A stretch of 64,000 bases of DNA, taken from contig CAYHNH010000002.1 in the NCBI GenBank assembly GCA_964358005.1, positions 18,596 through 82,595 on the forward strand, read 5' to 3'. The first letter of the stretch is position 1, and each line of letters starts with the position of its first letter. This DNA is from an uncultured Candidatus Saccharibacteria bacterium. GTDB lineage: Bacteria; Patescibacteriota; Minisyncoccia; Phycocordibacterales; PALSA-1337. Below are positions 1-64,000 of this stretch, piece after piece. The notes under the pieces are model-generated. The model was not told the DNA's origin and did no database searches. It worked only from the letters and a program-made list of their open reading frames with translations. Made by a program: the position numbers and the translations under genes.

Positions 1-183
1 TATCGATATATTTTGTGGGTAATGACCTGGCTACAGCATACTCAAAAGAATTCTGCGGAGGCCCTCATATAAAGAACACTGCGGAACTGGCTGGGCCAGA
101 GGGAAAGCTCCGCTTCAGGATAGCCAAGGAAGAGGCAGTCTCCCAGGGAGTGCGCCGGATAAAAGCCGTGTTAGAATAGTCGC

Positions 184-1293
184 ATGTTCTTCTTTGGCGA
201 CTCCAAGCCCAAGCTAAGCCTACTGTTAGAGATACAGAGCTCCCTTGTGAGAGGAACGTTGGCTCTATACGAGGATGGGAGGTTGAAGGAGGTTCTCTAC
301 AGCCTCGACATCGATATCCCATACATCCCACATGCCACTAGCGCATATTATGTTAAAACAGCGCTGCGCAATCTAACAGAAGCCATAGAGACAGCGCTCA
401 AGCACCTGCATCTCATATCGGAAGCGCGGCCGGAGCTCCGTATCCCGAAAAGGCCTGATGATGTCCACTTTGTGATGTCATCGCCATGGATAATATCCCA
501 GCCTAGGAACGTGGTCGTCCCATTCGGTAGGAAAACCGCAATAACGGAGGATAGAATAAAGAAAATCCTAGATGAGGAGCGAATGAAGATGGATTTCGGA
601 CAGAAGCTCAAGGTCGAGACCATAGAAGAAAAGATCTTCGAGGTACGTCTGAACGGATATGCTATAGGAGACTGGCACGGCAAGGAATCCGACAGCCTCG
701 AAGTCTCATATGCTCTATCTGCCGGAAGCTCTGATACTATAGACAAGCTACGAGACATTGCCATCCACTCAACCGGGACGAGGAAGGTATTATTCCACTC
801 AGCCCTCATACTCCACTATATGAGGCTTAGAAATCTGCCTTTGACTCCCCATTCCTACGCGCTCATATATATCCACGGCGAGCAGACTGACGTCATGATA
901 GTGGAGCGACAGCTCTGTTCGTTCTTCGGGTCATTCCCAGTGGGGGTAAATTCTGTGATACGGCGTATCACAGCTGCAGCCCACATCGACCGTCGATCGG
1001 CCGAATCCCTGCTGGCGCTGCATATCGGCGAACATATCGACAAGGAGCATGACAAAACGACTGATGCCCTCATGGCCACCGCATCTTTATATTGGAGAGA
1101 CGGTTTACGCAAGATCCTCGGACCAACCGATCCGGAAAGCAGGATGCCGGACAATGTATTCATGGCCTCCGGAACTCATGACGAATTCTTCACAAGGAGC
1201 CTCCTGTCATTTAAGTCGGACTGCCGGCTGCTACCACTGCCTGCTAGAGCAGAGAATGCATATGCACAGGCTATTAACAATGCTCCAAGGTAG
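184..1293 (+). CDS. hypothetical protein, possible actin-like ATPase fold (FtsA/PilM-like)
   Basis: 369-aa ORF. Two segments resemble the phosphate loops of actin-fold ATPases (LLLEIQSSLVRGTLA; ALIYIHGEQTDVMIVE). A TAGAAT -10 hexamer sits at 172-177, 6 nt before the ATG. Confidence 0.45.
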   Translation: MFFFGDSKPKLSLLLEIQSSLVRGTLALYEDGRLKEVLYSLDIDIPYIPHATSAYYVKTALRNLTEAIETALKHLHLISEARPELRIPKRPDDVHFVMSSPWIISQPRNVVVPFGRKTAITEDRIKKILDEERMKMDFGQKLKVETIEEKIFEVRLNGYAIGDWHGKESDSLEVSYALSAGSSDTIDKLRDIAIHSTGTRKVLFHSALILHYMRLRNLPLTPHSYALIYIHGEQTDVMIVERQLCSFFGSFPVGVNSVIRRITAAAHIDRRSAESLLALHIGEHIDKEHDKTTDALMATASLYWRDGLRKILGPTDPESRMPDNVFMASGTHDEFFTRSLLSFKSDCRLLPLPARAENAYAQAINNAPR

Positions 1294-1319
1294 CCGGTCT
1301 GTGTTATCATACAAGAAAT

Positions 1320-2720
1320 ATGCCTCGTAGAGTTGAAGACATAATCAGGACAGACCGGAGATCCATAAGAAACGTATCTGTCAAAGAATCTGAAAAGATA
1401 CCGGAGAAAAAGCCGGCCGCCAGAGTGCGCCCGGCATCCAAGCCGGATATAGAGGACATGAGTCCCGTGAGAAAAACAAGGACATCATCGGCTATCCGGC
1501 TACCCAAGATAGTTCAGGAACCGCCTATCGGCCGGACAGGCCGGAAGGGCAGAGGCGGGCGCCGGCTGTGGCTACTCATAGTAATCGGCGTGGTCGCAGT
1601 GGTCGGATTTACCGCATTTATCGCATCTTCTTATTTTTCACGCGCGACCTTTTCGATCGTACCTGTGACATTTCCGGTGAGCGTCAATAATGTGACGATT
1701 GTGGCAACAGGAACTTCCACGCCCGGATACATCCGCTACGACGTCGCAAGATACAACGGCACCGCCTCAACGAGCATACCCGCATCTGATGGGCCGATCA
1801 TATCCACGAAATCCACTGGGACGGTGACCTTGTACAACTACTTTGCGACCGAAGGGCAGAGACTCATAGCCGGCACACGCCTTTCTAATGACAACGGCAT
1901 GATATACAGGCTCACAAGCTCCATCTTCATACCTGGATACAAAGCTTCCGGGGGATCGATAATCCCGGGCACCATCCGGACGACAGTGGTGGCAGAGAGC
2001 GCGGGAGCGCAGTATGACCTGGGCAGGAATGAAGGTAGCGGCACGTTGAAGGTCGTCGCCTATAAAGGCGCTCCACGCTATGATTCTATATATGCTAAGG
2101 CCTATAGCGACATAGCAGGGGGCTTCTCCGGAACCAAGAAAACCGTGGATAAATCGCTCCTAGCTTCCACGACAGAGAATCTCCAGAAAGCCCTACAGAA
2201 GACGCTCGAGAGCCAGGCTCTCGCTAACGTCCCTCCAGGCTCTGTGACATACAACACTGCCTATACGATATCCTTCAGCCAACCCAAAATAGGCGGCGAA
2301 GCCGCAAAGAGCGCTACTGTCACCCTGACTGCTACACTCTACAGCGTCTTGTTCAAGAAATCAGAGCTGGTAGCCAAACTTGCCGGATCACAGAATGTAG
2401 GCCGTTTCGGCAAATGGCCATTTTCAAGCGATGGCTTGGAGAACCTAAAATTCTCCATAACCAATCCGGGAACATTTAAGCCTACCGCAGGAAACGCTCT
2501 GATCGCCCGCCTGAATGGAAATATGCAGCTCCGAGGAATAGTCCCGACTGACGAGCTCAGGCAAAAACTGGCAGGCCTATCTTTGGCTCAAACCCGTGCT
2601 GTCTTCGGTTCATATAGTTCCGTCATCGACATAAGCAAGAGCCTCGGGGAGCTATTCCCGTCATGGGCTTCCTCCGTGCCCAAAGACGAAAATAGGATCA
2701 CCGTGGTCGTAAAAGACTAA
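1320..2720 (+). CDS. hypothetical membrane-anchored protein (basic N-terminus, one TM helix, large extracytoplasmic domain)
   Basis: 466-aa ORF with the TM segment LWLLIVIGVVAVVGFTAFIASSYF. It follows the previous gene by 26 nt. Confidence 0.5.
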   Translation: MPRRVEDIIRTDRRSIRNVSVKESEKIPEKKPAARVRPASKPDIEDMSPVRKTRTSSAIRLPKIVQEPPIGRTGRKGRGGRRLWLLIVIGVVAVVGFTAFIASSYFSRATFSIVPVTFPVSVNNVTIVATGTSTPGYIRYDVARYNGTASTSIPASDGPIISTKSTGTVTLYNYFATEGQRLIAGTRLSNDNGMIYRLTSSIFIPGYKASGGSIIPGTIRTTVVAESAGAQYDLGRNEGSGTLKVVAYKGAPRYDSIYAKAYSDIAGGFSGTKKTVDKSLLASTTENLQKALQKTLESQALANVPPGSVTYNTAYTISFSQPKIGGEAAKSATVTLTATLYSVLFKKSELVAKLAGSQNVGRFGKWPFSSDGLENLKFSITNPGTFKPTAGNALIARLNGNMQLRGIVPTDELRQKLAGLSLAQTRAVFGSYSSVIDISKSLGELFPSWASSVPKDENRITVVVKD

Positions 2721-2725
2721 GTTTC

Positions 2726-2754
2726 TTGACTATATTATGGGTCTCTGCTAATAT
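2726..2754 (+). promoter_or_regulatory. sigma70-type promoter (TTGACT, 17-bp spacer, TAATAT) for the infA-rpmJ-rpsM-rpsK-rpsD-rpoA-rplQ cluster
   Basis: The -35 TTGACT lies at 2726-2731 and the -10 TAATAT at 2749-2754, with a 17-nt spacer. The infA ATG at 2775 is 20 nt downstream. Confidence 0.5.
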
Positions 2755-2774
2755 TCGGAAACGCGTTTATACGC

Positions 2775-3002
2775 ATGGATACCGCTCCTCAACCAAAGAA
2801 TACCGCGACCGGAACCGTCGTAGAGGCGTTACCGGACACGCTGTTTCGTGTTTCGATCACAAATGACGGGACTGAAACCATCGTACTGGCCTACTTGGCT
2901 GGAAAGATGAGGATGAACAGGATCCGTGTATTGGTAGGCGACCGGGTAGAGATAATGCAGGATCCATACGGAGGAAGAGCGCGCATCATAAAACGGTTAT
3001 AA
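2775..3002 (+). CDS. infA: translation initiation factor IF-1
   Basis: 75-aa S1-like protein ([49 protein letters not shown]) immediately upstream of rpmJ/rpsM. Confidence 0.9.
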
Positions 3003-3003
3003 A

Positions 3004-3120
3004 ATGAAAGTCAGAGCTGCGGTAAAAAAGATCTGCCCCAAGTGCCAAGTCGTCCGCCGCGGCGGATATGTGTATGTGACGTGCAAATCGAACCCGCGCC
3101 ATAAGCAGCGCCAAGGCTAA
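3004..3120 (+). CDS. rpmJ: 50S ribosomal protein L36
   Basis: Hand translation gives [38 protein letters not shown] (38 aa) with the C-x2-C...C zinc ribbon. It sits in the canonical infA-rpmJ-rpsM position. It is missing from the ORF track because it is shorter than 60 aa. Confidence 0.85.
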
Positions 3121-3151
3121 TCAAAAAAAGGCTTTTTAGTAAACATCCATC

Positions 3152-3532
3152 ATGCGTATTTTAGGTATTACACTCCCCGAGAGTAAAAGGATTGAGATAG
3201 CACTGACCGCCATTTATGGTATAGGAAGGTCACGGGCTCTGAGCATTCTCGAGCAATCGAAAGTCGATCCAGCCACCAAGGCCAAGGATATATCCGTAGA
3301 CCAGGAGAATGCGCTCCGCAAGCTTATCGAGGGCTTCAGGATAGAGGGTGACCTCAAGCGCGAGGTCGGCGCCAACGTCAAGCGCCTGAAGGACATCAAG
3401 GCCTATCGCGGTTTGCGCCATGCAAGACATCTCCCGACTCGCGGCCAGCGGACGAAGACCAACTGTCGCACTGTCCGAGGAAACGTGAGAAAGACCATGG
3501 GATCGGGCCGCCGTAAGGAAGAGAAGACATAA
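3152..3532 (+). CDS. rpsM: 30S ribosomal protein S13
   Basis: 126 aa (MRILGITLPESKRIEIALTAIYGIGRSRA...) in conserved gene order. Confidence 0.92.
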   Translation: MRILGITLPESKRIEIALTAIYGIGRSRALSILEQSKVDPATKAKDISVDQENALRKLIEGFRIEGDLKREVGANVKRLKDIKAYRGLRHARHLPTRGQRTKTNCRTVRGNVRKTMGSGRRKEEKT

Positions 3533-3537
3533 AATAT

Positions 3538-3963
3538 ATGGGTAAAAAAAGGATAGTCACAACTGAAGGAGGGGCAGAGGCAAAGCCAAAGGCTGCCGGA
3601 GCTGGAAGCAAAAAGCATGTAGATGCTGGCATTTTGCACGTGCAGTCTACCTACAACAACACCAAGGTCATGCTCACCGACAAGCAGGGCAACGCCCTTA
3701 TGTGGGGATCATCTGGTGGTGCAGGCTTTCGAGGCGCAAAGAAGGGCACTCCATTCGCAGCCGCCAAGGTCGGCGAAACTCTGGCGCTCAAGGCAGTCAA
3801 TCTCGGACTTAAGGAGATCGACGTCGTCGTCAAGGGAGTCGGTTCCGGCCGTGAGTCAGCCATACGTGGTTTTATCAGCAAGGGCGTCGTCATCACTTCC
3901 ATCAAGGATGCGACGCCTGTTCCTTTTAATGGCCCGCAACCTAAGAAGCCACGACGCGTCTAA
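3538..3963 (+). CDS. rpsK: 30S ribosomal protein S11
   Basis: 141 aa (HVQSTYNNTKVMLTDKQGNAL...GSGRESAIRG). Confidence 0.92.
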   Translation: MGKKRIVTTEGGAEAKPKAAGAGSKKHVDAGILHVQSTYNNTKVMLTDKQGNALMWGSSGGAGFRGAKKGTPFAAAKVGETLALKAVNLGLKEIDVVVKGVGSGRESAIRGFISKGVVITSIKDATPVPFNGPQPKKPRRV

Positions 3964-3972
3964 TATACATAT

Positions 3973-4578
3973 ATGCAAATCGGCCCACGCTACAAAAAAG
4001 CTCGCTATCTAGGTGCTCCTATATTCAGGAAGACCCAGACGCAGAAATACGCTATGCGATCTCAGCGCAAGGTCAAGACCACCAAGCGCCGTGGCGGCAA
4101 GAGCGAATACGGCCGTCAGATGCTAGAGAAACAGAAGGCCCGTTTCAGCTATGGAGTCTCGGGAGGACAGTTCTCAAATTACGTCAAGAAGGCCCTGCAG
4201 GCTTCAGGCGATAACGCCAAGAACCTGATCAGCATTCTCGAGGGCCGCCTCGATAATGTGATAGTTCGCGCAGGCTTTGCGCCGACGCGTTCGGCTGCTC
4301 GCCAGATGGTCTCTCACGGCCATATCACGGTCGGTGGAAAGAAGGTGAACATCCCGTCATATCAGGTAAGGACTGGCGAGGTGCTGTCAGTCCGCTCCGG
4401 CAGTGTCGGCAAGGCGATCTTCTCGAAGGTCAGCGAGGATGTGAAGGCCACCAAAGTGCCGACATGGATGAGCGTGGATGCCGACAAGAAAGAGATACGC
4501 ATATCGGGTGAGCCGACAGCGGATGCGACAGATCTTTTGTTCGATGTCCGTTCGGTCTTGGAGTTCTACACCCGCTAG
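3973..4578 (+). CDS. rpsD: 30S ribosomal protein S4
   Basis: 201 aa with the S4 N-terminal domain and an S4 RNA-binding domain (LDNVIVRAGFAPTRSAARQMVSHGHITVGGKKVNIPSYQV). Confidence 0.92.
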   Translation: MQIGPRYKKARYLGAPIFRKTQTQKYAMRSQRKVKTTKRRGGKSEYGRQMLEKQKARFSYGVSGGQFSNYVKKALQASGDNAKNLISILEGRLDNVIVRAGFAPTRSAARQMVSHGHITVGGKKVNIPSYQVRTGEVLSVRSGSVGKAIFSKVSEDVKATKVPTWMSVDADKKEIRISGEPTADATDLLFDVRSVLEFYTR

Positions 4579-4603
4579 AGCACTAGACAGTATGTTTTTT
4601 TAA

Positions 4604-4611
4604 TGTATAAT
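4604..4611 (+). promoter_or_regulatory. possible internal extended -10 promoter (TGTATAAT) ahead of rpoA
   Basis: TGTATAAT lies in the 59-nt spacer between rpsD and rpoA. Confidence 0.3.
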
Positions 4612-4637
4612 TATTCCTTCATTTAACTAATAATCAC

Positions 4638-5618
4638 ATGACTCACGACATCGTTGTCCCATCGAAGCCGAAGATAGTCCGAGAGGATGCGGTAAGCGGC
4701 GTATATGAGATAGATGGCCTCTATCCAGGTTATGGCCATACACTAGGCAATTCTCTGCGCCGCATCATCCTCTCTTCGCTCCCAGGGGCAGCGGTTACTC
4801 GCGTCAAGATATCAGGAGTCGAACATGAATTCTCGACCATAAATGGCGTCAAGGAAGATGTCATCACCATCATACTCAGCCTAAAGAAGCTGCGCATACG
4901 CCTTACTGGCGACGAGCCGGTCACCCTGACACTCAAGGGCAAGGGGGCTATGGAACTCACTGCCAAGGACATAGATGCTCCTGGGCAAGCTGAGATACTC
5001 AATCCTGACCTGTACATAGCTACGCTTTCGGACAAGTCAGCAGATCTGAACATTGAGATGACCGTCGAAAAGGGCTTGGGATACGTATCGAAGGAGAACC
5101 TCCAGAAGGAGCGCGTAGAGATTGGCGTCATCACCCTGGATGCGGCGTTTACACCTATCCGCAAGGCCAACTACGAAGTCGAGAATATGCGCGTCGGTGA
5201 TAGGACAGATTTCAACCGCCTCCGTCTATCGATTGAGACAGATGGGACAATAACCCCACACGAGGCTCTCGAGAATTCTATAGTGCTCATGATCAACCAG
5301 CTCAAGGCCGTCGTAGGTTTCGTAGAGAAGGAAGAGCCGAAACCGGAGGTCAAAGCCGATGAATCAGCCGATAGGAACGCTGGAGCAGAGGGCCGACTCC
5401 CGAAGGAAGTAGATACGGAGCTCCTGAAGACCCGCGTCGATGCTCTCGACCTGTCTTCGAGAACTGTGAAGGCTTTGACGAATGCCAATATCCGCACGCT
5501 GGGGGGTATGGCCCGCAAGAAGGAGTCGGACATCATGGACATAGACGGCTTGGGCGCCAAGGGCATGCAGGAGATAAAGAAGCTCCTCGCCCAGCACGGC
5601 ATTATCCTGAAACAATAG
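4638..5618 (+). CDS. rpoA: DNA-directed RNA polymerase subunit alpha
   Basis: 326 aa with alpha N-terminal and C-terminal domains (GHTLGNSLRRIILSSLPGAAV...; C-terminal HhH region LDLSSRTVKALTNANIRTLG). Confidence 0.93.
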   Translation: MTHDIVVPSKPKIVREDAVSGVYEIDGLYPGYGHTLGNSLRRIILSSLPGAAVTRVKISGVEHEFSTINGVKEDVITIILSLKKLRIRLTGDEPVTLTLKGKGAMELTAKDIDAPGQAEILNPDLYIATLSDKSADLNIEMTVEKGLGYVSKENLQKERVEIGVITLDAAFTPIRKANYEVENMRVGDRTDFNRLRLSIETDGTITPHEALENSIVLMINQLKAVVGFVEKEEPKPEVKADESADRNAGAEGRLPKEVDTELLKTRVDALDLSSRTVKALTNANIRTLGGMARKKESDIMDIDGLGAKGMQEIKKLLAQHGIILKQ

Positions 5619-5624
5619 ACTTAT

Positions 5625-5975
5625 ATGAGGCACCATTCCAACGTACGAAAATTCGGTCGCGAGAAGACACAGAGGCACGCCCTCATGCGTTCTCTGGCCC
5701 GCAACCTTATCCGCGACAACAGGATCAGGACCACCGGCGCCAAGGCCAAGGAATTGCGCCCGTACGTAGAGAAGCTGGTGACTCGCGCAAAGATCGGCAC
5801 GATCGCCTCCAGGCGTTTGGTGAGCTCGAGGCTCATGGGCGACCCTGAGGTCAAGAAGCTTTTTGACGAGATCGCTCCTAAGTACAAGGAGAGGAAGGGC
5901 GGCTACACCAGGATAGTCAAGCTCCCGAACCGCGATCTGGACGGCAGCTCGATGGCCCTCATCGAATTTGTATAA
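5625..5975 (+). CDS. rplQ: 50S ribosomal protein L17
   Basis: 116 aa (MRHHSNVRKFGREKTQRHALMRSLARNLI...). Confidence 0.92.
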   Translation: MRHHSNVRKFGREKTQRHALMRSLARNLIRDNRIRTTGAKAKELRPYVEKLVTRAKIGTIASRRLVSSRLMGDPEVKKLFDEIAPKYKERKGGYTRIVKLPNRDLDGSSMALIEFV

Positions 5976-5982
5976 TACGAAC

Positions 5983-6327
5983 ATGAAATACACCATTGAC
6001 GCACAAGGTAAGAAGATCGGACGCATAGCCTCGGCGGCTGCGGCACGCCTCATGGGCAAGTCCAGCGTCTCCTTCGCTAAGAATAAAGTGCATGCCGAGG
6101 TCGTAGAGATAGTGAACGCCTCGAAAACCGACATGAGCGCGGTGAAGAAGCAGAACGACACTTACGTCACCTATACTGGCCACCGTGGAGGCCTCGAGAG
6201 CGAGACCCTAGGTGAGCTCATCATCCGCCGCGGCATGAAGGAGGTCTATACCCGCGCCATAGAGCGCATGCTCCCGAGGAATAAGCTGCGCAAAGACCGT
6301 ATGAAGAACCTTATCATCAAAGACTAA
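5983..6327 (+). CDS. rplM: 50S ribosomal protein L13
   Basis: L13 family (GKKIGRIASAAAARLMGK...HTGHRGG). The ATG at 5983 is preferred over the track's TTG at 5968. A TATAAT at 5971-5976 lies 6 nt upstream of that ATG. Confidence 0.88.
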   Translation: MKYTIDAQGKKIGRIASAAAARLMGKSSVSFAKNKVHAEVVEIVNASKTDMSAVKKQNDTYVTYTGHRGGLESETLGELIIRRGMKEVYTRAIERMLPRNKLRKDRMKNLIIKD

Positions 6328-6328
6328 T

Positions 6329-6739
6329 ATGACAGCCACAAAACACACCGGAAAATATTTCGAGGCAGTAGGGCGCAGGAAGACTTCGGTCGCTCGCGTG
6401 CGCCTTTTCCCGGCCAAGGAGCTTTCTTTCGAGGTGAACGGCAAGGAGCTCGCGGTATATTTCCCGACTCGAGAGATGCAGGCTACAGCACATGAGGCGA
6501 TCAAGAATGCCAAGCCGGCTGAAAAGTTCTTCATCTCCGCAAAGCTCTCCGGAGGCGGCATCGTCTCCCAGTCTGAAGCCCTCCGTCACGGCATCGCTCG
6601 CGCTCTCCTCGTATACGATATACAGCTTCGCGGCACCCTGAAGAAAGCAGGTTTCCTCTCTCGAGATGCCCGCGCCAAGGAACGCAGAAAGTTCGGTCTG
6701 AAGAAGGCACGTAAGTCTCCGCAGTGGGCAAAACGTTAG
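6329..6739 (+). CDS. rpsI: 30S ribosomal protein S9
   Basis: 136 aa with an S9 C-terminus (GGGIVSQSEALRHGIARALL...ARKSPQWAKR). Confidence 0.92.
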   Translation: MTATKHTGKYFEAVGRRKTSVARVRLFPAKELSFEVNGKELAVYFPTREMQATAHEAIKNAKPAEKFFISAKLSGGGIVSQSEALRHGIARALLVYDIQLRGTLKKAGFLSRDARAKERRKFGLKKARKSPQWAKR

Positions 6740-6748
6740 GATCTAATA

Positions 6749-7306
6749 ATGAAAGAACACAAAAAGGACATCGAAAATAACGATCTCGATGACTCGGTTG
6801 TAGCCGAGGAGAATGCCGCAGAAGCCATAAAGAAGCTGCGCGAAAAGCTCAAGAAATGCGAAGCCGAGAAGATGGAATATCTGACCGGCTGGCAACGCGC
6901 CAAGGCTGACATGATAAATGCTCGCAAACGCGATGAGGCTGAGCGAGCAGAGTTCATCAAATTCTCAAACGAGCGCCTGATCGAGAGCCTCATACCTGTC
7001 CTCGAGAGCTTTGATCTAGCCATGGGCAATAAGGTGGCCTGGGAAAAGGCCGACAAGAACTGGCGTGTTGGGGTCGAGTATATCTATTCACAGCTAAAGA
7101 AGGCTTTGGCTGATTCGGGCCTGGAGGAGATTGACCCTATCGGAAAAGCATTTGACCACAGCCGTGACGAAGCGGCTGAATACGTGCCTGCTGAAAAAGA
7201 GGCAGACCATCATAAGATCATTGCTGTGATTCAAAAGGGGTATGTCCTGAATGGGAAAGCTCTAAGGCCACCGAAGGTGAGAGTGGGGGAGTTTAAGACT
7301 CTTTAA
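6749..7306 (+). CDS. grpE: nucleotide exchange factor GrpE
   Basis: 185 aa with a coiled-coil N-terminus and the GrpE C-terminal domain (ESLIPVLESFDLAM...PIGKAFDHSRDEAAEYVPAEKEADHHKIIAVIQKGYVLNGKALRPPKVRV). Confidence 0.9.
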   Translation: MKEHKKDIENNDLDDSVVAEENAAEAIKKLREKLKKCEAEKMEYLTGWQRAKADMINARKRDEAERAEFIKFSNERLIESLIPVLESFDLAMGNKVAWEKADKNWRVGVEYIYSQLKKALADSGLEEIDPIGKAFDHSRDEAAEYVPAEKEADHHKIIAVIQKGYVLNGKALRPPKVRVGEFKTL

Positions 7307-7574
7307 TCAGGATCTCATCTTTTATACCCAGGTGTTTGCTTATGGTATTAAGTTGGCGTGCCATTAGAACGATATTTTGATCTAAGACGTCTATTTTGTA
7401 GTCGATTCGGTTGAATCTAAGATCCATAGCGTCAAAACGACGATCTACAGCATCAAAGCGCTCATCGATCTTGTCGAATCTATCAAAGACGGACTGAAAG
7501 CTCTGGCCTATGTCGTCCATGCTCGTCTTAAATTCGGTCTTTGTAACGTAGTCTTGCATTTGTATTTGGTACAT
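7293..7574 (-). CDS. small coiled-coil protein (paralog of 44434..44694)
   Basis: 93 aa with heptad-like repeats (RFDKIDERFDAVDRRFDAMDLRFNRIDYKIDVL). It is followed by an AT-rich upstream region that shares a conserved block with the region upstream of the 44434..44694 gene. Confidence 0.55.
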   Translation of the reverse strand: MYQIQMQDYVTKTEFKTSMDDIGQSFQSVFDRFDKIDERFDAVDRRFDAMDLRFNRIDYKIDVLDQNIVLMARQLNTISKHLGIKDEILIKES

Positions 7575-7670
7575 TTTATTCCTATAAAATTAGTAATGCA
7601 ATAGTCTAGCAATATAGTAATGAAGAAACGTTCAAAAAAAGTTCAAATTTTAATGAATTTTTTGAAACCC

Positions 7671-7697
7671 TTGACTACCCAATACGTCTGATATAAT
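7671..7697 (+). promoter_or_regulatory. sigma70-like promoter (TTGACT, 15-nt spacer, TATAAT) ahead of the 7707 ORF and the dnaK locus
   Basis: TTGACT lies at 7671-7676 and TATAAT at 7692-7697. The ATG at 7707 is 9 nt downstream of the -10. Confidence 0.45.
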
Positions 7698-7706
7698 AGG
7701 AAAACA

Positions 7707-8030
7707 ATGCTTACCCCTTATTCACGCTCAAATTTCGTCGAAAAAGTCCTGACCGACCACTCCGGCCGCCAGTTCAGGGCGCTTTTCCTCGTTACGCTCG
7801 TAAATGGGGAAGTGAAGGGTCATCTCCTTTCCCTCAAGCCGATGCCGATGAAGACTCTTGCCATCGAGGGTGCTGTTTCTGATGGCTCTATCTGCCTGCC
7901 TTGCTGGACGACAGACTGCGAGATCGAGACTCCGTATGTCGCCTCATATGCACCAGTCATTTCTCCATACTTTAGCGAGCTCGACATTTTCCTATCTACA
8001 CAACCAACCAGGGCGCCTGCTTTTGCATAA
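7707..8030 (+). CDS. hypothetical protein
   Basis: 107-aa ORF directly downstream of a promoter-like element. No recognisable domain. Confidence 0.4.
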   Translation: MLTPYSRSNFVEKVLTDHSGRQFRALFLVTLVNGEVKGHLLSLKPMPMKTLAIEGAVSDGSICLPCWTTDCEIETPYVASYAPVISPYFSELDIFLSTQPTRAPAFA

Positions 8031-8040
8031 TATCCGCGCC

Positions 8041-8253
8041 ATGCTCATAAAACTCCGGGTCACTACCGGTGCGCGCGCGGAAAAGATCGTCAGGAAGTCA
8101 GACGATCATTTTATCGTCTCTGTAAAAGAAGAAGCGGAGAGGAACATGGCCAACAACCGCATTCTGGAGATCTTTCGAGAGATGCATCCCGACAGGGCAG
8201 TAAAGATCGTTAAAGGGCATCACTCTCCGTCGAAGATATTAGAGATTGTATAG
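8041..8253 (+). CDS. DUF167 (YggU-like) family protein
   Basis: About 70 aa (MLIKLRVTTGARAEKIVRKSDDHFIVSVKEEAERNMANNRILEIFREMHPDRAVKIVKGHHSPSKILEIV) matching the DUF167 pattern. The track's longer 7858 start is probably an upstream extension in the same frame. Confidence 0.55.
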   Translation: MLIKLRVTTGARAEKIVRKSDDHFIVSVKEEAERNMANNRILEIFREMHPDRAVKIVKGHHSPSKILEIV

Positions 8254-8296
8254 TCAGGCACCTTAAAAGTAAATATTAGCGAAATTAACTACTAAC

Positions 8297-10210
8297 ATGT
8301 CCAAAATCATCGGAATAGACTTAGGAACGACATTCTCGGCTGTGGCTGTCATGGAAGCCGGCGTGCCACGCGTTCTCGAGAACGCGGAGGGCCAAAGGAC
8401 GACCCCTTCCATCGTCGCCCAGTCGAAGACCGGCGAGCGTCTCGTCGGCCTTCTAGCGAAGCGTCAGGCCGTCACCAATCCCAGGAATACGATCTCCCAG
8501 ATCAAGCGATTCATGGGCCACAACTTCGATGAAGCTAGCGTTCAGTCAGACATTAAGAACGTTCCATTCGAAGTTCGAAAGGCCTCAAACGGTGGCATCG
8601 AAGTGAACCTCTCCGGTAAGTGGCTCCGCCCAGAAGAAGTCTCAGCCATGATACTCATGAAGCTGAAGACCGACGCGGAAGCTCGCCTCGGCGAGAAAGT
8701 AACCGAAGCGGTCATCACGGTTCCGGCATACTTCAACGACTCGCAGCGCCAGGCCACGAAAGACGCAGGCAAGATCGCCGGTCTCGACGTGAAGCGAATC
8801 ATCAATGAACCTACGGCTGCAGCGCTCGCGTACGGATTCAACAAAAAGAAGAATGAAAAGATCGCCGTATTCGACTTCGGAGGTGGAACATTCGATATAT
8901 CAGTCCTCGAAGTGGGGGATGATGTCGTCGAAGTAAAGTCCACTGACGGCGACTCGCACCTCGGAGGCCGCGACATCGATGCCAAGATAGTCGCATGGCT
9001 CGCAGACCAGTTCGCGCGCGAGAATGGCATCGACCTACGCAAGGACCCGCTTTCACTTCAGCGCATAGATGAGGCTGCGGAGAAAGCCAAGATAGAGCTT
9101 TCGACTGCAGTATCGACCGAGGTAAACATCCCATTCGTGACTTCTGGAGCTGACGGCCCGAAGCACCTCCTCGTCACCCTCACCCGCGCAAAGCTAGAGG
9201 AGCTAACCGCGGAATTCATCGACCGCGCCATGATGATCACCAAGCGCGCCATGGAGGCTTCTCCATTCAAGGTAGGTGAGATCAACGAAGTAGTCCTTGT
9301 CGGCGGCCAAACACGCATGCCGGCACTCCAAAATGCAGTCAAACAGTTCTTCGGAAAAGATCCTCACATGGGAGTGAATCCCGACGAGGTGGTTGCGGTG
9401 GGCGCCGCCATTCAGGGCGGAATATTGGGCGGTGACGTGAAGGATGTGCTCCTTCTCGATGTCATCCCGCTCTCTCTCGGTATCGAAACTATGGGTGGTG
9501 TAGCGACAAAATTGATCGAGAAGAACACCACCGTACCTACTCAGCGATCGCAGGTATTCTCGACTGCGGCGGATAATCAGACATCCGTGGAGATCCATAT
9601 CAGCCAGGGCGAGCGAGCTCTGTCAGCTGACAACAAGTCGCTCGGAAGGTTCATACTCGACGGCATCCCGCCGTCACCTCGCGGCATGCCGCAGATCGAG
9701 GTCTCATTCGACGTCGATGCGAACGGCATCTTGAATGTGACCGCCAAGGACAAGGCCACAGGCAAGGCGAACTCGATCAAGATCACTGCTTCTAGCGGCC
9801 TTTCAAAGGAAGAGGTCGAGAAGATGAAGCAGGAGGCGGCGGCGCATGAGACGGAGGATAAGACGAAGCGCGAGCATATCGAGACAAGGAATGTGGCGGA
9901 GCAGCTTGTCTACACGGCGGAGAAGGCATTGAAGGATGCGGGTGACAAAGTACCGGCCGATGTGAAGAAGACAATCGAAGAGAAGGTTGCTGCGCTTAAG
10001 ACCGCTAAGGACGCACAGCCCTTAGACGCCGCCGCAGTTAAGACGGCTACTGAAGCACTGTCGACTGAGATTCAGAAGATAGGGCAGTTCATGAATCAGC
10101 AGGAGTCGCAGGGTGGACCACAGGGAGGTGCCCAGGGCGGCGCAGACAACAAAAAAGGCCCGGATGCCGGACCTGAAGTAAAGGACGCCGAGTTCAAGGA
10201 GAAGAAGTAG
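8297..10210 (+). CDS. dnaK: molecular chaperone DnaK (Hsp70)
   Basis: 637 aa with canonical Hsp70 motifs ([14 protein letters not shown]; [13 protein letters not shown]; [13 protein letters not shown]). Confidence 0.95.
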
Positions 10211-10221
10211 TTCATCCTAGG

Positions 10222-10264
10222 TACCTATGCATTTTGGGACAGATTTTGTCTCAAAACGCATAGG
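10222..10264 (+). repeat. 43-nt palindromic intergenic element, copy 1
   Basis: TACCTATGCATTTTGGGACAGATTTTGTCTCAAAACGCATAGG lies 12 nt after the dnaK stop. A near-identical copy is at 16942..16984. Confidence 0.7.
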
Positions 10265-10543
10265 GAGTCGCACCCACGTATGCAGTTCTTAGATAAAAAG
10301 GCCCTCGTAGTTTCCCGGAAGCCTGTTATGAGCAGGGTTCGGGGAAACGAACGAGGGCCGGCAGATGACTTTTCAGTCCTTGGACTGCTAAAAGGGTCGT
10401 TGTTCAACCATCGTCAGGCCATGGGCCGAAAACGAGTTGCTTGAGAAATACGAGGATTGCCAATAGAACCGAGCCGAAATCCTTCAACGGTTCCCAAACC
10501 TCTTCGCGAACGAGTTCCTTGATCATGGAAGTAGAAGTCGAAG

Positions 10544-10768
10544 TTAAAGTGGTCGACCAGTAACTGGAAGATGTGGCGCTTGGTCAACTGCACGAATCAG
10601 GGCCTTCTTCGAAGAGGCTCGCCAAGACATAATACCGATGGCGGCAAACCCGACAGCGATGATATCGAGAATGAGCGCGGCCGTCCTCGAACCAAGTGAC
10701 CAGGCGAACCAGCCGTAAAAGCCGGCGACCAAAGCAAAAAAGAACAGAGTGAGCGAGAGCTGTTTCAT
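10544..10768 (-). CDS. small two-TM membrane protein, hypothetical
   Basis: 74 aa (MKQLSLTLFFFALVAGFYGWFAW...ILDIIAVGFAAIGIMS). Start chosen at the internal Met of the track ORF 10544..10819. Confidence 0.35.
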   Translation of the reverse strand: MKQLSLTLFFFALVAGFYGWFAWSLGSRTAALILDIIAVGFAAIGIMSWRASSKKALIRAVDQAPHLPVTGRPL

Positions 10769-10844
10769 GGTAACTGCGGGGCTGAAGTTTTCAAACAACT
10801 GGACACATTCAACATACAACGTATATTATTAGACGTCAATCAAC

Positions 10845-11960
10845 ATGAAAGACTACTACAAAACCCTAGGTGTGGAGCGGGGCGCTTCCAAGGAGGACAT
10901 CAAAAAGGCCTTCCGTAAGCTCGCGCACGAGCATCACCCTGACAAGACCAAGAACGACCCGACATCCTCGCAGAAATTCAAAGAGGCTAGCGAGGCGTAT
11001 TCGGTGCTATCTGACGACAGCAAACGCAAACAATACGACACCTTCGGCTCGGCTGGACCTGGTATGGGAGGCGGTCCCGGCGGTGGCGGTTTCGGAGGCG
11101 GCGCAGGCTTTAACCCCCAGGACTTCGCCGGTTTCGACTTCTCTGGATTCCAGAATGGTCAGGGCGGGGTAGAATTCGACCTCGGCGACATGTTCGGCGA
11201 TTTCTTCGGTGGCGGACGAAACAGGCAGACTCAAACCCAGAGAGGCAGGGATGTCTCCATCGACATCCAGATTTCATTCGAGGAGTCTATCTTCGGCGTC
11301 GAGCGCGACATCATCGTAACGAAGACAGCGCAATGCCTAGCATGCCACGGCACAGGCGCTGAGACCGGCTCAAGCATGGAAACCTGCAAGACCTGCAACG
11401 GAAAAGGCAAGATAAACGAGACGCGCAGGTCATTTATCGGCGTATTCTCGACGACTCGAGCGTGCGATTCATGCCACGGCAAGGGTCAAGTACCAAAAAA
11501 CAAATGCCATACATGCCACGGCCACGGTGTGCTCGAGCGCCAGCAAGAGATAACGGCGAAGATACCGCCTGGCATAGAGGATGGCGAGATGGTCAGGCTC
11601 GGCGGCATGGGCGAGGCCGTCTCTAACGGCGTCCCGGGCGACATGTACGTGAAGGTCCACGTGAAGCCTCACCAGTTCATACGCAAGCAGGGTCTCGACC
11701 TCGCATCCGACATCCGGATAAAGCTCACCGAGGCCCTGACCGGCGCCAAGATACCTTTCAAGTCCCTGGATGGCGAGCTCGAAGTATCTGTACCGGAGGG
11801 CACGAACACCGGCGACATCCTACGCGTGCGTGGCAAGGGAGTCCCGGGTGAGAACGGCCGTCGCGGCGACCTGCTCATAAGGATCGCAGTCGATATGCCC
11901 AAGAAGCTTTCCAAGAATGCGCGTAAGATCATCGATGATTTGAAAAATGAAGGTTTATGA
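10845..11960 (+). CDS. dnaJ: molecular chaperone DnaJ
   Basis: J domain with HPD (YKTLGV...HHPDK), a G/F-rich linker, and four CxxCxGxG zinc-finger repeats. Confidence 0.93.
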   Translation: MKDYYKTLGVERGASKEDIKKAFRKLAHEHHPDKTKNDPTSSQKFKEASEAYSVLSDDSKRKQYDTFGSAGPGMGGGPGGGGFGGGAGFNPQDFAGFDFSGFQNGQGGVEFDLGDMFGDFFGGGRNRQTQTQRGRDVSIDIQISFEESIFGVERDIIVTKTAQCLACHGTGAETGSSMETCKTCNGKGKINETRRSFIGVFSTTRACDSCHGKGQVPKNKCHTCHGHGVLERQQEITAKIPPGIEDGEMVRLGGMGEAVSNGVPGDMYVKVHVKPHQFIRKQGLDLASDIRIKLTEALTGAKIPFKSLDGELEVSVPEGTNTGDILRVRGKGVPGENGRRGDLLIRIAVDMPKKLSKNARKIIDDLKNEGL

Positions 11961-11975
11961 TATAGTATTCCGCCC

Positions 11976-13457
11976 ATGTCTATATTCTCATTTTTAAAAA
12001 GCCACGCAGTGCTAGCAAGCACTATCTGCATAGTCATAGTGGCAGGAGCGGTCATAACAGGCCGCATAGCTTCAAGGCCGGCAGTGGGACTTTTTGACTC
12101 GAATATGAAAAGGGTCGCGGTCGTGCCGGTCAGTAGTTTTAGCACTGGAACAGGCGTGGTAAGCGCGGACGGAATCGTCAAATCCGTGGCCCAGGTCGAC
12201 CTGCGAAGCCAGCTCAGTGCGCCCATATCCCATCTAGCCGTCGCTCTAGGCGACAACGTCTACGCCGGTCAAACCATCGCTGAGCTTTCCAATGCCGATA
12301 TCAGAGCCCAGCTCGACCAGGCTAAGCTCTCGCTCTCACTCGAAGGCATATCGCTCGATTCGGCCCGTAAGACGGCCGTCGACGCAGTCGAGAGCAGCTA
12401 TCTCAATGCCGATGAGGTCGTCCATACCCAGATCGATCCCATGCTTTTCAATAGCACGATGACCTCGGTCCAGCTCTCGGCCTTTTCCACAGACGCGGTC
12501 TATTATCAGCAGATCCTAGCTATGAGGACTGACATCACGAACCTATTCAACTCCTGGAAAGGGATCGTGAACGGCTTAGAGACTGCTAGCGACGCATCGC
12601 TAAGCTCGGCACTAGAGACATCTCAAGCGAACATCGAGAAGATCCGAACTCTCCTGGATGAGATCTCCAAGATATTAAATAGTGCCGCTATCATCGCCCT
12701 GCCAGCGGATTTGGTCAAAGTGAACAGCTGGAAGACTACCGTCACAGCCGCTAGATCCAGCATGAGTGCCGTAGGGACAGCCCTGATAAACGCCAAGAAA
12801 GCCCTATCGAGCTCTCTGGTATCCCAAGGTGGGACTGGAGCCGCGCCAGGCACGATCGCCCAGGCCGGAGTCAAGAATCTCCAGGCCCAGCTGGATAAGA
12901 CCATCATACGATCGCCGATTGCCGGCAAGGTTGCCGCGCTGCCATTGCGTAGCGGTGAATTCGCCGGGCCAGGCCAGCTCATAGCCACGATAGTCGGCGC
13001 TGGGTCATTGGAAATCCAGGCATTCGTTAGCGCTGAGGACATCTCCAGGATAAGCATCGGCGCCGAGGCAACCGTAGATGGCAATATCTCCGGAAAAGTT
13101 TCCAACATCTCACCTAGCGTGAACCCGGTGAACAAGAGGGTCGAGGTCAAAATACTGGTGAGCTCAGAGACTCCAGGCCTCATCATAGGCAGGAACGTGA
13201 GCGCATCTATAAAAGCCGCGGCGGCCGAGGCTTCGACGACTTCCGTATACAACATCCCCATACAGAACATCAGGATAGTGCCTGGCGACGCCTATGTCTT
13301 CACAGTCGATGAGTCGTCGAAGGTCGTAAAGCATAGAGTCACACTCGGCGAGGTCAAAGGGGATTTCGTCCAAGTGATCGCAGGTATCAACTCTGACATG
13401 AAGATAGTCTCCCCAGTATACGAGCTCGAGGAAGGACAGACGGTGGAGATAGAGTAA
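11976..13457 (+). CDS. efflux RND transporter periplasmic adaptor (membrane fusion protein, HlyD family)
   Basis: 493 aa with an N-terminal TM helix, coiled-coil hairpin segments and lipoyl/beta-barrel-like motifs. It lies immediately upstream of the RND permease. Confidence 0.8.
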   Translation: MSIFSFLKSHAVLASTICIVIVAGAVITGRIASRPAVGLFDSNMKRVAVVPVSSFSTGTGVVSADGIVKSVAQVDLRSQLSAPISHLAVALGDNVYAGQTIAELSNADIRAQLDQAKLSLSLEGISLDSARKTAVDAVESSYLNADEVVHTQIDPMLFNSTMTSVQLSAFSTDAVYYQQILAMRTDITNLFNSWKGIVNGLETASDASLSSALETSQANIEKIRTLLDEISKILNSAAIIALPADLVKVNSWKTTVTAARSSMSAVGTALINAKKALSSSLVSQGGTGAAPGTIAQAGVKNLQAQLDKTIIRSPIAGKVAALPLRSGEFAGPGQLIATIVGAGSLEIQAFVSAEDISRISIGAEATVDGNISGKVSNISPSVNPVNKRVEVKILVSSETPGLIIGRNVSASIKAAAAEASTTSVYNIPIQNIRIVPGDAYVFTVDESSKVVKHRVTLGEVKGDFVQVIAGINSDMKIVSPVYELEEGQTVEIE

Positions 13458-13461
13458 ACTC

Positions 13462-16400
13462 ATGGAAACAAAGAACAGCGAACATTCTTCGGATAGCCGC
13501 TATCTGGCCAAGCTGCAGTTCAGACCAGAACTGCGCAGGATGTGGCTCAATTTTTTTGTCACTAATTTCCGCGTAGTCATACTGCTCATCGCAGTCATCA
13601 CAGCTTGGGGCTTGTATTCATTCTTCACACTGCCGCGCGAATCCAATCCGGAGATAAAGATACCCATAGCCATAGTCATGACACCCTATCCGGGCGCTTC
13701 GCCGTCCGACGTAGAGGAATTCGTGACCAAGAAGATCGAGGCCGAGCTATCCGGCCTCAAGGGTCTAAAGCAATTGTCATCTAGCTCATATAATTCGCTT
13801 TCTTCTATCCAGGTGGAATTCGACGCGAACCAGGACGTAGACGATTCGATACGGCGCTTGAGGGACAAGGTAAATGCTGTTCAGCCCAAGATAACCACGG
13901 AGGCCGATGACTCCGTAGTCACAGAGATATCTATAGACGACGCACCTATATGGTCCATCTCCATCACCGGGCCTTATGACGGATTCACCCTGCGGTCATA
14001 TGCCGAGGACATCAAGGACGAGCTCGAGAAGATAGGCGGCGTTCGCGAGATATCTATATCAGGCGGCGACGAGTATCAGTACGAGGTTGCATACATCCCT
14101 GAGCAGCTGCTTTTCTATGGTTTGAGCGTAAATCAGGTCAATCAAATTATCGCGGCCTCGAATGTGGCCATACCTGCTGGCAACTTCGAGCAGGGCTCCC
14201 TGATATTCCCGGTGCGTACTGATGGAAGATTCACCGACATTAAGAGCCTGGGCGGGATAGCCATCTCCCATACCGATTCTGGATCGACTGTGTACCTGCG
14301 CGATATTGCCAAGGTCAGCGAGACAGCAGTGAAGAAGACAACTTATTCCAGGCTATCCATAAACGGAGGCGAACCCAAGAATTCCGTGAGCCTGGGGCTA
14401 ATAAAACGCCAAGGCTCATCGGTCCTAGAGACGGTAGATGCGGCCAAGAGGGCAGTAGACACAGCCATCGCTTCGTTTCCACCGGGCATAACCTATGACG
14501 TCACCATGGACATGGCTAAGGAGGTCCGTACCAGTTTCGATCAACTGTCGCATGACTTCGTCATCACAGTCCTTCTCGTGGCTGTCATTTTATTCCTCAT
14601 CGTCGGGCTCAAGGAGGCCTTCGTCGCCGGACTGGCCATACCGCTGGTGTTCTTCGTCAGCTTCGGAGTGCTCAAGATGATGGGCATAACCTTGAACTTC
14701 CTATCCCTGTTCTCGCTCATACTGGCCTTGGGCCTCCTGGTCGACGACGCCATCGTGGTCGTATCAGCGACCAAGCAGTACCTGAACACCGGCAAATTCA
14801 CGCCCGAAGAAGCGGTGCTATTGGTGCTCAATGACTTCAAATGGGTGCTCACCACAACGACGCTAGCCACAGTCTGGGCTTTCCTGCCGCTCCTATTCTC
14901 GACAGGCATAGTCGGCCAGTATCTGAAATCCATCCCCATCACGGTCTCCATAACACTCATTGCCTCGCTGTTCATAGCCCTCATGATCAACCACCCACTA
15001 GCGGCCGTGCTCGAGCGCATCCGGCTTACAAGGAGGTTCTTCTTCATCATCGAAGCTCTGCTCATAGTCTTCGCCGCTTGGATGGTCTACATGGGCGGCA
15101 TCATCTTCTACACGCTCGGCGCTCTTGCCGTCGTCATCGAGATATATCTCATCTGGTGGTATGAGCATGGAGGCAAAGGGAAGACGCTAGATAATGCCGT
15201 GCTCATGGAACGGGAATGGCAGGATGATGGTCTCATCAAGCAGAAGCTAGCGGAGCAGGGCGATCGCCACAACGAGAGCTTCTCGAGCCGACTCATCCAC
15301 GGCATCATACATTTCAATATATTCCTGCCCATCTACGAAAAGTACTTGCGGCACTACATTCTGGACAAGAAGCGTCGCCGCCGCGTACTCGCCGGTGTCG
15401 TTGTCCTTTTCGTCGCTTCCATCATGCTGGTGGCTACTGGCGTGATACGCAACGAATTCTTCCCGCCGTCCGACCAGGACTATGTCTACATAGACATGAA
15501 GACTCCGGTCGGGACTAATCTGCAGGCGACTGATTCAAAGGCAAGGGAAGTCGAGAAACTGCTCTACTCATATCCGGATATACAGAGCTTCACGACTACT
15601 ATCGGCCGCGGCAGTCCCAATTCCGGCAACTTCGGCGGGGGAGGTGTGGGCTCTGCGAACATAGCCTCGATAGCTCTCACTCTGAGGGAAAAAGGCGAGC
15701 GCTCCATGAAGTCATTCCTATTCGCCGATGTGGTGAGAGCCGATCTATCCAAAGCGCGCATACCTGGACTGGAGATAAACGTGGCTTCTCTGGCTGGCGG
15801 ACCGCCAGCAGGCGCAGCCTTCGAAGCGCGCGTGATGGGCGACGACTTCGAAACGCTCACCCAAGTGGTGAACGATCTTAAACCGATGCTCGCATCCATC
15901 CCGGGAGCTATAAACGTCAATGCATCTCTCAAGGATTCAGTGCCAGAATACACATTCAAGCTCGACCCGAAAAAGCTCGAAGAGAACCGTCTTAGTGCCA
16001 TAACAGTCGGGTCATACCTGCGTACGGCCATAGCAGGGACAGAGCTCATGAAGATCGTCCGCGACGAGAAGGAAATCAAGCTCATGGCCACATTCGACCA
16101 GGGATCTATACCGACCTTGCAAGCAATACAGAACCTGCAGATCGCGAACTCGCGTGGCGAAGCCGTCTACCTGAAGGATGTGGCCGAGATCGAACTCAAA
16201 CCAGCCGTGGACGTGATCATGCGCATAGACCAGAGGAGGACGGTCCTCTTATCAGCAGGAGCAGATTCGACTACGAACGGCCAGGCCCTGCTCGCTGAAT
16301 TCAATAAGAAGCTGGCCACATACAGCATGCCCTCTGGCTATGCCATCGTGTATGGCGGCGAGAATGAACAGAATGCCGAATCGCTGGTCTCGGTCATGCG

Positions 16401-16881
16401 CGCCATGGTGATCGCTCTCATTCTCATCGTCTCGACTCTCATCATCCAGTTCAATTCCTTTAGGAAGGCCCTCATAGTGCTGGTGCCTATACCGCTGGCG
16501 CTCATCGGCGTCTTCGTCGGCATGGCGGTGTTCGATGTGTCGCTCGGCCTGCCTGGGCTCATCGGCATCCTGGCGCTCTTCGGCATCGTGGTGAAGAACG
16601 CGATCATACTTGTCGACAAGATAAACATAAATATCAAAAGCGGCATCCCATTCGAAGAATCAGTAGTCGATGCCGGAAAGGCCAGGCTCGAAGCGATCTT
16701 CATCACTTCGCTCTGCACGATCTTCGGTATCCTGCCGGTCACATTGTCTGATGAGTTCTGGCAGGCCCTGGGCTCTGCAGTCATCTTCGGTCTACTATTG
16801 TCGTCGTTCCTGACTCTGTTCATCGTCCCGGCGTTCTATCTCATGTTTGTGAAGGATAAATCTTCTGCTGTCATTAATTAG
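13462..16881 (+). CDS. efflux RND transporter permease (AcrB/HAE family)
   Basis: 1139 aa with 12-TM architecture and an AcrB-like signature (SLFSLILALGLLVDDAIVVV). Confidence 0.9.
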   Translation: METKNSEHSSDSRYLAKLQFRPELRRMWLNFFVTNFRVVILLIAVITAWGLYSFFTLPRESNPEIKIPIAIVMTPYPGASPSDVEEFVTKKIEAELSGLKGLKQLSSSSYNSLSSIQVEFDANQDVDDSIRRLRDKVNAVQPKITTEADDSVVTEISIDDAPIWSISITGPYDGFTLRSYAEDIKDELEKIGGVREISISGGDEYQYEVAYIPEQLLFYGLSVNQVNQIIAASNVAIPAGNFEQGSLIFPVRTDGRFTDIKSLGGIAISHTDSGSTVYLRDIAKVSETAVKKTTYSRLSINGGEPKNSVSLGLIKRQGSSVLETVDAAKRAVDTAIASFPPGITYDVTMDMAKEVRTSFDQLSHDFVITVLLVAVILFLIVGLKEAFVAGLAIPLVFFVSFGVLKMMGITLNFLSLFSLILALGLLVDDAIVVVSATKQYLNTGKFTPEEAVLLVLNDFKWVLTTTTLATVWAFLPLLFSTGIVGQYLKSIPITVSITLIASLFIALMINHPLAAVLERIRLTRRFFFIIEALLIVFAAWMVYMGGIIFYTLGALAVVIEIYLIWWYEHGGKGKTLDNAVLMEREWQDDGLIKQKLAEQGDRHNESFSSRLIHGIIHFNIFLPIYEKYLRHYILDKKRRRRVLAGVVVLFVASIMLVATGVIRNEFFPPSDQDYVYIDMKTPVGTNLQATDSKAREVEKLLYSYPDIQSFTTTIGRGSPNSGNFGGGGVGSANIASIALTLREKGERSMKSFLFADVVRADLSKARIPGLEINVASLAGGPPAGAAFEARVMGDDFETLTQVVNDLKPMLASIPGAINVNASLKDSVPEYTFKLDPKKLEENRLSAITVGSYLRTAIAGTELMKIVRDEKEIKLMATFDQGSIPTLQAIQNLQIANSRGEAVYLKDVAEIELKPAVDVIMRIDQRRTVLLSAGADSTTNGQALLAEFNKKLATYSMPSGYAIVYGGENEQNAESLVSVMRAMVIALILIVSTLIIQFNSFRKALIVLVPIPLALIGVFVGMAVFDVSLGLPGLIGILALFGIVVKNAIILVDKININIKSGIPFEESVVDAGKARLEAIFITSLCTIFGILPVTLSDEFWQALGSAVIFGLLLSSFLTLFIVPAFYLMFVKDKSSAVIN

Positions 16882-16941
16882 GCATTAGCCAGACAGTCCC
16901 GCCGGCCCTTTTTCTAGGAGCTTCATACATGGGGGGGCGAC

Positions 16942-16984
16942 TACCTATGCATTTTGGGACAGATTTTGTCTCAAAAGGCATAGG
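16942..16984 (+). repeat. 43-nt palindromic intergenic element, copy 2
   Basis: TACCTATGCATTTTGGGACAGATTTTGTCTCAAAAGGCATAGGTA lies 60 nt after the RND permease stop. Two further perfect hairpins follow at 17001..17020 and 17021..17042. Confidence 0.7.
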
Positions 16985-17089
16985 TACTTAAGATGAACTA
17001 CTTCTTTGTCATGAAAGAAGCCTATAACAAAGATGTTATAGGTCTCATGTACGAACAGGTGTGAGGGCCGCATGGGTAGCGCTTAGATA

Positions 17090-17140
17090 ACAATAAACCC
17101 GCCTCACGACAAAGCTTGGGGGCTTATTGTCGGGGCGGGC
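17090..17140 (-). terminator. rho-independent terminator for the 17157..17450 gene
   Basis: On the minus strand, the stem CCCGCC(tca)CGACAA...TTGTCG(g)GGCGGG is followed by TTTATTGTT. Confidence 0.5.
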
Positions 17141-17156
17141 AAAGCGGCGCATCAGA

Positions 17157-17450
17157 TCACTTGGTCGCTTTCTCCGATTTGGAGTCGGTCGTCTTCGGCG
17201 ACGGCAAGCCGTCATCGAAGACAATCCAGACACCATAGAACATGTTCTTGACCTCGCCGTCGTAGTAGACGTTGAAACTGACGAGCTTCAATGTCGGATG
17301 ATCATCGATCCACTTGTCGATGACCGTCGCGACGGTTTGGGGAGTTATGCGGGTGTTGTCCGCGAGACTGACAAACACTGTGCGTTGTTTGGCAAAGGCG
17401 ACTGAAGTCGCCGAAAGGAAAAGGCAAACCAGTAGGAGCATCTTTTTCAT
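17157..17450 (-). CDS. small secreted protein, hypothetical
   Basis: 97 aa with a signal peptide (MKKMLLLVCLFLSATSVAFA) and a terminator downstream. Confidence 0.5.
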   Translation of the reverse strand: MKKMLLLVCLFLSATSVAFAKQRTVFVSLADNTRITPQTVATVIDKWIDDHPTLKLVSFNVYYDGEVKNMFYGVWIVFDDGLPSPKTTDSKSEKATK

Positions 17451-17545
17451 AGGAAGGAATTGTCAAAGCTGTGGTGCATTCTAGCACGTTAATGTATATA
17501 TGTCAACCTCTGCTAAACGGCCCTGATTCCTGCTATCATTCATCC

Positions 17546-18493
17546 ATGAAGAAAATCCTCCTCTCCGGCGTGAAGCCATCCGGGCGGCCGCACATAGGCA
17601 ACTATTTCGGCGCCATGAAGCAATTCGTGGAACTGCTCGCCTCCGACAAATACGAGTGCTACTTTTTCATCCCCGACTATCACGCTCTCAACACCGTCCA
17701 GAACGCCGAGGAGATGAGACATAACTCCCTGGATGTGGCCATTGACTACATGGCGCTCGGGCTCGACCCCACCAAGGCCACGCTCTTCAAACAGTCAGAC
17801 GTGTCGGCACATACCGAGCTCGCTTGGATATTCGATACGCTAGTATCCGTCCCGTACCTACAGCGCGCTCACGCCTACAAAGACGCCGAAGCCAAGGGCA
17901 CCGAGATCAGCATGGGCACATTCAACTATCCCGTGCTCATGGCGGCCGACATACTCCTCTACGATACGGACGTCGTGCCAGTAGGCCAGGACCAGAAGCA
18001 ACACATAGAATACGCGCGCGACATCGCCGCCAAGTTTAACAACACCTTTGGCGAGACTTTCAAGCTGCCGGAGCCCTTCATTCTCGAGAATATGGCGACA
18101 GTTCCAGGTACTGATGGGCGCAAGATGTCCAAGAGCTACAACAACACGATACCGCTCTTCGCCACCCGCGAGGAGATAGTCAAGGCCGTCATGGGCATAG
18201 TCACTGATTCGGGTGCAGACGTGCCGACCAACGTATATGCCATGCACAAGCTGTTCCGACCAGAAGGGGATATAAAAGCGCTCTACGAGGCGAATAAGGG
18301 CAAATACAAGGCTTTAAAGGAGGCTTTGATAGAGGATATAGACGCCTTTCTGAAGCCTCTGCGCGAGCGCCGAGCCGAGATAGCCAAGAATGAAAAGCAG
18401 GTCATGATAGTGCTAGACAAGGGAGCCGAGAAGGCTCACGGCAAGGCTTCGGCCAAACTGCGCGACGTCAAAAAGAAGATAGGCGTATTGTAG
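17546..18493 (+). CDS. trpS: tryptophan--tRNA ligase
   Basis: Class I aaRS with the HIGH-type motif (GRPHIGNYFGA) and KMSKS. About 315 aa from the internal Met at 17546. A TATCAT hexamer lies 6 nt upstream. Confidence 0.85.
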   Translation: MKKILLSGVKPSGRPHIGNYFGAMKQFVELLASDKYECYFFIPDYHALNTVQNAEEMRHNSLDVAIDYMALGLDPTKATLFKQSDVSAHTELAWIFDTLVSVPYLQRAHAYKDAEAKGTEISMGTFNYPVLMAADILLYDTDVVPVGQDQKQHIEYARDIAAKFNNTFGETFKLPEPFILENMATVPGTDGRKMSKSYNNTIPLFATREEIVKAVMGIVTDSGADVPTNVYAMHKLFRPEGDIKALYEANKGKYKALKEALIEDIDAFLKPLRERRAEIAKNEKQVMIVLDKGAEKAHGKASAKLRDVKKKIGVL

Positions 18494-18496
18494 GAA

Positions 18497-19219
18497 ATGT
18501 CATTCACTGTCAAAACCCAAGCATTCGAGGGACCGCTCGACCTCCTGCTCGATCTCATCGAGAGGCGCAAGCTTTTCATTAGCGATATCGCGCTCTCGAA
18601 GGTCACGGACGACTTCATCGAACATGTGAAGCGATTCGAGAACCTGCCCATGGGGGAGTCGGCACACTTCATATTGGTGGCCTCGACTCTGTTGCTCATA
18701 AAATCAAAATCACTTTTGCCTGATCTGGCTCTCACAGAGGAGGAGCAAGGCGACATCAAGGACCTCGAGACGCGCCTCAAGATATACAGACGGGTGAAGG
18801 AGGCCAGTAAGCACGTTGAAAGCCTCTTCGGTAAAGATATGATCTTCGGGGTATCGCAGTCCAGACCGTTCAGCCCAATCTTCGCACCTGACCCAGAATT
18901 CAACCTCGAGCGAGCGCTAAATTCTCTGAAGGACCTGGTCAAGAGATTGCCCAAGGCCGAAACATTGCCGAAGCTCACAGTGAAGAAGATCATCAGTCTC
19001 GAGGATATGATAGGTAACTTGACGAGCCGGATAACTAGCCAGCTCCGGATGAGCTTCAAACAATTCACTTCAGAGCACAAGGGTGAGAGGATAAACGTCA
19101 TCGTGAGCTTCCTGGCCATGCTCGAGCTCGTGAAGCACGGGGTTCTCGAGGTCACCCAGAGAGGCGATTTTTCAGATATTGAAATGGAAACGAAACAGGT
19201 TGGGGTGCCGAAATATTAA
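18497..19219 (+). CDS. scpA: segregation and condensation protein A
   Basis: 240 aa with an ScpA N-terminal signature (FEGPLDLLLDLIERRKLFISDIALSKVTDDF). Confidence 0.85.
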   Translation: MSFTVKTQAFEGPLDLLLDLIERRKLFISDIALSKVTDDFIEHVKRFENLPMGESAHFILVASTLLLIKSKSLLPDLALTEEEQGDIKDLETRLKIYRRVKEASKHVESLFGKDMIFGVSQSRPFSPIFAPDPEFNLERALNSLKDLVKRLPKAETLPKLTVKKIISLEDMIGNLTSRITSQLRMSFKQFTSEHKGERINVIVSFLAMLELVKHGVLEVTQRGDFSDIEMETKQVGVPKY

Positions 19220-19252
19220 ACAAAAAAGCCGCCGATGGAGATGTCGGCGGCA
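19216..19252 (-). terminator. rho-independent terminator for the 19279..19686 gene
   Basis: On the minus strand, the hairpin GCCGCCGACATCTCCATCGGCGGC is followed by TTTTTTGTTT. Confidence 0.55.
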
Positions 19253-19278
19253 GAGGGAAGCAGGTGAAGCTCCGGCGG

Positions 19279-19686
19279 TCAGGCAGTGTGGCCATGTCTC
19301 CGCAGCCCTTGGAGCTCATCCAGAAGCTGTCGTTCCTTTGCTTCGAAATGAGAGAGCTTTCCAGCCAATCCGGGACCGGCCGAGGAGGATTTGGCTTGGT
19401 CGATGTCCTGCTTGATCTCAACGAGACCCTGGTGAATCTCCCCCTCCCGAATCACCTCATACCGGTGCCTCAGGTGCTTGAGATCTTTGCGCAGGCGTTC
19501 CAGCTCCGCCTCAGGCGTGATAAGGACGCTGCTGCTCTGCTTCGCCTTGATGAGTGCCTCCAAGGCCCCGATCTGCGAGGCGATCTCGAGGCTGGTCTGG
19601 GGCTTTTTGCGAAGCTGTCGGACGATAAGATAAACGGCGGCAATCACTGCCACGACGAGCGGGAGTAGCCAGAAGTAAATGTGCAT
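19279..19686 (-). CDS. hypothetical membrane-anchored coiled-coil protein
   Basis: 135 aa with an N-terminal TM helix (MHIYFWLLPLVVAVIAAVYLIV) and a charged helical remainder. It has its own terminator. It sits antisense between scpA and scpB. Confidence 0.5.
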   Translation of the reverse strand: MHIYFWLLPLVVAVIAAVYLIVRQLRKKPQTSLEIASQIGALEALIKAKQSSSVLITPEAELERLRKDLKHLRHRYEVIREGEIHQGLVEIKQDIDQAKSSSAGPGLAGKLSHFEAKERQLLDELQGLRRHGHTA

Positions 19687-19758
19687 ATTTTATATGGTTC
19701 AAATCGAATCTTATTCCTTTCGCCGTACAAGTCAATAGTGTAAAATAAGCCGCATAAT

Positions 19759-20319
19759 ATGGACTTACCGCAAAAGATAGAGGCCGTGCTTTTCTGGAAG
19801 GCTGAACCTGTTTCATTCAGGAAGCTCGCAACGCTTTTGGATACCGACATAGGCGCGGTGAAGGCCGGTGTCGACCAGCTGGAACAAGCCCTGAAGGGAA
19901 GAGGGGTCACCCTAGTACAAACTGATGAAGAAATATCACTCGGCACTGCCAAGGAACTGTCTCCGCTCATAGAGAAATTGACGAAGGACGAGCTAACGAA
20001 AGATCTGGGTAAGGCCGGGCTAGAAACACTCTCGATAGTCCTCTATCAGGGTCCGATTTCCCGGAGCAACCTCGACTACATACGAGGAGTCAATTCGCAA
20101 TTCATCCTCCGATCACTGCTCATACGCGGACTAGTCGAGCGTGTAGACAATCCAGAGGATTCTAGGAGCTTCCTCTACAAGCCGACCCTAGCACTACTCT
20201 CACATCTAGGCATCTCCAAGATCACAGACCTGCCCGAATACGAACAGGTGAGAAGCGAGATCGAAAGCTTCAAAGCTACACCAAAAGCGCCCGCATCTGA
20301 TGCTACAATAGCCGAGTAA
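19759..20319 (+). CDS. scpB: segregation and condensation protein B
   Basis: 186 aa with ScpB winged-helix repeats (IEAVLFWKAEPVSFRKLATLL...GLETLSIVLYQGPISRSNLDYIRGV). Confidence 0.85.
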   Translation: MDLPQKIEAVLFWKAEPVSFRKLATLLDTDIGAVKAGVDQLEQALKGRGVTLVQTDEEISLGTAKELSPLIEKLTKDELTKDLGKAGLETLSIVLYQGPISRSNLDYIRGVNSQFILRSLLIRGLVERVDNPEDSRSFLYKPTLALLSHLGISKITDLPEYEQVRSEIESFKATPKAPASDATIAE

Positions 20320-21416
20320 TGTCCTCGAGAGCCCACATCGACAGATTCTTTCTTTACTCTACCGGAGCACTGACTATCGCCGGCTTCATCATATTCCTTT
20401 CGGCATCTCTTGGGCTTTTGTCCCAGACGGGAGCCACCTTCGGGACTGTTGCGGTAAAACAGGGGATAAGCCTGGCCATAGGCCTCGCGGCTTTCTTCGT
20501 CTTCTCTCGCCTCAAATACACGATATTCCGGAAAACAGCGACTATCATACTCGTAGGTGCGATCTTGCTGAACCTGCTCCTCTTCATTCCTAGCCTGACA
20601 CTCCACTACAATGGCGCTTCGCGCTGGATAAACCTCGGCTTGTTCTCATTCCAACCATCTGAATTCCTAAAGATAGCGGCGATCATATATTTTGCCGCCT
20701 GGCTCCACTTCGCCAAGGAGCGCATAAAATCCATGAAATTCGGCCTGCTGTCATATGTGGCCATCATGGCGATCCTAGGAGGGCTGCTACTCATCCAATC
20801 CGATACGGACACTCTGGTCATCATCGGCGTCACCGGCTTGGCCATGTATATAGTCGCAGGCATGCCCATAAAGCACTTTCTGCTGTCACTCATACTGCTC
20901 GGCACAGTCGTGGCGGGAGTCATATATTTCAGGCCCTACGCAGCCGAGCGCTTCAAGGTGTATCTGGACCCAACCACAAATACCCAAGGCTCCGGATATC
21001 AGATCAATCAGTCGCTCATAGCCATAGGCTCTGGGGGCATGTTCGGACGCGGCTTCGGCCAGAGCGTCCAAAAGTTCGGCTACCTGCCACAGCCGACCGA
21101 TGACTCGATATTCGCAGTCGCAGCTGAGGAATTCGGGTTCGTCGGCGGATTGGCTTTGCTCGTCATATACTGCCTATTCGCCATAAGCTCGTTCAGGATA
21201 GGGACGCGGTCGGTAGATGTATTCGGGGGGATGATGGCGGTCGGGTTAGCCATATTGGTCATATCGGAGTCATTCCTGAACATGGCGGCAATGCTCGGTC
21301 TGGTGCCGATATCCGGCCTGCCGCTCCTATTCGTGTCACATGGCGGCACAGCGCTCATCATCATCCTCCTTAGCGCCGGGATAGTGGCGAATGTGTCGAA
21401 GCATGGGAGAGCCTAA
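20319..21416 (+). CDS. ftsW: SEDS-family peptidoglycan glycosyltransferase (FtsW/RodA)
   Basis: 365 aa, polytopic membrane protein with conserved SEDS motifs (GSGGMFGRGFGQS; LPQPTDDSIFAVAAEEFGFVG). It overlaps the scpB stop and precedes murG. Confidence 0.85.
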   Translation: MSSRAHIDRFFLYSTGALTIAGFIIFLSASLGLLSQTGATFGTVAVKQGISLAIGLAAFFVFSRLKYTIFRKTATIILVGAILLNLLLFIPSLTLHYNGASRWINLGLFSFQPSEFLKIAAIIYFAAWLHFAKERIKSMKFGLLSYVAIMAILGGLLLIQSDTDTLVIIGVTGLAMYIVAGMPIKHFLLSLILLGTVVAGVIYFRPYAAERFKVYLDPTTNTQGSGYQINQSLIAIGSGGMFGRGFGQSVQKFGYLPQPTDDSIFAVAAEEFGFVGGLALLVIYCLFAISSFRIGTRSVDVFGGMMAVGLAILVISESFLNMAAMLGLVPISGLPLLFVSHGGTALIIILLSAGIVANVSKHGRA

Positions 21417-21437
21417 AAATTTGATATAATAAAGCCT

Positions 21438-22574
21438 ATGAAAATCCTTCTTGCAGGCGGCGGCTCAGGCGGCCATTTCTACCCGATAATAGCCGTCGCC
21501 CAGGCGATCCGAGACATCGTGGCCGAGCGCAAGCTCATACCTCCGGAGCTCTATTACATGGCTTGCGAGCCTTATAACGCCCGCATCCTCTTCGAGAGCG
21601 ATATCCAGTTCATCGGAGTCCCGACAGGCAAGAGGCGCCGGTATTTCTCGCTCCTCAACTTCACCGACATATTCAAGACCGCATACGGTTGCCTGACGGC
21701 GCTCCTAAAAGTCTATTCCGTGTACCCAGACGTCGTATTCGGCAAAGGAGGGTACCAGAGCTTTCCGGCTCTGTTCGCTGCAAAGCTCCTGCACATTCCA
21801 GCCGTCATCCACGAATCCGACTCACACCCGGGCCGCGTCAATCTCTGGGCAGGCAAGTTCGCGAGGAAGATCGCCATCTCATATCCGAATGCCGCGCCGT
21901 TCTTCGGCGCGCGCCAGCAGGAGAAGATAGCGGTGACAGGGAATCCAGTCCGTCCAGACATAGCCAATCCGCTCCGTAACGGCGCCCACGAATTCTTGAA
22001 GCTCGAACAGGGGACCCCGGTCGTCCTGATACTCGGCGGATCGCTAGGTTCGGCCAGCATCAATGATTCAGTCATGGAGGCACTGCCGGAACTTTTGAAC
22101 CGCTACCAGATCATCCATCAAACAGGTAAGAATAATATCGAGGAGATAAGAGCGACGACTGGGGTCATCCTGAAGGACCATCCTTATGCCTACAGGTATC
22201 ATCCATTCGACTATCTAAACGAGCTCGCCCTGCGAATGTCAGCCGGAGCCGCTGATCTGGTGGTCTCACGAGCGGGCTCGACCATATTCGAGATCGCAGC
22301 CTGGGGCGTGCCCTCTATCATAATCCCGCTCTCTCCAGAGGTCTCTCACGACCAGAATGCCAACGCTTTTGCCTACAGCTCGACTGGTGCGGCTTCGGTC
22401 ATAGAGGACAGTAACCTGCACGCCCACATATTGATCTCTGAAATAGACCGCATACATGGCACGTCTAGTATCAAGGAAACCATGAAACAGAGCGCCCAAG
22501 CCTTTGCCCGCCAGGATAGCGCCAAAGTCATAGCTGGGGCCATATTGGATATTGCGCTCGCCCACGAGAAGTGA
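21438..22574 (+). CDS. murG: undecaprenyldiphospho-muramoylpentapeptide beta-N-acetylglucosaminyltransferase
   Basis: 378 aa with MurG motifs (LLAGGGSGGHFYPIIAVAQ; GGSLGS). A TATAAT at 21425-21430 lies 7 nt upstream of the ATG. Confidence 0.9.
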   Translation: MKILLAGGGSGGHFYPIIAVAQAIRDIVAERKLIPPELYYMACEPYNARILFESDIQFIGVPTGKRRRYFSLLNFTDIFKTAYGCLTALLKVYSVYPDVVFGKGGYQSFPALFAAKLLHIPAVIHESDSHPGRVNLWAGKFARKIAISYPNAAPFFGARQQEKIAVTGNPVRPDIANPLRNGAHEFLKLEQGTPVVLILGGSLGSASINDSVMEALPELLNRYQIIHQTGKNNIEEIRATTGVILKDHPYAYRYHPFDYLNELALRMSAGAADLVVSRAGSTIFEIAAWGVPSIIIPLSPEVSHDQNANAFAYSSTGAASVIEDSNLHAHILISEIDRIHGTSSIKETMKQSAQAFARQDSAKVIAGAILDIALAHEK

Positions 22575-22633
22575 TATCTTAAAAACTCGATAAAGTCGTA
22601 TTAGAAGCCTTAATAGCTTAGCGTTTAAAACAT

Positions 22634-23137
22634 ATGAATCCAGAATCATCAGGTTTGAGGACGTGGCAGTGGGTCGTAACAGCAGTAGTCGTCATCATCC
22701 TTATAATTATAGGGATCATGGTGTTCGGCAAGAAATCGCCGACAGCAGAGGTCCCGGCTCCGATAGCCACGACCACCCCCTCCAATACTCCGGGGGTCAA
22801 CGCCATAGTCATGTCAGACCAGTATCCTGGCAACGTAGTCTACCTATCTTCAGTCCAGGTCACCAAAGCAGGCTGGGTCGCTATCCACAAGGACGATGCA
22901 GGCAAGCCTGGCGCAATCATAGGATCAGCCTGGGTCAATGAGGGAGTCAGCCCAGTGAAAGTCACCCTGACATCTCCGATGATCGACGGCTCGACATACT
23001 ACGCCATGCTGCACTCCGATGACGGAGACAAGAAGTTCGATGCCGTGAAGGATGCACCTCTCAAGGATTCCAACAACAACGTCGTGATGCGCGTCTTCCG
23101 AGCTACGGTGACGGCGGATCAGAACACGAAGGGGTAA
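22634..23137 (+). CDS. hypothetical membrane-anchored extracytoplasmic protein
   Basis: 167 aa with an N-terminal TM helix and a Thr/Pro-rich linker. No recognised domain. Confidence 0.5.
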   Translation: MNPESSGLRTWQWVVTAVVVIILIIIGIMVFGKKSPTAEVPAPIATTTPSNTPGVNAIVMSDQYPGNVVYLSSVQVTKAGWVAIHKDDAGKPGAIIGSAWVNEGVSPVKVTLTSPMIDGSTYYAMLHSDDGDKKFDAVKDAPLKDSNNNVVMRVFRATVTADQNTKG

Positions 23138-23512
23138 ACAGGTGGCAGGAAAAGGGATTGATCTCAGAGACACAACGTCGGCTCCTTCACGGGAGCCGCG
23201 TCTCGTTCTCGGATGTCTTCCTGTATCCACACTATCATTTGCTTAGAGGAAGTGACTGTCGTCACTTCCTCCGCTGCTTACCCATACAGCATCTATCTCA
23301 GTCAGCCATCCTGCGAAAGGTCTCTTCGATCCAATTCCTTTTCCTGCCTCACACCCTTTACTACAGTAAAGGGTGACATCCCGAGCACATGAGGAGGATG
23401 AGGCAAGGAGACATTGCGAGCGCGACTGGCGCGAGCACGAGGAATTTCCCAGCAGGGAAATATCCGTGTCTCCTGGATGCATTCTCCTCATGTGCTAAGA
23501 GGGGATCGTTTT

Positions 23513-23521
23513 TGCTATAAT
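23513..23521 (+). promoter_or_regulatory. extended -10 (TGCTATAAT) 6 nt upstream of the gltX start codon, leaderless-type
   Basis: TGCTATAAT lies at 23513-23521 and the ATG at 23528. Confidence 0.45.
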
Positions 23522-23527
23522 GCTTTC

Positions 23528-24979
23528 ATGAACAAAGTAGTAACCCGCTTCGCCCCGTCGCCGACTGGATTCATGCACATAGGTGGAGTCAGGACAGCCA
23601 TTTTTGCCTATCTGACCGCCCGCAAATACGGCGGCACATTTATCTTGCGCATCGAGGACACTGACAAGGAGCGCGAGGTGGAGGGCTCAATAGAGCACAT
23701 CCAGAAGGCTTTACGCTGGTTAAACCTAGAGTGGAACTACGGCCCGGATAAGCCGGGGCCATTCGGCTCATGCATCCAGTCGGAGAGATTGCCAACCTAC
23801 AAGGAATTCGCACTGAAACTCATAGAAAAAGGCCTGGCATACCCTGATCCATATACGGCCGGCCAGGTTGAGACATTCCGCAAGAAGGCCGAGGCGGAGA
23901 AGAGACCGTTCCTTTACCGCGATCATCGCCCGAAGGAATTCGGCGTATGGGATGGTACCAAGCCCCTGCGCCTCAAGGTGCCAGAGGTGAAGCGCTGGCA
24001 CTGGAAAGACGCCGTCCGCGGAGATCTCGAGGGCGGCGAGGAGATGCTAGATGATTTTGTGCTCATAAAGAGCGACGGCTACCCGACATATAATTTCGCC
24101 CACATCATAGACGACCACCTCATGGGCGTCACACATATACTGCGAGCCGATGAATTCATTTCTAGCACCCCTAGATTCTTGAGCCTCTATCAGGCTCTCG
24201 ACATCGAGCCGCCTGTCTTCGCGACTCTGCCGCCCATACTACGCGACGACCGCACCAAGAAGCTCGGCAAGCGCGATGGCGCTAAAGATGTCATGGAATA
24301 TGAGAGGGAGGGCTATCTATCCGAAGCCATGCTCAATTACCTGACCCTACTCGGCTGGCATCCGTCAGACGACCGCGAGATACTCTCACTGGATGAGATT
24401 CTCAAGGAGTTCTCGCTCGAGCGCATCCAAAAGGCTGGCGCGGTCTTCGATGAGGAAAAGCTCAAATGGTTCAACCGCCAATACATCCTTCGGAAGTCTG
24501 ATGAGGAATTCTCTGAACGAGCGCAGACATTCCTGCCGGAATGGATGTCTACGAAGACCACCGCCTTCAAGCGGTTGCTACCGGTGCTCAAAGACAAGAT
24601 CCAAGTCTTTGGCGAGATATCTGGTCTTTTCGGTGAGGGTGGGGAACTGCATTTTATAAAAGCCCTGCCTGACTATACGGTCGAACTGCTTTTGTGGAAG
24701 AAGAATCCAGACAGAGCAGCCGCCTTGGCCAATCTGAATGAATGCAGAGACTTGCTCGGAAAGATCAGGAACGAGGATTTCTCTGCCGAGGCGGTCAAGG
24801 CGGCCGTCTGGCCATACGCCGAAGCCAAGGGCAGGGGAGAAGTCCTGTGGCCACTGCGGATGGCTCTCACGGGGCAGGACAAGTCCCCCGATCCATTTGT
24901 TTGCGCGGCAATACTGGGCAAGGATGAGTCGCTTTCCAGGATAGACCAGGCCGTCAAAAAATGCATCTCCGAAAAATAA
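23528..24979 (+). CDS. gltX: glutamate--tRNA ligase
   Basis: Class I aaRS (RFAPSPTGFMHIGGVRTAIF) with a KMSKS-type region and an anticodon-binding C-terminus. The internal Met of the track ORF 23414..24979 is chosen because the upstream extension is not protein-like. Confidence 0.88.
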   Translation: MNKVVTRFAPSPTGFMHIGGVRTAIFAYLTARKYGGTFILRIEDTDKEREVEGSIEHIQKALRWLNLEWNYGPDKPGPFGSCIQSERLPTYKEFALKLIEKGLAYPDPYTAGQVETFRKKAEAEKRPFLYRDHRPKEFGVWDGTKPLRLKVPEVKRWHWKDAVRGDLEGGEEMLDDFVLIKSDGYPTYNFAHIIDDHLMGVTHILRADEFISSTPRFLSLYQALDIEPPVFATLPPILRDDRTKKLGKRDGAKDVMEYEREGYLSEAMLNYLTLLGWHPSDDREILSLDEILKEFSLERIQKAGAVFDEEKLKWFNRQYILRKSDEEFSERAQTFLPEWMSTKTTAFKRLLPVLKDKIQVFGEISGLFGEGGELHFIKALPDYTVELLLWKKNPDRAAALANLNECRDLLGKIRNEDFSAEAVKAAVWPYAEAKGRGEVLWPLRMALTGQDKSPDPFVCAAILGKDESLSRIDQAVKKCISEK

Positions 24980-26244
24980 TATTCCTATCAGCGCTAGCTG
25001 CATGCCTCATTCCTGTAGGCCTGTCCGCACAGGATTCGGCAGACGAGCTGCAGTCGAAGATAGATGCGAGGGCTAGAGACATAGAGAGCCTGACGAAGGT
25101 CATAGACCAGTATCAGGCTGAGATAGATGCTCTGGGAGACCAAGGAATGAGCTTGTCGAAGACCCTAGCCGAGCTATCCCTCACACAGAAGAAGCTTCAG
25201 GCAGACATAGCGCGTACCAGCGGTAGGATTGATTCCAAGAACTCCGAGATCAGGCAGCTGTCATCGAAGATCGGCAAGGCGGAGGGAAATATCGCTGACG
25301 GCAAGCTCTATGTATCCGAGGCGCTCCGGAAGATGAACGAGTTGGACGATCGGTCCATACCTGCCATATTTTTATCAGGACAATCACTGTCAGATGCCTG
25401 GAGCGCCGTGAATAAGCTCGGCCTCTTAGAGAGCAGTGTCACCAAGAGGGTCAGGGAGATATCCTACACAAAAAAGGGTCTTGAAACGAATCGCAAGGCC
25501 ACCGAAAGGGCTAAGACAGAGCTTGTTAAGCTAGAGGTCCAGCTGAACGGCCAGAGAAAAGTCGTCATCGAGACCACGAAGGCCCAGCAACGCCTGCTCG
25601 CCGACACCAAGAACTCCGAAGCTGGATACAAAAAACTTTTGGCTGAGAAGGTAGCGCTCAAGAATGAATTTGAGAGGGAGATCCAGCTCTTCGAATCACA
25701 GCTACAACTGTCAGTAGACGCATCCAAACTGCCAAGGATGAGCTCGATCTTGTCGTGGCCGCTCGATAGCGTCCTCGTGACACAGTACTTCGGCAATACG
25801 CCGTTCGCCAGCGCCAATCCACAGGTTTACAGCGGAAACGGGCATAACGGCATCGATCTGCGAGCGAGCATAGGCACACCAGTCAAAGCTTCGCTTGCCG
25901 GCACTGTTATCGGGAGCGGGAATACCGATGCTATACGCGGCTGCTATTCTCTGGGCAAATGGATACTCATAAAGCACGCGAATGGCATCTCGACGCTCTA
26001 CGCCCATCTGTCCGTACAGAACGTCAGCGCTGGCAATCAGGTCGCAACCGGGCAAGTGATCGGCTACAGCGGCAATACTGGCTACACGACGGGTCCGCAC
26101 CTGCATTTCGGCGTCTACGCCTCTTCAGGCATAGAAATAAAGCAGTTTTCCGCGAGTAGGAGCTGCCGCGGTGCCACCATACCCATAGCCGTGACGAAGG
26201 CCTACCTTAATCCACTTTCTTATTTGCCGCAGGGCCGTATCTAA
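24961..26244 (+). CDS. M23 family metallopeptidase with N-terminal coiled coil (EnvC-like murein hydrolase activator)
   Basis: 427 aa with a signal peptide, a long coiled coil, and a C-terminal LytM domain (HNGIDLRA...TLYAHLS...GPHLHFGVY). Confidence 0.85.
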   Translation: MHLRKIIFLSALAACLIPVGLSAQDSADELQSKIDARARDIESLTKVIDQYQAEIDALGDQGMSLSKTLAELSLTQKKLQADIARTSGRIDSKNSEIRQLSSKIGKAEGNIADGKLYVSEALRKMNELDDRSIPAIFLSGQSLSDAWSAVNKLGLLESSVTKRVREISYTKKGLETNRKATERAKTELVKLEVQLNGQRKVVIETTKAQQRLLADTKNSEAGYKKLLAEKVALKNEFEREIQLFESQLQLSVDASKLPRMSSILSWPLDSVLVTQYFGNTPFASANPQVYSGNGHNGIDLRASIGTPVKASLAGTVIGSGNTDAIRGCYSLGKWILIKHANGISTLYAHLSVQNVSAGNQVATGQVIGYSGNTGYTTGPHLHFGVYASSGIEIKQFSASRSCRGATIPIAVTKAYLNPLSYLPQGRI

Positions 26245-26259
26245 GGATATACTTAGACC

Positions 26260-26589
26260 ATGAAAAATAAAATGGCAAGGGAAGGGGGCCTTATAAAGAC
26301 GATACTCCTCATAGTCATTGCCATCCTCGTAGTCAGCTATTTCGGGATCAATCTAAGGGCCCTAGTGACCTCGCCGACCACCCAAGACAACGTTACCTAT
26401 GTCACAACCGCGGCCATTAACCTCTGGAACAATTATCTCAAGGGTCCAGTCACATATCTATGGAACGAGGTCTTCCTGAGCCTGATCTGGAATACAGCGA
26501 TGAATAATCTCAAGAATGGCAGCCTAGGGCAGCCTTCCATGACTGCCAGCTCGACGCCTGGCCTATCGATGCCTTCGGCGGTGCAATAA
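26260..26589 (+). CDS. small membrane protein, hypothetical
   Basis: 109 aa with an N-terminal TM helix. A TATACT hexamer lies 6 nt upstream of the ATG. Confidence 0.45.
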   Translation: MKNKMAREGGLIKTILLIVIAILVVSYFGINLRALVTSPTTQDNVTYVTTAAINLWNNYLKGPVTYLWNEVFLSLIWNTAMNNLKNGSLGQPSMTASSTPGLSMPSAVQ

Positions 26590-26637
26590 TAGGGATATTC
26601 GGTATATTACTAATACGACCTGCGTAAAAGATATATT

Positions 26638-27324
26638 GTGCGACGTAGGACTTCTATGCAGAAATGTACACATAACGACATCTCCATCATCATCCCCTTT
26701 TATAACGAGGAGGACAATGTGGAGCCGGTCATAAGAGAGGTTATGGAAAAAGTTCCGGGTGCTGAAATAGTCGCCATTGACGATGGCTCGACCGATCGCA
26801 CTGCCAGTGAGCTCCGAAAATTCCCTACCCTAAGGGTAGTCACCTTTTTTGAGAACCTTGGACAGGGGTTTGCCATTTACGCCGGGCTCGGCAGAGCGGC
26901 TAACGAGCGGTGTGTTGTTATGGATGGCGATGGTCAGTATGATCCCCTGTCTGTTATAGGTCTCGCCGATGGTCTGGACTCCGTTCACCTAGTCTGCGGG
27001 CGGCGTATGAATAGGAGCGACAGAGCTAGCGCGATTTTTGCTTCTAGATTCTCAAATTCGGTCCGCAGACTCATTTTCGGCGATCAAATCATGGACACCG
27101 GAGGTATAAAAGCCATAAGACGTTCCACCGCCCTGGACCTCCTCTGGCCTTTTGAGGGATTACACAGATATATAGCTTCCATATTCTTCCGTGCAGGGCT
27201 TCCTATGTCCGAGGTACCTGTGAATCATCGACCGAGGCTGTTCGGCACGACCAAATATACGCATTCCGGGAGAGCAATGAGAGGCCTGGTCGATCTAGTG
27301 ATGGTAAGATGCCAGATACGATGA
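26638..27324 (+). CDS. family 2 glycosyltransferase (polyprenol-phosphate sugar transferase, DPM1/ArnC-like)
   Basis: GT2 motifs (ISIIIPFYNEEDNV; AIDDGSTDRT; VVMDGDGQYDP). Confidence 0.85.
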   Translation: MRRRTSMQKCTHNDISIIIPFYNEEDNVEPVIREVMEKVPGAEIVAIDDGSTDRTASELRKFPTLRVVTFFENLGQGFAIYAGLGRAANERCVVMDGDGQYDPLSVIGLADGLDSVHLVCGRRMNRSDRASAIFASRFSNSVRRLIFGDQIMDTGGIKAIRRSTALDLLWPFEGLHRYIASIFFRAGLPMSEVPVNHRPRLFGTTKYTHSGRAMRGLVDLVMVRCQIR

Positions 27325-27623
27325 CGGGTAACATCCTGAACACGGCCACCCAGATAGCTACGATATGGACTGTAATAGGCCTCGTAGGCGCAGTGATGTT
27401 CACTTCTCGCTGGTTTGTACAGTTCTTGCATTCCCGCACAAAAGGAGTTTCGTCTGTACCGCCGCTATTTTGGGTCATGAGCGCGCTCGGCAGCGTCGCT
27501 ACTTTAGCCTATTTCATATTCGGCAACCCTGATCTCATAGGTATCATATCGAATCTCTTCCCTCTTTTCGTCTCGGTTTATAATCTTATCCTTATATCTA
27601 GACAGAAAGACAAGGTTGAATGA
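27309..27623 (+). CDS. small membrane protein, possible lipid-A-disaccharide synthase N-terminal (LAB_N) domain
   Basis: 104 aa with three TM helices. It overlaps the GT2 stop. This pairing is typical of GT2/LAB_N two-component polyprenol-P glycosyltransferases. Confidence 0.5.
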   Translation: MPDTMTGNILNTATQIATIWTVIGLVGAVMFTSRWFVQFLHSRTKGVSSVPPLFWVMSALGSVATLAYFIFGNPDLIGIISNLFPLFVSVYNLILISRQKDKVE

Positions 27624-27650
27624 ATAGAAGATTACTGTAGGCTTTTTTTG

Positions 27651-28517
27651 CTATCGCTGGAACTCCTCCAATAGCTCAGACGAGTAATAGAACTCGTAGG
27701 CCAAACGCCCGAAGGAATAGCGCCGCCCATCGAAGCTGACTACGGCCGCCCCTCCGACTTTCGGTTCTGAATTGGGTCTGGAATTTGAAAAGCCTATATT
27801 ATAAAGCGTAGCAATTATCTCGGGGCGCTCAGATATGTCGTAACCATAGCGATTCCATTGGGCGATAATCTCCCTGCTATACATCGCGGCATATAGATAA
27901 GAATAATAATGATCTACGGCAGTAAAACGAAGGAACAGCTCCTCTTCCGAATTCACGGCCCCCGTAGTAGATATCAAGCGCACCAAGCCAGGCCCAGGAT
28001 AAAAAGGCGTAGATTCATTTAATGCATGTGATTCAATCTTCTTCGCTGTACTGACCTTCAGCCCCATTGGTCCCAATGATATGCCGATTTTCGGATTCAT
28101 AAGGACATTCTTAACCCCCGTCAGACGTTCGAACCTGCCTTTGGATGAAAAATGGTATCTCATCTGTTCGGCAACAAGCTCGGAAACTATGAGCCGAGCA
28201 CGAATACCTGTCTCGCGCTCAACCCTATCGAGCACTGACCGGTCTGAGAGAACAGACTTCTTGAACGCTAACCACTGAGAGGTGCCGGAAAGAAAGAACG
28301 GCTTTGGTCTGCCATCCCTACCGGCTTCCCAGTACGACGCAGGTTCTGGATCAGCGATGCCCACAGCTGCAGGAAGATATATATTTGCGCCAGACACTCG
28401 TAGAAGTTGGACCACGGCAATGACCGCAACGAGCACGACGAATAGATATCTGAAGGACGTCAAAAGTTCTCTAACGCTTTTCATTGTATTTCGAATAGTG
28501 CTCAAGGATGCCGGCAA
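27651..28517 (-). CDS. hypothetical membrane-anchored protein
   Basis: 288-aa ORF with an N-terminal TM helix. Its start overlaps the stop of the upstream amidase gene by 47 nt (28471..28517), so it is probably operonic with it. Confidence 0.5.
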   Translation of the reverse strand: MPASLSTIRNTMKSVRELLTSFRYLFVVLVAVIAVVQLLRVSGANIYLPAAVGIADPEPASYWEAGRDGRPKPFFLSGTSQWLAFKKSVLSDRSVLDRVERETGIRARLIVSELVAEQMRYHFSSKGRFERLTGVKNVLMNPKIGISLGPMGLKVSTAKKIESHALNESTPFYPGPGLVRLISTTGAVNSEEELFLRFTAVDHYYSYLYAAMYSREIIAQWNRYGYDISERPEIIATLYNIGFSNSRPNSEPKVGGAAVVSFDGRRYSFGRLAYEFYYSSELLEEFQR

Positions 28518-29304
28518 CAGTCGCCTTGGCCATCACTTCAAATGCATATGCTCGCGACCGCTCTGATTGGAACTGCGGCTCATATACAAAGCCGTATTCC
28601 ACTAGGACAGAGCTAGCATCAAGCGTATTATATGCGCCAAGCGCGATAAGGCTATTGCTGGGGAAAATACCTTCTCTAACCTTATCCGAAATCGTCACAG
28701 GAATAACCTTTTTCAACTCGGCGTACAATGATCTTCCTATGGCGAGCGAGGTGGATGCGTTATGAAGTCCATCACCAGGAATGAACACAGTGAATCCCCT
28801 GCTCCGGCCAGGTTGATCAGCCTTTCTGAAGTCATCATTGAAATGAACGCTGAGAACCAGGTCTATATCGTTCTCGTTAGCCCACAGATTTGTGCCATAT
28901 AAATGTATCGCTGTTTCATCGCTCACCTCAGTGTGTGCATCCCCTCGGTCGCCCTTGGGGCGCAATCCGATTATGTAGAGAAAACGCTCCCAAAACTGAT
29001 GGCGGCGCTTGAAGCTTAGGATGTCCTCCTTGCGCGCCACGAAATGATCAGCTAACTCGGGCAACCAGAGGGATGCATCTCTCGATATGATCGCATCGAA
29101 TTTTCCGTCATGTATCAATTCATCGGCAATCAGGATCGACAGCTCGAGGGCCAAGTCGCGTTCGTGTGTATCACGAAAGCTGGCACCGCCGGAGGTAGGT
29201 TCATGGCCTGGAATTACGAGAATCCGCGTAGTAGCACCTGCAGCTGCTGGAAAATAAAACAGCAATATGAATGTCGCAAGTCCTATTATAGCCAATCTTT
29301 TCAT
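28471..29304 (-). CDS. N-acetylmuramoyl-L-alanine amidase (Amidase_3 family)
   Basis: Signal peptide plus Amidase_3 motifs (RILVIPGHEPTSGGA...ERDLALELS...LSVHFND...GFTVFIPGD). Confidence 0.75.
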   Translation of the reverse strand: MKRLAIIGLATFILLFYFPAAAGATTRILVIPGHEPTSGGASFRDTHERDLALELSILIADELIHDGKFDAIISRDASLWLPELADHFVARKEDILSFKRRHQFWERFLYIIGLRPKGDRGDAHTEVSDETAIHLYGTNLWANENDIDLVLSVHFNDDFRKADQPGRSRGFTVFIPGDGLHNASTSLAIGRSLYAELKKVIPVTISDKVREGIFPSNSLIALGAYNTLDASSVLVEYGFVYEPQFQSERSRAYAFEVMAKATVAGILEHYSKYNEKR

Positions 29305-29325
29305 AGGTCGACTTCATCATACCAT

Positions 29326-29359
29326 GCAAAAAAAGGCCGGCGAACTAAATCACCGGCCC
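29326..29359 (-). terminator. rho-independent terminator
   Basis: On the minus strand, GGCCGG-loop-CCGGCC is followed by TTTTTTT, downstream of the 29381..30349 gene. Confidence 0.5.
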
Positions 29360-29380
29360 GTGCAAAAGCGACAACCACAA

Positions 29381-30349
29381 CTACGGAGCGGAGGCGATGC
29401 GGACGTCTGACCGGCGCTTCATGTAGGGCTGGATTATCTCCGCCTTGACCATGATGTGCCGAATCGAGGGGCCATCTCGGACATTGAAAACTAGATCGCC
29501 TAGTTCGGTGAACACCGCGCCGAGGATGACCATACCGGCCTTCATGCCGGCATCCGCGTATGGCTTGTCAGCCTTGACGCTGACGACGCGGAGACCGACG
29601 AGATTGCCATCGCCATCACGCTCGTTCTTGATCTCCATCCACGTCTTGATCTCATCGACGATGAACGGCTTCATTACGAGAGCCTCCCCTTCCGTCACGA
29701 TCGGGGCCCGCCAGTCCAGGATCAGATCCGGACGGCTGGCGATGGATTTCGGGAGAGGTAGCGTCACCTTGTGCATCTGTGACACCCTGGAACGGAACTC
29801 TTCAGCGCTCCTGGTCGAATCCTTGAATCCGACCGTGAATTTGCCCGGTCCGAGCTCTTGGACGAACCAGCGCGAATCGGAAAACCGATACCAGAGCCCG
29901 TGGACGACAGTGCGGTCGCCGGTCTTTTTCGTGTTGATGGCGACTGGCTCCGCGCGATCTCGATCGAGCTTCCGTGCTGTTACACGCCAGGTTTCCTTGA
30001 GGACATCTTCCGTAGACATCCCCTCAGGAAGAACGAACGGGGCCTCACTGCGGACATAGGCTAGGAAGACCGGTGTCCGTTTTTTCGAAGCGGACCAATA
30101 GACCTTCCAGCCAGTGAGCGCGTCATTCGAGATGATCGGCTCGTAGCTGATGATCTGCGCATTTGGCGTGACATTCATCCAGCGATCGACCATCACGGTC
30201 GAACTGAACGCCTGTCGGCCGATCGTCTCCACTGGGAGCGGGCGATACAGCTGAATCACCTGAATCTGCGTATCCACAGACTCTCCGGCAAATGCCTGGG
30301 GAAAGATCCCCAGCATGAGCAATGCAAAGAACAAGCGAATCATTTTCAT
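29381..30349 (-). CDS. secreted hypothetical protein
   Basis: Signal peptide (MKMIRLFFALLMLGIFPQAFA). Start chosen at the internal Met of the track ORF. Confidence 0.55.
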   Translation of the reverse strand: MKMIRLFFALLMLGIFPQAFAGESVDTQIQVIQLYRPLPVETIGRQAFSSTVMVDRWMNVTPNAQIISYEPIISNDALTGWKVYWSASKKRTPVFLAYVRSEAPFVLPEGMSTEDVLKETWRVTARKLDRDRAEPVAINTKKTGDRTVVHGLWYRFSDSRWFVQELGPGKFTVGFKDSTRSAEEFRSRVSQMHKVTLPLPKSIASRPDLILDWRAPIVTEGEALVMKPFIVDEIKTWMEIKNERDGDGNLVGLRVVSVKADKPYADAGMKAGMVILGAVFTELGDLVFNVRDGPSIRHIMVKAEIIQPYMKRRSDVRIASAP

Positions 30350-30436
30350 TTTCGATTCCTCCAAATTTATGTGGTTTGTGGGAACTATGTTTAGTCGGAA
30401 TATATCACATCTAAGAGGAAATATCAAGCCCCCCGC

Positions 30437-31705
30437 TCAGAATCTATAAACCCATATTTGACCGGATGGCGACGATCCATGGCTGTAAAAAAGCAATCTT
30501 ATCCGACTGTTATCCACAATGTAATGCATCCTATTATTCCTTAGCATTTTGAAAACATACCCGTCGATAACTATAAAGCCGTGACTATTCTCGATTATGC
30601 CTTTGAGCTGCTCTAGTGTGCGGATCGGATTGACCCCGCTATAAAAGTCGGCTTCCCTTTCTGACATGCTTTGTGCTGGGATCCAGAGACCATAACGGCC
30701 AAGGTAGAGGTTCGCGAGAGCTGGATGAATCGAGATGATCACGTCATCAGGCCGCATGATTTGATGTATGAGTCCGTAGGCACCGTTGTAATCTGGTTGG
30801 GGAGAAACTAGATTGATGGCATAGGCTTTTCTCGGTATGAAATTATAAAATGGTGCTACCACTGACACCAGGATGAGAAATGCAATCAACGATCTAACGC
30901 GCTTGGGAAGCCTATTGGCCAGCGTAAGATCTACTACCTTCATACACATGTAGACAGCAAGCACGGTCCATAGGGGTAGAAATGGAAATAGCACATATCT
31001 AGGAAGCATCACCCACATATCAAGAGCGAGCAATATCGAAATATAGCCAACAAGGATCACAAAAATTAGGTACGCCACTCTTTTTTTTGACTGAAGGATG
31101 AATGACCTAGGACGGTCATGTAGCATCAGAACAAATGCGGGGAGAAATGCCAACGCCACCCAATGAGAAAGCGCGGCCAGGATAAAGAATACCATCGTCA
31201 AAGCTAGGTCTGATCGTCGCCTACTTTCAAAATATTTCCAAAGGAAAAGAGTGGTAAGAACGATAAATACCGCCAGTGCCGCATATCCCCTAGCCTGACG
31301 TGACCATGCAATCTCATAGTAAAGAAATGCGACGATAAACGCGCTCGCAAGTGACACGTCTGCCCTACTAAACAGCGCACGTGCGAGAGCATATACGCAA
31401 TATATGAGCAACGTGCCAAACAAAACCCCAGGCAACCTGACTACCCATGGATTGAACGGGTCGAATCCAAAGATTTTTATAGTGAGAGCCGCCGCGTATA
31501 CGCTTACGAAGTTATTCGTATACAAGGATCCAGAGCCCATTAAGGGGTAGCCTCGGTCCAATACAGCATGAGCGGCATGCACTGTATATGCCTCATCGAG
31601 CCAGAGCGGCTGGCAACCTAGACAATAGGCTCTAAGAAAAAAACCCGACACTATCAAAGCGCCCAGTACAAGATATCGCCAGTGACTAGTGCAAAAATTC
31701 TTCAA
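30437..31705 (-). CDS. GT-C glycosyltransferase, family 39/83-like (PMT/ArnT-type)
   Basis: 422-aa polytopic membrane protein. The first loop carries the DE motif and an aromatic-rich segment (LWLDEAYTVHAAHAVLDRGYPL). Confidence 0.75.
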   Translation of the reverse strand: MKNFCTSHWRYLVLGALIVSGFFLRAYCLGCQPLWLDEAYTVHAAHAVLDRGYPLMGSGSLYTNNFVSVYAAALTIKIFGFDPFNPWVVRLPGVLFGTLLIYCVYALARALFSRADVSLASAFIVAFLYYEIAWSRQARGYAALAVFIVLTTLFLWKYFESRRRSDLALTMVFFILAALSHWVALAFLPAFVLMLHDRPRSFILQSKKRVAYLIFVILVGYISILLALDMWVMLPRYVLFPFLPLWTVLAVYMCMKVVDLTLANRLPKRVRSLIAFLILVSVVAPFYNFIPRKAYAINLVSPQPDYNGAYGLIHQIMRPDDVIISIHPALANLYLGRYGLWIPAQSMSEREADFYSGVNPIRTLEQLKGIIENSHGFIVIDGYVFKMLRNNRMHYIVDNSRIRLLFYSHGSSPSGQIWVYRF

Positions 31706-31709
31706 TCAG

Positions 31710-32195
31710 TTAGTCAGGATACAACACTATGAAGCCTGCCGGCTTGCGGCCGTCATTGCAGGAATATGTCCGAGTCTGAAAACCCCGAGGAGGGACATAC
31801 TGGGGCATGATGTCTGAAATCGCAAGGTTCTTCGAGCCCTTTGCTGGTATCATGACAGTCGTCGAACCAAACGTAAGTTTTACAGTTGAGGTTGCGGCCA
31901 AATTCAGAAACTCGACACGCTCATCCGGAAACATCTTCAGGACGGGTACACTGGCCTTGCAGGTGGAGTCTATATACACCTTGTTCGTCTGGACAGCGGA
32001 CGTCACTGCGATACCAAGACGCTTTGACAAGGACTCATCTGTGACATTTCTGGTGAAATTGGATTCAAAGAGCACCTTAGAGTCCGCAAGACGTGATTTG
32101 CCGGACAATTGGCCCTGAAAGAATCCGTACAAATAGCCAGCAACAACTGCTACGATGAGGATGGCTGACAGAGCTACGTAGATAAGCTTATTCAT
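31710..32195 (-). CDS. hypothetical membrane-anchored protein
   Basis: 161 aa with an N-terminal TM helix. It overlaps the start of the downstream GT39 gene, so it is probably operonic. Confidence 0.5.
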   Translation of the reverse strand: MNKLIYVALSAILIVAVVAGYLYGFFQGQLSGKSRLADSKVLFESNFTRNVTDESLSKRLGIAVTSAVQTNKVYIDSTCKASVPVLKMFPDERVEFLNLAATSTVKLTFGSTTVMIPAKGSKNLAISDIMPQYVPPRGFQTRTYSCNDGRKPAGFIVLYPD

Positions 32196-32205
32196 GATTT
32201 ATAGA

Positions 32206-33468
32206 TTATATGCACTGGATGTCCCACGAATCGCATTCCGCGCCGCATGACATACTTGTTCCAGTAACCGTACACCCATCAAGAACATCTCCTATATACT
32301 CACCGTAGTCATTGTATGCTGGCGAATAAGTGCAATCCATCTTGCTGCACGAGCAACCGTCCCCAGAGCAATCCATGTCACCTTCGTCGCAAGAGCATGT
32401 TATCGTGTATGACACACAGACTTCTTGTTCTATACACCCACCACCCCCTCCTCCACCACCGGTCGGTGGTTCCGAAGGTGGTTCTGAAGGCGCCTCAGAT
32501 GGCGGCTCTGAAGGAGCTTCCGAGGGTGGTTCTGAAGGAGGAGTTGAAGGCGGCTCGGTTGGTGGTTCCGAGGGTGGATCAGAAGGAGGTGTCGAGGGTG
32601 GTTCCGACGGCGGTTCTGAAGGAGGAGTCGAAGGCGGCTCTGAAGGAGCTTCTGAGGGCGGTTCTGAAGGAGGAGTTGAAGGTGGCTCGGATGGTGGTAC
32701 CGAAGGAGGTTCAGATGGCGGCACACTTGGCTCTGGGGTAGGTGTAGATCCTCCACAAGCGGCCGTTCCATAGTCACTGCAACCAAGGTCACAATGATCG
32801 CCGCAGACAGTCGAACCGTCGCTACCAGTGGCTCCACACGAGGCATTTGCGCAAGGATTGGTGCATACAGGCAGCCCAGCCAATGGGCAACCGGCATCGC
32901 AAGAATCGCCGCAAGTCGTCACACCGTCGCTGCCGGTCTGGCCGCAACTCTTTCCGTCACAGACACCTACGCACGCCGCCGTTCCAGCATCTGGACACCC
33001 AGTATCGCAGTGGCTACCACAGGTGGTCGAGCCGTCAGTGCCAGTCTCGCCGCAATCATACCCGCTAGGACAGGCGCAAGCGGCGGTTCCGGCATCGGGA
33101 CAGCCTGTGTCGCAGCTGCTGCCGCAGGTCGTCACACCGTCCGACCCGGTATCTCCACAGGAGACACCGGTGCAGACATCCACTCCACAATTATTCAAGG
33201 AAACGTTCGGAGCACCGTTGTTCACAATAGAAAGCCACTCATTTTGGGTCTTTGTGCCTATGAAAAGGTTCTTGGAATTGGCATTGTCGACATCTCTACA
33301 GATGCTGTACTCGTCTATGGTCTCCACAGCCCCCGCTCCGACATCATACCAGTTGTAATTAGCCGCCAAGGCGGGTGTAATCTGAAATGAGAAAAATGAG
33401 AAAACAGCCACCGCAGCGAACGCGATCCTAAGAGCCTTGAATACTGATGTATATACGTTTCTCTTCAT
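32206..33468 (-). CDS. secreted cysteine-rich repeat protein with (PPSE)n low-complexity linker
   Basis: Signal peptide, then four roughly 40-aa Cys-rich modules (SCG.TGSDG.TTCG..CD.GCP.AG), then about 25 tandem PPSEPPS-type repeats, a Gly8 run, and a Cys-rich C-terminus. Confidence 0.8.
   Translation of the reverse strand: MKRNVYTSVFKALRIAFAAVAVFSFFSFQITPALAANYNWYDVGAGAVETIDEYSICRDVDNANSKNLFIGTKTQNEWLSIVNNGAPNVSLNNCGVDVCTGVSCGDTGSDGVTTCGSSCDTGCPDAGTAACACPSGYDCGETGTDGSTTCGSHCDTGCPDAGTAACVGVCDGKSCGQTGSDGVTTCGDSCDAGCPLAGLPVCTNPCANASCGATGSDGSTVCGDHCDLGCSDYGTAACGGSTPTPEPSVPPSEPPSVPPSEPPSTPPSEPPSEAPSEPPSTPPSEPPSEPPSTPPSDPPSEPPTEPPSTPPSEPPSEAPSEPPSEAPSEPPSEPPTGGGGGGGGCIEQEVCVSYTITCSCDEGDMDCSGDGCSCSKMDCTYSPAYNDYGEYIGDVLDGCTVTGTSMSCGAECDSWDIQCI
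32461..32735. repeat. 12-nt periodic tandem repeat (coding; PPSE-type peptide repeat)
   Basis: The unit ggtggttctgaa(ggn) is repeated about 23 times. This repeat produces the false ORFs in several alternative frames. Confidence 0.85.
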
Positions 33469-33854
33469 TGTGTTTTATAGTAAATTCTGCCGACATCCTT
33501 CATCTGGTCACAATCATAAGACATCGAACCTGGGGTTTTGAAAAAACCTAGGTTGACCAATTTCTTCGAGTTGGCCGGAATGACGTACTTGTTATCGATC
33601 CCGAAATAAATTGCATGCTGCCTCCTGTCGCTGTTCTTGAATGTGATCCTCGTGCCAGCTGCGGCTGGAAGCTTCACCATCTGCGGATCAGGCTCGCATC
33701 CGGTTATGTTCACCACATCTGTGACTGCCTGCCCGGCGACTGGTGAGCGGGCGTCTTTGATAGAAGAAATATATCCCCAATACATGAGGAGGCCTAGAAT
33801 CAAAATAGCAACAGCCACTTCCAGCGCTAAGGCTTTTTTAGGTTGGGTATCCAC
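33465..33854 (-). CDS. hypothetical membrane-anchored protein (possible cupredoxin-like beta domain)
   Basis: 129 aa with an N-terminal TM helix. It overlaps the start of the downstream gene by 4 nt. Confidence 0.5.
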   Translation of the reverse strand: MDTQPKKALALEVAVAILILGLLMYWGYISSIKDARSPVAGQAVTDVVNITGCEPDPQMVKLPAAAGTRITFKNSDRRQHAIYFGIDNKYVIPANSKKLVNLGFFKTPGSMSYDCDQMKDVGRIYYKTQ

Positions 33855-33917
33855 TTCCCGATAAGTTTACCTCATTGGGCCACTTTTAGGGCCTTTGCAC
33901 TGTGGATATCGTGACAT

Positions 33918-33950
33918 GAAGAAACCCCTCCGGAAGGAGGGGTTTCTTTG
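33918..33950 (-). terminator. hairpin terminator (GAAACCCCTCC ggaa GGAGGGGTTTC)
   Basis: A perfect 11-bp stem lies downstream of the 33965..34441 gene. The flanking T-rich tracts are partly within the stem. Confidence 0.4.
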
Positions 33951-33964
33951 ATCCATCGGATGGA

Positions 33965-34441
33965 TTATTTCTGGGCCAAATCCTTCGGAGTTCCCCAGCA
34001 TGCCTTGGAGGAAGCCCACGGCGAAGTGCCAAATTTATCATAAAGATGCTTGGCGTAGGCGATGTTGCCCTCTATTGAATAGATGTCAACGCCGAGCTTG
34101 ACGGCATCCTCAGCGTGGTATTTTTCATTGATCTGCATGACCCCCACGTCAGCCGAATTCACTAGCCCGCGTATGACGCGGCCATCGGGACCATACTGGC
34201 GGAAGGTGGACTCACAGCGCGCAATCTCAACGAGAATGGGCGCATCCGAGAACTCCCTCTTGAGGAAAGCCTCAACCTTTTTTGCATCCGTAAGAGTCCT
34301 AGATATGGGCGCAGGCTGAGCTGGGAAAGCCTCGTTTATTTCTGCATTCACATGACCTGCTCCGTAGAGCGAAGCCATAAGGAATGCGGCACCTGTTGCG
34401 GCTTCAATCATGTTTAATAAAAAACGAGAGCCTGTAAACAT
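33965..34441 (-). CDS. lysozyme-like / lytic transglycosylase-like domain protein
   Basis: 158 aa with a signal/TM N-terminus and an ES...GVMQI pattern (IARCESTFRQY...DVGVMQINEKYH) like the SLT catalytic core. Confidence 0.5.
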   Translation of the reverse strand: MFTGSRFLLNMIEAATGAAFLMASLYGAGHVNAEINEAFPAQPAPISRTLTDAKKVEAFLKREFSDAPILVEIARCESTFRQYGPDGRVIRGLVNSADVGVMQINEKYHAEDAVKLGVDIYSIEGNIAYAKHLYDKFGTSPWASSKACWGTPKDLAQK

Positions 34442-34595
34442 GGTGTTTACTTAGCTCAGTTTTGTGATATAAGTATAGCACCTTTGGACTCATTCGTCAA
34501 TACCTAATCGTAGGGTATCCTTATTTAGAGCCATTCTCTGGACTTACTCCACAGCATTTTTGGTCATTTGGCAATAGTCACGTATAATTGGGGCT

Positions 34596-35999
34596 GTGGC
34601 CCCCCTATTTATCCTTATCACGAGCGCTGTCGCTCATTTTTGGAACTTCGGCTTCCCTGCTTCCATAGTCTTCGATGAGGTCTACTTCGGCCGTTTTGTG
34701 GCAGATTACTGGCACGGCACATACTTCTTCGACGTCCACCCACCACTCTCGAGACTGCTCATAGCTATATTCGGTAAACTCACAAGCATCGATCAGATAC
34801 CGACGGAGTGGCTCGCGGTCGGTGGAGATCTCTCGCCGGCCATGACCGCCCTGCGATTCCTACCCACACTAGCAGGAACTCTTCTGCCTGTCGTCATCTA
34901 CTTTATATGCAGGAATTTCAAATTCTCGAAAGTCTCGTCAGCGGTCGCAGCCCTGCTGATATGCTTCGAGAACTCGCTCCTAGTCCACTCGCGTTTCATA
35001 ATGCAGGAAAGCATGCTCATCTTATTCGGTTTTTTGGCGATACTCTTCTATCAGAAATATAAGATCGACGGCAAAAAGGGCTGGTTCGCCCTCTCCGCCG
35101 TGTTCATCGCATGCTCGATCTCCTCAAAATGGATCGGGCTTTCATATCTAGCGGTGATCATAGTCCTGGAGGCGTGGGATCAGATGCATAAACATGGAGT
35201 CGCTCATCGGATTAGGAGAAGCATAGTGGAGCTCATCAAGGTGGGATCGATCTACCTAGCTTTTATCGCAGTCATCTATAGCAGCTCGTTTGCGCTCCAC
35301 TTTGCCCTACTGCCCAAAACAGGCTCTGGCGACGGATTCATGACGCCAGGATTCCAGAAAACGCTCACTGGTAATAGATACGAGAATGATCAACTTCTAA
35401 GCACTCCAAATTTCTTCGAGAAGCTGATTGAGATCAATAAGCAGCTGTACCTGTCCCAGAAGAGCATCACCACAGCGCACCCTTCTGGTACAAAATGGTA
35501 CACATGGCCGATCATGCAGCGCGGCGTATACCTTTGGCATAACAATGACTGGTCTGCGCGTGAGGAAAAGAACGAGCTATACATCCTTGGCAACCCGCCT
35601 ATTTATTGGCTGGGTACGCTTTCTATAGTTTTTCTCATTATCTACACGATGTGGCTTGCGATAAGGCGCTTCAAAAAGCGCGCATGGGCTACTGTTGATC
35701 CAGACAAAAACAAGCTCCTGCTTTTCTTGCTATTCGGTTACTTGATGAATCTTCTTCCCTATTTGTTTATAGGCAGGACGCTCTTTCTCTACCATTATGA
35801 GACAGCTCTCGTATTCAGCATCATAGCCATTGCCGCAGTTTTGGAATATTTCTGTCCTACCGAGAAGCGGACCCGGGTTGCAATAGTCCTTGTTACGACA
35901 GCCTTCCTGATATTTTTATACTTCAGCCCGCTAACGTACGGGACTCCGATAACACCGAAGGAGCTTGATAAAAGAATGTGGTTGTCGACCTGGCGTTAG
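34596..35999 (+). CDS. dolichyl-phosphate-mannose--protein mannosyltransferase family (GT39, PMT-like)
   Basis: PMT signature DEVYFGRF...FFDVHPPL with multiple TM helices. It has a GTG start. A TATAAT at 34583-34588 lies 7 nt upstream. Confidence 0.8.
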   Translation: MAPLFILITSAVAHFWNFGFPASIVFDEVYFGRFVADYWHGTYFFDVHPPLSRLLIAIFGKLTSIDQIPTEWLAVGGDLSPAMTALRFLPTLAGTLLPVVIYFICRNFKFSKVSSAVAALLICFENSLLVHSRFIMQESMLILFGFLAILFYQKYKIDGKKGWFALSAVFIACSISSKWIGLSYLAVIIVLEAWDQMHKHGVAHRIRRSIVELIKVGSIYLAFIAVIYSSSFALHFALLPKTGSGDGFMTPGFQKTLTGNRYENDQLLSTPNFFEKLIEINKQLYLSQKSITTAHPSGTKWYTWPIMQRGVYLWHNNDWSAREEKNELYILGNPPIYWLGTLSIVFLIIYTMWLAIRRFKKRAWATVDPDKNKLLLFLLFGYLMNLLPYLFIGRTLFLYHYETALVFSIIAIAAVLEYFCPTEKRTRVAIVLVTTAFLIFLYFSPLTYGTPITPKELDKRMWLSTWR

Positions 36000-36033
36000 G
36001 GCGCACAAAAGCAATCTTAGTAATTTGATTGAG

Positions 36034-37668
36034 TTACTTTGTTTTCAAAACAAGCGTCGATCCTGACGAGTAAACTGTCTCGTAGGTATCCTTAAGTAGC
36101 GGATCAATCTTAAAACTCTTGGACGCACCTGCGTCTACTATGATATGAGAAATGTTGTACTTGTTGATAATCGCGCCAGCATCGCGGGCATTCTCATATA
36201 CCTTCTGCATATCGGTCTTACGTACGGATCCATCTAGACCATAGCTCCATATCCACCCAGGGTATCCTTGAACTACGCTCCGACCGGCTAAAGAGAACAC
36301 CGGATTGTTGTGGTTCAAACCAGTGAGGAAAACGCTGTCTTTCGGAGTATCGCGTCTGATGAAATCAGCTAGCTCCATATCCGCTCTTGAGAACAGCCGC
36401 GTGCTGGAATTCAGCTCACGGATGGAGACAAGGACGCCCACCGGAATCATCAGGACAATGAGGCACAGTGACGCAGCTCTTCGAAGCCAACCATTTTTCC
36501 ATAGATGTTCGAGCAGGAACGCGGTCATGACGCAAGATATCAAAAAGAATATGACTATGAATTTCGTGTTGTCCCAGGCATTCGGCTGGAACACTACGGC
36601 ATTCCCAACCACAAAAAGAAAGATGGCTCCGTTAAAGAAGGTCCGAAATCTCATCGGCGCAACAAGGTAGGCCGCAATGAAGACCGGGATATAGATGAGC
36701 AGATTCTTGAACCAGAATATTATCGGATTGGCTTCACCGAAGAATCCCAGGTGTGCGCCTGGAGACTTATCTGTCGGAAATATTAGCCACATCTGGGCAG
36801 CTGCCAGAACTATGATCGGCAAGCCGAAATAGATCAACCAACGCTTTACGATCATGTCTAATACTGCTCTCTTTCTGTACACTAGAATGATCTCTCCGCA
36901 GAACATGGCAAAGGCAATCAGACCCAAACTAATGAACGTATGCAGATGAACGAGTGGTAGAGCACACAGAACAAGCGAAAAGATAAGCAGATCTCGTTGG
37001 GTCTTCCCTTCCCAATAGCGCCAAAGGAAATATACGGCTACTAGACCTATAGTCAACCCGAATATGAACGCCCTCTGCGGCAAGATAAAATCGCTTATGA
37101 CATTTGAGAATACGACATTTGCGCCCTTCAGATACGAATAGTTCGTCGACTGATGTAGAAGCGCGTACAGGAGCGGCTTCCCTTCTCTTATATAATCAGA
37201 AATGAAATAGAAAAGCCCCCAAAGGCTCCCGCCGAACAAAAATATGATCGGCGTAAAGAATGAGCCTATCGCGCTCTTTGTGATCTTGAAAGACACGACC
37301 CAGAGACATAATATGAAAGCCATTATCGCAAGGAATGTCGGCCAAAGGAACGCATTGCGTGGCGACGCCCCAAGACTCATGAGAAGGCCGCTTATATAAT
37401 CCGGGACAAAGGGATACGAGACGGAAGTGCCTGAGAAGACTGGGTTGTCATTGAGAGTCTTAGATAGTCCCCTCAGAGCGAAGCTCGACCCCAAGGCCAT
37501 ATGTCCCGGAAGATCGCCCCAGACATTGCTAGCTGAGTACAGGCCATCAGGTTTCTCATAAAGATAGTGAGATGAGCATAGATTCCAGAAGAATATGCCG
37601 AACAGCATGTAGGCACAAAAGAATATGCCGAACAGCGTTTTATTGCTTTTTATGCGCTCAAGGATCAT
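36034..37668 (-). CDS. large polytopic membrane protein, possible GT-C-fold glycosyltransferase
   Basis: More than 12 predicted TM helices plus a C-terminal soluble domain. Start set at the internal Met (MILERIK...) so that it does not overlap rpmA. Confidence 0.5.
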   Translation of the reverse strand: MILERIKSNKTLFGIFFCAYMLFGIFFWNLCSSHYLYEKPDGLYSASNVWGDLPGHMALGSSFALRGLSKTLNDNPVFSGTSVSYPFVPDYISGLLMSLGASPRNAFLWPTFLAIMAFILCLWVVSFKITKSAIGSFFTPIIFLFGGSLWGLFYFISDYIREGKPLLYALLHQSTNYSYLKGANVVFSNVISDFILPQRAFIFGLTIGLVAVYFLWRYWEGKTQRDLLIFSLVLCALPLVHLHTFISLGLIAFAMFCGEIILVYRKRAVLDMIVKRWLIYFGLPIIVLAAAQMWLIFPTDKSPGAHLGFFGEANPIIFWFKNLLIYIPVFIAAYLVAPMRFRTFFNGAIFLFVVGNAVVFQPNAWDNTKFIVIFFLISCVMTAFLLEHLWKNGWLRRAASLCLIVLMIPVGVLVSIRELNSSTRLFSRADMELADFIRRDTPKDSVFLTGLNHNNPVFSLAGRSVVQGYPGWIWSYGLDGSVRKTDMQKVYENARDAGAIINKYNISHIIVDAGASKSFKIDPLLKDTYETVYSSGSTLVLKTK

Positions 37669-37745
37669 GTAATAAGGAAATTTTAGCACGACTAGCGCTA
37701 AAAACAGCTGTGTGTTATGATATTTCGACCTAATAAAACACCTAT

Positions 37746-38018
37746 ATGGCACATCGCAAAGCGGAAGGCACAACAAAAAACGGGCGTGATTCAAACCCGA
37801 AATACCTAGGCGTCAAGATAAACCACGGCCAGGCTGTCGGCGTAGGTCAGATCATCATCCGCCAGCGCGGCACAGACGTACTCCCAGGCAGGAATGTTGG
37901 TACAGGCAAGGACTATACCCTCTTCGCCTTGAAGGACGGCAAGGTCTCTTTTGGTACCAAGCGCAAGACTAGCTACAACAACGACATCGAGCGCAAGAAG
38001 ATAGTGCACGTCGTCTAG
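37746..38018 (+). CDS. rpmA: 50S ribosomal protein L27
   Basis: 90 aa ([24 protein letters not shown]...IIIRQRGT...[15 protein letters not shown]). Confidence 0.9.
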
Positions 38019-38035
38019 GTTAACTCCTTTAGGGA

Positions 38036-38156
38036 AGGTCGTGCAATCAGTCGAAACAGACTTTCGGAGGAGATTTCTAGCAGGAAATCTCCGAGAACAG
38101 AACCGACCCTCTGCAGAGGGTCGAGTTCGGGTCTGTTGAGGTTGATTGCACGACCT
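38036..38156. other. nested multi-stem structured element between convergent genes
   Basis: A perfect 13-bp outer stem pairs AGGTCGTGCAATC (38036-48) with GATTGCACGACCT (38144-56). It encloses three hairpins (CGAAA/TTTCG; GGAGATTTC tagcag GAAATCTCC; CGACCCTC tgca GAGGGTCG). Confidence 0.55.
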
Positions 38157-38169
38157 TTCGCATGTATAC

Positions 38170-39663
38170 CTATACGTTTTGGAAAATCGATATGCTGGCA
38201 AAAAAGCAAATTGAGCAAAGGATGAATAAATAAATAACCGATACAAGCAAACCAGCGAAAAATCCACTGAATCTCGACCCCTTAGATCTAAGGTCAGCGA
38301 TTATATAAGCCAAAAGAGCTGAAACAGGGATGACTATCGGGTAAACGAAACGGAAATCTGAACTCGGAAAATAAGGGTAGAGATATCGTCCAACAACAGC
38401 TGACACAATCAAAAGCGCGATCGAGAATAGGGTGAGCACTCGCATAGGCGCATCGGATTGAATCGCAAAAAAATCCCTAGTGAATCCTTTTGCAATAAAC
38501 ATAAGCCCGACCACCATGGCCAACAGCATAAGAATAAGAAGGTAGCTCATCAGAATCGCCTGAAATGCAAACGTATTTCCATCAAAACGATACTCTCCAA
38601 AAAGAGAGCTCTTTAGGAAAACATTCAGGAAGTACTGCCGCCCAGTGGTATCGTGGCTTAGGTCCATGAATGGATACTGAACAAAAGACTGCAGGTCGAA
38701 ACTGATGAAATTTTTGATATCATTTGTCGTAAGTACATCAGTCATTAAAATTGCATTAGGATTCAACTCCGATCTAAAATCAAAAGCCTTGTTCCCATAA
38801 AACTTGCTATGTCTAAGACCTGCAAAACACAATAAGATCAATACCGCTGGCAACATTATCTTGCAGACATCGATCAGTATCTCTTTCTTGCTTTTGGCTA
38901 GGATGAGCTTAAGCAAAATCGCAATAATAATAACAGCGAGCAGCACGAGACCGGTACCCTTGGTAAGCAGAGAAGCGATCAGGAAAATAACTGACAATAG
39001 TAAGCTTTTCCATCGGGCGTCCTTGAACCATTTTGTGATGAAATAAGCTCCGCCAGCTATAAAAAAATATGATAAAGCGTCGTTATTTATTGTAACTGAG
39101 GTGATGATCCCCGCAGGCCAGAAGATGAGCAGCATCGCTGAAAGATTAAAATATATATCGTTTGTTCCCTCTGGGATAAACAAACGCAATAGCTTAATCC
39201 CAAAATATAGGAAACCGACACTAGCGAGAAGCGATAGCAGCTGTAAAATCAACAATCCTTCACCATCATTAGAACAAGAGCTGAAATAACATACAGGGCT
39301 CACACTCATGTAATATAAAGGCGGATGGAAACCTTCCCAGCAATCGTTAGCTGATGGGAGGGAGTGATTGCTTGATATGTAATTGATATTGCAGATATGG
39401 CCTTGCACATCGTGACCGCGTACAAATGGGGGCGTTTCGCTAAGATATGCAATACGCAGAAGCAAGCCCGCGAGAAGAATCAGCGTTACCAGGTAACTGC
39501 CGGCAATAGGTTTCTTCCTAGCTATGTATAGGAGAACAATAGCGCTAGTCAACGCCAGGATTATAGGAATGTATGGTGCTGCTACAAAATTAGCGCTGTG
39601 GAAAGAATTTACTAGGATCATCAGGAAAAGAACTATCAGTCCGATGAAAGCTAGATTTTTCAC
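38170..39663 (-). CDS. GT-C glycosyltransferase, PMT/ArnT-like (family 39/83)
   Basis: 497-aa polytopic membrane protein with a first-loop motif (RGHDVQGH...WEGFHPPLYY) resembling the PMT/ArnT DE-HPPL region. Confidence 0.65.
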   Translation of the reverse strand: MKNLAFIGLIVLFLMILVNSFHSANFVAAPYIPIILALTSAIVLLYIARKKPIAGSYLVTLILLAGLLLRIAYLSETPPFVRGHDVQGHICNINYISSNHSLPSANDCWEGFHPPLYYMSVSPVCYFSSCSNDGEGLLILQLLSLLASVGFLYFGIKLLRLFIPEGTNDIYFNLSAMLLIFWPAGIITSVTINNDALSYFFIAGGAYFITKWFKDARWKSLLLSVIFLIASLLTKGTGLVLLAVIIIAILLKLILAKSKKEILIDVCKIMLPAVLILLCFAGLRHSKFYGNKAFDFRSELNPNAILMTDVLTTNDIKNFISFDLQSFVQYPFMDLSHDTTGRQYFLNVFLKSSLFGEYRFDGNTFAFQAILMSYLLILMLLAMVVGLMFIAKGFTRDFFAIQSDAPMRVLTLFSIALLIVSAVVGRYLYPYFPSSDFRFVYPIVIPVSALLAYIIADLRSKGSRFSGFFAGLLVSVIYLFILCSICFFASISIFQNV

Positions 39664-39728
39664 ATGGATATTTTAACATACTCTATATCCAATTCAGAAA
39701 AAAAAGTGCTAAAGTACAAGCAAAAAAC

Positions 39729-40445
39729 ATGGCAACCCCTATGATGAAAATGTTAAGGATCGCCAGGGCGTCAGGGTCACCTGAATCATATTATAATTCC
39801 ATTGCTGGTTTATATGACCATGGAAAAAAGAAGAACCTCTATTATTTTGATAATCTAGTTAGTCTTTATAGATTTTTTATACCTACTGGAAGGAATATAT
39901 TGGAGATTGGCTGTGGGACTGGCGACCTTATAACTAAGCTCGATGCGCGCGAGGCGCTTGGGATAGATTTGAGCGCTGAAATGATAAAAACTGCGCAAAG
40001 AAAATATCATAACCTCAAAAAAATCAGATTCGAACGCATGGACATAACATCTTCCTCCGAATTATTTCGAACCGAGTACATAATGATAGTCGATGTGCTT
40101 GAACATGTGATCGATGTGCCTAAATTCATCAAGCAGGTTTATATACGCGCCCCAAGAGAAGCAAGGGTGATCATCTCAGTCGCAAATCCGATCTGGGAGC
40201 CATTTTTAATGCTAGCTGAAAAATTACGCATGAAGATCCCCGAAGGACCCCACAAACGCCTTACCATTAAGAAAACCGAGGAAATCTATGGCCAAGCTGG
40301 CTTTCTGATCGAGCAAAAAGGCTATAGACTCCTTGTACCAAAAAGACTTCCATTTTCGGATTGGATAAATGAGCGATTTTATAGGAGCAGACTGATGGGT
40401 CACCTAGGCCTAGTGGTATTCTGGGTTTTAGTGAAGCGAACCTAA
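39729..40445 (+). CDS. class I SAM-dependent methyltransferase
   Basis: Motif I (ILEIGCGTGDL) and post-I acidic residues; 238 aa. Confidence 0.75.
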   Translation: MATPMMKMLRIARASGSPESYYNSIAGLYDHGKKKNLYYFDNLVSLYRFFIPTGRNILEIGCGTGDLITKLDAREALGIDLSAEMIKTAQRKYHNLKKIRFERMDITSSSELFRTEYIMIVDVLEHVIDVPKFIKQVYIRAPREARVIISVANPIWEPFLMLAEKLRMKIPEGPHKRLTIKKTEEIYGQAGFLIEQKGYRLLVPKRLPFSDWINERFYRSRLMGHLGLVVFWVLVKRT

Positions 40446-40457
40446 ATCAACCTTTCC

Positions 40458-40901
40458 TTACGCCACCTCGATGACTAGCTTGAACTTCGCGGACTTACCT
40501 CCGGCTTTGACCTCGATCATGTGTTCGCCGACCTCCTTGATCGGATGTTCTATCTGTATGAATGACGGATCTATCTGAAGTTCTGTCTTCTTTTGCAATT
40601 CCGCGGCTATGGCCTCTCGATGCAATCCGGCAAAGAGATGTCCTTTTTCGTTGGCCTTCCCAGATACATTCAGCGTGAGCCCGTCGAGGTCCTTGATATT
40701 CTTGGCGATCAGGTCTTCGCGGACTGCCCTCTCCTGGTCTATCTTAGCCTTCTGGGCCTTCATTGTATTCATGGCCGATGATGTGGCTGGCATAGCCTCG
40801 CCTCTCGGGATCAGGAGATTCAGGGCGTGGCCGCTCTTCACCTCCTTCACATCGAACTTCTTGCCGAGCTTGGCGACATCTTTCAGTAATATGACTTTCA
40901 T
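40458..40901 (-). CDS. rplI: 50S ribosomal protein L9
   Basis: 147 aa (MKVILLKDVAKLGKKFDVKEVKSGHALNLLIP...). Confidence 0.88.
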   Translation of the reverse strand: MKVILLKDVAKLGKKFDVKEVKSGHALNLLIPRGEAMPATSSAMNTMKAQKAKIDQERAVREDLIAKNIKDLDGLTLNVSGKANEKGHLFAGLHREAIAAELQKKTELQIDPSFIQIEHPIKEVGEHMIEVKAGGKSAKFKLVIEVA

Positions 40902-40919
40902 GGATATGTTTATTATTGG

Positions 40920-42125
40920 CTAATCTTTCAGTATCTCGAGGGCTTTGTCCATCTGCGGGTCTCTGTTCGCCTTGACGTCCTCTTCGGTGAACTCCACCTT
41001 GTGGTCGGGCTCTAGGCCATCATGCGAGAGGTTGTGTCCCTTGGGTGTGAGCCAGTTGGCCACGGTCACTTTGAGCGAGGTGGCTGGGGTTATAGGCACC
41101 AATTCCTGGACAGAGCCCTTGCCGAAGGTCTTCATGCCGACCAGTTTGGCCGTAGTCTGCTCACGGAGCGCTCCAGCCAATATCTCCGCGGCCGAGGCTG
41201 AACCAGCATCCACCAGTATGGCGATCTTTATGTCGCGGCTAAGGCCAACATAGCCCTTGCTGCGGAAGTGGAGCTGCATGCCCGGCTTGCCGAAGTCCTC
41301 CGTCACAATGACGGTGCCGGCTGGCAGGAAGTACGAGGACATGTCCACTGCCGCCTCTAAGTAGCCGCCTGGATTGCCGCGCAGGTCGAGGACCAGCTTG
41401 CGGCTACCCGACAGTACGAAATTACGCAAAGCCTCTCTGAAGAGCTCCGGCGACTGCGCGGTGAAGCTGAATAGCCTGATCACGAATACGCCGCCCGGCT
41501 TCTCGAGAGTGTCGAGAGTCGGGATCTTTATCACGGCGCGAGTTATCGTCCTTTCGACCGGCTTGGTGGAGTCCTTTGGCAGGAATGAGATCTTGACCTT
41601 GGTTCCCGCAGGGCCTCGAATGTAACCGACTGCCCGGTCAGTGCTCATGCCAGCCGTAGATGTGCCGTTTATAGTGAGGATGGCGTCGCCACTCTTCACA
41701 CCTGCGGCCTCAGCCGGACTGCCCTTCAGAGGCGAGACCACAACCAGCTGATTGGCCTTGATGCCTATCTCCATGCCGACTCCGCCAAAATCTCCGGCGA
41801 TGTTCTCGGCAAATATCTTGGACTGGGCCGGCGGGAAAAAGACCGTATATGGATCGTTGTACGAAGAGGCCAGACCCTGGATAGCGCCCCAGACCTTGCT
41901 CTCCGAGTTGGTCGACGAGGCATTCATGGCCTTCTCGTCGAGAACCTGCCAGGCCTTCCAGAAAGGGTTGAATTGGTCGCCTGTGACAAAACTGCCGTTA
42001 GTAGCCTGCGGATTGCCGACATTCCCGGAGGAGACACTGCCGAAATAGAGGCCGATCAGGAAGGCCACGATGACGATCGGTATGCCGATGAGCAGGCCGG
42101 ATAGCCTTTTTTCTGGGTTGTTCAT
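40920..42125 (-). CDS. ctpA: carboxyl-terminal processing protease (S41 family)
   Basis: N-terminal TM helix, a PDZ domain (GVKSGDAILTINGTST), and the S41 catalytic region (LVLDLRGNPGGYL...ILVDAGSASAAEILAGAL). Start at the internal Met. Confidence 0.85.
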   Translation of the reverse strand: MNNPEKRLSGLLIGIPIVIVAFLIGLYFGSVSSGNVGNPQATNGSFVTGDQFNPFWKAWQVLDEKAMNASSTNSESKVWGAIQGLASSYNDPYTVFFPPAQSKIFAENIAGDFGGVGMEIGIKANQLVVVSPLKGSPAEAAGVKSGDAILTINGTSTAGMSTDRAVGYIRGPAGTKVKISFLPKDSTKPVERTITRAVIKIPTLDTLEKPGGVFVIRLFSFTAQSPELFREALRNFVLSGSRKLVLDLRGNPGGYLEAAVDMSSYFLPAGTVIVTEDFGKPGMQLHFRSKGYVGLSRDIKIAILVDAGSASAAEILAGALREQTTAKLVGMKTFGKGSVQELVPITPATSLKVTVANWLTPKGHNLSHDGLEPDHKVEFTEEDVKANRDPQMDKALEILKD

Positions 42126-42140
42126 AAAATTAGTTTCGCA

Positions 42141-42146
42141 TATAAT
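42141..42146 (+). promoter_or_regulatory. TATAAT -10 hexamer 7 nt upstream of the corA-like start (leaderless-type)
   Basis: Sequence is TATAAT cattcac ATG. Confidence 0.4.
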
Positions 42147-42153
42147 CATTCAC

Positions 42154-43077
42154 ATGACAACAACTCATTCAGCCCGCGGCTTAGTTTGGATAGATATGCA
42201 GTCCCCCACCGAGGACGAGGTGAGCGGCCTGATCAAGCGCTACGGCCTCCATCCGCTCGTGGGAGAGGAACTACGTAACTCCCCATCCCTGCCGAAGATA
42301 AGCATACAAAAGGACTACATACTGGTCGTGCTCATGTTGCCGGTGAGGATAAAGAAGAACGGCTCGCACTCCATAGTGAACCGAGAGGTGGACTTCGTCA
42401 TAGGCAAGAACTATCTCATTACCGCCCATCCGGACGGCCTCGAGCAGTTGGAATACTTCGCCCGGATATTCGAGACCAACGCTATACTCAACAAGGATTC
42501 CAAGATAGAGCACACTGGCCACCTATTTTATTACATGGTGAAGAGGCTCTATGCCGGCATGTACGAGGACCTGGAGAATCTCCGGGACACCTTGGCGCAC
42601 GCGGAGGAACAGGTATTCCTGGGCGAGGAGCGCAAGATGGTCCAGGCCCTGTCCAGCATATCGAGAGAGCTCATAGATTTCCGCGAGGCCATCAGGATAC
42701 ACCGCGACATTTGGGAGGAGCTCACGGCTTTTCCTGGCGAAACTCTGCTACCTGAGGACTTCAGGCCATATACCAGGGATATACGCGACGAATTCACCCG
42801 CATCAACGAACTCATACACAATTCCCGCGAGCTGGTCGGCGATCTCCGCGAGACAAATGACTCCCTCCTGAATTCTAAGCAAAATGAGATCATCAAGACC
42901 CTGACTCTCATGGCCTTTATGACCTTCCCACTGTCCCTCATCGCCGCCATCTTCGCCCTACCATCGAAGAATGTGCCCATTATCGGCGGCCAGTATGACT
43001 GGTTCGTCATTATCGGCATTATGGCCGTGGTCGCTGGCATACTGCTCTGGCAATTCAAGAGGAATAAATGGATATAA
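42154..43077 (+). CDS. CorA-like divalent cation transporter (MIT family) with degenerate GMN motif
   Basis: CorA cytoplasmic domain followed by two C-terminal TM helices. The position of the canonical YGMNF is occupied by FALPSKN, on a hand alignment. Confidence 0.65.
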   Translation: MTTTHSARGLVWIDMQSPTEDEVSGLIKRYGLHPLVGEELRNSPSLPKISIQKDYILVVLMLPVRIKKNGSHSIVNREVDFVIGKNYLITAHPDGLEQLEYFARIFETNAILNKDSKIEHTGHLFYYMVKRLYAGMYEDLENLRDTLAHAEEQVFLGEERKMVQALSSISRELIDFREAIRIHRDIWEELTAFPGETLLPEDFRPYTRDIRDEFTRINELIHNSRELVGDLRETNDSLLNSKQNEIIKTLTLMAFMTFPLSLIAAIFALPSKNVPIIGGQYDWFVIIGIMAVVAGILLWQFKRNKWI

Positions 43078-44417
43078 GCCTCTACAATACGCTCTCCAAG
43101 AAGAAAGAGACCGTAAAGCCTCTCAAGGCAGGCGCGATTTCGATGTACAACTGCGGCCCGACCGTCTATGACACTCCTCATATCGGCAATTACCGCACAT
43201 TCACCATGAGCGATATCTTGCGGCGTGTCTTCGAGTACAGCGGGTACAAGGTGACAGAGGTCATGAATGTGACCGATGTGGATGACAAGACCATAAAGAG
43301 GAGCCGCGCCGAGAATGTCTCGCTCGGGGATCTGACCAGAAAATACGAGAAGCTCTTCCTGTATGGTCTGGATTCGCTCAACATCGAGCTCCCCCACCAG
43401 CTCACCAGAGCTACGGAGCATGTCCAGGCTATGATAGACCTAGTTTCTGTCCTGCTCGAAAAGGGCGTCGCCTATAAAGCCGATGATGGCGTATATGTAG
43501 ACATCTCGAAGGTCAAGGGCTATGGCGCACTGGCGCATTTGGATGTAAAAGCGGCTGCGAGATCACGTGTAGCCAAAGACGAATACGACAAGGAGAACGC
43601 CCGCGACTTCGCCGTCTGGAAATTCAGGAGCGCAGATGACGGCGACGTATCATGGCCCGCTCCGTTCGGAGAAGGCCGACCGGGCTGGCACATAGAATGT
43701 TCAGCCATGTCCATGGAAGCTCTCGGACCGACGATAGACGTGCACACTGGGGGCAATGACCTGGTCTTCCCTCATCATACGAATGAGATAGCTCAGTCAG
43801 AGTCCGCTACCGGTAAGCAGTTCGTTCGCTATTGGGTGCATGGCGGCTTCATGAATGTGAGCGACGAGAAGATGGCCAAGTCGAAAGGTAATTTCATCAA
43901 GCTCGATACGCTGGCCGAGGAATCCATCTCGCCCGTAGCCTTTCGTTATTGGCTCATGACCGCGCATTATCGCTCCCCGGTGAATTTTACATTCGACAGC
44001 GTCAAGGCGGCCCAGAATGCGCTCATCAAATTCATGGCGGCTGTTGCTCTATTCCCTGATGGAGGCAACATCAATAAGGATTACCAGGGACGATTCCTGG
44101 CCTTCATAAACGACGATATGGACATGCCGAAGGCCATCGCCCTGTCCTGGGACCTCATCAATGATCCCGCAGTCGCGGCGGCCGACAAGCGCGCCACTTT
44201 GCTGGATTTCGATCGCGTCTTCGGCCTGAAGCTAGCCGAGGCCCCTAGATTCAAGGAGGAGCCCATCCCCACGGAGATACAGGCCCTAGCAGACGCCCGC
44301 GAAGAAGCTCGCAAGACCAAAGACTGGAAGAAGGCCGATGCCCTGCGTTCCGAGATCGAGGCGCGCGGATTTGACGTGGATGATACGCCGGAAGGACCGA
44401 GGATAATGGCCAAATAA
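43068..44417 (+). CDS. cysS: cysteine--tRNA ligase
   Basis: Class I aaRS with the HIGH-type motif (CGPTVYDTPHIGNYRT), zinc-binding residues, and KMSKS (KMAKSKGN). Confidence 0.9.
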   Translation: MDISLYNTLSKKKETVKPLKAGAISMYNCGPTVYDTPHIGNYRTFTMSDILRRVFEYSGYKVTEVMNVTDVDDKTIKRSRAENVSLGDLTRKYEKLFLYGLDSLNIELPHQLTRATEHVQAMIDLVSVLLEKGVAYKADDGVYVDISKVKGYGALAHLDVKAAARSRVAKDEYDKENARDFAVWKFRSADDGDVSWPAPFGEGRPGWHIECSAMSMEALGPTIDVHTGGNDLVFPHHTNEIAQSESATGKQFVRYWVHGGFMNVSDEKMAKSKGNFIKLDTLAEESISPVAFRYWLMTAHYRSPVNFTFDSVKAAQNALIKFMAAVALFPDGGNINKDYQGRFLAFINDDMDMPKAIALSWDLINDPAVAAADKRATLLDFDRVFGLKLAEAPRFKEEPIPTEIQALADAREEARKTKDWKKADALRSEIEARGFDVDDTPEGPRIMAK

Positions 44418-44433
44418 TGGCGCCAGATGCTTC

Positions 44434-44694
44434 CTAGGCAAACTCCGTGCGATCGCGGAAGCGCATGGCGTCCCTGACTTCTGCTTTTACGTCCCCTATC
44501 TCATCAGACATATCCTGCCTACAGGCCTCTACCTTGTCCTCGGCGTCAGCTAGGCGGCTGCACAGCCTGGCCTCCACCATATCTATCCGCTCTTCAAGCC
44601 TTTCGAAGCTCCTGGATATGGATACAGCCACATCATCGCTGTTCTTATACATGAGTTTCTCTAATAATTCGACGTCCTTTTGGTCTAAAGCCAT
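44434..44694 (-). CDS. small coiled-coil protein (paralog of 7293..7574)
   Basis: 86 aa (SISRSFERLEERIDMVEARL...). It shares heptad pattern and sequence blocks with the 7293..7574 gene, and their upstream DNA is also conserved. Confidence 0.55.
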   Translation of the reverse strand: MALDQKDVELLEKLMYKNSDDVAVSISRSFERLEERIDMVEARLCSRLADAEDKVEACRQDMSDEIGDVKAEVRDAMRFRDRTEFA

Positions 44695-44837
44695 ATAATT
44701 GGGCTAATTTGCTTATAATCCTCTGACTGCAGTAACTCTAGCAATCCACAGTTCAAATTTGCTTCAAAAAAAGTTAAAATTATGATGAAGAAGTTCTAAA
44801 AATCTGTCGAAGATTTTATAAACAGCTTGTCCACCTA

Positions 44838-46292
44838 TTGATACATTTCCCGATGGACAGAGATTTTTCTGTTTATGCTAGAATCAAGTCTTCCAATATT
44901 GAAATTTTAATGAGTCCGATATCGCCATACGTCAAATCGAGAGATCTGAAGATACCTCCTCAGAGCCTCGACGCAGAAAAGGCCCTACTGGGGTCACTTC
45001 TTATTAGGGGTGAGACTATGCACGATATTGTCGACTCCGTCTCTGAGCAATCCTTCTATGCGACCCAGCACAAGATGGTCTGGTCTGCCCTTTTCGAACT
45101 TCATAGCAAGGGCACGCCCATAGACATACTATCCATATCAGCCCGTCTGAAGGACAAGGGCGCTCTGGAGCAGGTCGGCGGCATGTCTTACCTCACCGAG
45201 CTCATAAACATGGTGCCCTCCTCGACCAACGCCGGCCACTATGCCGAAATAGTCGAGAAAAAGCACGTCATGCGCGAGCTCCTGCGAGCCGCCGAGAACA
45301 TCACCGGCCTTGGCTATGACGAGGAGGCCGATCTTCACGATCTTCTCGAGAAGGCTGAGAAGGAGCTGTATTCGGTGACGAACAAGACCGGCTCGCACAA
45401 GTTCGTGGAGCTCAAGGATACGTTGACGGAGGCCTGGGACCGCCTCGATCATCTCCATAAGACACGCGATGAGCTGCGCGGCGTCCCCACCGGATTCTCC
45501 GATCTAGACAACAAGCTGGCCGGCTTTCAGAAGTCCGATCTCATCATCTTGGCCGCCAGGCCTTCCATGGGTAAGACTGCCCTGGCTCTCGACATCGCTA
45601 GGAGGGCCGCCATCAACCACAAGGTTCCTGTAGCTATATTTTCCCTAGAAATGAGCTCTCAACAGCTCGTAGATCGCATGCTTTCAGCAGAATCGCAGGT
45701 GGATGCCTGGAAGATACGCACTGGCCACAATCTATCCGTGGAAGGCGATTTTAAGGCCATTGGAGACGCTATAGGCAGGCTTTCCGAGGCTCCGATATTC
45801 ATCGACGACCAGCCCGGCAATAATATCCTCAAGATGCGCGCCGTGGCTCGCCGCCTCAAGAATGAGAAGAAGCTCGGGCTCATCATAGTTGACTATCTCC
45901 AGCTCATGGTCCCGACCCAGCAGGGCCGCTACAACGACAACCTGGTCCAGCAGGTCACGGAGATCTCCCGCTCGCTCAAGAACATGGCTCGAGAATTGGA
46001 GCTGCCTGTTTTGGCGTTGTCACAACTCTCTCGTGCCGTGGAGGCGCGCGGCGGCAAACCTCGACTTTCCGATCTGCGTGATTCAGGCTCTATCGAGCAG
46101 GATGCGGATGTTGTCATGTTCATCCACCGCGAGAATGCCGAGGATGGCGGCGGCCGCAAGCAAGAGGCCGAGATATTGATCGAGAAGCACCGCAATGGTC
46201 CCACCGGCGTTGCCAAGCTCTACTTCGATACCAAGAAGGCCACCTTCTTGCCGATGGACAAGGCTGATTTCGGAGATTTTGATAAGGCTTGA
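44838..46292 (+). CDS. dnaB: replicative DNA helicase DnaB
   Basis: N-terminal domain (PPQSLDAEKALLGSLL), Walker A (ARPSMGKTALAL), and RecA-like C-terminal motifs. The start is ambiguous among 44838, 44853 and 44910. Confidence 0.88.
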   Translation: MIHFPMDRDFSVYARIKSSNIEILMSPISPYVKSRDLKIPPQSLDAEKALLGSLLIRGETMHDIVDSVSEQSFYATQHKMVWSALFELHSKGTPIDILSISARLKDKGALEQVGGMSYLTELINMVPSSTNAGHYAEIVEKKHVMRELLRAAENITGLGYDEEADLHDLLEKAEKELYSVTNKTGSHKFVELKDTLTEAWDRLDHLHKTRDELRGVPTGFSDLDNKLAGFQKSDLIILAARPSMGKTALALDIARRAAINHKVPVAIFSLEMSSQQLVDRMLSAESQVDAWKIRTGHNLSVEGDFKAIGDAIGRLSEAPIFIDDQPGNNILKMRAVARRLKNEKKLGLIIVDYLQLMVPTQQGRYNDNLVQQVTEISRSLKNMARELELPVLALSQLSRAVEARGGKPRLSDLRDSGSIEQDADVVMFIHRENAEDGGGRKQEAEILIEKHRNGPTGVAKLYFDTKKATFLPMDKADFGDFDKA

Positions 46293-46792
46293 GTTCGTTC
46301 TATCTTATTCCTTCTAGAAATGGACAGTGGCGGCTCGCTCATCGAAACCCCAAAAAATCTGAAAGGCATATTTCACGTCGTAAAATATTTTCATCGCCAG
46401 GAAACCCTTGTGGCGCCTACTCAACTAGACAATGCTTTTATGGACTTGTCCGTGATTGCTTTTGGAGTTTGGAATGAGGCCAGGCTTCCTGATGTGATTT
46501 TGTGCCATTTCCATCTCCTCAATCTCCGCCGCCGCCAGTACTATCTCCGGTACAAGGAAAAAATTTATTTACACGAACTGCTAAGCGTGACGGCGTAAAG
46601 GATTTCCCAGTCAATTTTTTGAAAATTTGGCTAAAAACTATAGATGTTTCATGATATCTCATCATGTCCACCACAAAAATACCTAACCACAAAACATCTG
46701 GGCAAACATGTAAATGAAATTTTGCGAGCCGCCGGACAACCTGCCCCCCGCCCGCTCCACAATGACCGGTTTTTTATTTGAATCCATCATCT

Positions 46793-46826
46793 TCACAAAA
46801 AAGCGGCCCGTACTGAAACAGGCCGC
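46793..46826 (-). terminator. rho-independent terminator downstream of the MFS transporter gene
   Basis: On the minus strand, the hairpin GCGGCC...GGCCGC is followed by TTTTTTGT. Confidence 0.45.
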
Positions 46827-46860
46827 CGTGATAAAGAACAATGGACACACAAGCAACAAA

Positions 46861-48090
46861 CTAACCCCTATCCGACGCACTATTCCAATCCGACACGCTA
46901 TTCCCGCTTCCATTCCCATTCCTTGCGACAACGAGACTCCCTCCGATGAGGACCAGCCCCGAAACAAGCCAAGCGATAGAAATGCCGAAATACTCGGCGA
47001 TTACTCCGCTAACCACGAGCCCTATGGCGCCCCCGATATGCGGCGCAGTGGAACAGAAGGATGATATGGTCGCACGTTCCTCTGAGGGTATTCTCTGTTG
47101 GAGATAACCTTCCTTGACTGGGAACCAGCTTCCGCGTGGAAGCTCATGGACCATGAAGAAAAACAGCGCCACCGACAGAGTCGGCACGAACGCCACGACC
47201 CCGACGACAAGACCAGCGGCCATCTGGGTCACCAGTATTATCTGCTTTTCCCTGCCCTGCGTGTCGATCTTCGAAACGATGAATCCTCCTAGCGCCAGGA
47301 ATGACATCATACCAAAGAACAGCCAGCCGAAATATATTGGCTCCAGACCCTTTGCTTGGAAGAACGGCTGCCAATACATATTGAGTGACATCACCGCGAA
47401 TATCTGCACGAACGTCACGACAAGAACGAATCTGACTGGTTTATGGACCTTCGCGTAGTAGAAGCTTTTTTTGGCTATCTCCCACATCGATCCTGCCCCT
47501 GCCCTCAAGGAAAATTCTCTTTTCTGGAAGTAGCTCTCCTTCATCGCGACGTTGGCGATGATTGCGAGGATGAGCAGCATGAAGGCACCTGACCACCACG
47601 GAATGCTCGATCCCATTGCGAACAGATACGATCCGGTCAGGGCCCCGATTGCGCCACAGCCCTGATTGATCAGCGTAAGCCGCGCGAATTTCTTGGTCAG
47701 TGAGCCTTCGTGCCCATAATGGCGCATGCTATCCACGAACCAGGCCTGGAAGGCGCCGTTCTGGAATGTGAATGCCAGAGCTGCCACCACTTCAGCGCAA
47801 ACGAAATACCAGAACGAGGTGGATAGCGCATATATGCATTTCGCCAGCGCTAACAGCAGGCAGGCGAGCACAACGGCCCTTTTGCGGCCGAAGATATCCG
47901 CATATGCCCCCGTCGGTATCTCGAATATGAACAGCATCGCAAAAAACATGCCATTCACCAGATTGACCTCCATGAGGCTCAATCCGTGTCGCATGAGGAA
48001 CGTTGCGTAGATGGCAGACGTCAGGCTAAGGCCGCAGAATGAGAGCAGTCCGGACAGAACATAATACTGAATCGTTATCTTTTTTTGCAT
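46861..48090 (-). CDS. MFS transporter
   Basis: 409 aa with 12 TM helices and MFS motif A (GAYADIFGRKR). An SD-like AGGGGAG precedes the ATG. Confidence 0.85.
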   Translation of the reverse strand: MQKKITIQYYVLSGLLSFCGLSLTSAIYATFLMRHGLSLMEVNLVNGMFFAMLFIFEIPTGAYADIFGRKRAVVLACLLLALAKCIYALSTSFWYFVCAEVVAALAFTFQNGAFQAWFVDSMRHYGHEGSLTKKFARLTLINQGCGAIGALTGSYLFAMGSSIPWWSGAFMLLILAIIANVAMKESYFQKREFSLRAGAGSMWEIAKKSFYYAKVHKPVRFVLVVTFVQIFAVMSLNMYWQPFFQAKGLEPIYFGWLFFGMMSFLALGGFIVSKIDTQGREKQIILVTQMAAGLVVGVVAFVPTLSVALFFFMVHELPRGSWFPVKEGYLQQRIPSEERATISSFCSTAPHIGGAIGLVVSGVIAEYFGISIAWLVSGLVLIGGSLVVARNGNGSGNSVSDWNSASDRG

Positions 48091-48138
48091 AACTCCCCTA
48101 TTTGATTGTTAATGTTCCAATTCTTCTGGACGAATCTC

Positions 48139-48174
48139 GGAAAAAGAAAATCCCGACTTTCGTCCAGTCGGGAT
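48139..48174 (-). terminator. intrinsic terminator / possible attenuator in the MFS leader
   Basis: On the minus strand, the stem GATCCCGACT-ggacgaa-AGTCGGGATT is followed by TTTCTTTTTCC, about 50 nt upstream of the MFS start codon. Confidence 0.5.
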
Positions 48175-48421
48175 CTTTCCAAAGCAATGAGATGAGATTA
48201 ATGGAGATTAATTCATGGGCATTTGAAAAACATCACGACTGGGCGCAAGCGAACCGGTAAATCCGGTATTCTGCGCACCGACGATCGTATAACCGCAATC
48301 CTGATGGAGCGGCATGGACCAATTCGTGTTGTTCTTATATGCGTGCATATATAAACCGTACAGCATGTGCACAGACATGTCAACATAGCTATGGTGAATA
48401 GCCTCTAATATACTTACCCGA

Positions 48422-49033
48422 ATGGACAACATGCACCGCCTCGAAGAGATCTTTGCCCGTTTTCCCGGCATCGGGCCGAGGCAAGCCAAACGCTTCGTCT
48501 ATCATGTGCAAAGCCGGACGTCAGCGGCAGTGAAGGAGATGGCCGACCTAATCAGGGAGATAAAAAGCTCGACAGTAGAGTGTTCCGACTGCCACAGATT
48601 TTTTATTGACAAGAATGGAAAAAATAATCTTTGTAATATCTGCAACGACGAATCGCGCGACGGATCCAGGCTGATGGTAGTCGCCAGGGATTCCGACCTG
48701 GAGAGTATCGAGAAAAGCGGCGCTTACAAGGGCCTGTATTTCGTGCTTGGAGGCACAGTGCCAATCCTAGACAAGGAGCCCGAACGCCGAGTACGCCTGG
48801 GTGCACTGATGGAGAGGATGACTAAGGGCAAAGAAGGCATAAAAGAAATGATATTGTCAATGAATCTAACGCCTGAAGGCGAGAATACTGCCGACGTCGT
48901 AAAGGAAGCGATCACAGCTCAGAAGAAAGGCGCGACTAAAGTCACCATCCTCGGCCGCGGTCTCTCGACCGGAGCCGAGCTCGAATACGTCGATTCGGAC
49001 ACCATAAGGAACGCCCTCGAGAATAGGCACTAA
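48422..49033 (+). CDS. recR: recombination protein RecR
   Basis: HhH (FPGIGPRQAKRF), C4 zinc finger (CSDCHRF...CNIC), and Toprim domain. Confidence 0.88.
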   Translation: MDNMHRLEEIFARFPGIGPRQAKRFVYHVQSRTSAAVKEMADLIREIKSSTVECSDCHRFFIDKNGKNNLCNICNDESRDGSRLMVVARDSDLESIEKSGAYKGLYFVLGGTVPILDKEPERRVRLGALMERMTKGKEGIKEMILSMNLTPEGENTADVVKEAITAQKKGATKVTILGRGLSTGAELEYVDSDTIRNALENRH

Positions 49034-49066
49034 AAAACTCCCGACTGGGAGCTTTTATTTCTTTTA
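49032..49066. terminator. bidirectional rho-independent terminator between recR and rplU
   Basis: AAAAAA CTCCC gact GGGAG CTTTTATTTCTTTT. Confidence 0.6.
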
Positions 49067-49384
49067 TTTCAGCGAGTCGATCTTGACCTTGAAGAAAGGC
49101 TGACGGTGGCCATTGCGCTTCCATCCTGAACGGTTCTTCTGACGATATTTGACTACGAGGACTGTCGGGAGCTTGCCGATCTTAGCGATGGTGCCGCTGA
49201 CCTTGGCCTTATCAATGAAAGGAGTGCCGATGGATGTATTCTTGCCATCGTCTACCAAGAGGACCTTGTCGAAAACGATCTTGTCGCCCTCCTTGTGGGT
49301 GCCCTGAAGCTTCTCGATGGTGATAGTGTCACCCTTCGAAACCGTATATTGCTTGCCTCCAGTTGCGATGACTGCGAATTCCAT
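49064..49384 (-). CDS. rplU: 50S ribosomal protein L21
   Basis: MEFAVIATGGKQYTVSKGDTITIEKL... matches L21. Start at the internal Met of the track ORF. Confidence 0.85.
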   Translation of the reverse strand: MEFAVIATGGKQYTVSKGDTITIEKLQGTHKEGDKIVFDKVLLVDDGKNTSIGTPFIDKAKVSGTIAKIGKLPTVLVVKYRQKNRSGWKRNGHRQPFFKVKIDSLK

Positions 49385-49457
49385 AATTGAGCCATTATAC
49401 ACGAAAGCCCCTTTTCCGCAACTGGGGCTGTAATTGGGGCTTTTAGGCAAAACCAGC

Positions 49458-50543
49458 CTATTCGGCCTCTGGCTTATCCAACATCGTCGCAGTGAGCTCT
49501 GGAGCCACGTCGGTTATGCGCAAGACGTCCTTATCGAGCTTCTTGAATTCCTTGCTAGAGCTATTGTAATGGTTCACCACCGTGCTTAGAGAGGCCCCGA
49601 GCTTGGCATGATATTCGTTGTACTTATTCAGGTGTGTACCGAGCTCGCCCACACGCTTGACGATATCCTTGGCCGTCTCCTCTATCTGCATAGCCTTGAG
49701 CCCCTGGAGAACCGTCTGTAGATACGCCAGGAATGAAGTCGGTGACACGATGATGACCTTGTACTTGCTCGCCGCGCGTTGGATCAGATTATCGGTTTCC
49801 TCGGCTATGGCCCCTATCTTGTTCACCAGGAGATCGTAATAGATGGCCTCGTGAGGAATGAACATGAAGGCAAAATCCATCGTACCCTCGGCCGGGCGCA
49901 CGTATTTGGCCGTCTCCTGGATGCGGGTCTTCAGGTCGTTCACGAATTCCTTCTCCAGCTTGGCCCTGGTCTCGGCATTGCGTTCACCGGATAGCTTGTT
50001 GTAGTTCTCGAGCGAGAACTTGGAGTCCACCGGTATGACCTTGTCCTTCACGAATACAGCCGCGTCCACGACTTCCCCATTCTTGAATGCGTACTGCATC
50101 TTGTACTGGCCAGGAGCCAGGACGTTAGCGAGAAGCGTCTCGAGATAGTATTCACCGAGGATGCCGCGGTGCTTGGGATTCTTAAGGATATCCTGGAGAT
50201 TCTCGAGCTGATCGGCGAATGACACGACCTGCTTGTTGGTCTCATCGAGCTTGGTCAGACCCTGCGTGACTTCCTTGATCAGCTTGGCGGACTCTGACAG
50301 CTGGGCGCGCATCGAGTCCTGCATCGAGACGGCGCTCTGGTGGATCTTGTTATCGACGGTCCTGGTGAGATCGCCGACCTTGCGGTCCACGGTACGGTTG
50401 AGCTCGTTTACCTGCTCCAGGATCAGGCTCAAGCCTTCACCATCCTGCTTCTGCTGTTCCGGCTTGCGACGCAGGAATACTAGGGCGAATATGACATTGG
50501 CAATTACGGCCAAAATGACTAGAATGATGAGTATAGTCTCCAT
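49458..50543 (-). CDS. rmuC: DNA recombination protein RmuC
   Basis: N-terminal TM helix, coiled coil, and an RmuC C-terminal nuclease-like domain (FAFMFIPHEAIYYDLL). Confidence 0.8.
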   Translation of the reverse strand: METILIILVILAVIANVIFALVFLRRKPEQQKQDGEGLSLILEQVNELNRTVDRKVGDLTRTVDNKIHQSAVSMQDSMRAQLSESAKLIKEVTQGLTKLDETNKQVVSFADQLENLQDILKNPKHRGILGEYYLETLLANVLAPGQYKMQYAFKNGEVVDAAVFVKDKVIPVDSKFSLENYNKLSGERNAETRAKLEKEFVNDLKTRIQETAKYVRPAEGTMDFAFMFIPHEAIYYDLLVNKIGAIAEETDNLIQRAASKYKVIIVSPTSFLAYLQTVLQGLKAMQIEETAKDIVKRVGELGTHLNKYNEYHAKLGASLSTVVNHYNSSSKEFKKLDKDVLRITDVAPELTATMLDKPEAE

Positions 50544-50566
50544 GAGCTTAGTATATAAGAAATAAC

Positions 50567-51034
50567 ATGCTACACCAAACCATCAAAAACCAGATCAAAG
50601 ACGCCCTGCGTGCCAAAGACACCGTGAAGCTCGAGACCTTGCGAGGCCTCAATGCCCTGTTCCAGAACGAGATACTCACAGGCGCGGTTCCTGCAGGCAC
50701 TGAATTCCTGACCGATGACAAGGCTATGGCACTAGTCAAAAGGAGCGTCAAACAGCGCAAGGATTCTATCGAGCAATTCACCAAGGGCGGCCGCAAGGAC
50801 CTAGCGGACAAAGAAAAGGAGGAGCTAGCCATACTCGAGGCCTATCTGCCGTCCATGATGCCCCGTGAGGAGATCCGTCTCATCGCACGCGGAAGGATAG
50901 AGAAAATGAAATCAGAAGGCTCCTTCGACCCCAAGGCCGTGGGCAAGATCACTGGCATGCTCATGAAAGAACTGGCCGGCAAGGCTGATGGAGCCGATGT
51001 GAAAGCGGTGGTGGATGAGCTACTGAAGGCTTAG
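50567..51034 (+). CDS. GatB/YqeY domain protein
   Basis: 155 aa (LRAKDTVKLETLRGLNALFQNEIL...), YqeY-like. Confidence 0.7.
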   Translation: MLHQTIKNQIKDALRAKDTVKLETLRGLNALFQNEILTGAVPAGTEFLTDDKAMALVKRSVKQRKDSIEQFTKGGRKDLADKEKEELAILEAYLPSMMPREEIRLIARGRIEKMKSEGSFDPKAVGKITGMLMKELAGKADGADVKAVVDELLKA

Positions 51035-51043
51035 CGGAGCGAA

Positions 51044-51673
51044 ATGACACCCTCACGAAAGCAATTATCAATAGGTCTGGCGGTGCTTGCTGTGCTCATC
51101 GTCCTTTGGTCCTTATTTGGTCCAGAGAAGAAAACCGATGTCCTCAATCTCGATTCGAGAGGTACAACCATAGTGGCCTTCGGCGACAGCCTGGTACAAG
51201 GCGTCGGCTCCACAAGCGGCAACGACTTTGTTTCTCTGCTTTCTGGCGCCATAGGACGACCTATAGTGAACCTCGGCAAGAGCGGCGATACCACAGCATT
51301 GGCGTTGGCGAGGATCGACACCATATTCGAACATGACCCGCGCATAGTCATCGTCCTCTTAGGCGGCAATGACTTCCTGCGGAGAATCCCCATGGATACG
51401 ACCTTTGAGAATCTCTCCATCATAGTGAAAGCTATCCAAGCCCGCGGTGCCGCTGTGCTCGTTCTAGGTGTGAGAGGCGGCCTTCTCTATGACAGCTACA
51501 GAGCGCGCTTCGCCAGCTTCGCAAAGGAACACAGGACCGCCTTCGTTCCGAATGTTCTCGATGGCCTCGTCGGAGATGTCAGGTTGATGTCGGATTCCAT
51601 ACACCCTAATAACGTGGGACATGAAATGATAGCTAATAAGGTGTTGCCCGTACTCAAAGGGATGCTTGATTGA
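51044..51673 (+). CDS. SGNH/GDSL hydrolase family protein
   Basis: Signal/TM N-terminus, block I GDSL (VAFGDSLVQG), and block III/V (LLGGNDFL; DSIHPN). Confidence 0.75.
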   Translation: MTPSRKQLSIGLAVLAVLIVLWSLFGPEKKTDVLNLDSRGTTIVAFGDSLVQGVGSTSGNDFVSLLSGAIGRPIVNLGKSGDTTALALARIDTIFEHDPRIVIVLLGGNDFLRRIPMDTTFENLSIIVKAIQARGAAVLVLGVRGGLLYDSYRARFASFAKEHRTAFVPNVLDGLVGDVRLMSDSIHPNNVGHEMIANKVLPVLKGMLD

Positions 51674-51724
51674 CAACTCTCTTTTTTTAAGGTTAAGCTG
51701 ACAGCAGACCTCAATGCCAGCTAT

Positions 51725-52330
51725 TTGAAAACCCTTCTTTTTCTTCCCATGCTTTTCTCTATCACAGCCCCCTCTGGAGGCGGTAAAGAGTTCCTAAAAA
51801 AGGCCCTCTTAAAACGTTTCCCTCAGCTCAGTGAATTATGTTGGACCACCACGCGCTCGCTCCGCCACGGAGAGATCCAGGGCGTCACGCGTGAAAGCGT
51901 CACGCCTGACGAATTTGCCGCTATCAAGGACGAGCTCGAGCTCGTCCAGGAATTGCCCGGCGGCTCATATGGGATACGGAGAAAATTCCTTGAGCTTGGC
52001 TCCGGGAACTTCCTGACCGAATTCCATATCGAGAATCTGATGCGGTTCAGTGCTACTGGACCGCACCCGATAGCGATCGCCCTCGTCCCTCGAGACGTCA
52101 GCTTCCTCTCGGAGCGCCTCGAAAGACGGAAAACGGAATCTCCAGCCGAGATTGCCGCCCGCCTCAAAGCAGCTCCGATGGAGATCGAACTGATCTGCCA
52201 AAACCGTAGCCTTTTTTCTCTTATTGTGGAATTCACAAAAGAGGACGAGGATACTGTAGTAGGCAGAGTCTGCGAATTCGTCGGACAGATACTCGAACGA
52301 CAACCAACGGCAGCAACATCTTCAATATGA
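51725..52330 (+). CDS. guanylate kinase family protein with atypical P-loop (APSGGGKEF)
   Basis: Recognisable in a hand alignment to E. coli Gmk (written out from memory, not searched): P-loop region SITAPSGGGKEFLKKALLK and NMP-binding TTTRSLRHGEIQGV. The Ser/Thr after the P-loop Lys is replaced by Glu. Confidence 0.55.
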   Translation: MKTLLFLPMLFSITAPSGGGKEFLKKALLKRFPQLSELCWTTTRSLRHGEIQGVTRESVTPDEFAAIKDELELVQELPGGSYGIRRKFLELGSGNFLTEFHIENLMRFSATGPHPIAIALVPRDVSFLSERLERRKTESPAEIAARLKAAPMEIELICQNRSLFSLIVEFTKEDEDTVVGRVCEFVGQILERQPTAATSSI

Positions 52331-53475
52331 ACATTGCTTCACAAGTGGGTCCGATAACATTCGACACCCCTCTCCTCGTAGCCTCCGGCTACATCACCGA
52401 AACACCAGGATTCTTCCTTCGGGCTAGCCGCTTCGGCTGCTCTGGGATTATCACCCGTTCGCTCAAGGAATCAGTTCCGCCGGACGGCTCCGGGTTTCGG
52501 GCCCCGCGCTACAGCGTCTTCGACGGCCGTTCTATGCTCAATTGCGAATGGGGCAACGAACACCCTTGGACGAGCTGGCGGGATGTCTGGGCCGATCAGG
52601 TCAAGGCTACGGGCAAACGCCTGATCATATCGCTATCCGGCCGGGACATCGAGGGCTGTTCTCATCTCATCAGCGCCTTCGACAACAAGGCAGACGGATT
52701 CGAGGTGAACATCTCCTGCTCGCACTCAGGGGCGCTGCACGGCAACCTCAACCTGGACTTTGCCCACCTCCGGAAGCTCTTCTCCTCGATCCGGCCGCTC
52801 ACCAAGCTGCCGATCTGGCTCAAGCTCTCATATTCGCCCTTCGTGGTGGAAATGGCAGCCGAAGGCGAGAGGGTCGGAGCCGACGCGATCGTCTGCACGA
52901 ACAGCATCGGTCCGGGCATGCTCATCGATATCGAGACTGGTAGCCCCAGGGTCGGCATCAAAGGCGGAGCTGGCGGCGTCACTGGACCAGCCATCTTCCC
53001 TATCGCGCTGCGCTGTGTCTATGAGATCAAAAAAGCCGTATCCATACCAGTTGTGGGCGTCGGTGGCATCTCGAGCGCGGGCGACGTGATCCAGATGATG
53101 ATGGCAGGAGCGTCGGCTGTCCAGCTCTACACACTGCCGGCACTGCGTGGTCCTAAGGCGTTTGGGGAGATAAGGGAGGAGCTGATGGCATTCCTGGCTG
53201 CTCATCCGCAGTTCCCCAGCCTGTCCAGTATCGTCGGACTTAGCCTGGACAAGGCCACCGAGCACCGCTTTGCAGCGCCAGCCCCGATCGTGGATGGCGA
53301 CAAATGCACGGGCTGCGGCATCTGCATTCCAAGCTGTTCCTTCGGGGCGATCAGGCTTTCGGCGATGAACGGCCCAGCCAAGGCCGTGATCAAGGACACC
53401 TGCATCGGCTGCAACGCCTGTGTCGGAGTCTGCCCGCCCGAATTAGGGGCGATCTCAACCACCTACCAATCATGA
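52327..53475 (+). CDS. dihydroorotate dehydrogenase-family flavoprotein with C-terminal 2x[4Fe-4S] ferredoxin domain (PreA/DPD-like)
   Basis: DHOD-like TIM barrel with a Cys active-site motif (NISCSHSG) and two CxxCxxCxxxCP clusters at the C-terminus. It overlaps both neighbours by 4 nt. Confidence 0.75.
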   Translation: MNIASQVGPITFDTPLLVASGYITETPGFFLRASRFGCSGIITRSLKESVPPDGSGFRAPRYSVFDGRSMLNCEWGNEHPWTSWRDVWADQVKATGKRLIISLSGRDIEGCSHLISAFDNKADGFEVNISCSHSGALHGNLNLDFAHLRKLFSSIRPLTKLPIWLKLSYSPFVVEMAAEGERVGADAIVCTNSIGPGMLIDIETGSPRVGIKGGAGGVTGPAIFPIALRCVYEIKKAVSIPVVGVGGISSAGDVIQMMMAGASAVQLYTLPALRGPKAFGEIREELMAFLAAHPQFPSLSSIVGLSLDKATEHRFAAPAPIVDGDKCTGCGICIPSCSFGAIRLSAMNGPAKAVIKDTCIGCNACVGVCPPELGAISTTYQS

Positions 53476-53723
53476 GTAAACCGATATTCCCGATAGAGAT
53501 CTATTGCAAAGGCTGCAATACGCTCCTCTACAAATACGACAAGGAGGGCGCCGGCTCTCTGGTGAAGTGCTTCGTCAATCGGATCACCCAGAACAACACG
53601 CAAGGCGACTGCAGGTGCCCGAAGTGCGGCACACGGTTCGCGAGGCCGAGTCAGATTATGAATCGGCCGATCCACAAGATCATCGGCGGAAAGGTGTATA
53701 CCAAGGGTCACTGCCCGAAGTGA
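53472..53723 (+). CDS. small zinc-ribbon protein
   Basis: 83 aa with two CxxC pairs (CKGCNT...CRCPKCGT). It overlaps the previous stop (ATGA). Start chosen at the internal Met of the track ORF 53304..53723. Confidence 0.45.
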   Translation: MSKPIFPIEIYCKGCNTLLYKYDKEGAGSLVKCFVNRITQNNTQGDCRCPKCGTRFARPSQIMNRPIHKIIGGKVYTKGHCPK

Positions 53724-53740
53724 TGCCTGCCCCGCGTTAC

Positions 53741-53776
53741 CGAGGCGACTCCGTGTCGCCTCTTTTTATTTATTCA
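53741..53776 (+). terminator. rho-independent terminator
   Basis: GAGGCGAC tccgt GTCGCCTC TTTTTATTTATT. Confidence 0.6.
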
Positions 53777-54377
53777 GATACCTTCTGTCACGAAAATATC
53801 CAGGTTCGTATTTTGCATAATCAAAAATCGAGTTGGCCTCCCTGTTCAGAGTCTCGATATAGGCATAGAAGCCTTCGTCGGTGAATGTCTTGAGCTTGAG
53901 CTCTTCGCATAGTGCGAGTAGTTCGGCTTCGGCTTTGTGCGCATCAACTGCAGTGGCCAGTATCTCGGCCTCAAAATAGTAGCTGTGCCCAGGCACCTCT
54001 ACTAGGGCGAACTCCACATTCTTGTAATCATAAACAAGGCTGTTCCTGACGCAGAGAACGCCCTTCGTGTATCCAAGCTCACCAAAAGCCCTGACAAGAT
54101 CGTCGAAACTGCCCTTTTCTGTATGAATTGATATCTCCTCCCTTTTTTCAGAACCACCCCAGGCACCCAGCTTTATGATTATCTCCGGTATACCGTTAGT
54201 TTCCCTGACCCGTATGTCCTTCTTCCTATCCCTGACGCCAGAGGAAAAATCTATCAGGACGCGCTCCTTCTTCTGTTTGAAAATAGAGTTCTTTGAGAGA
54301 AAAGAGTTCAACACATCGAATTCATCCTTCGAGAGAAGTCCTCGCACCTCTGCTTCGATATTCTTTACATTTGTCAT
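53766..54377 (-). CDS. CYTH-like domain protein (putative triphosphate tunnel metalloenzyme)
   Basis: An N-terminal ExExR/K-like motif (NIEAEVRGLL) and overall size fit a CYTH domain. Start at the internal Met. The assignment is tentative. Confidence 0.35.
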   Translation of the reverse strand: MTNVKNIEAEVRGLLSKDEFDVLNSFLSKNSIFKQKKERVLIDFSSGVRDRKKDIRVRETNGIPEIIIKLGAWGGSEKREEISIHTEKGSFDDLVRAFGELGYTKGVLCVRNSLVYDYKNVEFALVEVPGHSYYFEAEILATAVDAHKAEAELLALCEELKLKTFTDEGFYAYIETLNREANSIFDYAKYEPGYFRDRRYLNK

Positions 54378-54381
54378 TGGT

Positions 54382-55401
54382 TTAGGCCGTAGCTTTTTGG
54401 ATAAGCTGCCGCACGCACATGGTAGCATAGCATCCGGCAGGTAGGAAAAATGCCAGCCTTAGCTTGCAGCACCCTTTATTGAGATCGTCATCCCCGACTT
54501 CGAGAACATATATGGCCGTAGTTATGATAGCACAGCGAGAGTTCTCCCTTCGGATAGGCTTCATGCCAGGACCTATCTTATACCCTTCATTAGAAAAAAT
54601 ATTCTTAGCCACAAAGACATTGCCACCTGGGACAAAGAGCTCTGCGACGTTCTCGAACTTATGATGCGCACCATTATTCGACTTCTGGAGATCTTCCGAC
54701 AGTGCGTGATTCCAATGATAGCTCTCATACGCCGAAACGAAAAAATCGACCTTCTTCGGGTTTAGGCCAGCGAATATCCCCTTAGGCTCGGCACTGGGTG
54801 GAATTGTCCCGATCTTGTTATTCGATCTCACTAGCTGGGTGTATGCCTCTTCCCAGTCTTCTTCGATTATAGCTTTGCCGATTAGGTGAGTGTTAAACGG
54901 CCCCCCAGGCATGCCGAACCGCTGGGAATCGTAATAATTTATAAAGCTTATGAACTTGTTATCCCTGCAATATTCGACGACGCTCTCCGCGGCATCTTTC
55001 TCCAGATCGCGCACGATGAGGTCGAAACAATTGCCATGAAGCATCTTGGGCTGGACTGGCTCGCGGCCGTAGCCAAGGATCCTCTCCAGAGAAATATATG
55101 ATTTCTCACCAGAGTGACTTCCATTGAAAGCATCTAAGTCAGACTGGACGAGAGCCTTACGCATCGAAATGATCTGGGAGGTTATACCATCCTCATCTTT
55201 GAGCCCTTCCGCAGACACATCTTCGTATTCAAGCTCGAAAAATATCTTGAGAAATTCCTGGGCGTCGAATGTAGTATATCCGCTCTTCTTGAGCCAAATA
55301 TAGGTGAATGGGCCTTCTCCACGAAAGCGAGGGAGGAGCGGGACCTCGGTGACTTCAAAGTCATCATTCCTAACCTTCAACATGTAATTCGTGGAAGCCA
55401 T
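54382..55401 (-). CDS. truD: tRNA pseudouridine synthase TruD/Pus7 family
   Basis: Conserved N-terminal block (DFEVTEVP...GEGPFTYIWLKKSGYTTFDAQEFL...DVSAEGLKDEDG) and the NYYDSQRFG motif (canonical form NYFGxQRFG). The first ~158 aa of the track ORF are non-protein-like, so the start is set at the internal Met. Confidence 0.7.
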   Translation of the reverse strand: MASTNYMLKVRNDDFEVTEVPLLPRFRGEGPFTYIWLKKSGYTTFDAQEFLKIFFELEYEDVSAEGLKDEDGITSQIISMRKALVQSDLDAFNGSHSGEKSYISLERILGYGREPVQPKMLHGNCFDLIVRDLEKDAAESVVEYCRDNKFISFINYYDSQRFGMPGGPFNTHLIGKAIIEEDWEEAYTQLVRSNNKIGTIPPSAEPKGIFAGLNPKKVDFFVSAYESYHWNHALSEDLQKSNNGAHHKFENVAELFVPGGNVFVAKNIFSNEGYKIGPGMKPIRRENSRCAIITTAIYVLEVGDDDLNKGCCKLRLAFFLPAGCYATMCVRQLIQKATA

Positions 55402-55537
55402 AAGGTAAAAAATAGGAAATGCTATTAACATTAGCATAGGTGCATTTGAGCGCAATACTGGGTGTGAATTGCCTACATGCAGCATGACAGGTTGTCGAAA
55501 CCTGATTTTCATCGTAAAATTACGCCAGTCCTTGAAA

Positions 55538-56125
55538 ATGCATCCCACATTTACCTTTGACGCCGACGCATTCGCGCGCGTCCAAAGGATCCTTAGCCTG
55601 AGATCAGACGACATCGCGCACATGCTAGCGACTGACAGATGCCTAGTGATCGGCAGAACCGGGCTGGGCAACATCCAGATCCTCTTCTGGAGCCAAGACG
55701 ACCGGAAATTCTTCGTTGCCGAGGTGATCGAGCTCGAAAGACGCGTAATCTCGATCGAGCTACTGACCCGGAACCATCCCAAGGTGGAGGAGGATGACCT
55801 CCTAGCCATGATCAGCCAAAGCTCTCGTGAATCAGCCTGCAAGAGACAGCGGCGGGAGAGGAGACAGCCGACCAATCCCCAAAACTACATCTTCACTTTT
55901 TCGCTCGGTCGGCCGGGCGCGGTGCCGCGGATAAAAAGGGTGAAGATACCTGTCAGCGATTTTCCGAGCTATGTTAGGGACCCGACCGGTCTCGAACGCG
56001 AGCGCGCTTTGATCGAGCGCCTCCAGTTCCTGATCGCGCAGGAGATCCAGCCGGGAGAGAATCTCCTCGGCATCAGAGTGAGCTCTGGTCAAAATGCTTG
56101 GCGGTTGCCCTTCAATCTGCCCTAG
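55538..56125 (+). CDS. hypothetical protein
   Basis: ORF divergent from truD and followed by a terminator. No recognised domain. Confidence 0.35.
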   Translation: MHPTFTFDADAFARVQRILSLRSDDIAHMLATDRCLVIGRTGLGNIQILFWSQDDRKFFVAEVIELERRVISIELLTRNHPKVEEDDLLAMISQSSRESACKRQRRERRQPTNPQNYIFTFSLGRPGAVPRIKRVKIPVSDFPSYVRDPTGLERERALIERLQFLIAQEIQPGENLLGIRVSSGQNAWRLPFNLP

Positions 56126-56130
56126 TTACA

Positions 56131-56162
56131 CAACCGGCGGCTTTGCCTCCGGTTTTATTGTT
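56131..56162 (+). terminator. rho-independent terminator
   Basis: AACCGGCGG ctttg CCTCCGGTT TTATTGTT. Confidence 0.5.
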
Positions 56163-56178
56163 CACGGAAATAACCACT

Positions 56179-57792
56179 CTACGCTTTCCTAAATGGCTCC
56201 AATTCCACCACGAATGTCGAGCCCTTGCCTTCTCCGGCTGATTCCGCCCTTATGGTGCCATGATGTGCCTCCACCATCTGCTTGGCCACGAACAGTCCGA
56301 GTCCGGTGCCCTTGATGTTGACCTTGTTGGCATTGTTGGCTCGCGAGAATTTCTGGAAGAGATGCGGCAATATCTCCGGATCTATGCCTATGCCAGTGTC
56401 CTTGATCTCAAATATGATGACCTGCCTCTTGTGATCGAATGACAGAGTAACTGCAACCGAGCCGGAAGGCGTGTATTTCACCGAATTATCTACGAGGTTG
56501 GCTATGACCTGCTTCAGCTTGTCGCGGTCAGCGGTTATGCGGTAATCGGTACCGTTGTTCTCGGCAGCGAAACTGAAGTTCAAGCCCTTACCCTCAATGT
56601 TCGGCTTGAGCTCGGCTATGACGTCCTCGACCATGAGTTTGAGGTCAATGGTCTCGAATGTATATTTCATCGTTCCGAGCTCTATCCTGCTGATATTAAG
56701 GTAGTCGTTAACTATACTGACCAGTGTGTTCGTAGAATCAAATATGCGCTCTATGCCCTCCTTGGCCGCCGGCGGCAGTTCTCCCATGTCGCCTTCGAGC
56801 AATAGAGAGCCGTAACCCTTCATGGCCGTAAGCGGCGCGCGCAGCTGATGCGTAGCGAACGACACGAACTCTGACTTCTGCCTATCCAGCTCCGTGAGGC
56901 GCGTATTGGCCTTCTCCAGATCATCTGCCAGCTTTTGGATGCGTTCGCGTTGTTCAATCTCGTTAAACACATTCTTTACCAACCAAATTCCAAATATAAC
57001 AGTCAAAACAAGGATAACTCCACCAATAATTGCATCCTCAAAACTCTGTGCAAGTACAACCCTAAATAGTAAGGTTATCCAGATCGTTGCTGTCAGCAAT
57101 TGAGCTGTTATAACCCTAATATCAAACAGCTTATATTTTAAAATCGCATAGGCAATAATGAGTGGATAAAATGCAAATAATATCACTGGAAACGGTGGAA
57201 TCAGTACATTGAAGGTCAGAAGGAAAACACTACTACCACCTATAAATCCAGCTACCGATGAAAAAAGGATGTACTTAAGTCTGTGACCTTCCTCTTTTGA
57301 AACCTTCTTTATCTTTAATGATAGTAATATCAACGCAAAAATTACCGTCGCAAAAAAGTAAACAGTAAATGCAACATACAGCGGCCCTGCATTTGGTACA
57401 TAGGGCAAAGTTCCCTTAGAGAATACATCGGTAACAAATAATACAGAAGGCGTAACGGATGCAAAATATATAGCTATTATTCCAAAAACAAATAAAAAGG
57501 GCTTATATTTTTTTAATTCTTCAATAACAGTAATTATAAAAAACAAATAAAAAAATGGAATAAATGATGCACCGATATGTAAAATAATATCGCTTAAAAC
57601 TGCGGCTTCTTTACTTGAGGCTATTAGCATACTGTAATAACCAAAACTCCATATGCCTGTTGATATAGAGAGCAAAAGCCAAATTATGCTTTTAAGTTGC
57701 TTCGAGTTACTTAAAAAAACCAACAATCCAGAACCGAGAGCAACTAAACCACCTATAAAAAGAGACAAGCTATAGTATGTAAAGAAAAACAT
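56179..57792 (-). CDS. sensor histidine kinase with N-terminal 7TM receptor domain (orphan)
   Basis: 7 TM helices, a coiled-coil linker, a HisKA H-box (SFATHQLRAPL), and HATPase_c N/G1/G2 boxes. Confidence 0.85.
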   Translation of the reverse strand: MFFFTYYSLSLFIGGLVALGSGLLVFLSNSKQLKSIIWLLLSISTGIWSFGYYSMLIASSKEAAVLSDIILHIGASFIPFFYLFFIITVIEELKKYKPFLFVFGIIAIYFASVTPSVLFVTDVFSKGTLPYVPNAGPLYVAFTVYFFATVIFALILLSLKIKKVSKEEGHRLKYILFSSVAGFIGGSSVFLLTFNVLIPPFPVILFAFYPLIIAYAILKYKLFDIRVITAQLLTATIWITLLFRVVLAQSFEDAIIGGVILVLTVIFGIWLVKNVFNEIEQRERIQKLADDLEKANTRLTELDRQKSEFVSFATHQLRAPLTAMKGYGSLLLEGDMGELPPAAKEGIERIFDSTNTLVSIVNDYLNISRIELGTMKYTFETIDLKLMVEDVIAELKPNIEGKGLNFSFAAENNGTDYRITADRDKLKQVIANLVDNSVKYTPSGSVAVTLSFDHKRQVIIFEIKDTGIGIDPEILPHLFQKFSRANNANKVNIKGTGLGLFVAKQMVEAHHGTIRAESAGEGKGSTFVVELEPFRKA

Positions 57793-57815
57793 GTTCTGTG
57801 GATTGATTATAACAT

Positions 57816-59471
57816 CTATTTCATCATTCCTTGATATAGGTATTTGTTGCCCAATTCAGATGCATTTGGTGTAGATATTAGAAATTCAGCAAGATCCTCT
57901 ATTGAGGAAAAAACTATGTTTGTCCCATGATGAGGCTCAATATGTACATCACCCATATACAAGGATTTGGATTTTAATGCATTTTCAAATACGTCCATTT
58001 TACCGGCTAATGCATATATTGAGGATTGAATGGTAGAACAAGCTACGTGTGGATTATCATATCCATGTACATAAAAACCCTCCGGAATAAGATTATGTTG
58101 AATATATCCATGCCAATGGACAAGAGCAACCCCATTTTTTGCCATACGGTTAGAAAATTCTTGTTGGATTCCAGTAGACTTCTCTATACGATTAAGAACT
58201 GACGAAATGATTGCATTACCAACGGCATGAGCGAGAATTACTCTGGTGTCAAACGAGGGACGATAGTCTCTCCTAATACGACAGCCTATTGGAGTCCTTA
58301 AATACATTTTCCCATTCACAAGACCCATGAGAAAAATGTCGCGATGGGGATCTATTTTTGTTTTATCCGAACCAGACCTTTGTGTTAAAACCCAGACATC
58401 AGGTACTTTTAAAAAAAACCTGCCCAGCGGCAATTCCATGATTAAGTAAAGCTCGTCGTTCTTAATGAAATAATCCTGACCAAGTTTAATAGAATGTTTA
58501 GAAATATCCTCGTCAGAAAGAGGTACTAATCCTACAGGGACCGATGGAAGCTGCCTGGCGAGAAATCCATAACTCATACCGCTCCTGTGATCTAAATGAA
58601 GCTTTCCAATCCACTTATAAAAACCAGACCTAAATGGCAAATCTTCAACTTTTTTACCAGGCGGGTACAAATTAGTTTTATTAAACTTTTCTCCCCCGGT
58701 AACGAAATCTTTTAGAAGAGTTTTATATGGGTCTGAATCTACATCAAAAGATTCTGGCTCTACTATGAAATCCTTAAGGTAAGGTGGTCTAATTGGAGCA
58801 GCTACCTTTGGTATAAGTGCCTTTAAAATATTTCCCTTAAAATTTTTATGTAAGGGATACACCGGGTGTGAAGCATTGAAATTATAAATTATAAACTTAT
58901 CCGCAGAGACAAGTATCGCAATTTGTGTCATATGATAAGAAAAAATATTCATCGCGGCATCAAAGTGCGTAGAGAAGTTGCTTGTTTCATCTATGCCTGC
59001 AGGACATTTTAATACAGTAATTATTGTGTTCTGCGTAAAACTAGATGTGTAATCCATAGGCAACTGAGAGGATCTATTCTCACCCAAAGCAACAACTGTT
59101 ATTCCTTTTCTTATTCGCATTCTTTTAAAAAGGTTTAAAAAAGCTCCAGCGTGAATATTATGATAGGAATGGTCTTTGTTGATCATCTCTAAAACCGTAT
59201 ATAAAAAATTATTTGCGCAAATCTTTAGGAATCTTTTTAAAATTGTTGCAATAGAAATTTTCTCGAGAGATTTTTCATATGGAACTATCCTAACTCCTAG
59301 CTCTAGAAGTGCAGCCTCGAGCAAATCTTTAAAAATCAAGGTCTCCCTACTACAACTTTCAGAACTATATGGAAAAAAAGTAAAAACTAGTTTTTTGGCC
59401 ATCTGCTCAGGCTGAAGATCAGTAGAGGTTTCGATGCCCAGAATTCGCTCTATCGCTAATTTACTTAACAT
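57816..59471 (-). CDS. hypothetical 551-aa cytoplasmic protein, AT-rich, co-operonic with histidine kinase
   Basis: No TM helix or signal peptide, and no recognised motif. It lies 23 nt upstream of the histidine-kinase gene on the same strand. Confidence 0.6.
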   Translation of the reverse strand: MLSKLAIERILGIETSTDLQPEQMAKKLVFTFFPYSSESCSRETLIFKDLLEAALLELGVRIVPYEKSLEKISIATILKRFLKICANNFLYTVLEMINKDHSYHNIHAGAFLNLFKRMRIRKGITVVALGENRSSQLPMDYTSSFTQNTIITVLKCPAGIDETSNFSTHFDAAMNIFSYHMTQIAILVSADKFIIYNFNASHPVYPLHKNFKGNILKALIPKVAAPIRPPYLKDFIVEPESFDVDSDPYKTLLKDFVTGGEKFNKTNLYPPGKKVEDLPFRSGFYKWIGKLHLDHRSGMSYGFLARQLPSVPVGLVPLSDEDISKHSIKLGQDYFIKNDELYLIMELPLGRFFLKVPDVWVLTQRSGSDKTKIDPHRDIFLMGLVNGKMYLRTPIGCRIRRDYRPSFDTRVILAHAVGNAIISSVLNRIEKSTGIQQEFSNRMAKNGVALVHWHGYIQHNLIPEGFYVHGYDNPHVACSTIQSSIYALAGKMDVFENALKSKSLYMGDVHIEPHHGTNIVFSSIEDLAEFLISTPNASELGNKYLYQGMMK

Positions 59472-59545
59472 TTAATTGGGTTAAACCAGGGTAGTGGATA
59501 TACGAGTATTATTGTATCATAGGAATTTGACCACTACTTATAGTT

Positions 59546-61255
59546 ATGACAATCACAATATATTCAATATTAAACTGGATAACAGGGCTGATTCTTATTT
59601 CGGTAGCCTTTGCCATATATTTTCCAAGTGATAAATCACTTTCCGCAAGACTTTGTTCATTACTTTCGCTGGTAACAGGAGTATGGAGCTTGTTTATAGC
59701 TTTATCAGTTTCCGCAAATGACCTTTTTGTTGGGCTTATATTGCTAAAATCATGTCACTTTCTTGGAACACTAATTGCATCAGTTTTTATATTATTTTCA
59801 CTATCATATCCTAGTACAAAAAAAATAAAACCCGGAATAATCGCTGCATTTGCCATTGCTGAATTTATATTTGTATATCTAATCTTTTTCACTGACACAA
59901 TAATTCTAAATTCTCTGCTTTTACCGAATTTAGAATACTTTGCCTGGGAGTATGGCTCATTGCAGATATTTTTTGATATTTACTTTATTTTTTGTTGGAT
60001 AATTGGAATATTTGTACTTTATAACAAATTAAAGAGCTGTAGGGACGTAGAAATTACCAAAAATCTACAACTCATGCTAATTGCATTCATAATAAGTATT
60101 ACACCACCAACCTTTCTTACAATACTTTTACCGCAACTCGGAATTTTTGATTATTATTGGCTAAGCCCACTCTCCTGCTTATTTTGGATTATTGTTATCT
60201 CATACTCAATAACACGACATCATCTATTTAGGATAAAGGTTGTTGCCGCACAATTGATTACCTTTGTTCTCTGGATATTTATCCTCATCAGGATATTACT
60301 GGCAACCAATCCAAAGGAAATCATTATTGAGGGCACACTTCTTGGAATTACAATTATATCTGGAGTGTTTCTCGTAAAAGCAGTATTAAAGGAAACAAGA
60401 CAAAGAGAGAAAATTGAGCAATTGGCAAACAAATTACAGGATGCCTACAGGATAACTAGTGACCTCAACCACACCCTCGAAGCCAAGGTTGCGGCGCAGA
60501 CAGTGGAGATACGCAAGGCTTACGAGGCCGAGAAGCACGCTCGCCTGGAGCTGGAGAAGCTCAACGATGCCAAGGACCAGTTCATAATGATAACCCAGCA
60601 TCATTTGAGGACTCCGGTCACAAGCATGCTCTGGGCCATAGAATCGTCGCTCCAGGGAGCCTACGGGAAGATGGGCGCGGCGCTTCGGTCCGTTCTCGAA
60701 GATGCCCAGACATCCGGAAAGCGTCTGATGAAGATAGTCGATGATTTCTTGAACATAACTGCCATAAAGATCGGCACTAACATCTTGAATATATCCAAAG
60801 TCAGTCTGAAACCGGCCATGGATGACATTCTGCTGGAATTGAAGGGCAGCATAGACAAAATGAGGCTCATGGTTTCGTTCCCTGCTGATGGTAATAGCTG
60901 GCCAGAACTGCCGGTAGATTACGACAAGATGCGCGAGAGTCTCTTCATAATCATGGAGAATGCCGTGAGATACAACGAGGAAGGCGGCTCTGTGAAGATA
61001 GCAACGTCCAGGCAGGAGGATCGATTCGTGATATCGGTGGAGAATACCGGTCTCGGCATATCCGGCGAGGAGTCGACAAGGATAGGCAACGCTCTGTTCT
61101 ACAGAGGTGACTATGCCAGGAAGGCCTACCCCATTGGCATGGGAATCGGGCTGTCTGTCGTAAAGGCGATCATCAGGGCCCATCATGGGACTTTCAGCAT
61201 CACCTCCGAGGGCAAAGGTAAGGGTGCCAAAGCGTCGGTCTCCCTTCCCATATGA
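59546..61255 (+). CDS. sensor histidine kinase with N-terminal 7TM receptor domain (orphan; paralog of 56179..57792)
   Basis: Same architecture as the 56179..57792 kinase: 7 TM helices, an H-box (ITQHHLRTPV), and HATPase_c. The two linker regions align (KYKLFDIRVITAQLL vs RHHLFRIKVVAAQLI). Confidence 0.85.
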   Translation: MTITIYSILNWITGLILISVAFAIYFPSDKSLSARLCSLLSLVTGVWSLFIALSVSANDLFVGLILLKSCHFLGTLIASVFILFSLSYPSTKKIKPGIIAAFAIAEFIFVYLIFFTDTIILNSLLLPNLEYFAWEYGSLQIFFDIYFIFCWIIGIFVLYNKLKSCRDVEITKNLQLMLIAFIISITPPTFLTILLPQLGIFDYYWLSPLSCLFWIIVISYSITRHHLFRIKVVAAQLITFVLWIFILIRILLATNPKEIIIEGTLLGITIISGVFLVKAVLKETRQREKIEQLANKLQDAYRITSDLNHTLEAKVAAQTVEIRKAYEAEKHARLELEKLNDAKDQFIMITQHHLRTPVTSMLWAIESSLQGAYGKMGAALRSVLEDAQTSGKRLMKIVDDFLNITAIKIGTNILNISKVSLKPAMDDILLELKGSIDKMRLMVSFPADGNSWPELPVDYDKMRESLFIIMENAVRYNEEGGSVKIATSRQEDRFVISVENTGLGISGEESTRIGNALFYRGDYARKAYPIGMGIGLSVVKAIIRAHHGTFSITSEGKGKGAKASVSLPI

Positions 61256-61794
61256 TATACGCCTATTTGACCGCGATTGCCGCGCTTTCGGTCATCCTGC
61301 TTTTTGTGATCATCCCACGAATCATAAGGACTTCGAAGAAAAAGGCACCCTTTGTTCGAACACGCAACGGAGCAGTGCCTGAGATCCTGAAACTGCTCCA
61401 GTTGAATGATGGAAGCGTGCTATACGACCTCGGATGCGGCGACGGCAGAATCCTTCGGGCGGCGGTAGCCTCGACAAAAGGGCTGACAGGGGTCGGCATT
61501 GAGAATGATTGGTTGCCGATCATATTCTCACATTTTAGACCCAAACTGGCAGGAACAGAGATCATCAAAGGAGACATCTTCAAGACTCCGCTCGACAAGG
61601 CGACCCATATCTACTGCTACCTCTTCCCACAGGTCATGATCAATCTTGAGCCAGTTGTACTAGCCAAATGCCGTCCAGGCACAAGGATAGTCTCATGCGA
61701 CTTCCCTTTTCCCAATCTGACGCCGGTACAGACTGTCACGTTGCCAGGCAATAGATACATGCTAGCCAGGACTTTATACCTATACGTGCTCTAA
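61252..61794 (+). CDS. small membrane-anchored class I SAM-dependent methyltransferase
   Basis: N-terminal TM helix and motif I (LYDLGCGDGRIL). It overlaps the kinase stop (ATGA). Confidence 0.65.
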   Translation: MIYAYLTAIAALSVILLFVIIPRIIRTSKKKAPFVRTRNGAVPEILKLLQLNDGSVLYDLGCGDGRILRAAVASTKGLTGVGIENDWLPIIFSHFRPKLAGTEIIKGDIFKTPLDKATHIYCYLFPQVMINLEPVVLAKCRPGTRIVSCDFPFPNLTPVQTVTLPGNRYMLARTLYLYVL

Positions 61795-61926
61795 AATACG
61801 CGATAATACGCCCAAGAATGGCCGCGAATAAAATCTTCATTAAAATTTGAACTTTTCTTCATCGTTCCTTGAACCTTGTTGTTGTAGGATGGTGTTCGAT
61901 GATTTCATCACTGACGACAATCGGTA

Positions 61927-62700
61927 TCACGTTACTGGCGTTATCGGCGCTTTCCATTGGTATTTTGGCTGTTTTAGCGTACGGGATCTACTGGTCTCAC
62001 AAGGGGAAGTAGGAGCCGGCAAAGCGCGGATCCTGTCCATGACATAGTTGGCCTGAGCTTTGAAATCCTCAGCCGTCGGGACGACCGAGCTTTTGGCTAT
62101 GCCCCATACAGGCTCACCGAACGAGACTGACAGCTTGCAACGACCAAGGAATAGATCCGCGGGCGTAAGACCAAAAGTGCCACCAATGCGGACAGGTACT
62201 ATCGGCCTGCCGGTCGCGTATGAGAGATATGCCACGCCGCCCTTACCCTGTTGAATCGTGCCATCTGGAGTCGCTCGGCCTTCCGGGAAGATGCACAAGC
62301 TGCCCCCCTCGCGAAGTATGAGCTCGTGAGGAGCGAGCGACTTGGCATAGTCATGCAGGCCGACTTTGACCGCGTAAGCGCCCCAGATATTGAAGAAGGC
62401 TCCGCCATAGAAGCGCTGTCTCCAGCCGGCGCGCCTGTAGAACGCCTGTTCTCGCGAGGTATAGAAGATAGGCGAGAAGCGCGAGAAAAACGGCAGGCAT
62501 CCAGGCACCATGAATACATCCATCTCGCTCGAATGATTGCAGGCGAATATGGCATTGTGAGGGACTTTCTTGAGATTCTCTCTGCCCTTCATCTCCACGT
62601 GGCCGAATAGGACAAGGAGCAGGCGTGTCGGGACCCAGATGATCTGCTGGAGGAGCCACGGACTCACGAAATACCAGAGCTTGACCGATTTCATTTCCAA
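61927..62700 (-). CDS. plsC: 1-acyl-sn-glycerol-3-phosphate acyltransferase
   Basis: HX4D motif (CNHSSEMD) and the FPEGRATP block. Confidence 0.8.
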   Translation of the reverse strand: MEMKSVKLWYFVSPWLLQQIIWVPTRLLLVLFGHVEMKGRENLKKVPHNAIFACNHSSEMDVFMVPGCLPFFSRFSPIFYTSREQAFYRRAGWRQRFYGGAFFNIWGAYAVKVGLHDYAKSLAPHELILREGGSLCIFPEGRATPDGTIQQGKGGVAYLSYATGRPIVPVRIGGTFGLTPADLFLGRCKLSVSFGEPVWGIAKSSVVPTAEDFKAQANYVMDRIRALPAPTSPCETSRSRTLKQPKYQWKAPITPVT

Positions 62701-62716
62701 ATTTGTAACATAAAAA

Positions 62717-63544
62717 TCAACCTAAATCAATACCGAAGATTCTCTTAGCATTGGCAAGAAGCGCATCCTCGACTACCGCCAGCGGCAGCTTTTTTATCTG
62801 GGCTATTTTCTCGATGGTATGCGACACAAATGAAGGCTCATTGCGCTTTCCCCTATTCGGGACTGGCGAGACGAACGGGCAGTCCGTCTCTGCCTGAATC
62901 ATGTCGAGCGGGATATATTCTACGAGCTCCTCATACTGACGAGCGAAGGTGATGACACCCGTGAATGAAAGCGTGTAGCCGAGATCCAGAAAAGCCCGAG
63001 CCTCACTGGTAGTCCCGGCGAAGAAATGCACATCGCCAGCCACTCTAGAATGAGCTTTGAGTATGTCGAGAGCATCACGATATGCCTCTCGAATATGGAG
63101 CATCAGCGGTTTGCCGGATTCATTGGCAAGCTCGATCTGCGATAGGAATGCCCTCTTTTGCTTTTCAGCAGCAGCCGGTTCGGACCTGTAATAATCCAGG
63201 CCGCACTCTCCTATGCCAACAACCTTCGGATGCTTCAGAAACTCGCGGTAGACGACCGGATTGAATTCCTCGCCGCGCGAAGAGAATTCCTGCCCACCCT
63301 CGCCCAACTCCTCTTTGTCATGAAATGAGGCCGAGGTGTGGACTGGATGCAAGCCGACTATGGCATATACTCCCTTGTCATATTTGGAGGCTACATCTAC
63401 GGAAGCTTTCGAGGTGTCGCGCTGAGTACCGACGTTTATGAAAGCCGTCCCGCTATCGAGCGAGCGGGCTACGACCTCATCCCTGTCCGCTTCATAAGCG
63501 GCAAAGTTCAGATGGGCGTGAATGTCGATACGGCGAAAAGGCAC
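62717..63544 (-). CDS. tatD: TatD family hydrolase (DNase)
   Basis: Metal-binding HxH at the N-terminus (IDIHAHL), with conserved E/H/D positions. Confidence 0.8.
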   Translation of the reverse strand: MPFRRIDIHAHLNFAAYEADRDEVVARSLDSGTAFINVGTQRDTSKASVDVASKYDKGVYAIVGLHPVHTSASFHDKEELGEGGQEFSSRGEEFNPVVYREFLKHPKVVGIGECGLDYYRSEPAAAEKQKRAFLSQIELANESGKPLMLHIREAYRDALDILKAHSRVAGDVHFFAGTTSEARAFLDLGYTLSFTGVITFARQYEELVEYIPLDMIQAETDCPFVSPVPNRGKRNEPSFVSHTIEKIAQIKKLPLAVVEDALLANAKRIFGIDLG

Positions 63545-63545
63545 G

Positions 63546-64000
63546 TTATATCTCGCCTTCAGTGGAGGAATTTATCTTCAGCTGGACGCTGACGATCTGG
63601 GTAGGGTTGTTATTGGCCGTGCAAGTGATCTTGAATTGGTATATCCCGGGCGCCGCTCCGCCAATGAGGTTTGTGCTGGTGTTACCTGACCACGTCTTGG
63701 TGCCATTGTTGTTATTCTGCATGCCGAGGTTACCGCTCCAATTGGAATTCCAGTTCTGATAACCGGGATTGGATCCATCCGAGGCTGTGACGGTCGGCGA
63801 GCATGAGTAGACATTTGACATAGTGAATGGTCCCCAGGCCAGAGCAAAACCATTCCCCTGCTTCACCGTGAGTGAGGATAGCGTGGCGGTGCTTACAGTG
63901 CGTCCTATACGCAGATCGCTCTGGCCGACTGGTACTATCACAGTCACACTAGGACAGGTTATGAGGGACGAGAGCGAACTACCGCTCCTGATCTTCACTG
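63546..64000 (-). CDS. hypothetical secreted/surface protein, Asn/Ser/Thr-rich (5' end probably beyond the window edge)
   Basis: The ORF runs to the window end with a GTG at 63998. The region is low-complexity and N/S/T/G-rich. Confidence 0.4.
   Translation of the reverse strand, partial: VKIRSGSSLSSLITCPSVTVIVPVGQSDLRIGRTVSTATLSSLTVKQGNGFALAWGPFTMSNVYSCSPTVTASDGSNPGYQNWNSNWSGNLGMQNNNNGTKTWSGNTSTNLIGGAAPGIYQFKITCTANNNPTQIVSVQLKINSSTEGEI

What the first reader, a model, noticed from the sequence alone, without database searches (positions are those of the whole stretch)
23138..23527. 390-nt ORF-free, highly structured region upstream of gltX
The spacer holds three perfect hairpins and then a nested multi-branch structure:
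- GGCTCC ttcac GGGAGCC at about 23179-23198.
- GAGGAAGTGAC tgtc GTCACTTCCTC at 23246-23271, an 11-bp stem.
- CACCCTTTA ctacag TAAAGGGTG at 23352-23375.
- GCACATGAGGAG (23385-96) pairs with CTCCTCATGTGC (23484-95) over about 87 nt. This encloses AGGAGACA/TGTCTCCT and ATTTCCC agca GGGAAAT.

The gltX -10 element lies downstream of all this, directly before the ATG. So the structures are not an obvious 5' leader, and no T-box consensus (AGGGTGGNACCGCG) is present. The region could encode an unrecognised ncRNA, or be a stack of terminators or insulators for the upstream gene.
Basis: seen in the sequence. Interest (0 to 1): 0.55.

Follow-up and report, generated by a model that had tools for sequence, protein, structure and literature searches.

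The report
Palindromic repeat cluster upstream of gltX
The structured 390-nt spacer is a cluster of palindromic intergenic elements, and one belongs to a large, apparently undescribed family of branched-hairpin repeats found across the tiny genomes of Patescibacteria (CPR) bacteria.

Summary
Every hairpin is present, and the spacer folds far better than shuffles (z = -9.65 as RNA, -10.1 as DNA).

It is not a gltX leader, not a T-box and not any Rfam family. It resolves into three units:
- D1, 23144-23348.
- D2, hairpin 23352-23375.
- D3, 23384-23496.

That gave 98 covariance-model hits and about 78 distinct cores. Each element has a long outer stem, often a tandem G.A loop, and a conserved three-way-junction core. 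Covariation is strong: 94.6% of cells paired, 19 of 25 pairs with double changes, 0 of 500 shuffles as good.

A divergent relative lies at 38035-38157. D1 may be a third member on the minus strand, but this is tentative.

The elements behave like REP/BIME/MITE-type repeats. They are multicopy, intergenic and found in either orientation. They are flipped between orthologous loci, amplified in tandem, and present or absent between 90-98% identical genomes. Pairs are almost purely Watson-Crick.

Relatives with the same gene order carry a plain terminator plus a leaderless gltX promoter at this spot.

Most likely this is an insertion-tolerant gene boundary filled with palindromic repeats that act as a read-through barrier. 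A protein-bound structured RNA is not excluded.

The parts
22634..23137 (+). Upstream gene: small DUF7282 protein (context; its stop codon begins the spacer)
   Evidence: Pfam PF23951, E = 8.7e-15. The order MurG-DUF7282-gltX-M23 peptidase is shared with L234-L238.
23144..23348 (.). D1: a 205-nt branched palindromic unit. It is closed by arms 23144-23171 / 23320-23348 and contains perfect hairpins at 23179-23198 and 23246-23271. It may be a divergent superfamily member read on the minus strand.
   Evidence: Inverted repeats I2, I6 and I4; MFE structures. No homologue in 1.6 Mb of held loci. Read on the minus strand, it shows GA/GA flanking AGAGAC/GUCUCU and the motif CCGAGAAC, as in E2. The R3 hit at 23164-23223(-) scores 17.6 bits, E about 0.01, but a hit inside a coding region scores higher. 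Membership is therefore tentative.
23352..23375 (.). D2: isolated perfect 11-bp hairpin with no U-tract
   Evidence: Inverted repeat I5. No homologues found.
23384..23496 (+). D3: member of the long-stem, three-way-junction element family. The outer stem is 23384-23400 / 23480-23496 and a purine-rich internal loop follows. P2 is 23406-23412 / 23468-23474. P3 is 23415-23439 with GA/GA. P4 is 23443-23467.
   Evidence: R1 scores 110 bits, E = 3e-23; R2 scores 82.8 bits. The family alignment A4 shows covariation. R3, built without any D3-type sequence, finds it at 25.2 bits, E = 4.7e-5.
23405..23475 (+). Conserved core of D3: ACAUUGCGAG...CGAGCA-YNA-GGAA...AUAUCCGYGU
23378..23513 (+). Extended D3 hairpin: base helix AUCCC 23378-82 / GGGAU 23502-06, followed by CG and UUUUU at 23509-13. 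This is a possible read-through terminator for the DUF7282 transcript.
   Evidence: MFE of 23370-23515 is -74.6 kcal/mol, z = -7.8. The consensus terminator scan is negative, so this is inference only.
23513..23530 (+). gltX promoter-like extended -10 (TGCTATAAT, 23513-23521) and the ATG at 23528: a probably leaderless mRNA
   Evidence: Sequence. The same TATAAT to ATG spacing of 6-7 nt is seen in L024, L234 and L235.
38035..38157 (+). E2: a second, divergent superfamily member. It starts 17 nt after the stop of rpmA (L27, 37746-38018), between convergent genes.
   Evidence: Inverted repeat I2. The fold gives z = -9.5 with a GA/GA loop. R2 scores 21.2 bits, E = 2.7e-4. Homologues are L176 4899-4978(-) and L114 7571-7656(+).

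Best explanation
The spacer is not a single RNA gene or a gltX leader. It is a cluster of palindromic intergenic elements at an insertion-tolerant gene boundary, between the DUF7282 gene and the leaderless gltX promoter.

The 3' unit, D3, is a genuine member of a large, unannotated repeat family of Paceibacteria (Patescibacteria/CPR). Each element has four features:
- an outer stem of roughly 7-47 bp whose sequence differs between loci;
- often a tandem G.A internal loop;
- a helix P2;
- a conserved three-way junction carrying two hairpins, P3 (itself with GA/GA) and P4 (with a bulged A and an ANCA loop).

Shown here:
- The family is multicopy and intergenic, and occurs in either orientation.
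- Its core is inverted between orthologous loci.
- It is amplified in tandem, and gained or lost between near-identical genomes.
- Its helices are kept almost purely Watson-Crick.
It therefore propagates and is maintained like REP/BIME/ERIC/MITE-type elements, at the DNA level.

Inferred, not shown:
- Read-through transcripts from DUF7282 fold into very stable branched hairpins.
- These replace the simple intrinsic terminator found at this spot in relatives. They would act as a 3'-end barrier or insulator ahead of the gltX promoter.
- The conserved, strand-specific core is the recognition module for whatever factor copies or maintains the element.
For: Family and structure:
- Core homologues were first found in L017 and L023 by blastn/nhmmer.
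- 69 + 26 covariance-model hits followed.
- The control, 33 chance pattern matches in viral contigs, gave no model hit.
- Covariation over 71 distinct cores: 94.6% of cells paired against 76% in shuffles; 19 of 25 pairs changed on both sides; 0 of 500 shuffles as good. Slid controls gave 32-61%.

Repeat-like behaviour:
- Two or three copies per locus in L114, L140, L120, L145, L175, L206 and L223.
- All four arrangements relative to flanking genes occur, about 50/50.
- No bias against GC skew or coding strand.
- The core is inverted at orthologous sites: L114:2486(+) against L175:1554(-); the window (+) against L017/L023 (-) downstream of DUF7282; and relative to trmD in L223 against L191.
- Tandem triplication in L223 against a single copy in L202.
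- Present in L120 but absent in L139 and L228, whose flanks are 88-98% identical. The arms are part of the extra DNA.
- The site filled in L206 holds an unrelated ~440-nt insert in L161.

DNA-like pairing: G.U 19 and A.C 19 of 1747 cells.

Local context:
- Relatives with the same synteny (gltX 67-72% identical) have only a hairpin plus U-tract terminator and TATAAT here.
- L013 has no spacer at all.
- Other lineages carry unrelated long-stem structures at the same boundary: L011 z = -7.1, L024 z = -6.5.
- D3's extended stem is followed by UUUUU.

Superfamily: R2 and R3 cross-detect E2 and D3.
Against: - No transposase or other partner gene was seen near any copy. Neighbours are housekeeping genes.
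- No target-site duplication is visible in the one clean filled/empty comparison.
- Copy number appears low in some genomes. There were 2 pattern hits on a 761-kb contig, 1-2 copies in this 64-kb window, and 2 among 84 gltX-anchored loci.
- The core carries conserved unpaired nucleotides and strand-specific tandem G.A loops. GA/GA is the first helix interruption in 21 of 88 copies, against 0 for TC/TC.
- Between L017 and L023 the element is better conserved (core 66 of 71 positions, arms 21 of 25, from the sequences) than the flanking coding DNA (71-73%). This suggests selection on one folded strand, as for a functional RNA.
- No canonical terminator or promoter is detected in the spacer.
- D1 and D2 have no detectable relatives, so their assignment rests on analogy.
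- Nothing on transcription could be tested.
Confidence: 0.55

Rival explanations
1. D3-type elements are a functional structured RNA: a protein-binding sRNA, or an RNA processing or stability module. One specific strand folds into the three-way junction with tandem G.A motifs and is recognised by an RNA-binding protein or RNase. Their multicopy state reflects repeated use in many transcripts.
For: - Strong covariation in all four helices.
- Invariant unpaired positions.
- Strand-specific GA/GA loops: 21 of 88 copies against 0 for TC/TC. Non-Watson-Crick cells are mostly A.G or G.A (52) rather than C.U or U.C (12).
- The element is more conserved than flanking genes between L017 and L023.
- All three copies in the L140 type IV pilus operon are co-oriented with the genes.
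Against: - Orientation relative to the flanking genes is random. About half the copies would therefore be transcribed only as antisense.
- Many copies lie 0-15 nt from both neighbours, leaving no room for their own promoter. No U-tract follows them.
- Wobble pairs are almost absent and are as rare as A.C. That is atypical for RNA-level selection.
- Copies show presence/absence and tandem copy-number polymorphism.
- The conservation of CATTGC, GAGCA, AGGAA and ATCCG is partly imposed by the search pattern.
Confidence: 0.25
2. The functional form is single-stranded DNA. The T-shaped three-way-junction hairpin would be the recognition and cleavage substrate of a strand-specific DNA enzyme. Candidates are a Y1/HUH transposase, as for REP/RAYT and IS200/IS605 ends, or a structure-specific nuclease. 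That enzyme would mobilise the element during replication.
For: - Pairs are purely Watson-Crick with no wobble excess.
- The fold is equally strong with DNA parameters, z = -10.1.
- There is strand-specific conservation without any transcriptional orientation.
- Flip-flop of the core between orthologous loci resembles hairpinned DNA termini. This comparison rests on general knowledge and is an analogy only.
- Gain, loss and tandem amplification occur.
Against: - No candidate enzyme gene was found near any copy.
- There is no orientation bias against GC skew, the proxy for the replication strand.
- There are no conserved flanking cleavage motifs or target-site duplications.
- Outer arms differ between copies within one genome (L114, L140), unlike REP or IS ends.
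Confidence: 0.15
3. The structures are a cis-regulatory 5' leader of gltX: a T-box, riboswitch or attenuator.
For: The position is upstream of an aminoacyl-tRNA synthetase gene on the same strand.
Against: - No T-box or other Rfam hit, even at E <= 10.
- The -10 box lies between the structures and the ATG, with conserved spacing of 6-7 nt in relatives.
- Closest relatives lack the structures altogether.
- D3 relatives sit next to unrelated genes in either orientation.
Confidence: 0.02

Closest known systems
REP/BIME and REPIN elements of Gammaproteobacteria
   Same: Extragenic palindromic repeats that are multicopy and lie in both orientations. They cluster in mosaics and tandem arrays between genes (L223, L128, and this window's D1-D2-D3). 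They form stable hairpins at mRNA 3' ends, and a strand-specific folded form is thought to be recognised.
   Different: REPs are 20-40 nt simple stem-loops with a conserved GTAG or CGTC head, and their partner is a RAYT transposase. Here the unit is 110-160 nt and has a conserved three-way-junction core. Its arms can differ entirely between copies. No GTAG head and no RAYT gene were seen.
ERIC/IRU, Correia (CREE), RUP, BOX, bcr1 and other MITE-like intergenic repeats
   Same: Imperfect palindromes of 100-170 nt in intergenic regions. They are co-transcribed with neighbours, occur in either orientation, and are polymorphic between strains. They are credited with effects on mRNA stability or termination.
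   Different: In those families the termini (TIRs) are the conserved part, and many show target-site duplications. Here the centre is conserved and the arms are variable. No duplication was seen in the one clean comparison.
T-shaped hairpins of parvovirus ITRs, and the folded ends of IS200/IS605 or integron attC sites (single-stranded DNA substrates)
   Same: A long stem capped by two small hairpins forming a three-way junction. The internal part occurs in two inverted ('flip/flop') states. Pairing is Watson-Crick only, and non-canonical positions are strand-specific.
   Different: This is an analogy only. These elements are chromosomal and internal, not termini. No Rep, HUH or integrase partner was found. 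attC sites conserve structure rather than a central sequence.
T-box leaders upstream of aminoacyl-tRNA synthetase genes
   Same: A long structured region upstream of an aaRS gene.
   Different: There is no T-box sequence, no specifier or antiterminator architecture and no Rfam hit. The promoter lies downstream of the structures.

Membership tests
T-box leader (Rfam RF00230) | Match to the covariance model, including the conserved T-box sequence | tested here: not met
   No hit at the gathering threshold in the window, nor at E <= 10 in 23000-23700.
T-box leader (Rfam RF00230) | Lies in the 5' UTR of the regulated gene | tested here: not met
   TGCTATAAT at 23513-21 lies 6 nt from the ATG. The same spacing is seen in L024, L234 and L235. 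Transcription starts were not measured.
Any Rfam 15 family | Score at or above the curated gathering threshold | tested here: not met
   Zero hits in the 64-kb window. In 10 loci carrying more than 15 copies, the only hit was a 16S rRNA fragment in L145.
Intrinsic (Rho-independent) terminator | G+C-rich hairpin followed immediately by a U-tract | tested here: inconclusive
   The consensus scan found 0 sites in 22500-23700. However, D3's extended stem (base helix GGGAU, 23502-06) is followed 2 nt later by UUUUU. Relatives have canonical terminators at this position.
REP / BIME (RAYT-associated) | Short (20-40 nt) palindrome with a conserved GTAG or CGTC head | tested here: not met
   Units are 110-160 nt with a branched core, and no conserved tetranucleotide is seen at the arm ends.
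REP / BIME (RAYT-associated) | Multicopy, extragenic, both orientations, clustered in mosaics | tested here: met
REP / BIME (RAYT-associated) | Cognate RAYT (Y1 transposase) gene in the genome | not testable with these tools
   Only loci of up to 15 kb were available. None of the neighbours scanned was a transposase.
MITE | Conserved terminal inverted repeats shared by copies | tested here: inconclusive
   Arms are shared within the digester/activated-sludge subfamily. They are unrelated between copies in L114 and L140, and between the window and L023.
MITE | Target-site duplication flanking insertions | tested here: not met
   In L120 (filled) against L139 (empty) there is no duplication. 18 nt of the empty site are replaced, and about 95 nt of other DNA is co-inserted. 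This is a single case.
MITE | Presence/absence polymorphism between close genomes | tested here: met
   L120 against L139 and L228, with flanks 88-98% identical; L206 against L161, with flanks 96-98% identical.
Kink-turn (L7Ae-type) RNA motif | Three-nucleotide bulge followed by tandem sheared G.A pairs between two helices | tested here: not met
   The loops are GA/GA (0-nt bulge) or GGA/GA (1-nt bulge) in P3, and UGA/GAA(U) below P2. Tandem G.A is present, but the asymmetric 3-nt bulge is not.
Long-stem three-way-junction element family defined here (models R1, R2) | Match to the core model, with P2, P3 and P4 and the conserved junction nucleotides | tested here: met
   D3 scores 110 bits with R1 and 82.8 bits with R2. 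It is also found by R3, built only from E2 and L176 (25.2 bits). For D1 the result is only 17.6 bits, E about 0.01, which is inconclusive.

The most novel reading that the evidence does not exclude
The conserved T-shaped core is a three-way junction with two or three tandem G.A loops, a bulged A and ANCA loops. It would be the recognition module of a still-unknown Patescibacteria-specific system: either a new class of protein-bound structured RNA, or a new hairpin-recognising DNA mobilisation machinery. That system would explain three features together: the locus-specific but perfectly paired long arms, the flip-flop of the core, and the element being better conserved than neighbouring genes.
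Probability: 0.3. Interest if true: 0.75.

Novelty: new variant of a known kind. Interest (0 to 1): 0.6.

Why it matters
Patescibacteria (CPR) have genomes of about 1 Mb that are generally regarded as streamlined and repeat-poor (general knowledge). Almost nothing is annotated in their intergenic DNA.

A widespread branched-hairpin repeat family would be a new entry for RNA and repeat databases. It has strong covariation, is absent from Rfam 15, and did not turn up in the literature searches made here.

It would also help annotation, because ORF callers read through these elements.

It gives a handle on three questions in uncultivated bacteria: how these genomes rearrange, how operon boundaries are insulated, and what protein recognises the core.

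Its architecture, a conserved centre with variable but perfectly paired arms, is unusual among known bacterial repeats.

Tried and rejected
- Rfam at the gathering threshold and at E <= 10, tRNA/tmRNA search, and blastn against phages all found nothing relevant.
- Viral-contig pattern scan: 33 matches, about the number expected by chance by my own estimate. None passed the covariance model.
- Pseudogene remnant, for example of the 2-hydroxyacid dehydrogenase that sits here in L017 and L023: blastx was negative.
- Small ORFs in the spacer: no Pfam support.
- Arms acting as guides to other sites in the window: no extra matches.
- Association with a specific neighbouring gene: the apparent 'trmD in 18 loci' cluster was an artefact of ORFs reading through the repeat. 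Only 3 loci encode TrmD.
- GIY-YIG co-occurrence: sporadic only.
- Orientation bias against GC skew or coding strand: none.
- U-tract or A-tract enrichment next to the arms: not seen. The first attempt, with unconstrained duplex folding, over-extended the arms and was discarded.
- Close relatives for covariation of D1 and D2: none exist in the protein database. The next gltX is 72% identical, and those loci lack D1-D3.
- Hammerhead, SRP, 6S, RNase P and kink-turn readings were considered from the sequence and rejected. The junction motifs do not fit and Rfam is silent.
- Literature searches found no description.

Full report
**1. Context**

The window comes from a Patescibacteria (Paceibacteria) genome.
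- gltX-anchored relatives are named Paceibacterota, Kaiserbacteria or Nomurabacteria MAGs.
- The identical gltX protein is on a Hainich groundwater contig, well H41, 0.1 um fraction.
- Genes around the finding are ScpB, FtsW, MurG, a small DUF7282 protein (22634-23137), then the spacer, gltX (ATG at 23528), an M23 peptidase and others.

**2. The observation**

These close hairpins 1 and 2 into a single 205-nt domain. The spacer therefore resolves into three units:
- D1, 23144-23348.
- D2, hairpin 23352-23375.
- D3, 23384-23496.

The fold is far beyond chance.
- z = -9.65 on the + strand and -8.2 on the - strand with RNA parameters.
- z = -10.1 with DNA parameters.
- It is the most structured intergenic gap of the window (mononucleotide shuffles).

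There is no coding signal.
- The mechanical ORFs have no Pfam match above threshold.
- blastx against all ORFs of related loci matches only the gltX N-terminus.

**3. What it is not**

- No Rfam 15 family reaches threshold anywhere in the 64 kb, and nothing meaningful appears at E <= 10 in the region.
- There are no tRNA or tmRNA genes.
- It is not a gltX leader. TGCTATAAT (23513-23521) lies 6 nt before the ATG and there is no Shine-Dalgarno sequence.
- The same TATAAT to ATG spacing of 6-7 nt recurs in L024, L234 and L235. gltX is therefore most likely leaderless. This is an inference, because no start site was measured.

**4. D3 has many relatives**

- blastn and nhmmer of the spacer against 79 gltX-anchored loci matched only the D3 core. 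The hits were in L023 and L017, on the strand opposite to gltX and again just downstream of a DUF7282 gene.
- The three sequences show compensatory changes in every helix.
- A covariance model (R1) and a degenerate pattern were then used. The pattern scan of viral contigs gave 33 hits. That is roughly what I estimate from the size of the collection, and none passed R1.
R1 found 69 + 26 matches in them.
- These come from peat, groundwater, lakes, soil, anaerobic digesters and activated sludge.
- Hosts are Patescibacteria wherever this could be checked:
  - L017 and L023 are named MAGs.
  - L192 lies on the same 856-kb contig as a gltX 70% identical to the window's.
  - The digester subfamily's TrmD is 73-80% identical to proteins named Paceibacterota or Nomurabacteria.
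- None of 10 loci carrying more than 15 copies gives an Rfam hit other than a 16S fragment.
- Six literature searches found no description.

**5. Anatomy of the family**

Reading from the outside in, each element has:
- an outer stem of about 7-47 bp whose sequence may be unrelated between copies, even within one contig (L114, L140);
- frequently a tandem G.A internal loop;
- helix P2, ending in ..AC / GU..;
- junction AU;
- P3: UGC, then a GA or GGA loop, a 4-bp stem, a GACG or GACUG loop, GA, then GCA;
- junction YNA;
- P4: GGAA..., an ANCA loop, then ...U-A-UCC with a bulged A;
- junction GY;
- P2'.

On 71 distinct cores (alignment A4), one search gave:
- 94.6% of cells form standard pairs, against 76.2% in column shuffles.
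- 19 of 25 pairs show changes on both sides, in 314 cells.
- 0 of 500 shuffles reach the observed values.
- Sliding the partners drops pairing to 32-61%.

Caveat: CATTGC, GAGCA, AGGAA and ATCCG were required by the search pattern. Their invariance is therefore partly ascertainment. The stems were unconstrained Ns.

**6. A superfamily, with a second copy in the window**

- An inverted repeat at 38035-38157 starts 17 nt after the rpmA stop, between convergent genes. It has the same architecture, including GA/GA below P2.
- The core model R2 finds it at 21.2 bits, E = 2.7e-4.
- Conversely R3, built only from this element (E2) and its L176 homologue, finds D3 at 25.2 bits, E = 4.7e-5. It also finds D3-type copies in L190 and L145.
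- L114:7571-7656 is an intermediate form carrying the same GGA/GA and U-A-U motifs.
- Read on its minus strand, D1 shows three matching features:
  - GA/GA flanking AGAGAC/GUCUCU;
  - GAC-CUUUCG;
  - CCGAGAAC followed by a hairpin, as in E2.
- D1's R3 score is only 17.6 bits, E about 0.01, and a coding-region hit scores higher. Its membership is therefore tentative.
- D1 and D2 have no homologues in 1.6 Mb of held loci.

**7. Behaviour**

Copy number and position:
- Copies are multicopy: three in L114 and L140; two in L120, L145, L175 and L206; three in tandem in L223.
- Many lie 0-15 nt from both neighbouring genes.
- Orientation is random relative to flanking genes (about 33 against 30), and relative to GC skew and coding strand.
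- Neighbours are housekeeping genes: pilB, pilC, rpoD, tig, rplT, infC, rpmA and trmD. No transposase was seen.
- An apparent 18-locus 'trmD' association was an artefact of ORFs reading through the repeat.

Rearrangement:
- At orthologous sites the core is inverted:
  - L114:2486(+) against L175:1554(-);
  - the window against L017 and L023;
  - L223 against L191 relative to trmD.
- L223 has three tandem 258-nt units where L202 has one.
- L120 carries a copy, with its arms, that is absent from L139 and L228. Their flanks are 88-98% identical and no target duplication is visible.
- The L206 site holds an unrelated ~440-nt insert with a small GIY-YIG ORF in L161.
- In the digester lineage the elements are interleaved with other palindromic units and solo arms. 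That resembles the D1-D2-D3 stack here.

**8. RNA or DNA?**

- Pairs are almost purely Watson-Crick. G.U occurs in 19 and A.C in 19 of 1747 cells. There is thus no wobble enrichment and no strand bias from wobble.
- That is what DNA-level maintenance of palindromes would give, for example template-switch correction, which is a named mechanism from general knowledge. Folding on both strands would give the same pattern.
- Yet one strand is special:
  - Non-canonical cells are mainly A.G or G.A (52) rather than C.U or U.C (12).
  - The first interruption of the helix below the core is GA/GA in 21 of 88 distinct copies, and TC/TC in none.
  - The P3 GA/GA is replaced by Watson-Crick UC/GA in a few copies.
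- Between L017 and L023 the core is 66 of 71 identical. The arms are 21 of 25 identical, with all four differences compensated (sequences). Flanking genes are 71-73% identical.
- Some single-stranded form of the modelled strand is therefore under constraint. Whether it is RNA or ssDNA cannot be decided here.

**9. The locus itself**

- Relatives with identical synteny (gltX 67-72% identical) have, between DUF7282 and gltX, just a hairpin plus U-tract terminator and the TATAAT box. Their gaps are 102-130 nt.
- L234 has extra structured DNA in a 295-nt gap.
- L013 has no spacer.
- Other lineages carry unrelated long-stem structures at the same boundary: L011 z = -7.1, L024 z = -6.5.
- L020 has an E2-like element downstream of DUF7282.
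- The boundary is therefore an insertion-tolerant hot spot.
- In the window no canonical terminator remains. D3's stem is extended by AUCCC/GGGAU and followed by CG-UUUUU. The element may now provide the end or barrier of the DUF7282 transcript. This is inference.

**10. Verdict**

- The finding is real and leads to a large, apparently undescribed family.
- The best-supported reading (0.55) is a cluster of REP/BIME/MITE-like palindromic repeats. They have an unusual conserved three-way-junction core and act at most as a read-through barrier at this locus.
- A dedicated protein-bound structured RNA (0.25) or an ssDNA recognition element (0.15) remain open.
- A gltX leader is excluded for practical purposes.

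Noticed in passing
window 38035-38157 (+): A second long-stem, three-way-junction element (E2) starts 17 nt after the rpmA stop, between convergent genes. It folds with z = -9.5 and is a divergent relative of D3. Homologues lie in L176 and L114. In L175 and L114 a D3-type copy occupies the same post-rpmA position.
   Followed up: yes
window 23513-23530; L024 about 2985-3003; L234 1493-1511; L235 2944-2962: gltX appears to be leaderless. A TATAAT box, often preceded by TG, sits 6-7 nt before the ATG with no Shine-Dalgarno sequence. This spacing is conserved in several Paceibacteria lineages.
   Followed up: partly
window 16882-17156, 10211-10543, 33855-33964, 48091-48207: Other intergenic gaps are also unusually structured: z = -6.6, -4.2, -5.8 and -3.7 with mononucleotide shuffles. 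They include a 20-bp hairpin at 16942-16986 and a perfect 13-bp hairpin at 33919-33948. Neither R2 nor R3 matched them.
   Followed up: partly
L223 4975-5618; L128 2220-2350; L166 1700-2140: In the digester/activated-sludge lineage the elements sit in mosaics with at least two other palindromic repeat units. Examples are ACAAGAATAGCTTCCACAAAAGAG...CTCTTTTGTGGAACTATTCTTTG and TTACCACCAGTTTCGCGACCGCGAAATTGATGGTAA. Solo arms also occur, and L223 carries a 258-nt tandem triplication.
   Followed up: partly
L161 about 4100-4540, against L206 5160-5350: At a site where L206 carries the palindromic element, the 96-98% identical L161 carries about 440 nt encoding a small GIY-YIG (YhbQ/Slx1-like) ORF on the opposite strand. 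One other GIY-YIG ORF was seen, in L167. No consistent association emerged.
   Followed up: partly
L011 2567-3000; L024 2839-3000; L234 1214-1508: Other Paceibacteria carry unrelated long-armed, highly structured inserts at the same boundary upstream of gltX (z = -7.1 in L011, -6.5 in L024). None matches the D3 or E2 models.
   Followed up: partly
loci L114-L233 (ORF calls): ORFs that read through the repeat cluster into a spurious 'protein family'. There were 20 ORFs in 18 loci, first mistaken for a trmD association. Automatic annotation of these genomes may contain such artefacts.
   Followed up: yes
window 57000-60000: G+C content drops to 0.33-0.38, against about 0.52 elsewhere in the window. 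This may be a laterally acquired segment. It was not examined.
   Followed up: no
L145 10127-11094: A partial 16S rRNA gene lies on a contig carrying two D3-type copies. It could be used to place that host phylogenetically.
   Followed up: no

What the first reader, a model, noticed from the sequence alone, without database searches (positions are those of the whole stretch)
26638..39663. 13-kb envelope glycosylation cluster with four GT-C (PMT/ArnT-like) enzymes
Within 13 kb lie:
- a GT2 polyprenol-phosphate sugar transferase (26638) with a LAB_N-type small membrane partner (27309);
- four polytopic GT-C enzymes with PMT/ArnT first-loop motifs (30437-31705; 34596-35999 with DEVYFGRF/FFDVHPPL; 36034-37668; 38170-39663 with WEGFHPPLYY);
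- an Amidase_3, an SLT-like protein, and several secreted or membrane-anchored unknowns.

This looks like a lipid-linked-sugar system (GT2 makes the polyprenol-P-sugar, GT-C enzymes transfer it on the outer face). Possible targets are proteins (O-mannosylation type) or envelope glycans. The number of GT-C paralogs suggests several acceptor specificities. The single ribosomal gene rpmA is embedded in the cluster.
Basis: partly seen in the sequence, partly recalled or inferred. Interest (0 to 1): 0.65.

Follow-up and report, generated by a model that had tools for sequence, protein, structure and literature searches.

The report
Envelope glycosylation cluster, four GT-C enzymes
An uncultured groundwater bacterium of the CPR/Patescibacteria type carries a real surface-glycosylation gene cluster: one enzyme that loads a sugar onto a membrane lipid, and four unrelated membrane enzymes that move lipid-linked sugar onto targets outside the cell, one of them from an unnamed family that sits next to the protein O-mannosyltransferase gene in many phyla.

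Summary
Profile searches confirm:
- a GT2 lipid-phosphate sugar transferase (26638-27324), overlapped by a LAB_N three-helix membrane protein (27309-27623);
- a PMT_2-type GT-C (30437-31705);
- a true GT39 protein O-mannosyltransferase without the MIR domain (34596-35999);
- a remote PMT-superfamily GT-C (38170-39663; hhalign 97.6% to PMT);
- Amidase_3 and rpmA.

- This unnamed GT-C lies directly next to a GT39 PMT gene in 23 of 65 loci across many phyla, in all three orientations.
- Two further loci carry GT2 and LAB_N as overlapping genes, one followed by a GT-C gene. Other relatives have GtrA in that place.
- The only Ser/Thr/Pro-rich secreted protein in the window (32206-33468) sits 1.1 kb from PMT.
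- The cluster is composite: a conserved PMT core plus strain-variable GT-C cassettes, one in a low-GC islet.

Best reading: a lipid-linked-sugar, extracytoplasmic (probably protein O-) glycosylation system. It is a new variant of a known kind. Sugar, acceptors and the PMT partnership are inferred, not shown.

The parts
26638..27324 (+). GT2 polyprenol-phosphate sugar synthase, 228 aa, soluble. It lacks the C-terminal TM helices of GtrB and ArnC.
   Evidence: Pfam Glycos_transf_2, 73.5 bits. The best NCBIfam hits are PgfS, ArnC and PpgS, all far below their equivalog cut-offs. The best PDB relatives are ArnC, GtrB sll0501 and P. furiosus DPMS; the match covers residues 14-221 only. No TM segment predicted.
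27309..27623 (+). LAB_N small membrane protein, 104 aa (or 100 aa), three TM helices. Its gene overlaps the GT2 gene. Candidate membrane partner and/or flippase.
   Evidence: Pfam LAB_N, 69 bits. Three TM segments. AF2 pLDDT 88.9. GT2 and LAB_N are overlapping genes again in L090 and L091, and in L091 a PMT_2 GT-C gene follows directly. All 43 homologues are stand-alone proteins of about 100 aa.
27651..28517 (-). Membrane-anchored protein, possibly lysozyme-like (weak).
   Evidence: Pfam DUF1402, E 4.5e-4, below cut-off. One N-terminal TM. No PDB sequence hit.
28471..29304 (-). N-acetylmuramoyl-L-alanine amidase (Amidase_3), secreted or membrane-anchored.
   Evidence: Pfam Amidase_3, 51.5 bits. 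N-terminal hydrophobic segment.
29381..30427 (-). Unknown membrane-anchored protein, 322-348 aa, paired with the PMT_2-type GT-C.
   Evidence: No Pfam or PDB hit. A 340-aa homologue lies next to a 424-aa PMT_2 protein in L090. A terminator-like hairpin sits just downstream at 29359-29334.
30437..31705 (-). GT-C glycosyltransferase of PMT_2 (ArnT/PMT-like) type, 422 aa, with WLDEAYT after TM1.
   Evidence: Pfam PMT_2, 52.7 bits (cut-off 26.1). About 8 TM segments. Motif read directly.
31710..32195 (-). Small membrane-anchored unknown protein, 161 aa.
   Evidence: No Pfam hit. One TM. It is 4-10 nt from its neighbours on the same strand.
32206..33468 (-). Secreted Cys-rich repeat protein (38 Cys) with a 112-aa Pro/Ser/Thr/Glu-rich region. 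Candidate O-glycosylation acceptor.
   Evidence: It is the only one of 60 window proteins with a Ser/Thr/Pro-rich stretch (max 0.83 per 30 aa). Tandem DNA repeats lie at 32465-32715. Homologues with the same PPSE linker sit next to PMT in L002 and L003.
33465..33854 (-). Small membrane-anchored unknown protein, 129 aa, conserved in the PMT neighbourhood.
   Evidence: No Pfam hit. Homologues in L002 (78% identity) and L003 (45% identity) occupy the same position.
33965..34441 (-). Possible lytic transglycosylase or lysozyme-like protein, 158 aa.
   Evidence: Pfam SLT, E 0.0054, below cut-off. CES motif read directly. Conserved next to PMT in L002-L005 at 60-92% identity.
34596..35999 (+). GT39 protein O-mannosyltransferase family enzyme, 467 aa, without MIR domain.
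   Evidence: Pfam PMT 142 bits plus PMT_4TMC 153 bits. PDB fungal Pmt1, Pmt2 and Pmt4, E down to 5.8e-43. VFDEVYFG aligns with VFDEVHFG of Pmt1. The roughly 210-residue MIR insert is absent.
36034..37668 (-). GT-C-fold enzyme of an unnamed family, 544 aa: about 11 TM segments plus a C-terminal alpha/beta domain. Conserved neighbour of PMT.
37746..38018 (+). rpmA (ribosomal protein L27). A syntenic housekeeping gene, not part of the mechanism.
   Evidence: Pfam Ribosomal_L27, 109.7 bits. Same position in L002-L005.
38170..39663 (-). Remote PMT-superfamily GT-C, 497 aa (RGHDVQGH and HPPLYY in loop 1), in a low-GC islet.
   Evidence: Pfam PMT_2, 22.8 bits, below cut-off. Homologues are annotated GT39 or PMT_2. 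hhalign against the PMT profile: 97.6%, E 3.9e-12, aligning D85 with the DE motif. GC 0.414 against 0.508 for the window. Replaced in L002.
39729..40445 (+). SAM-dependent methyltransferase, 238 aa, in the same low-GC islet. Possible sugar or lipid O-methylase; function untested.
   Evidence: Pfam Methyltransf_23, _25, _12 and _11. GC 0.416. L002 has a NUDIX gene at this place instead.

Best explanation
The region is a composite locus for extracytoplasmic glycosylation with a lipid-linked sugar donor, in a CPR/Patescibacteria (Paceibacterota-like) bacterium.

Step 1 (inferred from homology). The soluble GT2 (26638-27324) transfers a monosaccharide from a nucleotide sugar to polyprenol phosphate at the inner face of the membrane. 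The translationally coupled three-helix LAB_N protein (27309-27623) holds it at the membrane, or flips the product, or both. It occupies the place that GtrA takes in related loci.

Step 2 (inferred). The GT39 enzyme (34596-35999) transfers the sugar, by family precedent mannose, onto Ser/Thr of secreted proteins. The neighbouring Cys-rich protein with a 112-aa PPSE linker (32206-33468) is the most obvious candidate acceptor. The unnamed GT-C next door (36034-37668) works with PMT. It is either a second subunit, as in yeast Pmt1-Pmt2 and mycobacterial Pmt-Rv0051, or the enzyme that extends the first sugar.

Step 3 (inferred). The PMT_2-type GT-C (30437-31705, with its 348-aa partner) and the low-GC GT-C (38170-39663, with a methyltransferase) are strain-variable additions. 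They would give other acceptor or linkage specificities.

Shown here: gene content, family or fold of each protein, conserved adjacency, and cassette variability. Not shown: sugar identity, acceptors, or any physical complex.
For: Family and fold assignments:
- GT2, LAB_N, PMT_2, PMT+PMT_4TMC and Amidase_3 by Pfam.
- The GT2 is closest to ArnC, GtrB and DPMS, and lacks TM helices.
- The 497-aa family matches PMT by hhalign at 97.6%.
- The PMT DE motif aligns with Pmt1, and the MIR insert is absent.

Conserved context:
- rplI-rpmA-GT-C544-PMT-SLT-like-u129-Cys-rich protein recurs in L002, L003 and L005.
- L005 and L079 have GT2, GtrA, PMT and GT-C544 side by side. L010 has PMT-GT-C544-GT2 in a row.
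- PMT is directly adjacent to GT-C544 in 23 of 65 loci with enough flank, in Patescibacteria, Dormibacterota, Acidobacteriota, Nitrospirales, Desulfobacterales, Actinomycetes and Thermomicrobia. Orientations: 12 co-directional, 12 divergent, 2 convergent. All 27 neighbours carry PMT+PMT_4TMC.
- GT2 and LAB_N are overlapping genes in L090 and L091. L091 is a GT2-LAB_N-GT-C operon.

Candidate acceptor: only one of 60 window proteins is Ser/Thr/Pro-rich, and it is 1.1 kb from PMT.

Precedents in the literature:
- Three-component systems (PMC11127046).
- GtrB plus a GT-C glycosylating Ser/Thr-rich regions in streptococci (PMC12041528).
- Mycobacterial Pmt pulled down with a second GT-C, and GT39-GT87 fusions in Paenibacillus (bioRxiv 10.64898/2026.07.15.738315).
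Against: - No biochemical data exist for any of these proteins.
- The GT2 and LAB_N lie 7 kb from PMT, on a segment that is absent at this position in L003 and not seen on the L002 contig. The GT2 may therefore serve only the PMT_2-type GT-C.
- The GT2's sugar cannot be read from sequence. Its NCBIfam hits are all far below equivalog cut-offs.
- LAB_N homologues in two other loci have no GT2 neighbour.
- 42 of 65 GT-C544 loci have no adjacent PMT. Many sit among housekeeping genes.
- No PMT-GT-C544 fusion was found among 9 long homologues.
- The PPSE region could be a plain linker.
- The L005 homologue of the Cys-rich protein is less Ser/Thr/Pro-rich, max 0.50.
Confidence: 0.55

Rival explanations
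1. The GT-C enzymes decorate non-protein envelope molecules, such as glycolipids, lipoglycans or wall-linked glycopolymers. This is what ArnT, YfhO, GtrC, PimE/Mpt and the Aft enzymes do. The peptidoglycan hydrolases in the cluster would then reflect a cell-wall polymer pathway rather than protein glycosylation.
For: - PMT_2-type proteins (30437-31705; 38170-39663) belong to a broad group that includes ArnT-like lipid and glycan modifiers.
- One homologue carries a PA14 carbohydrate-binding domain.
- Amidase_3, SLT-like, DUF1402-like, M23, MurG and FtsW genes lie in or near the cluster.
Against: - 34596-35999 is a full GT39 protein with both PMT domains and the DE motif. Characterised GT39 enzymes act on proteins (established knowledge, and the statement quoted).
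- A Ser/Pro-rich secreted protein is conserved next to it.
- ArnT's substrate, lipid A, is not expected here. The only LAB_N-related NCBIfam hit is to a domain of LpxB, not to LpxB itself. Absence of LPS in CPR bacteria is background knowledge and was not tested.
Confidence: 0.25
2. There is no single system. The 13 kb is a synteny block of independent envelope genes typical of small CPR genomes. It would hold at least three separate modules that use different donors and have unrelated targets:
- GT2-LAB_N with the 348-aa protein and the PMT_2-type GT-C;
- PMT with GT-C544 and the Cys-rich protein;
- a horizontally acquired GT-C plus methyltransferase.
For: - Gene strands alternate. Promoter-like sites diverge at 34472-34588, and a terminator-like hairpin sits at 29359-29334.
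- Comparison with L002 (84-89% DNA identity in the core) shows three differences. 38019-40456 is replaced by a NUDIX gene. Another GT-C is inserted between GT-C544 and PMT. There is no DNA similarity below 32433.
- GT-C497 and the methyltransferase have GC 0.415 against 0.508 for the window.
- In L090 the GT2-LAB_N and 340-aa/PMT_2 genes form their own compact group.
- L003 lacks GT2-LAB_N at this place.
Against: - All GT-C enzymes need a lipid-linked donor, and only one candidate donor synthase is present in 64 kb.
- In other lineages GT2, GtrA, PMT and GT-C544 are contiguous (L005, L010, L079, L083). The modules are therefore repeatedly brought together.
Confidence: 0.3
3. The 544-aa GT-C is a catalytically inactive scaffold for PMT, the role proposed for mycobacterial Rv0051 and assigned to yeast Pmt2 in acceptor recruitment. 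It would not be an enzyme in its own right.
For: - The conserved adjacency with PMT is independent of orientation.
- The preprint reports that Pmt co-purifies with a GT87-like GT-C that lacks catalytic residues.
Against: - The family keeps an invariant first-loop Asp (D52), as well as H56, Y85, Q198, R199, N367 and K369, across 47 sequences at 21-86% identity. This is the pattern of a conserved active or donor-binding site.
- Two thirds of homologues have no PMT next door.
- Some sit directly beside a GT2 without a PMT (L021, L072).
Confidence: 0.2

Closest known systems
Actinobacterial protein O-mannosylation (Ppm1 polyprenol-P-mannose synthase plus Pmt/Rv1002c, GT39; recently reported complex with the GT-C-like Rv0051, Rv3212 and Rv1209)
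   Same: - A GT39 enzyme without MIR domain and with the loop-1 DE motif.
- A GT2 donor synthase.
- A second GT-C protein associated with Pmt. Here the association is by conserved adjacency; in mycobacteria it is by pull-down.
- Peptidoglycan hydrolases are nearby. The preprint names the amidase Ami3 among proteins that depend on mannosylation.
   Different: - The NCBIfam actinobacterial Pmt equivalog scores only 50 bits against a cut-off of 800.
- No beta-propeller or DivIVA-like partner was identified.
- The GT2 is a short soluble protein paired with LAB_N rather than the Ppm1 arrangement.
- The host is a CPR bacterium.
Gtr-type three-component glycosylation systems (GtrA flippase, GtrB GT2, GtrC-type GT-C; CsbB/GtcA/YfhO; ArnC/ArnEF/ArnT; PPPRS/MATE/GT136)
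   Same: The logic is a GT2 lipid-phosphate sugar synthase, a small membrane protein and GT-C transferase(s). L091 shows GT2-LAB_N-GT-C as one operon. GtrA takes the same place in L005 and L079.
   Different: - The small membrane protein is LAB_N (3 TM), not GtrA, an SMR-type ArnE/F or MATE.
- The GT2 lacks its own TM helices.
- Four GT-Cs of different families are present, rather than one.
Streptococcal GtrB-PgtC2 and Pgf (PgfS/PgfM1/PgfM2) O-glycosylation of Ser/Thr-rich disordered regions (PMC12041528)
   Same: The best NCBIfam hit of the GT2 is PgfS. GT-C enzymes lie beside a secreted protein with a long Ser/Thr/Pro-rich region.
   Different: - The PgfS score is 64 bits against a cut-off of 500, so this is not an equivalog.
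- The GT-Cs here include a GT39, which that system does not use.
- No experimental link exists for this locus.
Eukaryotic PMT1-PMT2 heterodimer (GT39, PDB 6P25)
   Same: Sequence match E 1.2e-40 to Pmt1 over both the PMT and 4TMC parts. The VFDEV(Y/H)FG and DVHPPL motifs are shared. It may also work as a pair of GT-C proteins.
   Different: - The roughly 210-residue MIR domain is missing.
- The putative partner is not a GT39 paralogue but an unrelated GT-C family (hhalign against PMT only 27%).
- The donor would be a bacterial polyprenol phosphate, not dolichol phosphate.

Membership tests
GT39 / PMT (for 34596-35999) | Both Pfam PMT (PF02366) and PMT_4TMC (PF16192) score above their gathering thresholds. 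| tested here: met
   142.2 bits (cut-off 22.7) and 153 bits (cut-off 32.4).
GT39 / PMT (for 34596-35999) | Asp-Glu (DE) motif in the first extracytoplasmic loop. | tested here: met
   D27-E28 in VFDEVYFG aligns with VFDEVHFG of yeast Pmt1. It is nearly invariant in 28 PMT neighbours.
GT39 / PMT (for 34596-35999) | MIR domain in loop 5 (the eukaryotic type only). | tested here: not met
   Query residues 263-271 bridge Pmt1 residues 320-531, and there is no MIR Pfam hit. This matches the bacterial type, which also lacks MIR according to the text quoted.
GT39 / PMT (for 34596-35999) | Transfers mannose from polyprenol-P-mannose to protein Ser/Thr. | not testable with these tools
   Needs an enzyme assay or glycoproteomics.
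Actinobacterial Pmt equivalog (NCBIfam NF058602) | Score at or above the equivalog cut-off. | tested here: not met
   50.4 bits against a cut-off of 800.
GT-C fold superfamily (for 36034-37668) | Polytopic membrane fold matching solved GT-C enzymes. | tested here: met
   [not shown]
GT-C fold superfamily (for 36034-37668) | Conserved acidic residue in the first extracytoplasmic loop. | tested here: met
   D52 is invariant in 47 of 47 sequences, with H56 also 47 of 47. hhalign places it on D85 of the 497-aa family, but at only 63% probability.
PMT/ArnT (PMT, PMT_2) families (for 36034-37668) | Sequence-profile match to PMT or PMT_2. | tested here: not met
   No Pfam hit at E <= 0.01. None of the 47 homologues hit PMT or PMT_2. 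hhalign against the PMT profile gives 27%.
GT87 (PimE / Rv0051-like partner of mycobacterial Pmt) (for 36034-37668) | Match to PF09594, or best fold match to PimE. | tested here: not met
   [not shown]
PMT_2 / GT-C (for 30437-31705) | Pfam PMT_2 above the gathering threshold, and a polytopic topology. | tested here: met
   52.7 bits against 26.1. About 8 TM segments.
PMT superfamily GT-C (for 38170-39663) | Profile match to PMT or PMT_2. | tested here: met
   The single sequence scores 22.8 bits, below the cut-off of 26.1. The family profile against the PMT profile gives 97.6%, E 3.9e-12. Homologues carry PF02366 or PF13231.
Polyprenol-phosphate glycosyltransferase (GtrB/ArnC/DPMS type GT2) (for 26638-27324) | A GT-A catalytic domain homologous to GtrB, ArnC and DPMS. 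| tested here: met
   PDB ArnC E 2.7e-14, GtrB E 1e-11, DPMS E 1.4e-8. Pfam 73.5 bits.
Polyprenol-phosphate glycosyltransferase (GtrB/ArnC/DPMS type GT2) (for 26638-27324) | C-terminal transmembrane helices anchoring the enzyme. | tested here: not met
   The protein ends at 228 aa. The match stops at ArnC residue 225 of 327. No TM segment predicted.
Gtr-type three-component system | A GtrA-family flippase. | tested here: not met
   No GtrA_DPMS_TM hit among the scanned proteins of 23414-42149. LAB_N is present instead. GtrA is present in relatives L005 and L079.
Gtr-type three-component system | GT2 synthase and GT-C transferase encoded together. | tested here: met
   Also the L091 operon GT2-LAB_N-GT-C.
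SWEET/SemiSWEET-like fold (for the LAB_N protein) | Significant structural match to SWEET or SemiSWEET triple-helix bundles. | tested here: inconclusive
   [not shown]

The most novel reading that the evidence does not exclude
Two linked ideas.

1. Bacterial (and some archaeal) GT39 protein O-mannosyltransferases outside the Actinobacteria generally work as a two-GT-C machine with this unnamed family of about 550 aa. The family has an invariant loop-1 Asp and an AglB-like C-terminal domain with a GWxWxxG motif. This would extend the Pmt1-Pmt2 and Pmt-Rv0051 principle to a new partner family, and would make protein O-glycosylation a widespread trait of CPR bacteria.

2. LAB_N proteins are a fourth class of small membrane partner or flippase for lipid-phosphate-sugar synthases, interchangeable with GtrA.
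Probability: 0.3. Interest if true: 0.65.

Novelty: new variant of a known kind. Interest (0 to 1): 0.45.

Why it matters
CPR/Patescibacteria live attached to other cells, and their surfaces are almost unstudied. The literature searches run here, with specific terms, found no paper on PMT-type or GT-C glycosylation in them.

The locus gives a concrete, testable parts list for surface glycosylation in this group.

It gives an unannotated GT-C family a likely context. About 2,300 clusters at 50% identity match the family at E <= 0.001, 597 of them at E <= 1e-30, and it is a recurrent neighbour of GT39 PMT. This fits the very recent report that mycobacterial Pmt needs a second GT-C.

It also suggests that LAB_N, known only as a domain name from chlamydial LpxB, is a partner of lipid-sugar synthases.

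The strain-level swapping of GT-C cassettes around a fixed core points to diversifying selection on the cell surface, from host attachment or phage.

None of this is unexpected in kind. The value is as a lead, not a surprise.

Tried and rejected

2. Sequence searches of PDB gave nothing useful for the 544-aa protein and its profile, the 497-aa profile, the 422-aa, 288-aa and 348-aa proteins. The TIM hits at E 0.006 are taken as noise.

4. PMT-GT-C544 fusion proteins: nine long homologues were scanned and none carries a PMT domain. One has a PA14 domain.

5. The 544-aa protein as a PMT or GT87 relative: hhalign 27% and no GT87 hits. Rejected at the sequence level.

6. Informative neighbours of GT-C544 in other CPR genomes: those checked are Lon, UvrD, GAPDH and DnaG, that is, housekeeping genes.

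7. The reverse test, asking how many PMT loci carry GT-C544, failed.

8. The afdb50 fold library was not available.

10. A literature search for LAB_N/PF07578 was useless, because the underscore is ignored by the search.

11. No Rfam family or tRNA was found in the window.

Full report
**Source and setting.**
- The exact PMT protein of the window is on an ENA contig from the Hainich H41 groundwater 0.1-um filter metagenome. The exact LAB_N protein is on sister contigs.
- The nearest species representative in GTDB is a Candidatus Paceibacterota MAG, at only 43% identity for the 544-aa protein.
- The window mixes housekeeping genes (gltX, cysS, dnaB, dnaK/dnaJ, rpmA, rplI, trpS/tyrS-type) with envelope genes (ftsW, murG, M23 peptidase, S41 protease).
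- It has no tRNA or Rfam hit, and mean GC is 0.508.
- This is the usual layout of small CPR genomes. An rpmA inside the 'cluster' therefore carries no functional meaning. rplI-rpmA keep the same position in relatives.

Pfam confirms the following:
- GT2 (26638-27324).
- LAB_N (27309-27623, overlapping the GT2 stop by 16 nt).
- Amidase_3 (28471-29304).
- PMT_2 for 30437-31705 (52.7 bits).
- PMT plus PMT_4TMC for 34596-35999 (142 and 153 bits).
- L27 (37746-38018).

Weaker calls:
- 38170-39663 reaches only 22.8 bits on PMT_2, below the cut-off.
- The SLT call for 33965-34441 is weak (E 0.0054).
- 27651-28517 has a weak DUF1402 hit.

36034-37668 has no hit in Pfam, NCBIfam or PDB sequences.

**The two doubtful GT-Cs.**

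The 497-aa protein (38170-39663):
- It has 22 homologues, several of which carry PMT or PMT_2 and are named GT39 by NCBI.
- The family alignment (A2) matches an alignment of true PMTs (A4) at 97.6% probability, E 3.9e-12.
- That match places its invariant D85 (RGHDVQGH) on the PMT DE motif and its HPPLYY on HPPL.
- It is a remote member of the PMT superfamily.

The 544-aa protein (36034-37668):
- A first search gave 80 homologues, almost all without any Pfam domain.
- The exhaustive search found 2,321 clusters at E <= 0.001 and 597 at E <= 1e-30.
- Only weak DUF6798 hits (14 of 47) and Dpy19 hits (3 of 47) appear.
- An AlphaFold model built on 47 sequences is very confident (pLDDT 94.6, pTM 0.93).
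- The family keeps D52 and H56 (first loop), Y85, Q198, R199, N367 and K369 in all 47 sequences.
- It is not detectably related to PMT at the profile level (27%). It is only marginally related to the 497-aa family (63%).

Pairwise, the four GT-Cs show no significant similarity. So there are four GT-C genes, from four different families, within 9.2 kb.

**The donor side.**
- The GT2's closest solved relatives are ArnC, GtrB (sll0501) and Pyrococcus DPMS, all polyprenol- or dolichol-phosphate sugar synthases.
- The match ends at residue 221 of 228, which corresponds to ArnC residue 225 of 327. No TM segment is predicted. The enzyme therefore lacks the membrane helices of its relatives.
- The next gene, overlapping it, encodes a three-helix LAB_N protein.
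- All 43 LAB_N homologues found are free-standing proteins of about 100 aa.
- Of five LAB_N contexts inspected, three have GT2 and LAB_N as overlapping genes:
  - the window itself;
  - L090, where a 340-aa protein and a 424-aa PMT_2 GT-C follow;
  - L091, where a 571-aa PMT/PMT_2 GT-C follows in the same operon.
- Two contexts have no GT2 next to LAB_N.
- In relatives L005 and L079, a GtrA_DPMS_TM protein lies close to a similar short GT2 gene, next to PMT.
- I infer that LAB_N is the membrane partner and/or flippase of the split synthase. That is the third component of a Gtr-type system (PMC11127046).

**The PMT core.**
- 34596-35999 matches fungal Pmt1, Pmt2 and Pmt4 structures at E down to 5.8e-43.
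- VFDEVYFG lies on VFDEVHFG, and the roughly 210-residue MIR insert is missing.
- It scores far below the actinobacterial Pmt equivalog.
- The block rplI-rpmA-GT-C544-PMT-SLT-like-small anchored protein-Cys-rich secreted protein is kept in relatives at 86% (L002), 53% (L003, L004) and 40% (L005) identity.

**A conserved PMT / GT-C544 pair.**
- A scan of one genome per GTDB species found 292 relatives of GT-C544. They occur in Patescibacteria, Acidobacteriota, Dormibacterota, Nitrospirales, Desulfobacterales, Actinomycetes, Thermomicrobia and some archaea.
- In 26 of the 80 retained loci a PMT-like gene is directly adjacent. Among loci with at least 1.6 kb on both sides, the count is 23 of 65.
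- All 27 neighbours (the 26 adjacent ones plus one archaeal gene 2.5 kb away) carry both PMT and PMT_4TMC.
- The pair is co-directional in 12 loci, divergent in 12 and convergent in 2. The window itself is convergent, with a 34-bp gap.
- Adjacency that survives changes of orientation across phyla argues for a functional link rather than shared transcription alone.
- A GT2 is directly beside GT-C544 in L010, L021, L072 and L083.
- A July 2026 preprint reports that mycobacterial Pmt co-purifies with a second, GT87-like GT-C (Rv0051/MSMEG_6899). It also notes GT39-GT87 fusions in Paenibacillus and proposes that pairing is general for Pmts.
- GT-C544 is not GT87-like and keeps a conserved first-loop Asp. 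It may be an alternative partner, an extending transferase, or both.
- I found no fusion and could not co-fold the pair.

**Candidate acceptor.**
- Of 60 proteins in the window, only 32206-33468 has a Ser/Thr/Pro-rich stretch: 112 residues, mostly PPSE-type repeats. These are encoded by tandem repeats at 32465-32715.
- The protein has a signal-peptide-like N-terminus and 38 Cys in repeated CG.TGSDG.T.CG..CD.GC units.
- Its homologues in L002 and L003 keep the linker. The L005 homologue is less rich.
- Ser/Thr-rich disordered regions are the substrates of GtrB/GT-C systems in streptococci (PMC12041528) and of PMTs in general.
- The preprint also names a peptidoglycan amidase (Ami3) among proteins that depend on mannosylation. 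Hydrolase genes surround this locus.
- All of this is inference.

**Architecture and variability.**
- Promoter-like sites diverge between 33965-34441 and PMT (34472-34588).
- A strong terminator-like hairpin follows the 348-aa gene (29359-29334). This suggests a minus-strand unit running 34441 to 29381 that includes the Cys-rich protein and the PMT_2-type GT-C.
- Against L002, DNA identity is 84-89% over S41-L9, L27-GT-C544, and PMT to the N-terminal half of the Cys-rich gene. There are three differences:
  - 38019-40456 (GT-C497 plus methyltransferase) is replaced by a NUDIX gene.
  - L002 has a different GT-C (42% identical to GT-C497) inserted between GT-C544 and PMT.
  - Nothing below 32433 aligns, although L002 carries divergent versions (29-43%) of the PMT_2 GT-C, amidase and 288-aa protein.
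- GT-C497 and the methyltransferase both have GC 0.415.
- L003 has a GH3 gene where the window has GT2 through GT-C422.
- The locus is thus a fixed PMT core with exchangeable GT-C cassettes. That pattern is expected for surface structures under diversifying selection.

**Verdict.**
- It is a lipid-linked-sugar, extracytoplasmic glycosylation locus, which is a known kind.
- Three aspects are new variants: a TM-less GT2 coupled to LAB_N, an unnamed GT-C family recurrently paired with GT39 PMT, and occurrence in CPR bacteria, for which the literature searches found nothing.
- The sugar, the acceptors and any complex remain untested.
- Interest is moderate.

Noticed in passing
[not shown]
   Followed up: partly
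window 38019-40456: A low-GC islet (GC about 0.415 against 0.508) holds a GT-C and a SAM methyltransferase between rpmA and rplI. The close relative L002 has a NUDIX gene there instead. This looks like a horizontally exchanged cassette.
   Followed up: partly
window 56000-60000: The lowest-GC stretch of the window (0.35-0.43). It contains two 7TM-receptor histidine kinases (HisKA_7TM; 56179-57792 on the minus strand and 59546-61255 on the plus strand). They flank a 551-aa protein with no Pfam hit and no predicted TM segment (57816-59471, minus strand).
   Followed up: no
window 32465-32715: Imperfect tandem DNA repeats with periods of 24, 48, 84 and 132 nt encode the PPSE linker of the Cys-rich protein. 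Repeat number differs between the window, L002 and L003, so linker length may vary between strains.
   Followed up: partly
window 11976-16881: An HlyD-type membrane-fusion protein and a 1139-aa AcrB-type RND transporter. This is notable in a presumed single-membrane CPR bacterium.
   Followed up: no
window 54382-55875 (-): A 497-aa protein with a TruD pseudouridine synthase domain. It also contains an unusually Ser/Thr/Pro-rich N-terminal stretch (0.50 per 30 aa) and 11 Cys.
   Followed up: no
window 184-2720: Two consecutive ORFs of 369 and 466 aa have no Pfam match at E <= 0.001.
   Followed up: no
window 36034-37794 and 37746-38018: The longest ORF for the unnamed GT-C starts at a TTG at 37794 and would overlap the rpmA start on the other strand by 49 nt. 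Homologues support the ATG at 37668 (544 aa). The ENA gene call gives 551 aa.
   Followed up: yes
loci L026, L033, L045, L056, L058, L059 and others: Many MAGs labelled 'Pseudomonadales' or 'Gammaproteobacteria' carry CPR-like contexts for the GT-C544 homologue (Lon and UvrD neighbours). Isolate names such as HK-STAS-PATE suggest that the record titles are taxonomic mislabels of Patescibacteria.
   Followed up: no
protein P0274 (homologue of the 544-aa GT-C): One family member carries a C-terminal PA14 carbohydrate-binding domain. This is consistent with a glycan-related role for the family.
   Followed up: no

What the first reader, a model, noticed from the sequence alone, without database searches (positions are those of the whole stretch)
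30437..33468. Ser/Pro-rich (PPSE)n surface protein encoded next to a GT39 glycosyltransferase
The 420-aa secreted protein (32206-33468) has four Cys-rich roughly 40-aa modules, then about 25 tandem PPSEPPS/PPSEAPS repeats, a Gly8 run, and a Cys-rich C-terminus.

A short membrane-anchored gene sits between it and the GT39 enzyme at 30437-31705, and these genes overlap head-to-tail. PMT-family enzymes O-mannosylate Ser/Thr in Pro-rich linkers in actinobacteria and eukaryotes. So the repeat region is a plausible in-cis substrate.
Basis: inference. Interest (0 to 1): 0.6.

Follow-up and report, generated by a model that had tools for sequence, protein, structure and literature searches.

The report
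Secreted Cys/PPSE protein beside two glycosyltransferases
A groundwater ultra-small (CPR) bacterium encodes a secreted, disulfide-rich protein with a Pro-Ser stalk inside a conserved operon that holds an orphan membrane glycosyltransferase, but the true protein O-mannosyltransferase (GT39) most likely to sugar-coat that stalk is a different gene just upstream.

Summary
The 420-aa ORF is real. It has a signal peptide, a conserved N-domain, four 6-Cys modules, 24 xPPS tetrapeptides (96 aa), Gly8 and a 12-Cys C-domain. The enzyme at 30437-31705 is not demonstrably GT39. It passes only Pfam PMT_2, lacks PMT_4TMC, has no PDB sequence relative, and its fold is generic GT-C (Pmt4, AglB, ArnT and STT3 score alike). 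A genuine GT39 (PMT+PMT_4TMC; E 6e-43 to Pmt4) lies at 34596-35999, divergent from the operon.

The order Cys-modular protein, small TM protein, GT-C is kept in seven Paceibacterota lineages (GT-C 32-48% identical). Five of those lack any Pro/Ser/Thr linker, so the PPSE tract is not that enzyme's conserved target. The only other lineage with a linker at the same position (L021, 134-aa TP/SP tract) is also the only other locus with a GT39 gene, again divergent, 150 nt away.

Best reading: GT39 O-mannosylates the lineage-specific, length-variable stalk, and the operon GT-C, fed by a nearby GT2+LAB_N pair, has another acceptor in the cassette. All of this is inference from sequence. It is a new variant of known in-cis surface-protein O-glycosylation (actinobacterial PMT, streptococcal Pgf).

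The parts
32206..33468 (-). 420-aa secreted Cys-modular/PPSE protein. Sub-parts: signal peptide 33364-33468; N-domain 33187-33363; four 6-Cys modules 32749-33186; PPSE linker 32461-32748; Gly8 32437-32460; 12-Cys C-domain 32209-32436.
   Evidence: Homologs in L004, L005, L006, L008, L021, L022.
32461..32748 (-). PPSE tract: 24 xPPS units, lineage-specific and variable in length. Candidate O-mannosylation stalk.
   Evidence: L003 lacks one 132-nt period and contigs L019/L020 break inside the tract. A linker at this position is absent from L004, L005, L006, L008 and L022, and present as a TP/SP tract in L021.
34596..35999 (+). Genuine GT39 protein O-mannosyltransferase homolog (467 aa, no MIR domain). 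Proposed enzyme for the PPSE tract.
   Evidence: Pfam PMT 142 bits plus PMT_4TMC 153 bits. Pmt4 9i5k E 5.8e-43 and Pmt1 6p25 E 1.2e-40, with the VFDEV and FDVHPPL motifs aligned. 46% identical ortholog next to the L021 cassette.
34442..34595 (.). 154-bp divergent intergenic region between the operon and the GT39 gene. Holds the two best promoter-like sites of the region, back to back.
   Evidence: sites at 34500-34472(-) and 34561-34588(+), each 10 of 12 matches. The total site count is not above shuffles, so this is weak evidence.
33965..34441 (-). 158-aa lysozyme/SLT-like protein, first gene of the minus-strand unit. Not part of the conserved cassette.
   Evidence: Pfam SLT E 0.0054, below cutoff.
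33465..33854 (-). 129-aa protein with one N-terminal TM helix and a cupredoxin-like domain. Overlaps the start of the Cys gene by 4 nt.
   Evidence: Weak Cupredoxin_1 hit, E 0.017. Homolog L008 6965-7414, E 3e-17.
31710..32195 (-). 161-aa protein: N-terminal TM anchor plus cupredoxin-like beta-sandwich with two invariant Cys (C79, C146). Invariant partner of the Cys-modular protein, directly upstream of the GT-C.
30437..31705 (-). 422-aa orphan PMT_2-type GT-C glycosyltransferase: TM core with a conserved D37-E38 in the first extracytoplasmic loop, plus a C-terminal soluble domain of about 120 aa.
   Evidence: The TTG start is supported by homolog alignment from residue 2-21 onward. The public 367-aa gene call P0001 covers only 87% of the ORF.
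29381..30427 (-). 348-aa ORF, probably 322 aa from M27 with a signal peptide. Secreted protein with a weak PDZ-like C-terminus. Found in six of the seven GT-C loci; L022's contig ends at the GT-C.
   Evidence: (PDZ_6 weak in the L008 homolog).
29334..29359 (-). Strong intrinsic-terminator-like hairpin (10-bp stem, 7 GC pairs, T7) that ends the six-gene unit.
26638..27324 (+). 228-aa GT2 without TM segments, resembling polyprenyl-phosphate-sugar synthases. Candidate donor synthase.
   Evidence: Pfam Glycos_transf_2. Weak NCBIfam similarity to PgfS, ArnC, PpgS, AglJ. A GT2 convergent with or near the cassette is seen in L003, L005, L006, L008/9 and L022.
27309..27623 (+). 104-aa LAB_N protein with three TM segments, overlapping the GT2 gene by 16 nt. 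Candidate membrane partner or flippase of the GT2.
   Evidence: Pfam LAB_N 69 bits. TM scan. A GT2-LAB_N pair is present in L005, L008/9 and L022.

Best explanation
The window comes from a Candidatus Paceibacterota (CPR) genome from Hainich groundwater. Genes 34441..29381 on the minus strand form one unit: a lysozyme-like protein, a TM-anchored cupredoxin-like protein, the Cys-modular/PPSE protein, a second TM-anchored cupredoxin-like protein, an orphan PMT_2-type GT-C, and a secreted PDZ-like protein.

The 420-aa product is Sec-exported. It consists of a family-specific N-domain, disulfide-rich modules and a Cys-rich C-domain. The PPSE tract is a recent, length-variable, probably disordered stalk inserted just before the Gly run.

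Proposed mechanism (inferred): the GT2+LAB_N pair makes a polyprenyl-phosphate-hexose donor. The genuine GT39 at 34596-35999, transcribed divergently from the same 154-bp region, O-mannosylates Ser/Thr of the PPSE stalk during or after export, as actinobacterial GT39s do with Ser/Thr-rich linkers. The operon GT-C is kept next to this protein family whether or not a linker exists. It therefore transfers a sugar to a different, conserved acceptor, most likely a protein of the cassette (the folded Cys modules, the N- or C-domain, or the partner proteins).

Shown: the anatomy, the family assignments, the synteny, and the co-occurrence of GT39 with the linker. Inferred: every glycosylation step and the donor sugar.
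For: Anatomy.

GT39 identity of 34596-35999: Pfam PMT plus PMT_4TMC; Pmt4, Pmt1 and Pmt2 at E 1e-24 to 6e-43 with the catalytic DE motif aligned.

The GT-C is a different, distant family: 26% identity over 182 aa to the GT39, E 3e-4; no PDB sequence hit.

Synteny of Cys-family protein, small TM protein and GT-C in the window/L003, L004, L005, L006/7, L008/9, L021 and L022, with GT-C identity of 32-48%. The seven GT-Cs cluster together in an NJ tree, apart from the non-cassette L001 and L002.

Linker and GT39 co-variation: tblastn with the window GT39 against all 22 loci hits only the window and L021 (46% identity). L021 is the only other locus whose family member has a Pro/Ser/Thr tract (134 aa; 45 P, 37 T, 21 S) at the same position before poly-Gly. 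Its C-domain is 57% identical to the window's, and its GT39 is divergent 150 nt upstream.

The PPSE protein is the only Pro/Ser/Thr-tract ORF in the 64 kb. Divergent promoter-like sites and a strong operon terminator.

Precedents: actinobacterial GT39s load a 69-aa Ser/Thr-rich linker with up to 65 hexoses (PMC11727336). A streptococcal GT2 plus GT-C glycosylates extracytoplasmic Ser/Thr-rich disordered regions, with the target adhesins encoded in the same cluster (PMC12041528).
Against: There is no experimental evidence of any glycan.

The GT39/linker co-variation rests on 2 loci with both features against 3 assessable loci with neither (L004, L008, L022). That is Fisher p = 0.1 by my own arithmetic, with no phylogenetic correction. 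Other lineages may carry GT39 elsewhere in the genome.

The PPSE tract is acidic (16 Glu). Known bacterial PMT substrates are mostly Pro/Thr/Ala-rich, so acceptor suitability is untested.

Family members found from the protein side lack a GT-C nearby: L010 and the P0034 contig, and the 7 N-domain loci. The GT-C is therefore accessory to the family, not obligatory.

More distant GT-C relatives (L001, L002) sit beside a Wzx-like flippase and other polytopic proteins, which is a glycopolymer context. The window also clusters cell-wall enzymes (amidase, M23 peptidase, FtsW/MurG), so adjacency could reflect general envelope-gene clustering.
Confidence: 0.5

Rival explanations
1. One reading: the operon GT-C at 30437-31705 is the enzyme that O-glycosylates Ser/Thr of the PPSE tract. 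It may act alone, or it may extend mannose first placed by the GT39.
Against: Five of the seven lineages with this GT-C have no linker at all, so the linker cannot explain why the enzyme is conserved. The enzyme fails the Pfam PMT cutoff, lacks PMT_4TMC and has no sequence relative among solved PMTs. A bona fide GT39 sits next door and tracks the linker.
Confidence: 0.15
2. This protein is not glycosylated. The PPSE tract is a bare, extended, protease-resistant spacer of variable length. The GT-Cs, including the GT39, act on other proteins or on envelope lipids or polymers, and adjacency reflects clustering of envelope genes in a small genome.
For: Four GT-C-type genes sit in a row, and peptidoglycan enzymes lie nearby. 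GT-C relatives in L001 and L002 lie next to a Wzx-like flippase. Family members elsewhere have no GT-C neighbour. Pro-rich repeats often serve as rigid spacers (general knowledge).
Against: The GT-C keeps its position inside the operon across 32-48% divergence, with gaps of a few bases or small overlaps after the small TM gene. GT39 and linker co-occur in both lineages that have either one. GT39 enzymes are known only as protein O-mannosyltransferases.
Confidence: 0.25
3. The operon GT-C modifies the small cupredoxin-like TM protein or the secreted PDZ-like protein rather than the Cys-modular protein.
For: The 348-aa family is present in six of the seven GT-C loci (L022's contig ends at the GT-C) and is absent from the GT-C-less L010. 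The small TM gene abuts or overlaps the GT-C start in L005, L006, L021 and L022.
Against: Neither protein has a Ser/Thr-rich region. The small TM protein also occurs in a cassette without a GT-C (L010). There is no direct evidence.
Confidence: 0.1

Closest known systems
Actinobacterial protein O-mannosylation (GT39 Pmt with a polyprenyl-P-mannose synthase; Mycobacterium, Corynebacterium, Cellulomonas, Streptomyces)
   Same: A bacterial GT39 without a MIR domain, and a Sec-exported substrate with a Pro- and Ser/Thr-rich inter-domain linker. Linkers of this kind are heavily mannosylated (PMC11727336). A GT2 candidate donor synthase is present.
   Different: The organism is a CPR bacterium. The enzyme is encoded divergently next to its candidate substrate. 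The linker is acidic (xPPS with Glu) rather than PT/PA-rich. A second, unrelated GT-C is embedded in the substrate's operon. Nothing is shown experimentally.
Streptococcal Pgf and GtrB/PgtC2 systems (a GT2 Und-P-sugar synthase plus YfhO-type GT-Cs that glycosylate Ser/Thr-rich extracytoplasmic regions; the pgf cluster encodes the adhesins Cnm, CnaB and CbpA)
   Same: The same logic: a GT2 plus GT-C route acting outside the membrane on surface proteins encoded in the same cluster (PMC12041528). PgfS is the top NCBIfam hit for the window GT2, although far below its cutoff.
   Different: The GT-C here is PMT_2-type, not YfhO. The partner proteins (cupredoxin-like anchors, PDZ-like protein, LAB_N) have no counterpart. 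In most lineages the target protein has no Ser/Thr-rich disordered region.
Pseudomonas aeruginosa TfpW (a GT-C encoded directly beside the group IV pilin gene that arabinosylates the pilin)
   Same: An accessory GT-C encoded in cis with a specific surface-protein substrate, and present only in some lineages of that protein family (bioRxiv 10.1101/2020.04.19.049825).
   Different: The GT-C family, the sugar and the substrate type are all different, and no pilin is involved here. The cassette does lie near type IV pilus genes in L006, L008 and L010.
ArnT / GT83 and other PMT_2 (PF13231) enzymes
   Different: No significant sequence similarity (E 4.1 with a profile). The operon context is secreted proteins, not lipid A genes.
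Eukaryotic domain-specific GT-C mannosyltransferases (DPY19 on TSRs; TMEM260 on IPT domains)
   Same: Relatives L004 and L008 carry true TSP1 repeats (WSGWGPCSASCGGGTQ) next to the same GT-C. DPY19 appears among the structural matches.
   Different: The window protein has no TSR and no WxxW motif. The N-domain W-x-x-C position is Tyr in the window and Phe in L021, so C-mannosylation at that site cannot be the conserved function.

Membership tests
   21.7 bits against a cutoff of 22.7. Only PMT_2 PF13231 passes, at 52.7 bits.
GT39 / PMT, tested on 30437-31705 | C-terminal four-TM region (PMT_4TMC, PF16192) | tested here: not met
GT39 / PMT, tested on 30437-31705 | Sequence relationship to solved PMTs | tested here: not met
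   phmmer finds no PDB hit at E<=1. A 16-sequence profile finds none either; ArnT appears only at E 4.1. Against the window's own GT39: 26% identity over 182 aa, E 3e-4.
GT39 / PMT, tested on 30437-31705 | PMT-like fold of the TM core | tested here: inconclusive
GT-C superfamily, tested on 30437-31705 | Polytopic GT-C fold with a conserved acidic motif in the first extracytoplasmic loop | tested here: met
   AF2 pLDDT 84.7, pTM 0.84. All top structural hits are GT-Cs. W35, D37 and E38 are at least 90% conserved in the family.
GT39 / PMT, tested on 34596-35999 | Pfam PMT and PMT_4TMC both present, with similarity to solved PMTs that includes the DE motif | tested here: met
   142 and 153 bits. 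9i5k E 5.8e-43 and 6p25_A E 1.2e-40, with 'ivfdevyfg' and 'yffdvhppl' aligned. The NCBIfam PrMnsylTfPmt equivalog scores only 50 bits against a cutoff of 800, so it is not an equivalog of the actinobacterial enzyme.
GT39 / PMT, tested on 34596-35999 | Protein O-mannosyltransferase activity with a polyprenyl-P-mannose donor | not testable with these tools
   Needs biochemistry.
GT83 / ArnT, tested on 30437-31705 | Sequence membership and a lipid A acceptor context | tested here: not met
   Profile against 5ezm gives E 4.1. No lpx or arn genes among the window ORFs scanned. The LAB_N name refers to a domain, not a pathway.
Three-component lipid-linked glycosylation (GT2 synthase + small membrane partner/flippase + GT-C; Gtr/Pgf-like logic) | Co-located GT2 polyprenyl-P-sugar synthase, small polytopic protein and GT-C | tested here: met
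   GT2 26638-27324, LAB_N 27309-27623 (3 TM segments) and GT-C 30437-31705. The same trio is seen in L005, L008/9 and L022. The function of LAB_N is inferred only.
YfhO-type protein O-glycosyltransferases (PgfM1/PgtC2) | YfhO domain | tested here: not met
   No YfhO hit in Pfam for any window GT-C.
Thrombospondin type 1 repeat proteins | TSP1 domain in the 420-aa protein | tested here: not met
   No Pfam family at E<=0.01, and only a DUF4179 hit at E 0.13. No WxxW motif. TSP1 is present only in relatives L004 (PF19030) and L008 (PF00090, weak).

The most novel reading that the evidence does not exclude
The operon's orphan PMT_2-type GT-C is a dedicated, domain-specific protein glycosyltransferase that modifies the folded, disulfide-rich modules of its co-encoded protein (CG modules here, TSR-like modules in relatives). 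That would make it a bacterial counterpart of eukaryotic DPY19, TMTC or TMEM260. In that case the cassette, together with the neighbouring GT39 acting on the stalk, would be a two-enzyme, two-site glycosylation system for a CPR surface protein.
Probability: 0.12. Interest if true: 0.8.

Novelty: new variant of a known kind. Interest (0 to 1): 0.45.

Why it matters
Bacterial GT39 enzymes have been studied experimentally mainly in Actinobacteria, and their native substrates and benefit remain unclear (PMC11727336). Here a CPR genome places a GT39 gene next to one obvious candidate substrate, and a second lineage repeats the arrangement. That gives a compact enzyme/substrate pair that can be cloned and tested.

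The locus also defines a small Paceibacterota-specific surface-protein cassette: Cys-modular protein, cupredoxin-like anchors and an orphan GT-C. This may bear on how these ultra-small, presumably host-attached bacteria build their surface.

For annotation, it shows that 'glycosyltransferase family 39 protein' labels on PMT_2-only proteins should not be read as PMT.

Tried and rejected
1. Word-indexed search with the N-terminal 240 aa found nothing at E<=1e-3. A GTDB genome scan with the same region also found nothing. Homologs emerged only through neighbourhoods of the GT-C.

2. Exact look-ups of the 420-aa and 422-aa products failed, probably because the public records call them differently.

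3. Single-sequence and profile searches of the PDB with the GT-C gave no significant hit.

4. A metagenome scan with the N-domain alone returned a much broader set. The N-domain heads many unrelated secreted proteins that follow S74 fibre-type proteins, and none of those has a GT-C. That sample is not a fair test of the sub-family.

5. The C-mannosylation idea was rejected for the window. The N-domain W-x-x-C site is Tyr here and Phe in L021, and there is no TSR.

6. A copper-site idea for the small proteins: the fold is cupredoxin-like, but only two Cys are invariant and no His or Met ligand is conserved. I left it as either a disulfide or an unknown site.

7. No S74 protein is encoded anywhere in the window (tblastn).

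8. The AFDB50 fold library was unavailable.

9. A literature search for LAB_N/PF07578 returned only unrelated papers.

10. The 586-aa and 348-aa neighbours have no PDB or Pfam relatives.
Full report
**1. Observation**

ORF 32206-33468 (minus strand) encodes 420 aa. Its parts are as follows:

- Residues 1-35 are a signal peptide ending ...TPALA|A.
- Residues 36-94 are a compact domain with two Cys.
- Residues 95-240 hold four modules of 33-34 aa with 6 Cys each. An example is CTGVSCGDTGSDGVTTCGSSCDTGCPDAGTAAC.
- Residues 241-336 are 24 four-residue units (EPPS x10, TPPS x4, EAPS x3, VPPS x2, EPPT x2 and three singletons). That is 44 Pro and 30 Ser+Thr in 96 aa.
- Residues 337-344 are Gly8.
- Residues 345-420 carry 12 Cys.

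TRF detects the DNA repeat at 32465-32715, with periods from 24 to 132 nt. No other ORF in the 64 kb has a comparable Pro/Ser/Thr tract.

A 161-aa protein with one N-terminal TM segment (31710-32195) separates this gene from the 422-aa polytopic protein at 30437-31705. The gaps are 10 and 4 nt, so these genes do not overlap. The upstream 129-aa gene (33465-33854) overlaps the start of the Cys gene by 4 nt.

The 'overlap' and the 'GT39' label are not.

**2. Source and setting**

The neighbouring genes are ordinary bacterial housekeeping genes: DnaK/DnaJ, several aminoacyl-tRNA synthetases, ScpA/B, FtsW, MurG and DnaB. Relatives of the GT-C come from Candidatus Paceibacterota/Parcubacteria MAGs. 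Identical proteins are on a 124-kb NCBI contig and on ENA contigs named Hain_H41_01um. That name indicates a groundwater 0.1-µm size fraction.

Independent assemblies treat the PPSE tract differently. L003 lacks exactly one 132-nt period (44 aa). L019 and L020 end inside the tract, and L020 has four point differences from the window, changing residues in the tract. The tract is either polymorphic in length or hard to assemble.

**3. Two different GT-C enzymes**

The 422-aa protein passes only Pfam PMT_2 (52.7 bits). It scores 21.7 for PMT against a cutoff of 22.7, and it has no PMT_4TMC. It has no PDB relative by phmmer or by a 16-sequence profile, where ArnT appears at E 4.1.

It is therefore a probably active GT-C of undetermined family.

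In contrast, 34596-35999 (plus strand, 467 aa) hits both PMT (142 bits) and PMT_4TMC (153 bits). It also hits solved Pmt4, Pmt1 and Pmt2 at E 6e-43 to 7e-24, with the DE and FDVHPPL motifs aligned and the MIR insertion missing. The two enzymes are only distantly related to each other: 26% identity over 182 aa, E 3e-4.

Two further polytopic proteins lie beyond the GT39: a 586-aa protein with no family, and a 497-aa protein with PMT_2 below cutoff. A methyltransferase follows.

**4. Is the pairing conserved?**

I fetched the neighbourhoods of the closest GT-C homologs and translated the flanks. Seven lineages, with GT-C identity of 32-48%, have a protein of the same family immediately upstream of a 160-183-aa TM-anchored protein, which directly abuts the GT-C: the window/L003, L004, L005, L006/7, L008/9, L021 and L022. 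In six of them the GT-C is followed by the ~330-360-aa secreted protein; L022's contig ends at the GT-C. A GT2 lies close by in L003, L005, L006, L008/9 and L022, with LAB_N next to it in all but L006.

The upstream proteins share several parts with the window protein, though not every member has every part (BLAST E 1e-13 to 4e-26):

- the N-domain (…EW/Y.x.C.NVxN…FVPT.T..EW.S…P.V.L..C)
- CG-type Cys modules
- a poly-Gly run of 5-13 residues
- the Cys-rich C-domain

An NJ tree groups the seven cassette GT-Cs together, away from L001 and L002. In those two loci the GT-C sits beside another polytopic protein and a Wzx-like flippase.

So the 'orthologous pair' test is passed, with one caveat: these loci were found through the GT-C. 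When I started from the protein side, P0027/L010 has the Cys protein and the small TM protein, followed by a second Cys-modular paralog and no GT-C. The P0034 contig shows no PMT_2 gene. Seven loci found with the N-domain alone have no GT-C either. There the N-domain heads very different secreted proteins, and six of these eight protein-side loci (L010-L017) have an S74 fibre-type protein upstream. The GT-C is therefore an accessory element, acquired in one clade of the family.

**5. What the GT-C does not explain, and what the GT39 does**

None of L004, L005, L006, L008 or L022 has a Pro/Ser/Thr linker. In the four that have a poly-Gly run, a Cys module abuts it directly; L022 has neither linker nor poly-Gly. 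The linker therefore cannot be the reason this GT-C is kept.

L021 is the exception. The public gene call there put a 'GVGSGV' ORF on the wrong strand. The sense strand (2467-3450) encodes a 327-aa family member with these parts:

- the N-domain
- a 134-aa TP/SP tract (45 Pro, 37 Thr, 21 Ser)
- Gly6
- a C-domain 57% identical to the window's

L021 is also the only locus besides the window that contains a GT39, 46% identical to the window's (E 5e-156). That gene is divergent and 150 nt from the family gene. tblastn of the window GT39 against all 22 loci hits nothing else.

In the window, the GT39 and the six-gene unit share a 154-bp region that holds the two best promoter-like sites, back to back. 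A strong terminator closes the unit after the 348-aa gene.

To summarise: two of two loci with a linker have an adjacent GT39. None of the three assessable loci without a linker does (L004, L008, L022). This is suggestive but small.

**6. Mechanism proposed**

What is shown: family assignments, topology, synteny and co-variation.

What is inferred, step by step:

- GT2 (26638-27324, no TM segment) together with the overlapping 3-TM LAB_N protein makes a polyprenyl-phosphate-hexose.
- The GT39 transfers mannose to Ser/Thr of the exported PPSE stalk. Actinobacterial GT39s do this on Ser/Thr-rich inter-domain linkers, with up to 65 hexoses on a 69-aa linker (PMC11727336).
- The operon GT-C modifies another acceptor that is conserved in the cassette.

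The logic of a GT2 plus a GT-C acting on surface proteins encoded in the same cluster is established for the streptococcal Pgf and GtrB/PgtC2 systems (PMC12041528). The logic of an accessory GT-C next to its substrate gene is established for TfpW.

**7. The accessory proteins**

The 129-aa protein is probably a distant paralog. It has a weak Cupredoxin_1 hit at E 0.017, and L6_165 matches L8_149 at E 9e-5. The roles of both proteins are unknown.

**8. Verdict**

The ORF and its architecture are real. The in-cis glycosylation idea is reasonable, but the enzyme was misassigned. The best-supported candidate enzyme for the PPSE tract is the GT39 at 34596-35999, and the operon GT-C has another target.

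This is a new variant of a known kind of system: extracytoplasmic O-glycosylation of surface proteins by lipid-linked-donor GT-Cs encoded in cis. It is seen here in a CPR bacterium and rests entirely on inference. Interest is moderate.

Noticed in passing
window 36034-37794(-), 38170-39663(-), 39729-40445(+): Beyond the GT39 lie two more polytopic GT-C-like proteins: a 586-aa protein with ~10 TM segments and no Pfam or PDB relative, and a 497-aa protein with PMT_2 at 22.8 bits, below cutoff. A SAM methyltransferase follows. That makes four GT-C-type genes within 9 kb. The 38-40 kb stretch has lower GC (41.5%).
   Followed up: partly
P0028-P0033 and P0036-P0038; L008 4827-6080; L004 187-645; L010 5839-7017; L022 1982-4102 and 4126-5361: Many Paceibacterota secreted proteins end in the same extreme C-terminal motif, P/x-F-x-E-[LIFY] (PRFQEL, PEFEEI, PSFNEI, PLFEEF, PDFREI and others). 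Several of these carry the ~36-aa repeat C.S..N.CG.TN.GTIQC.GSCSA..PANP.GYG. The motif may be a sorting or processing signal. The window protein lacks it.
   Followed up: no
L010-L017 (for example L012 7378-8667, L016 7893-10043): The ~58-aa N-domain of the window protein is a widespread N-terminal module on otherwise unrelated secreted proteins (Gly-rich, other Cys-rich and other bodies). In six of these eight loci an S74 (intramolecular chaperone, fibre-type) protein lies upstream. It looks like a common docking module. The window itself has no S74 gene.
   Followed up: partly
L004 1599-2624; L008 7414-9297: Bacterial family members contain true thrombospondin type 1 repeats with the eukaryotic WSxW and CSxSCG motifs (Pfam TSP1_ADAMTS and TSP_1), encoded next to a GT-C. 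L008 also has NYNP-type Cys modules.
   Followed up: partly
window 31710-32195(-) and 33465-33854(-): Both small proteins flanking the Cys gene are TM-anchored cupredoxin-like domains with two invariant Cys and no conserved His or Met copper ligands. The nearest solved analogs include the membrane-anchored Cu chaperone CupA.
   Followed up: partly
window 32461-32748; L003 1-636; L019; L020: The PPSE tract differs among assemblies from the same site. One has a 132-nt deletion, and two contigs break inside the tract, one of which carries point variants. This is either repeat-number polymorphism or assembly collapse.
   Followed up: partly
L021 2467-3450(+) versus the called ORF 2748-3191(-); L003 1302-2405; window 32316-32773(+): Gene-calling artefacts. 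In L021 the TP/SP-rich gene was missed and its antisense 'GVGSGV' ORF was called instead. The public 367-aa call of the window GT-C covers only 87% of the ORF, whereas the homologs align from residue 2-21 onward, a region that holds the conserved DE motif. Similar long antisense ORFs exist opposite the PPSE tract in the window.
   Followed up: yes
window 26638-27623(+): The GT2 has no TM segment, and its gene overlaps by 16 nt a 3-TM LAB_N protein. The pair recurs in L005, L008/9 and L022. LAB_N may be the membrane anchor or flippase partner of a split polyprenyl-P-sugar synthase.
   Followed up: no
L006 4502-7589; L008 13322-16400; L010 10855-14626: In relatives the cassette lies next to DsbA-like thiol oxidoreductase genes and type IV pilus genes (a PilB-type ATPase in all three, plus PilC in L010). 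This fits a disulfide-rich surface or appendage function.
   Followed up: no
window 56000-60000: A low-GC island (35-43% against ~52% elsewhere) holds one of two 7TM-sensor histidine kinases (56179-57792) and a 551-aa protein with no Pfam family (57816-59471). The second kinase (59546-61255) begins at its edge. Possibly acquired DNA.
   Followed up: no
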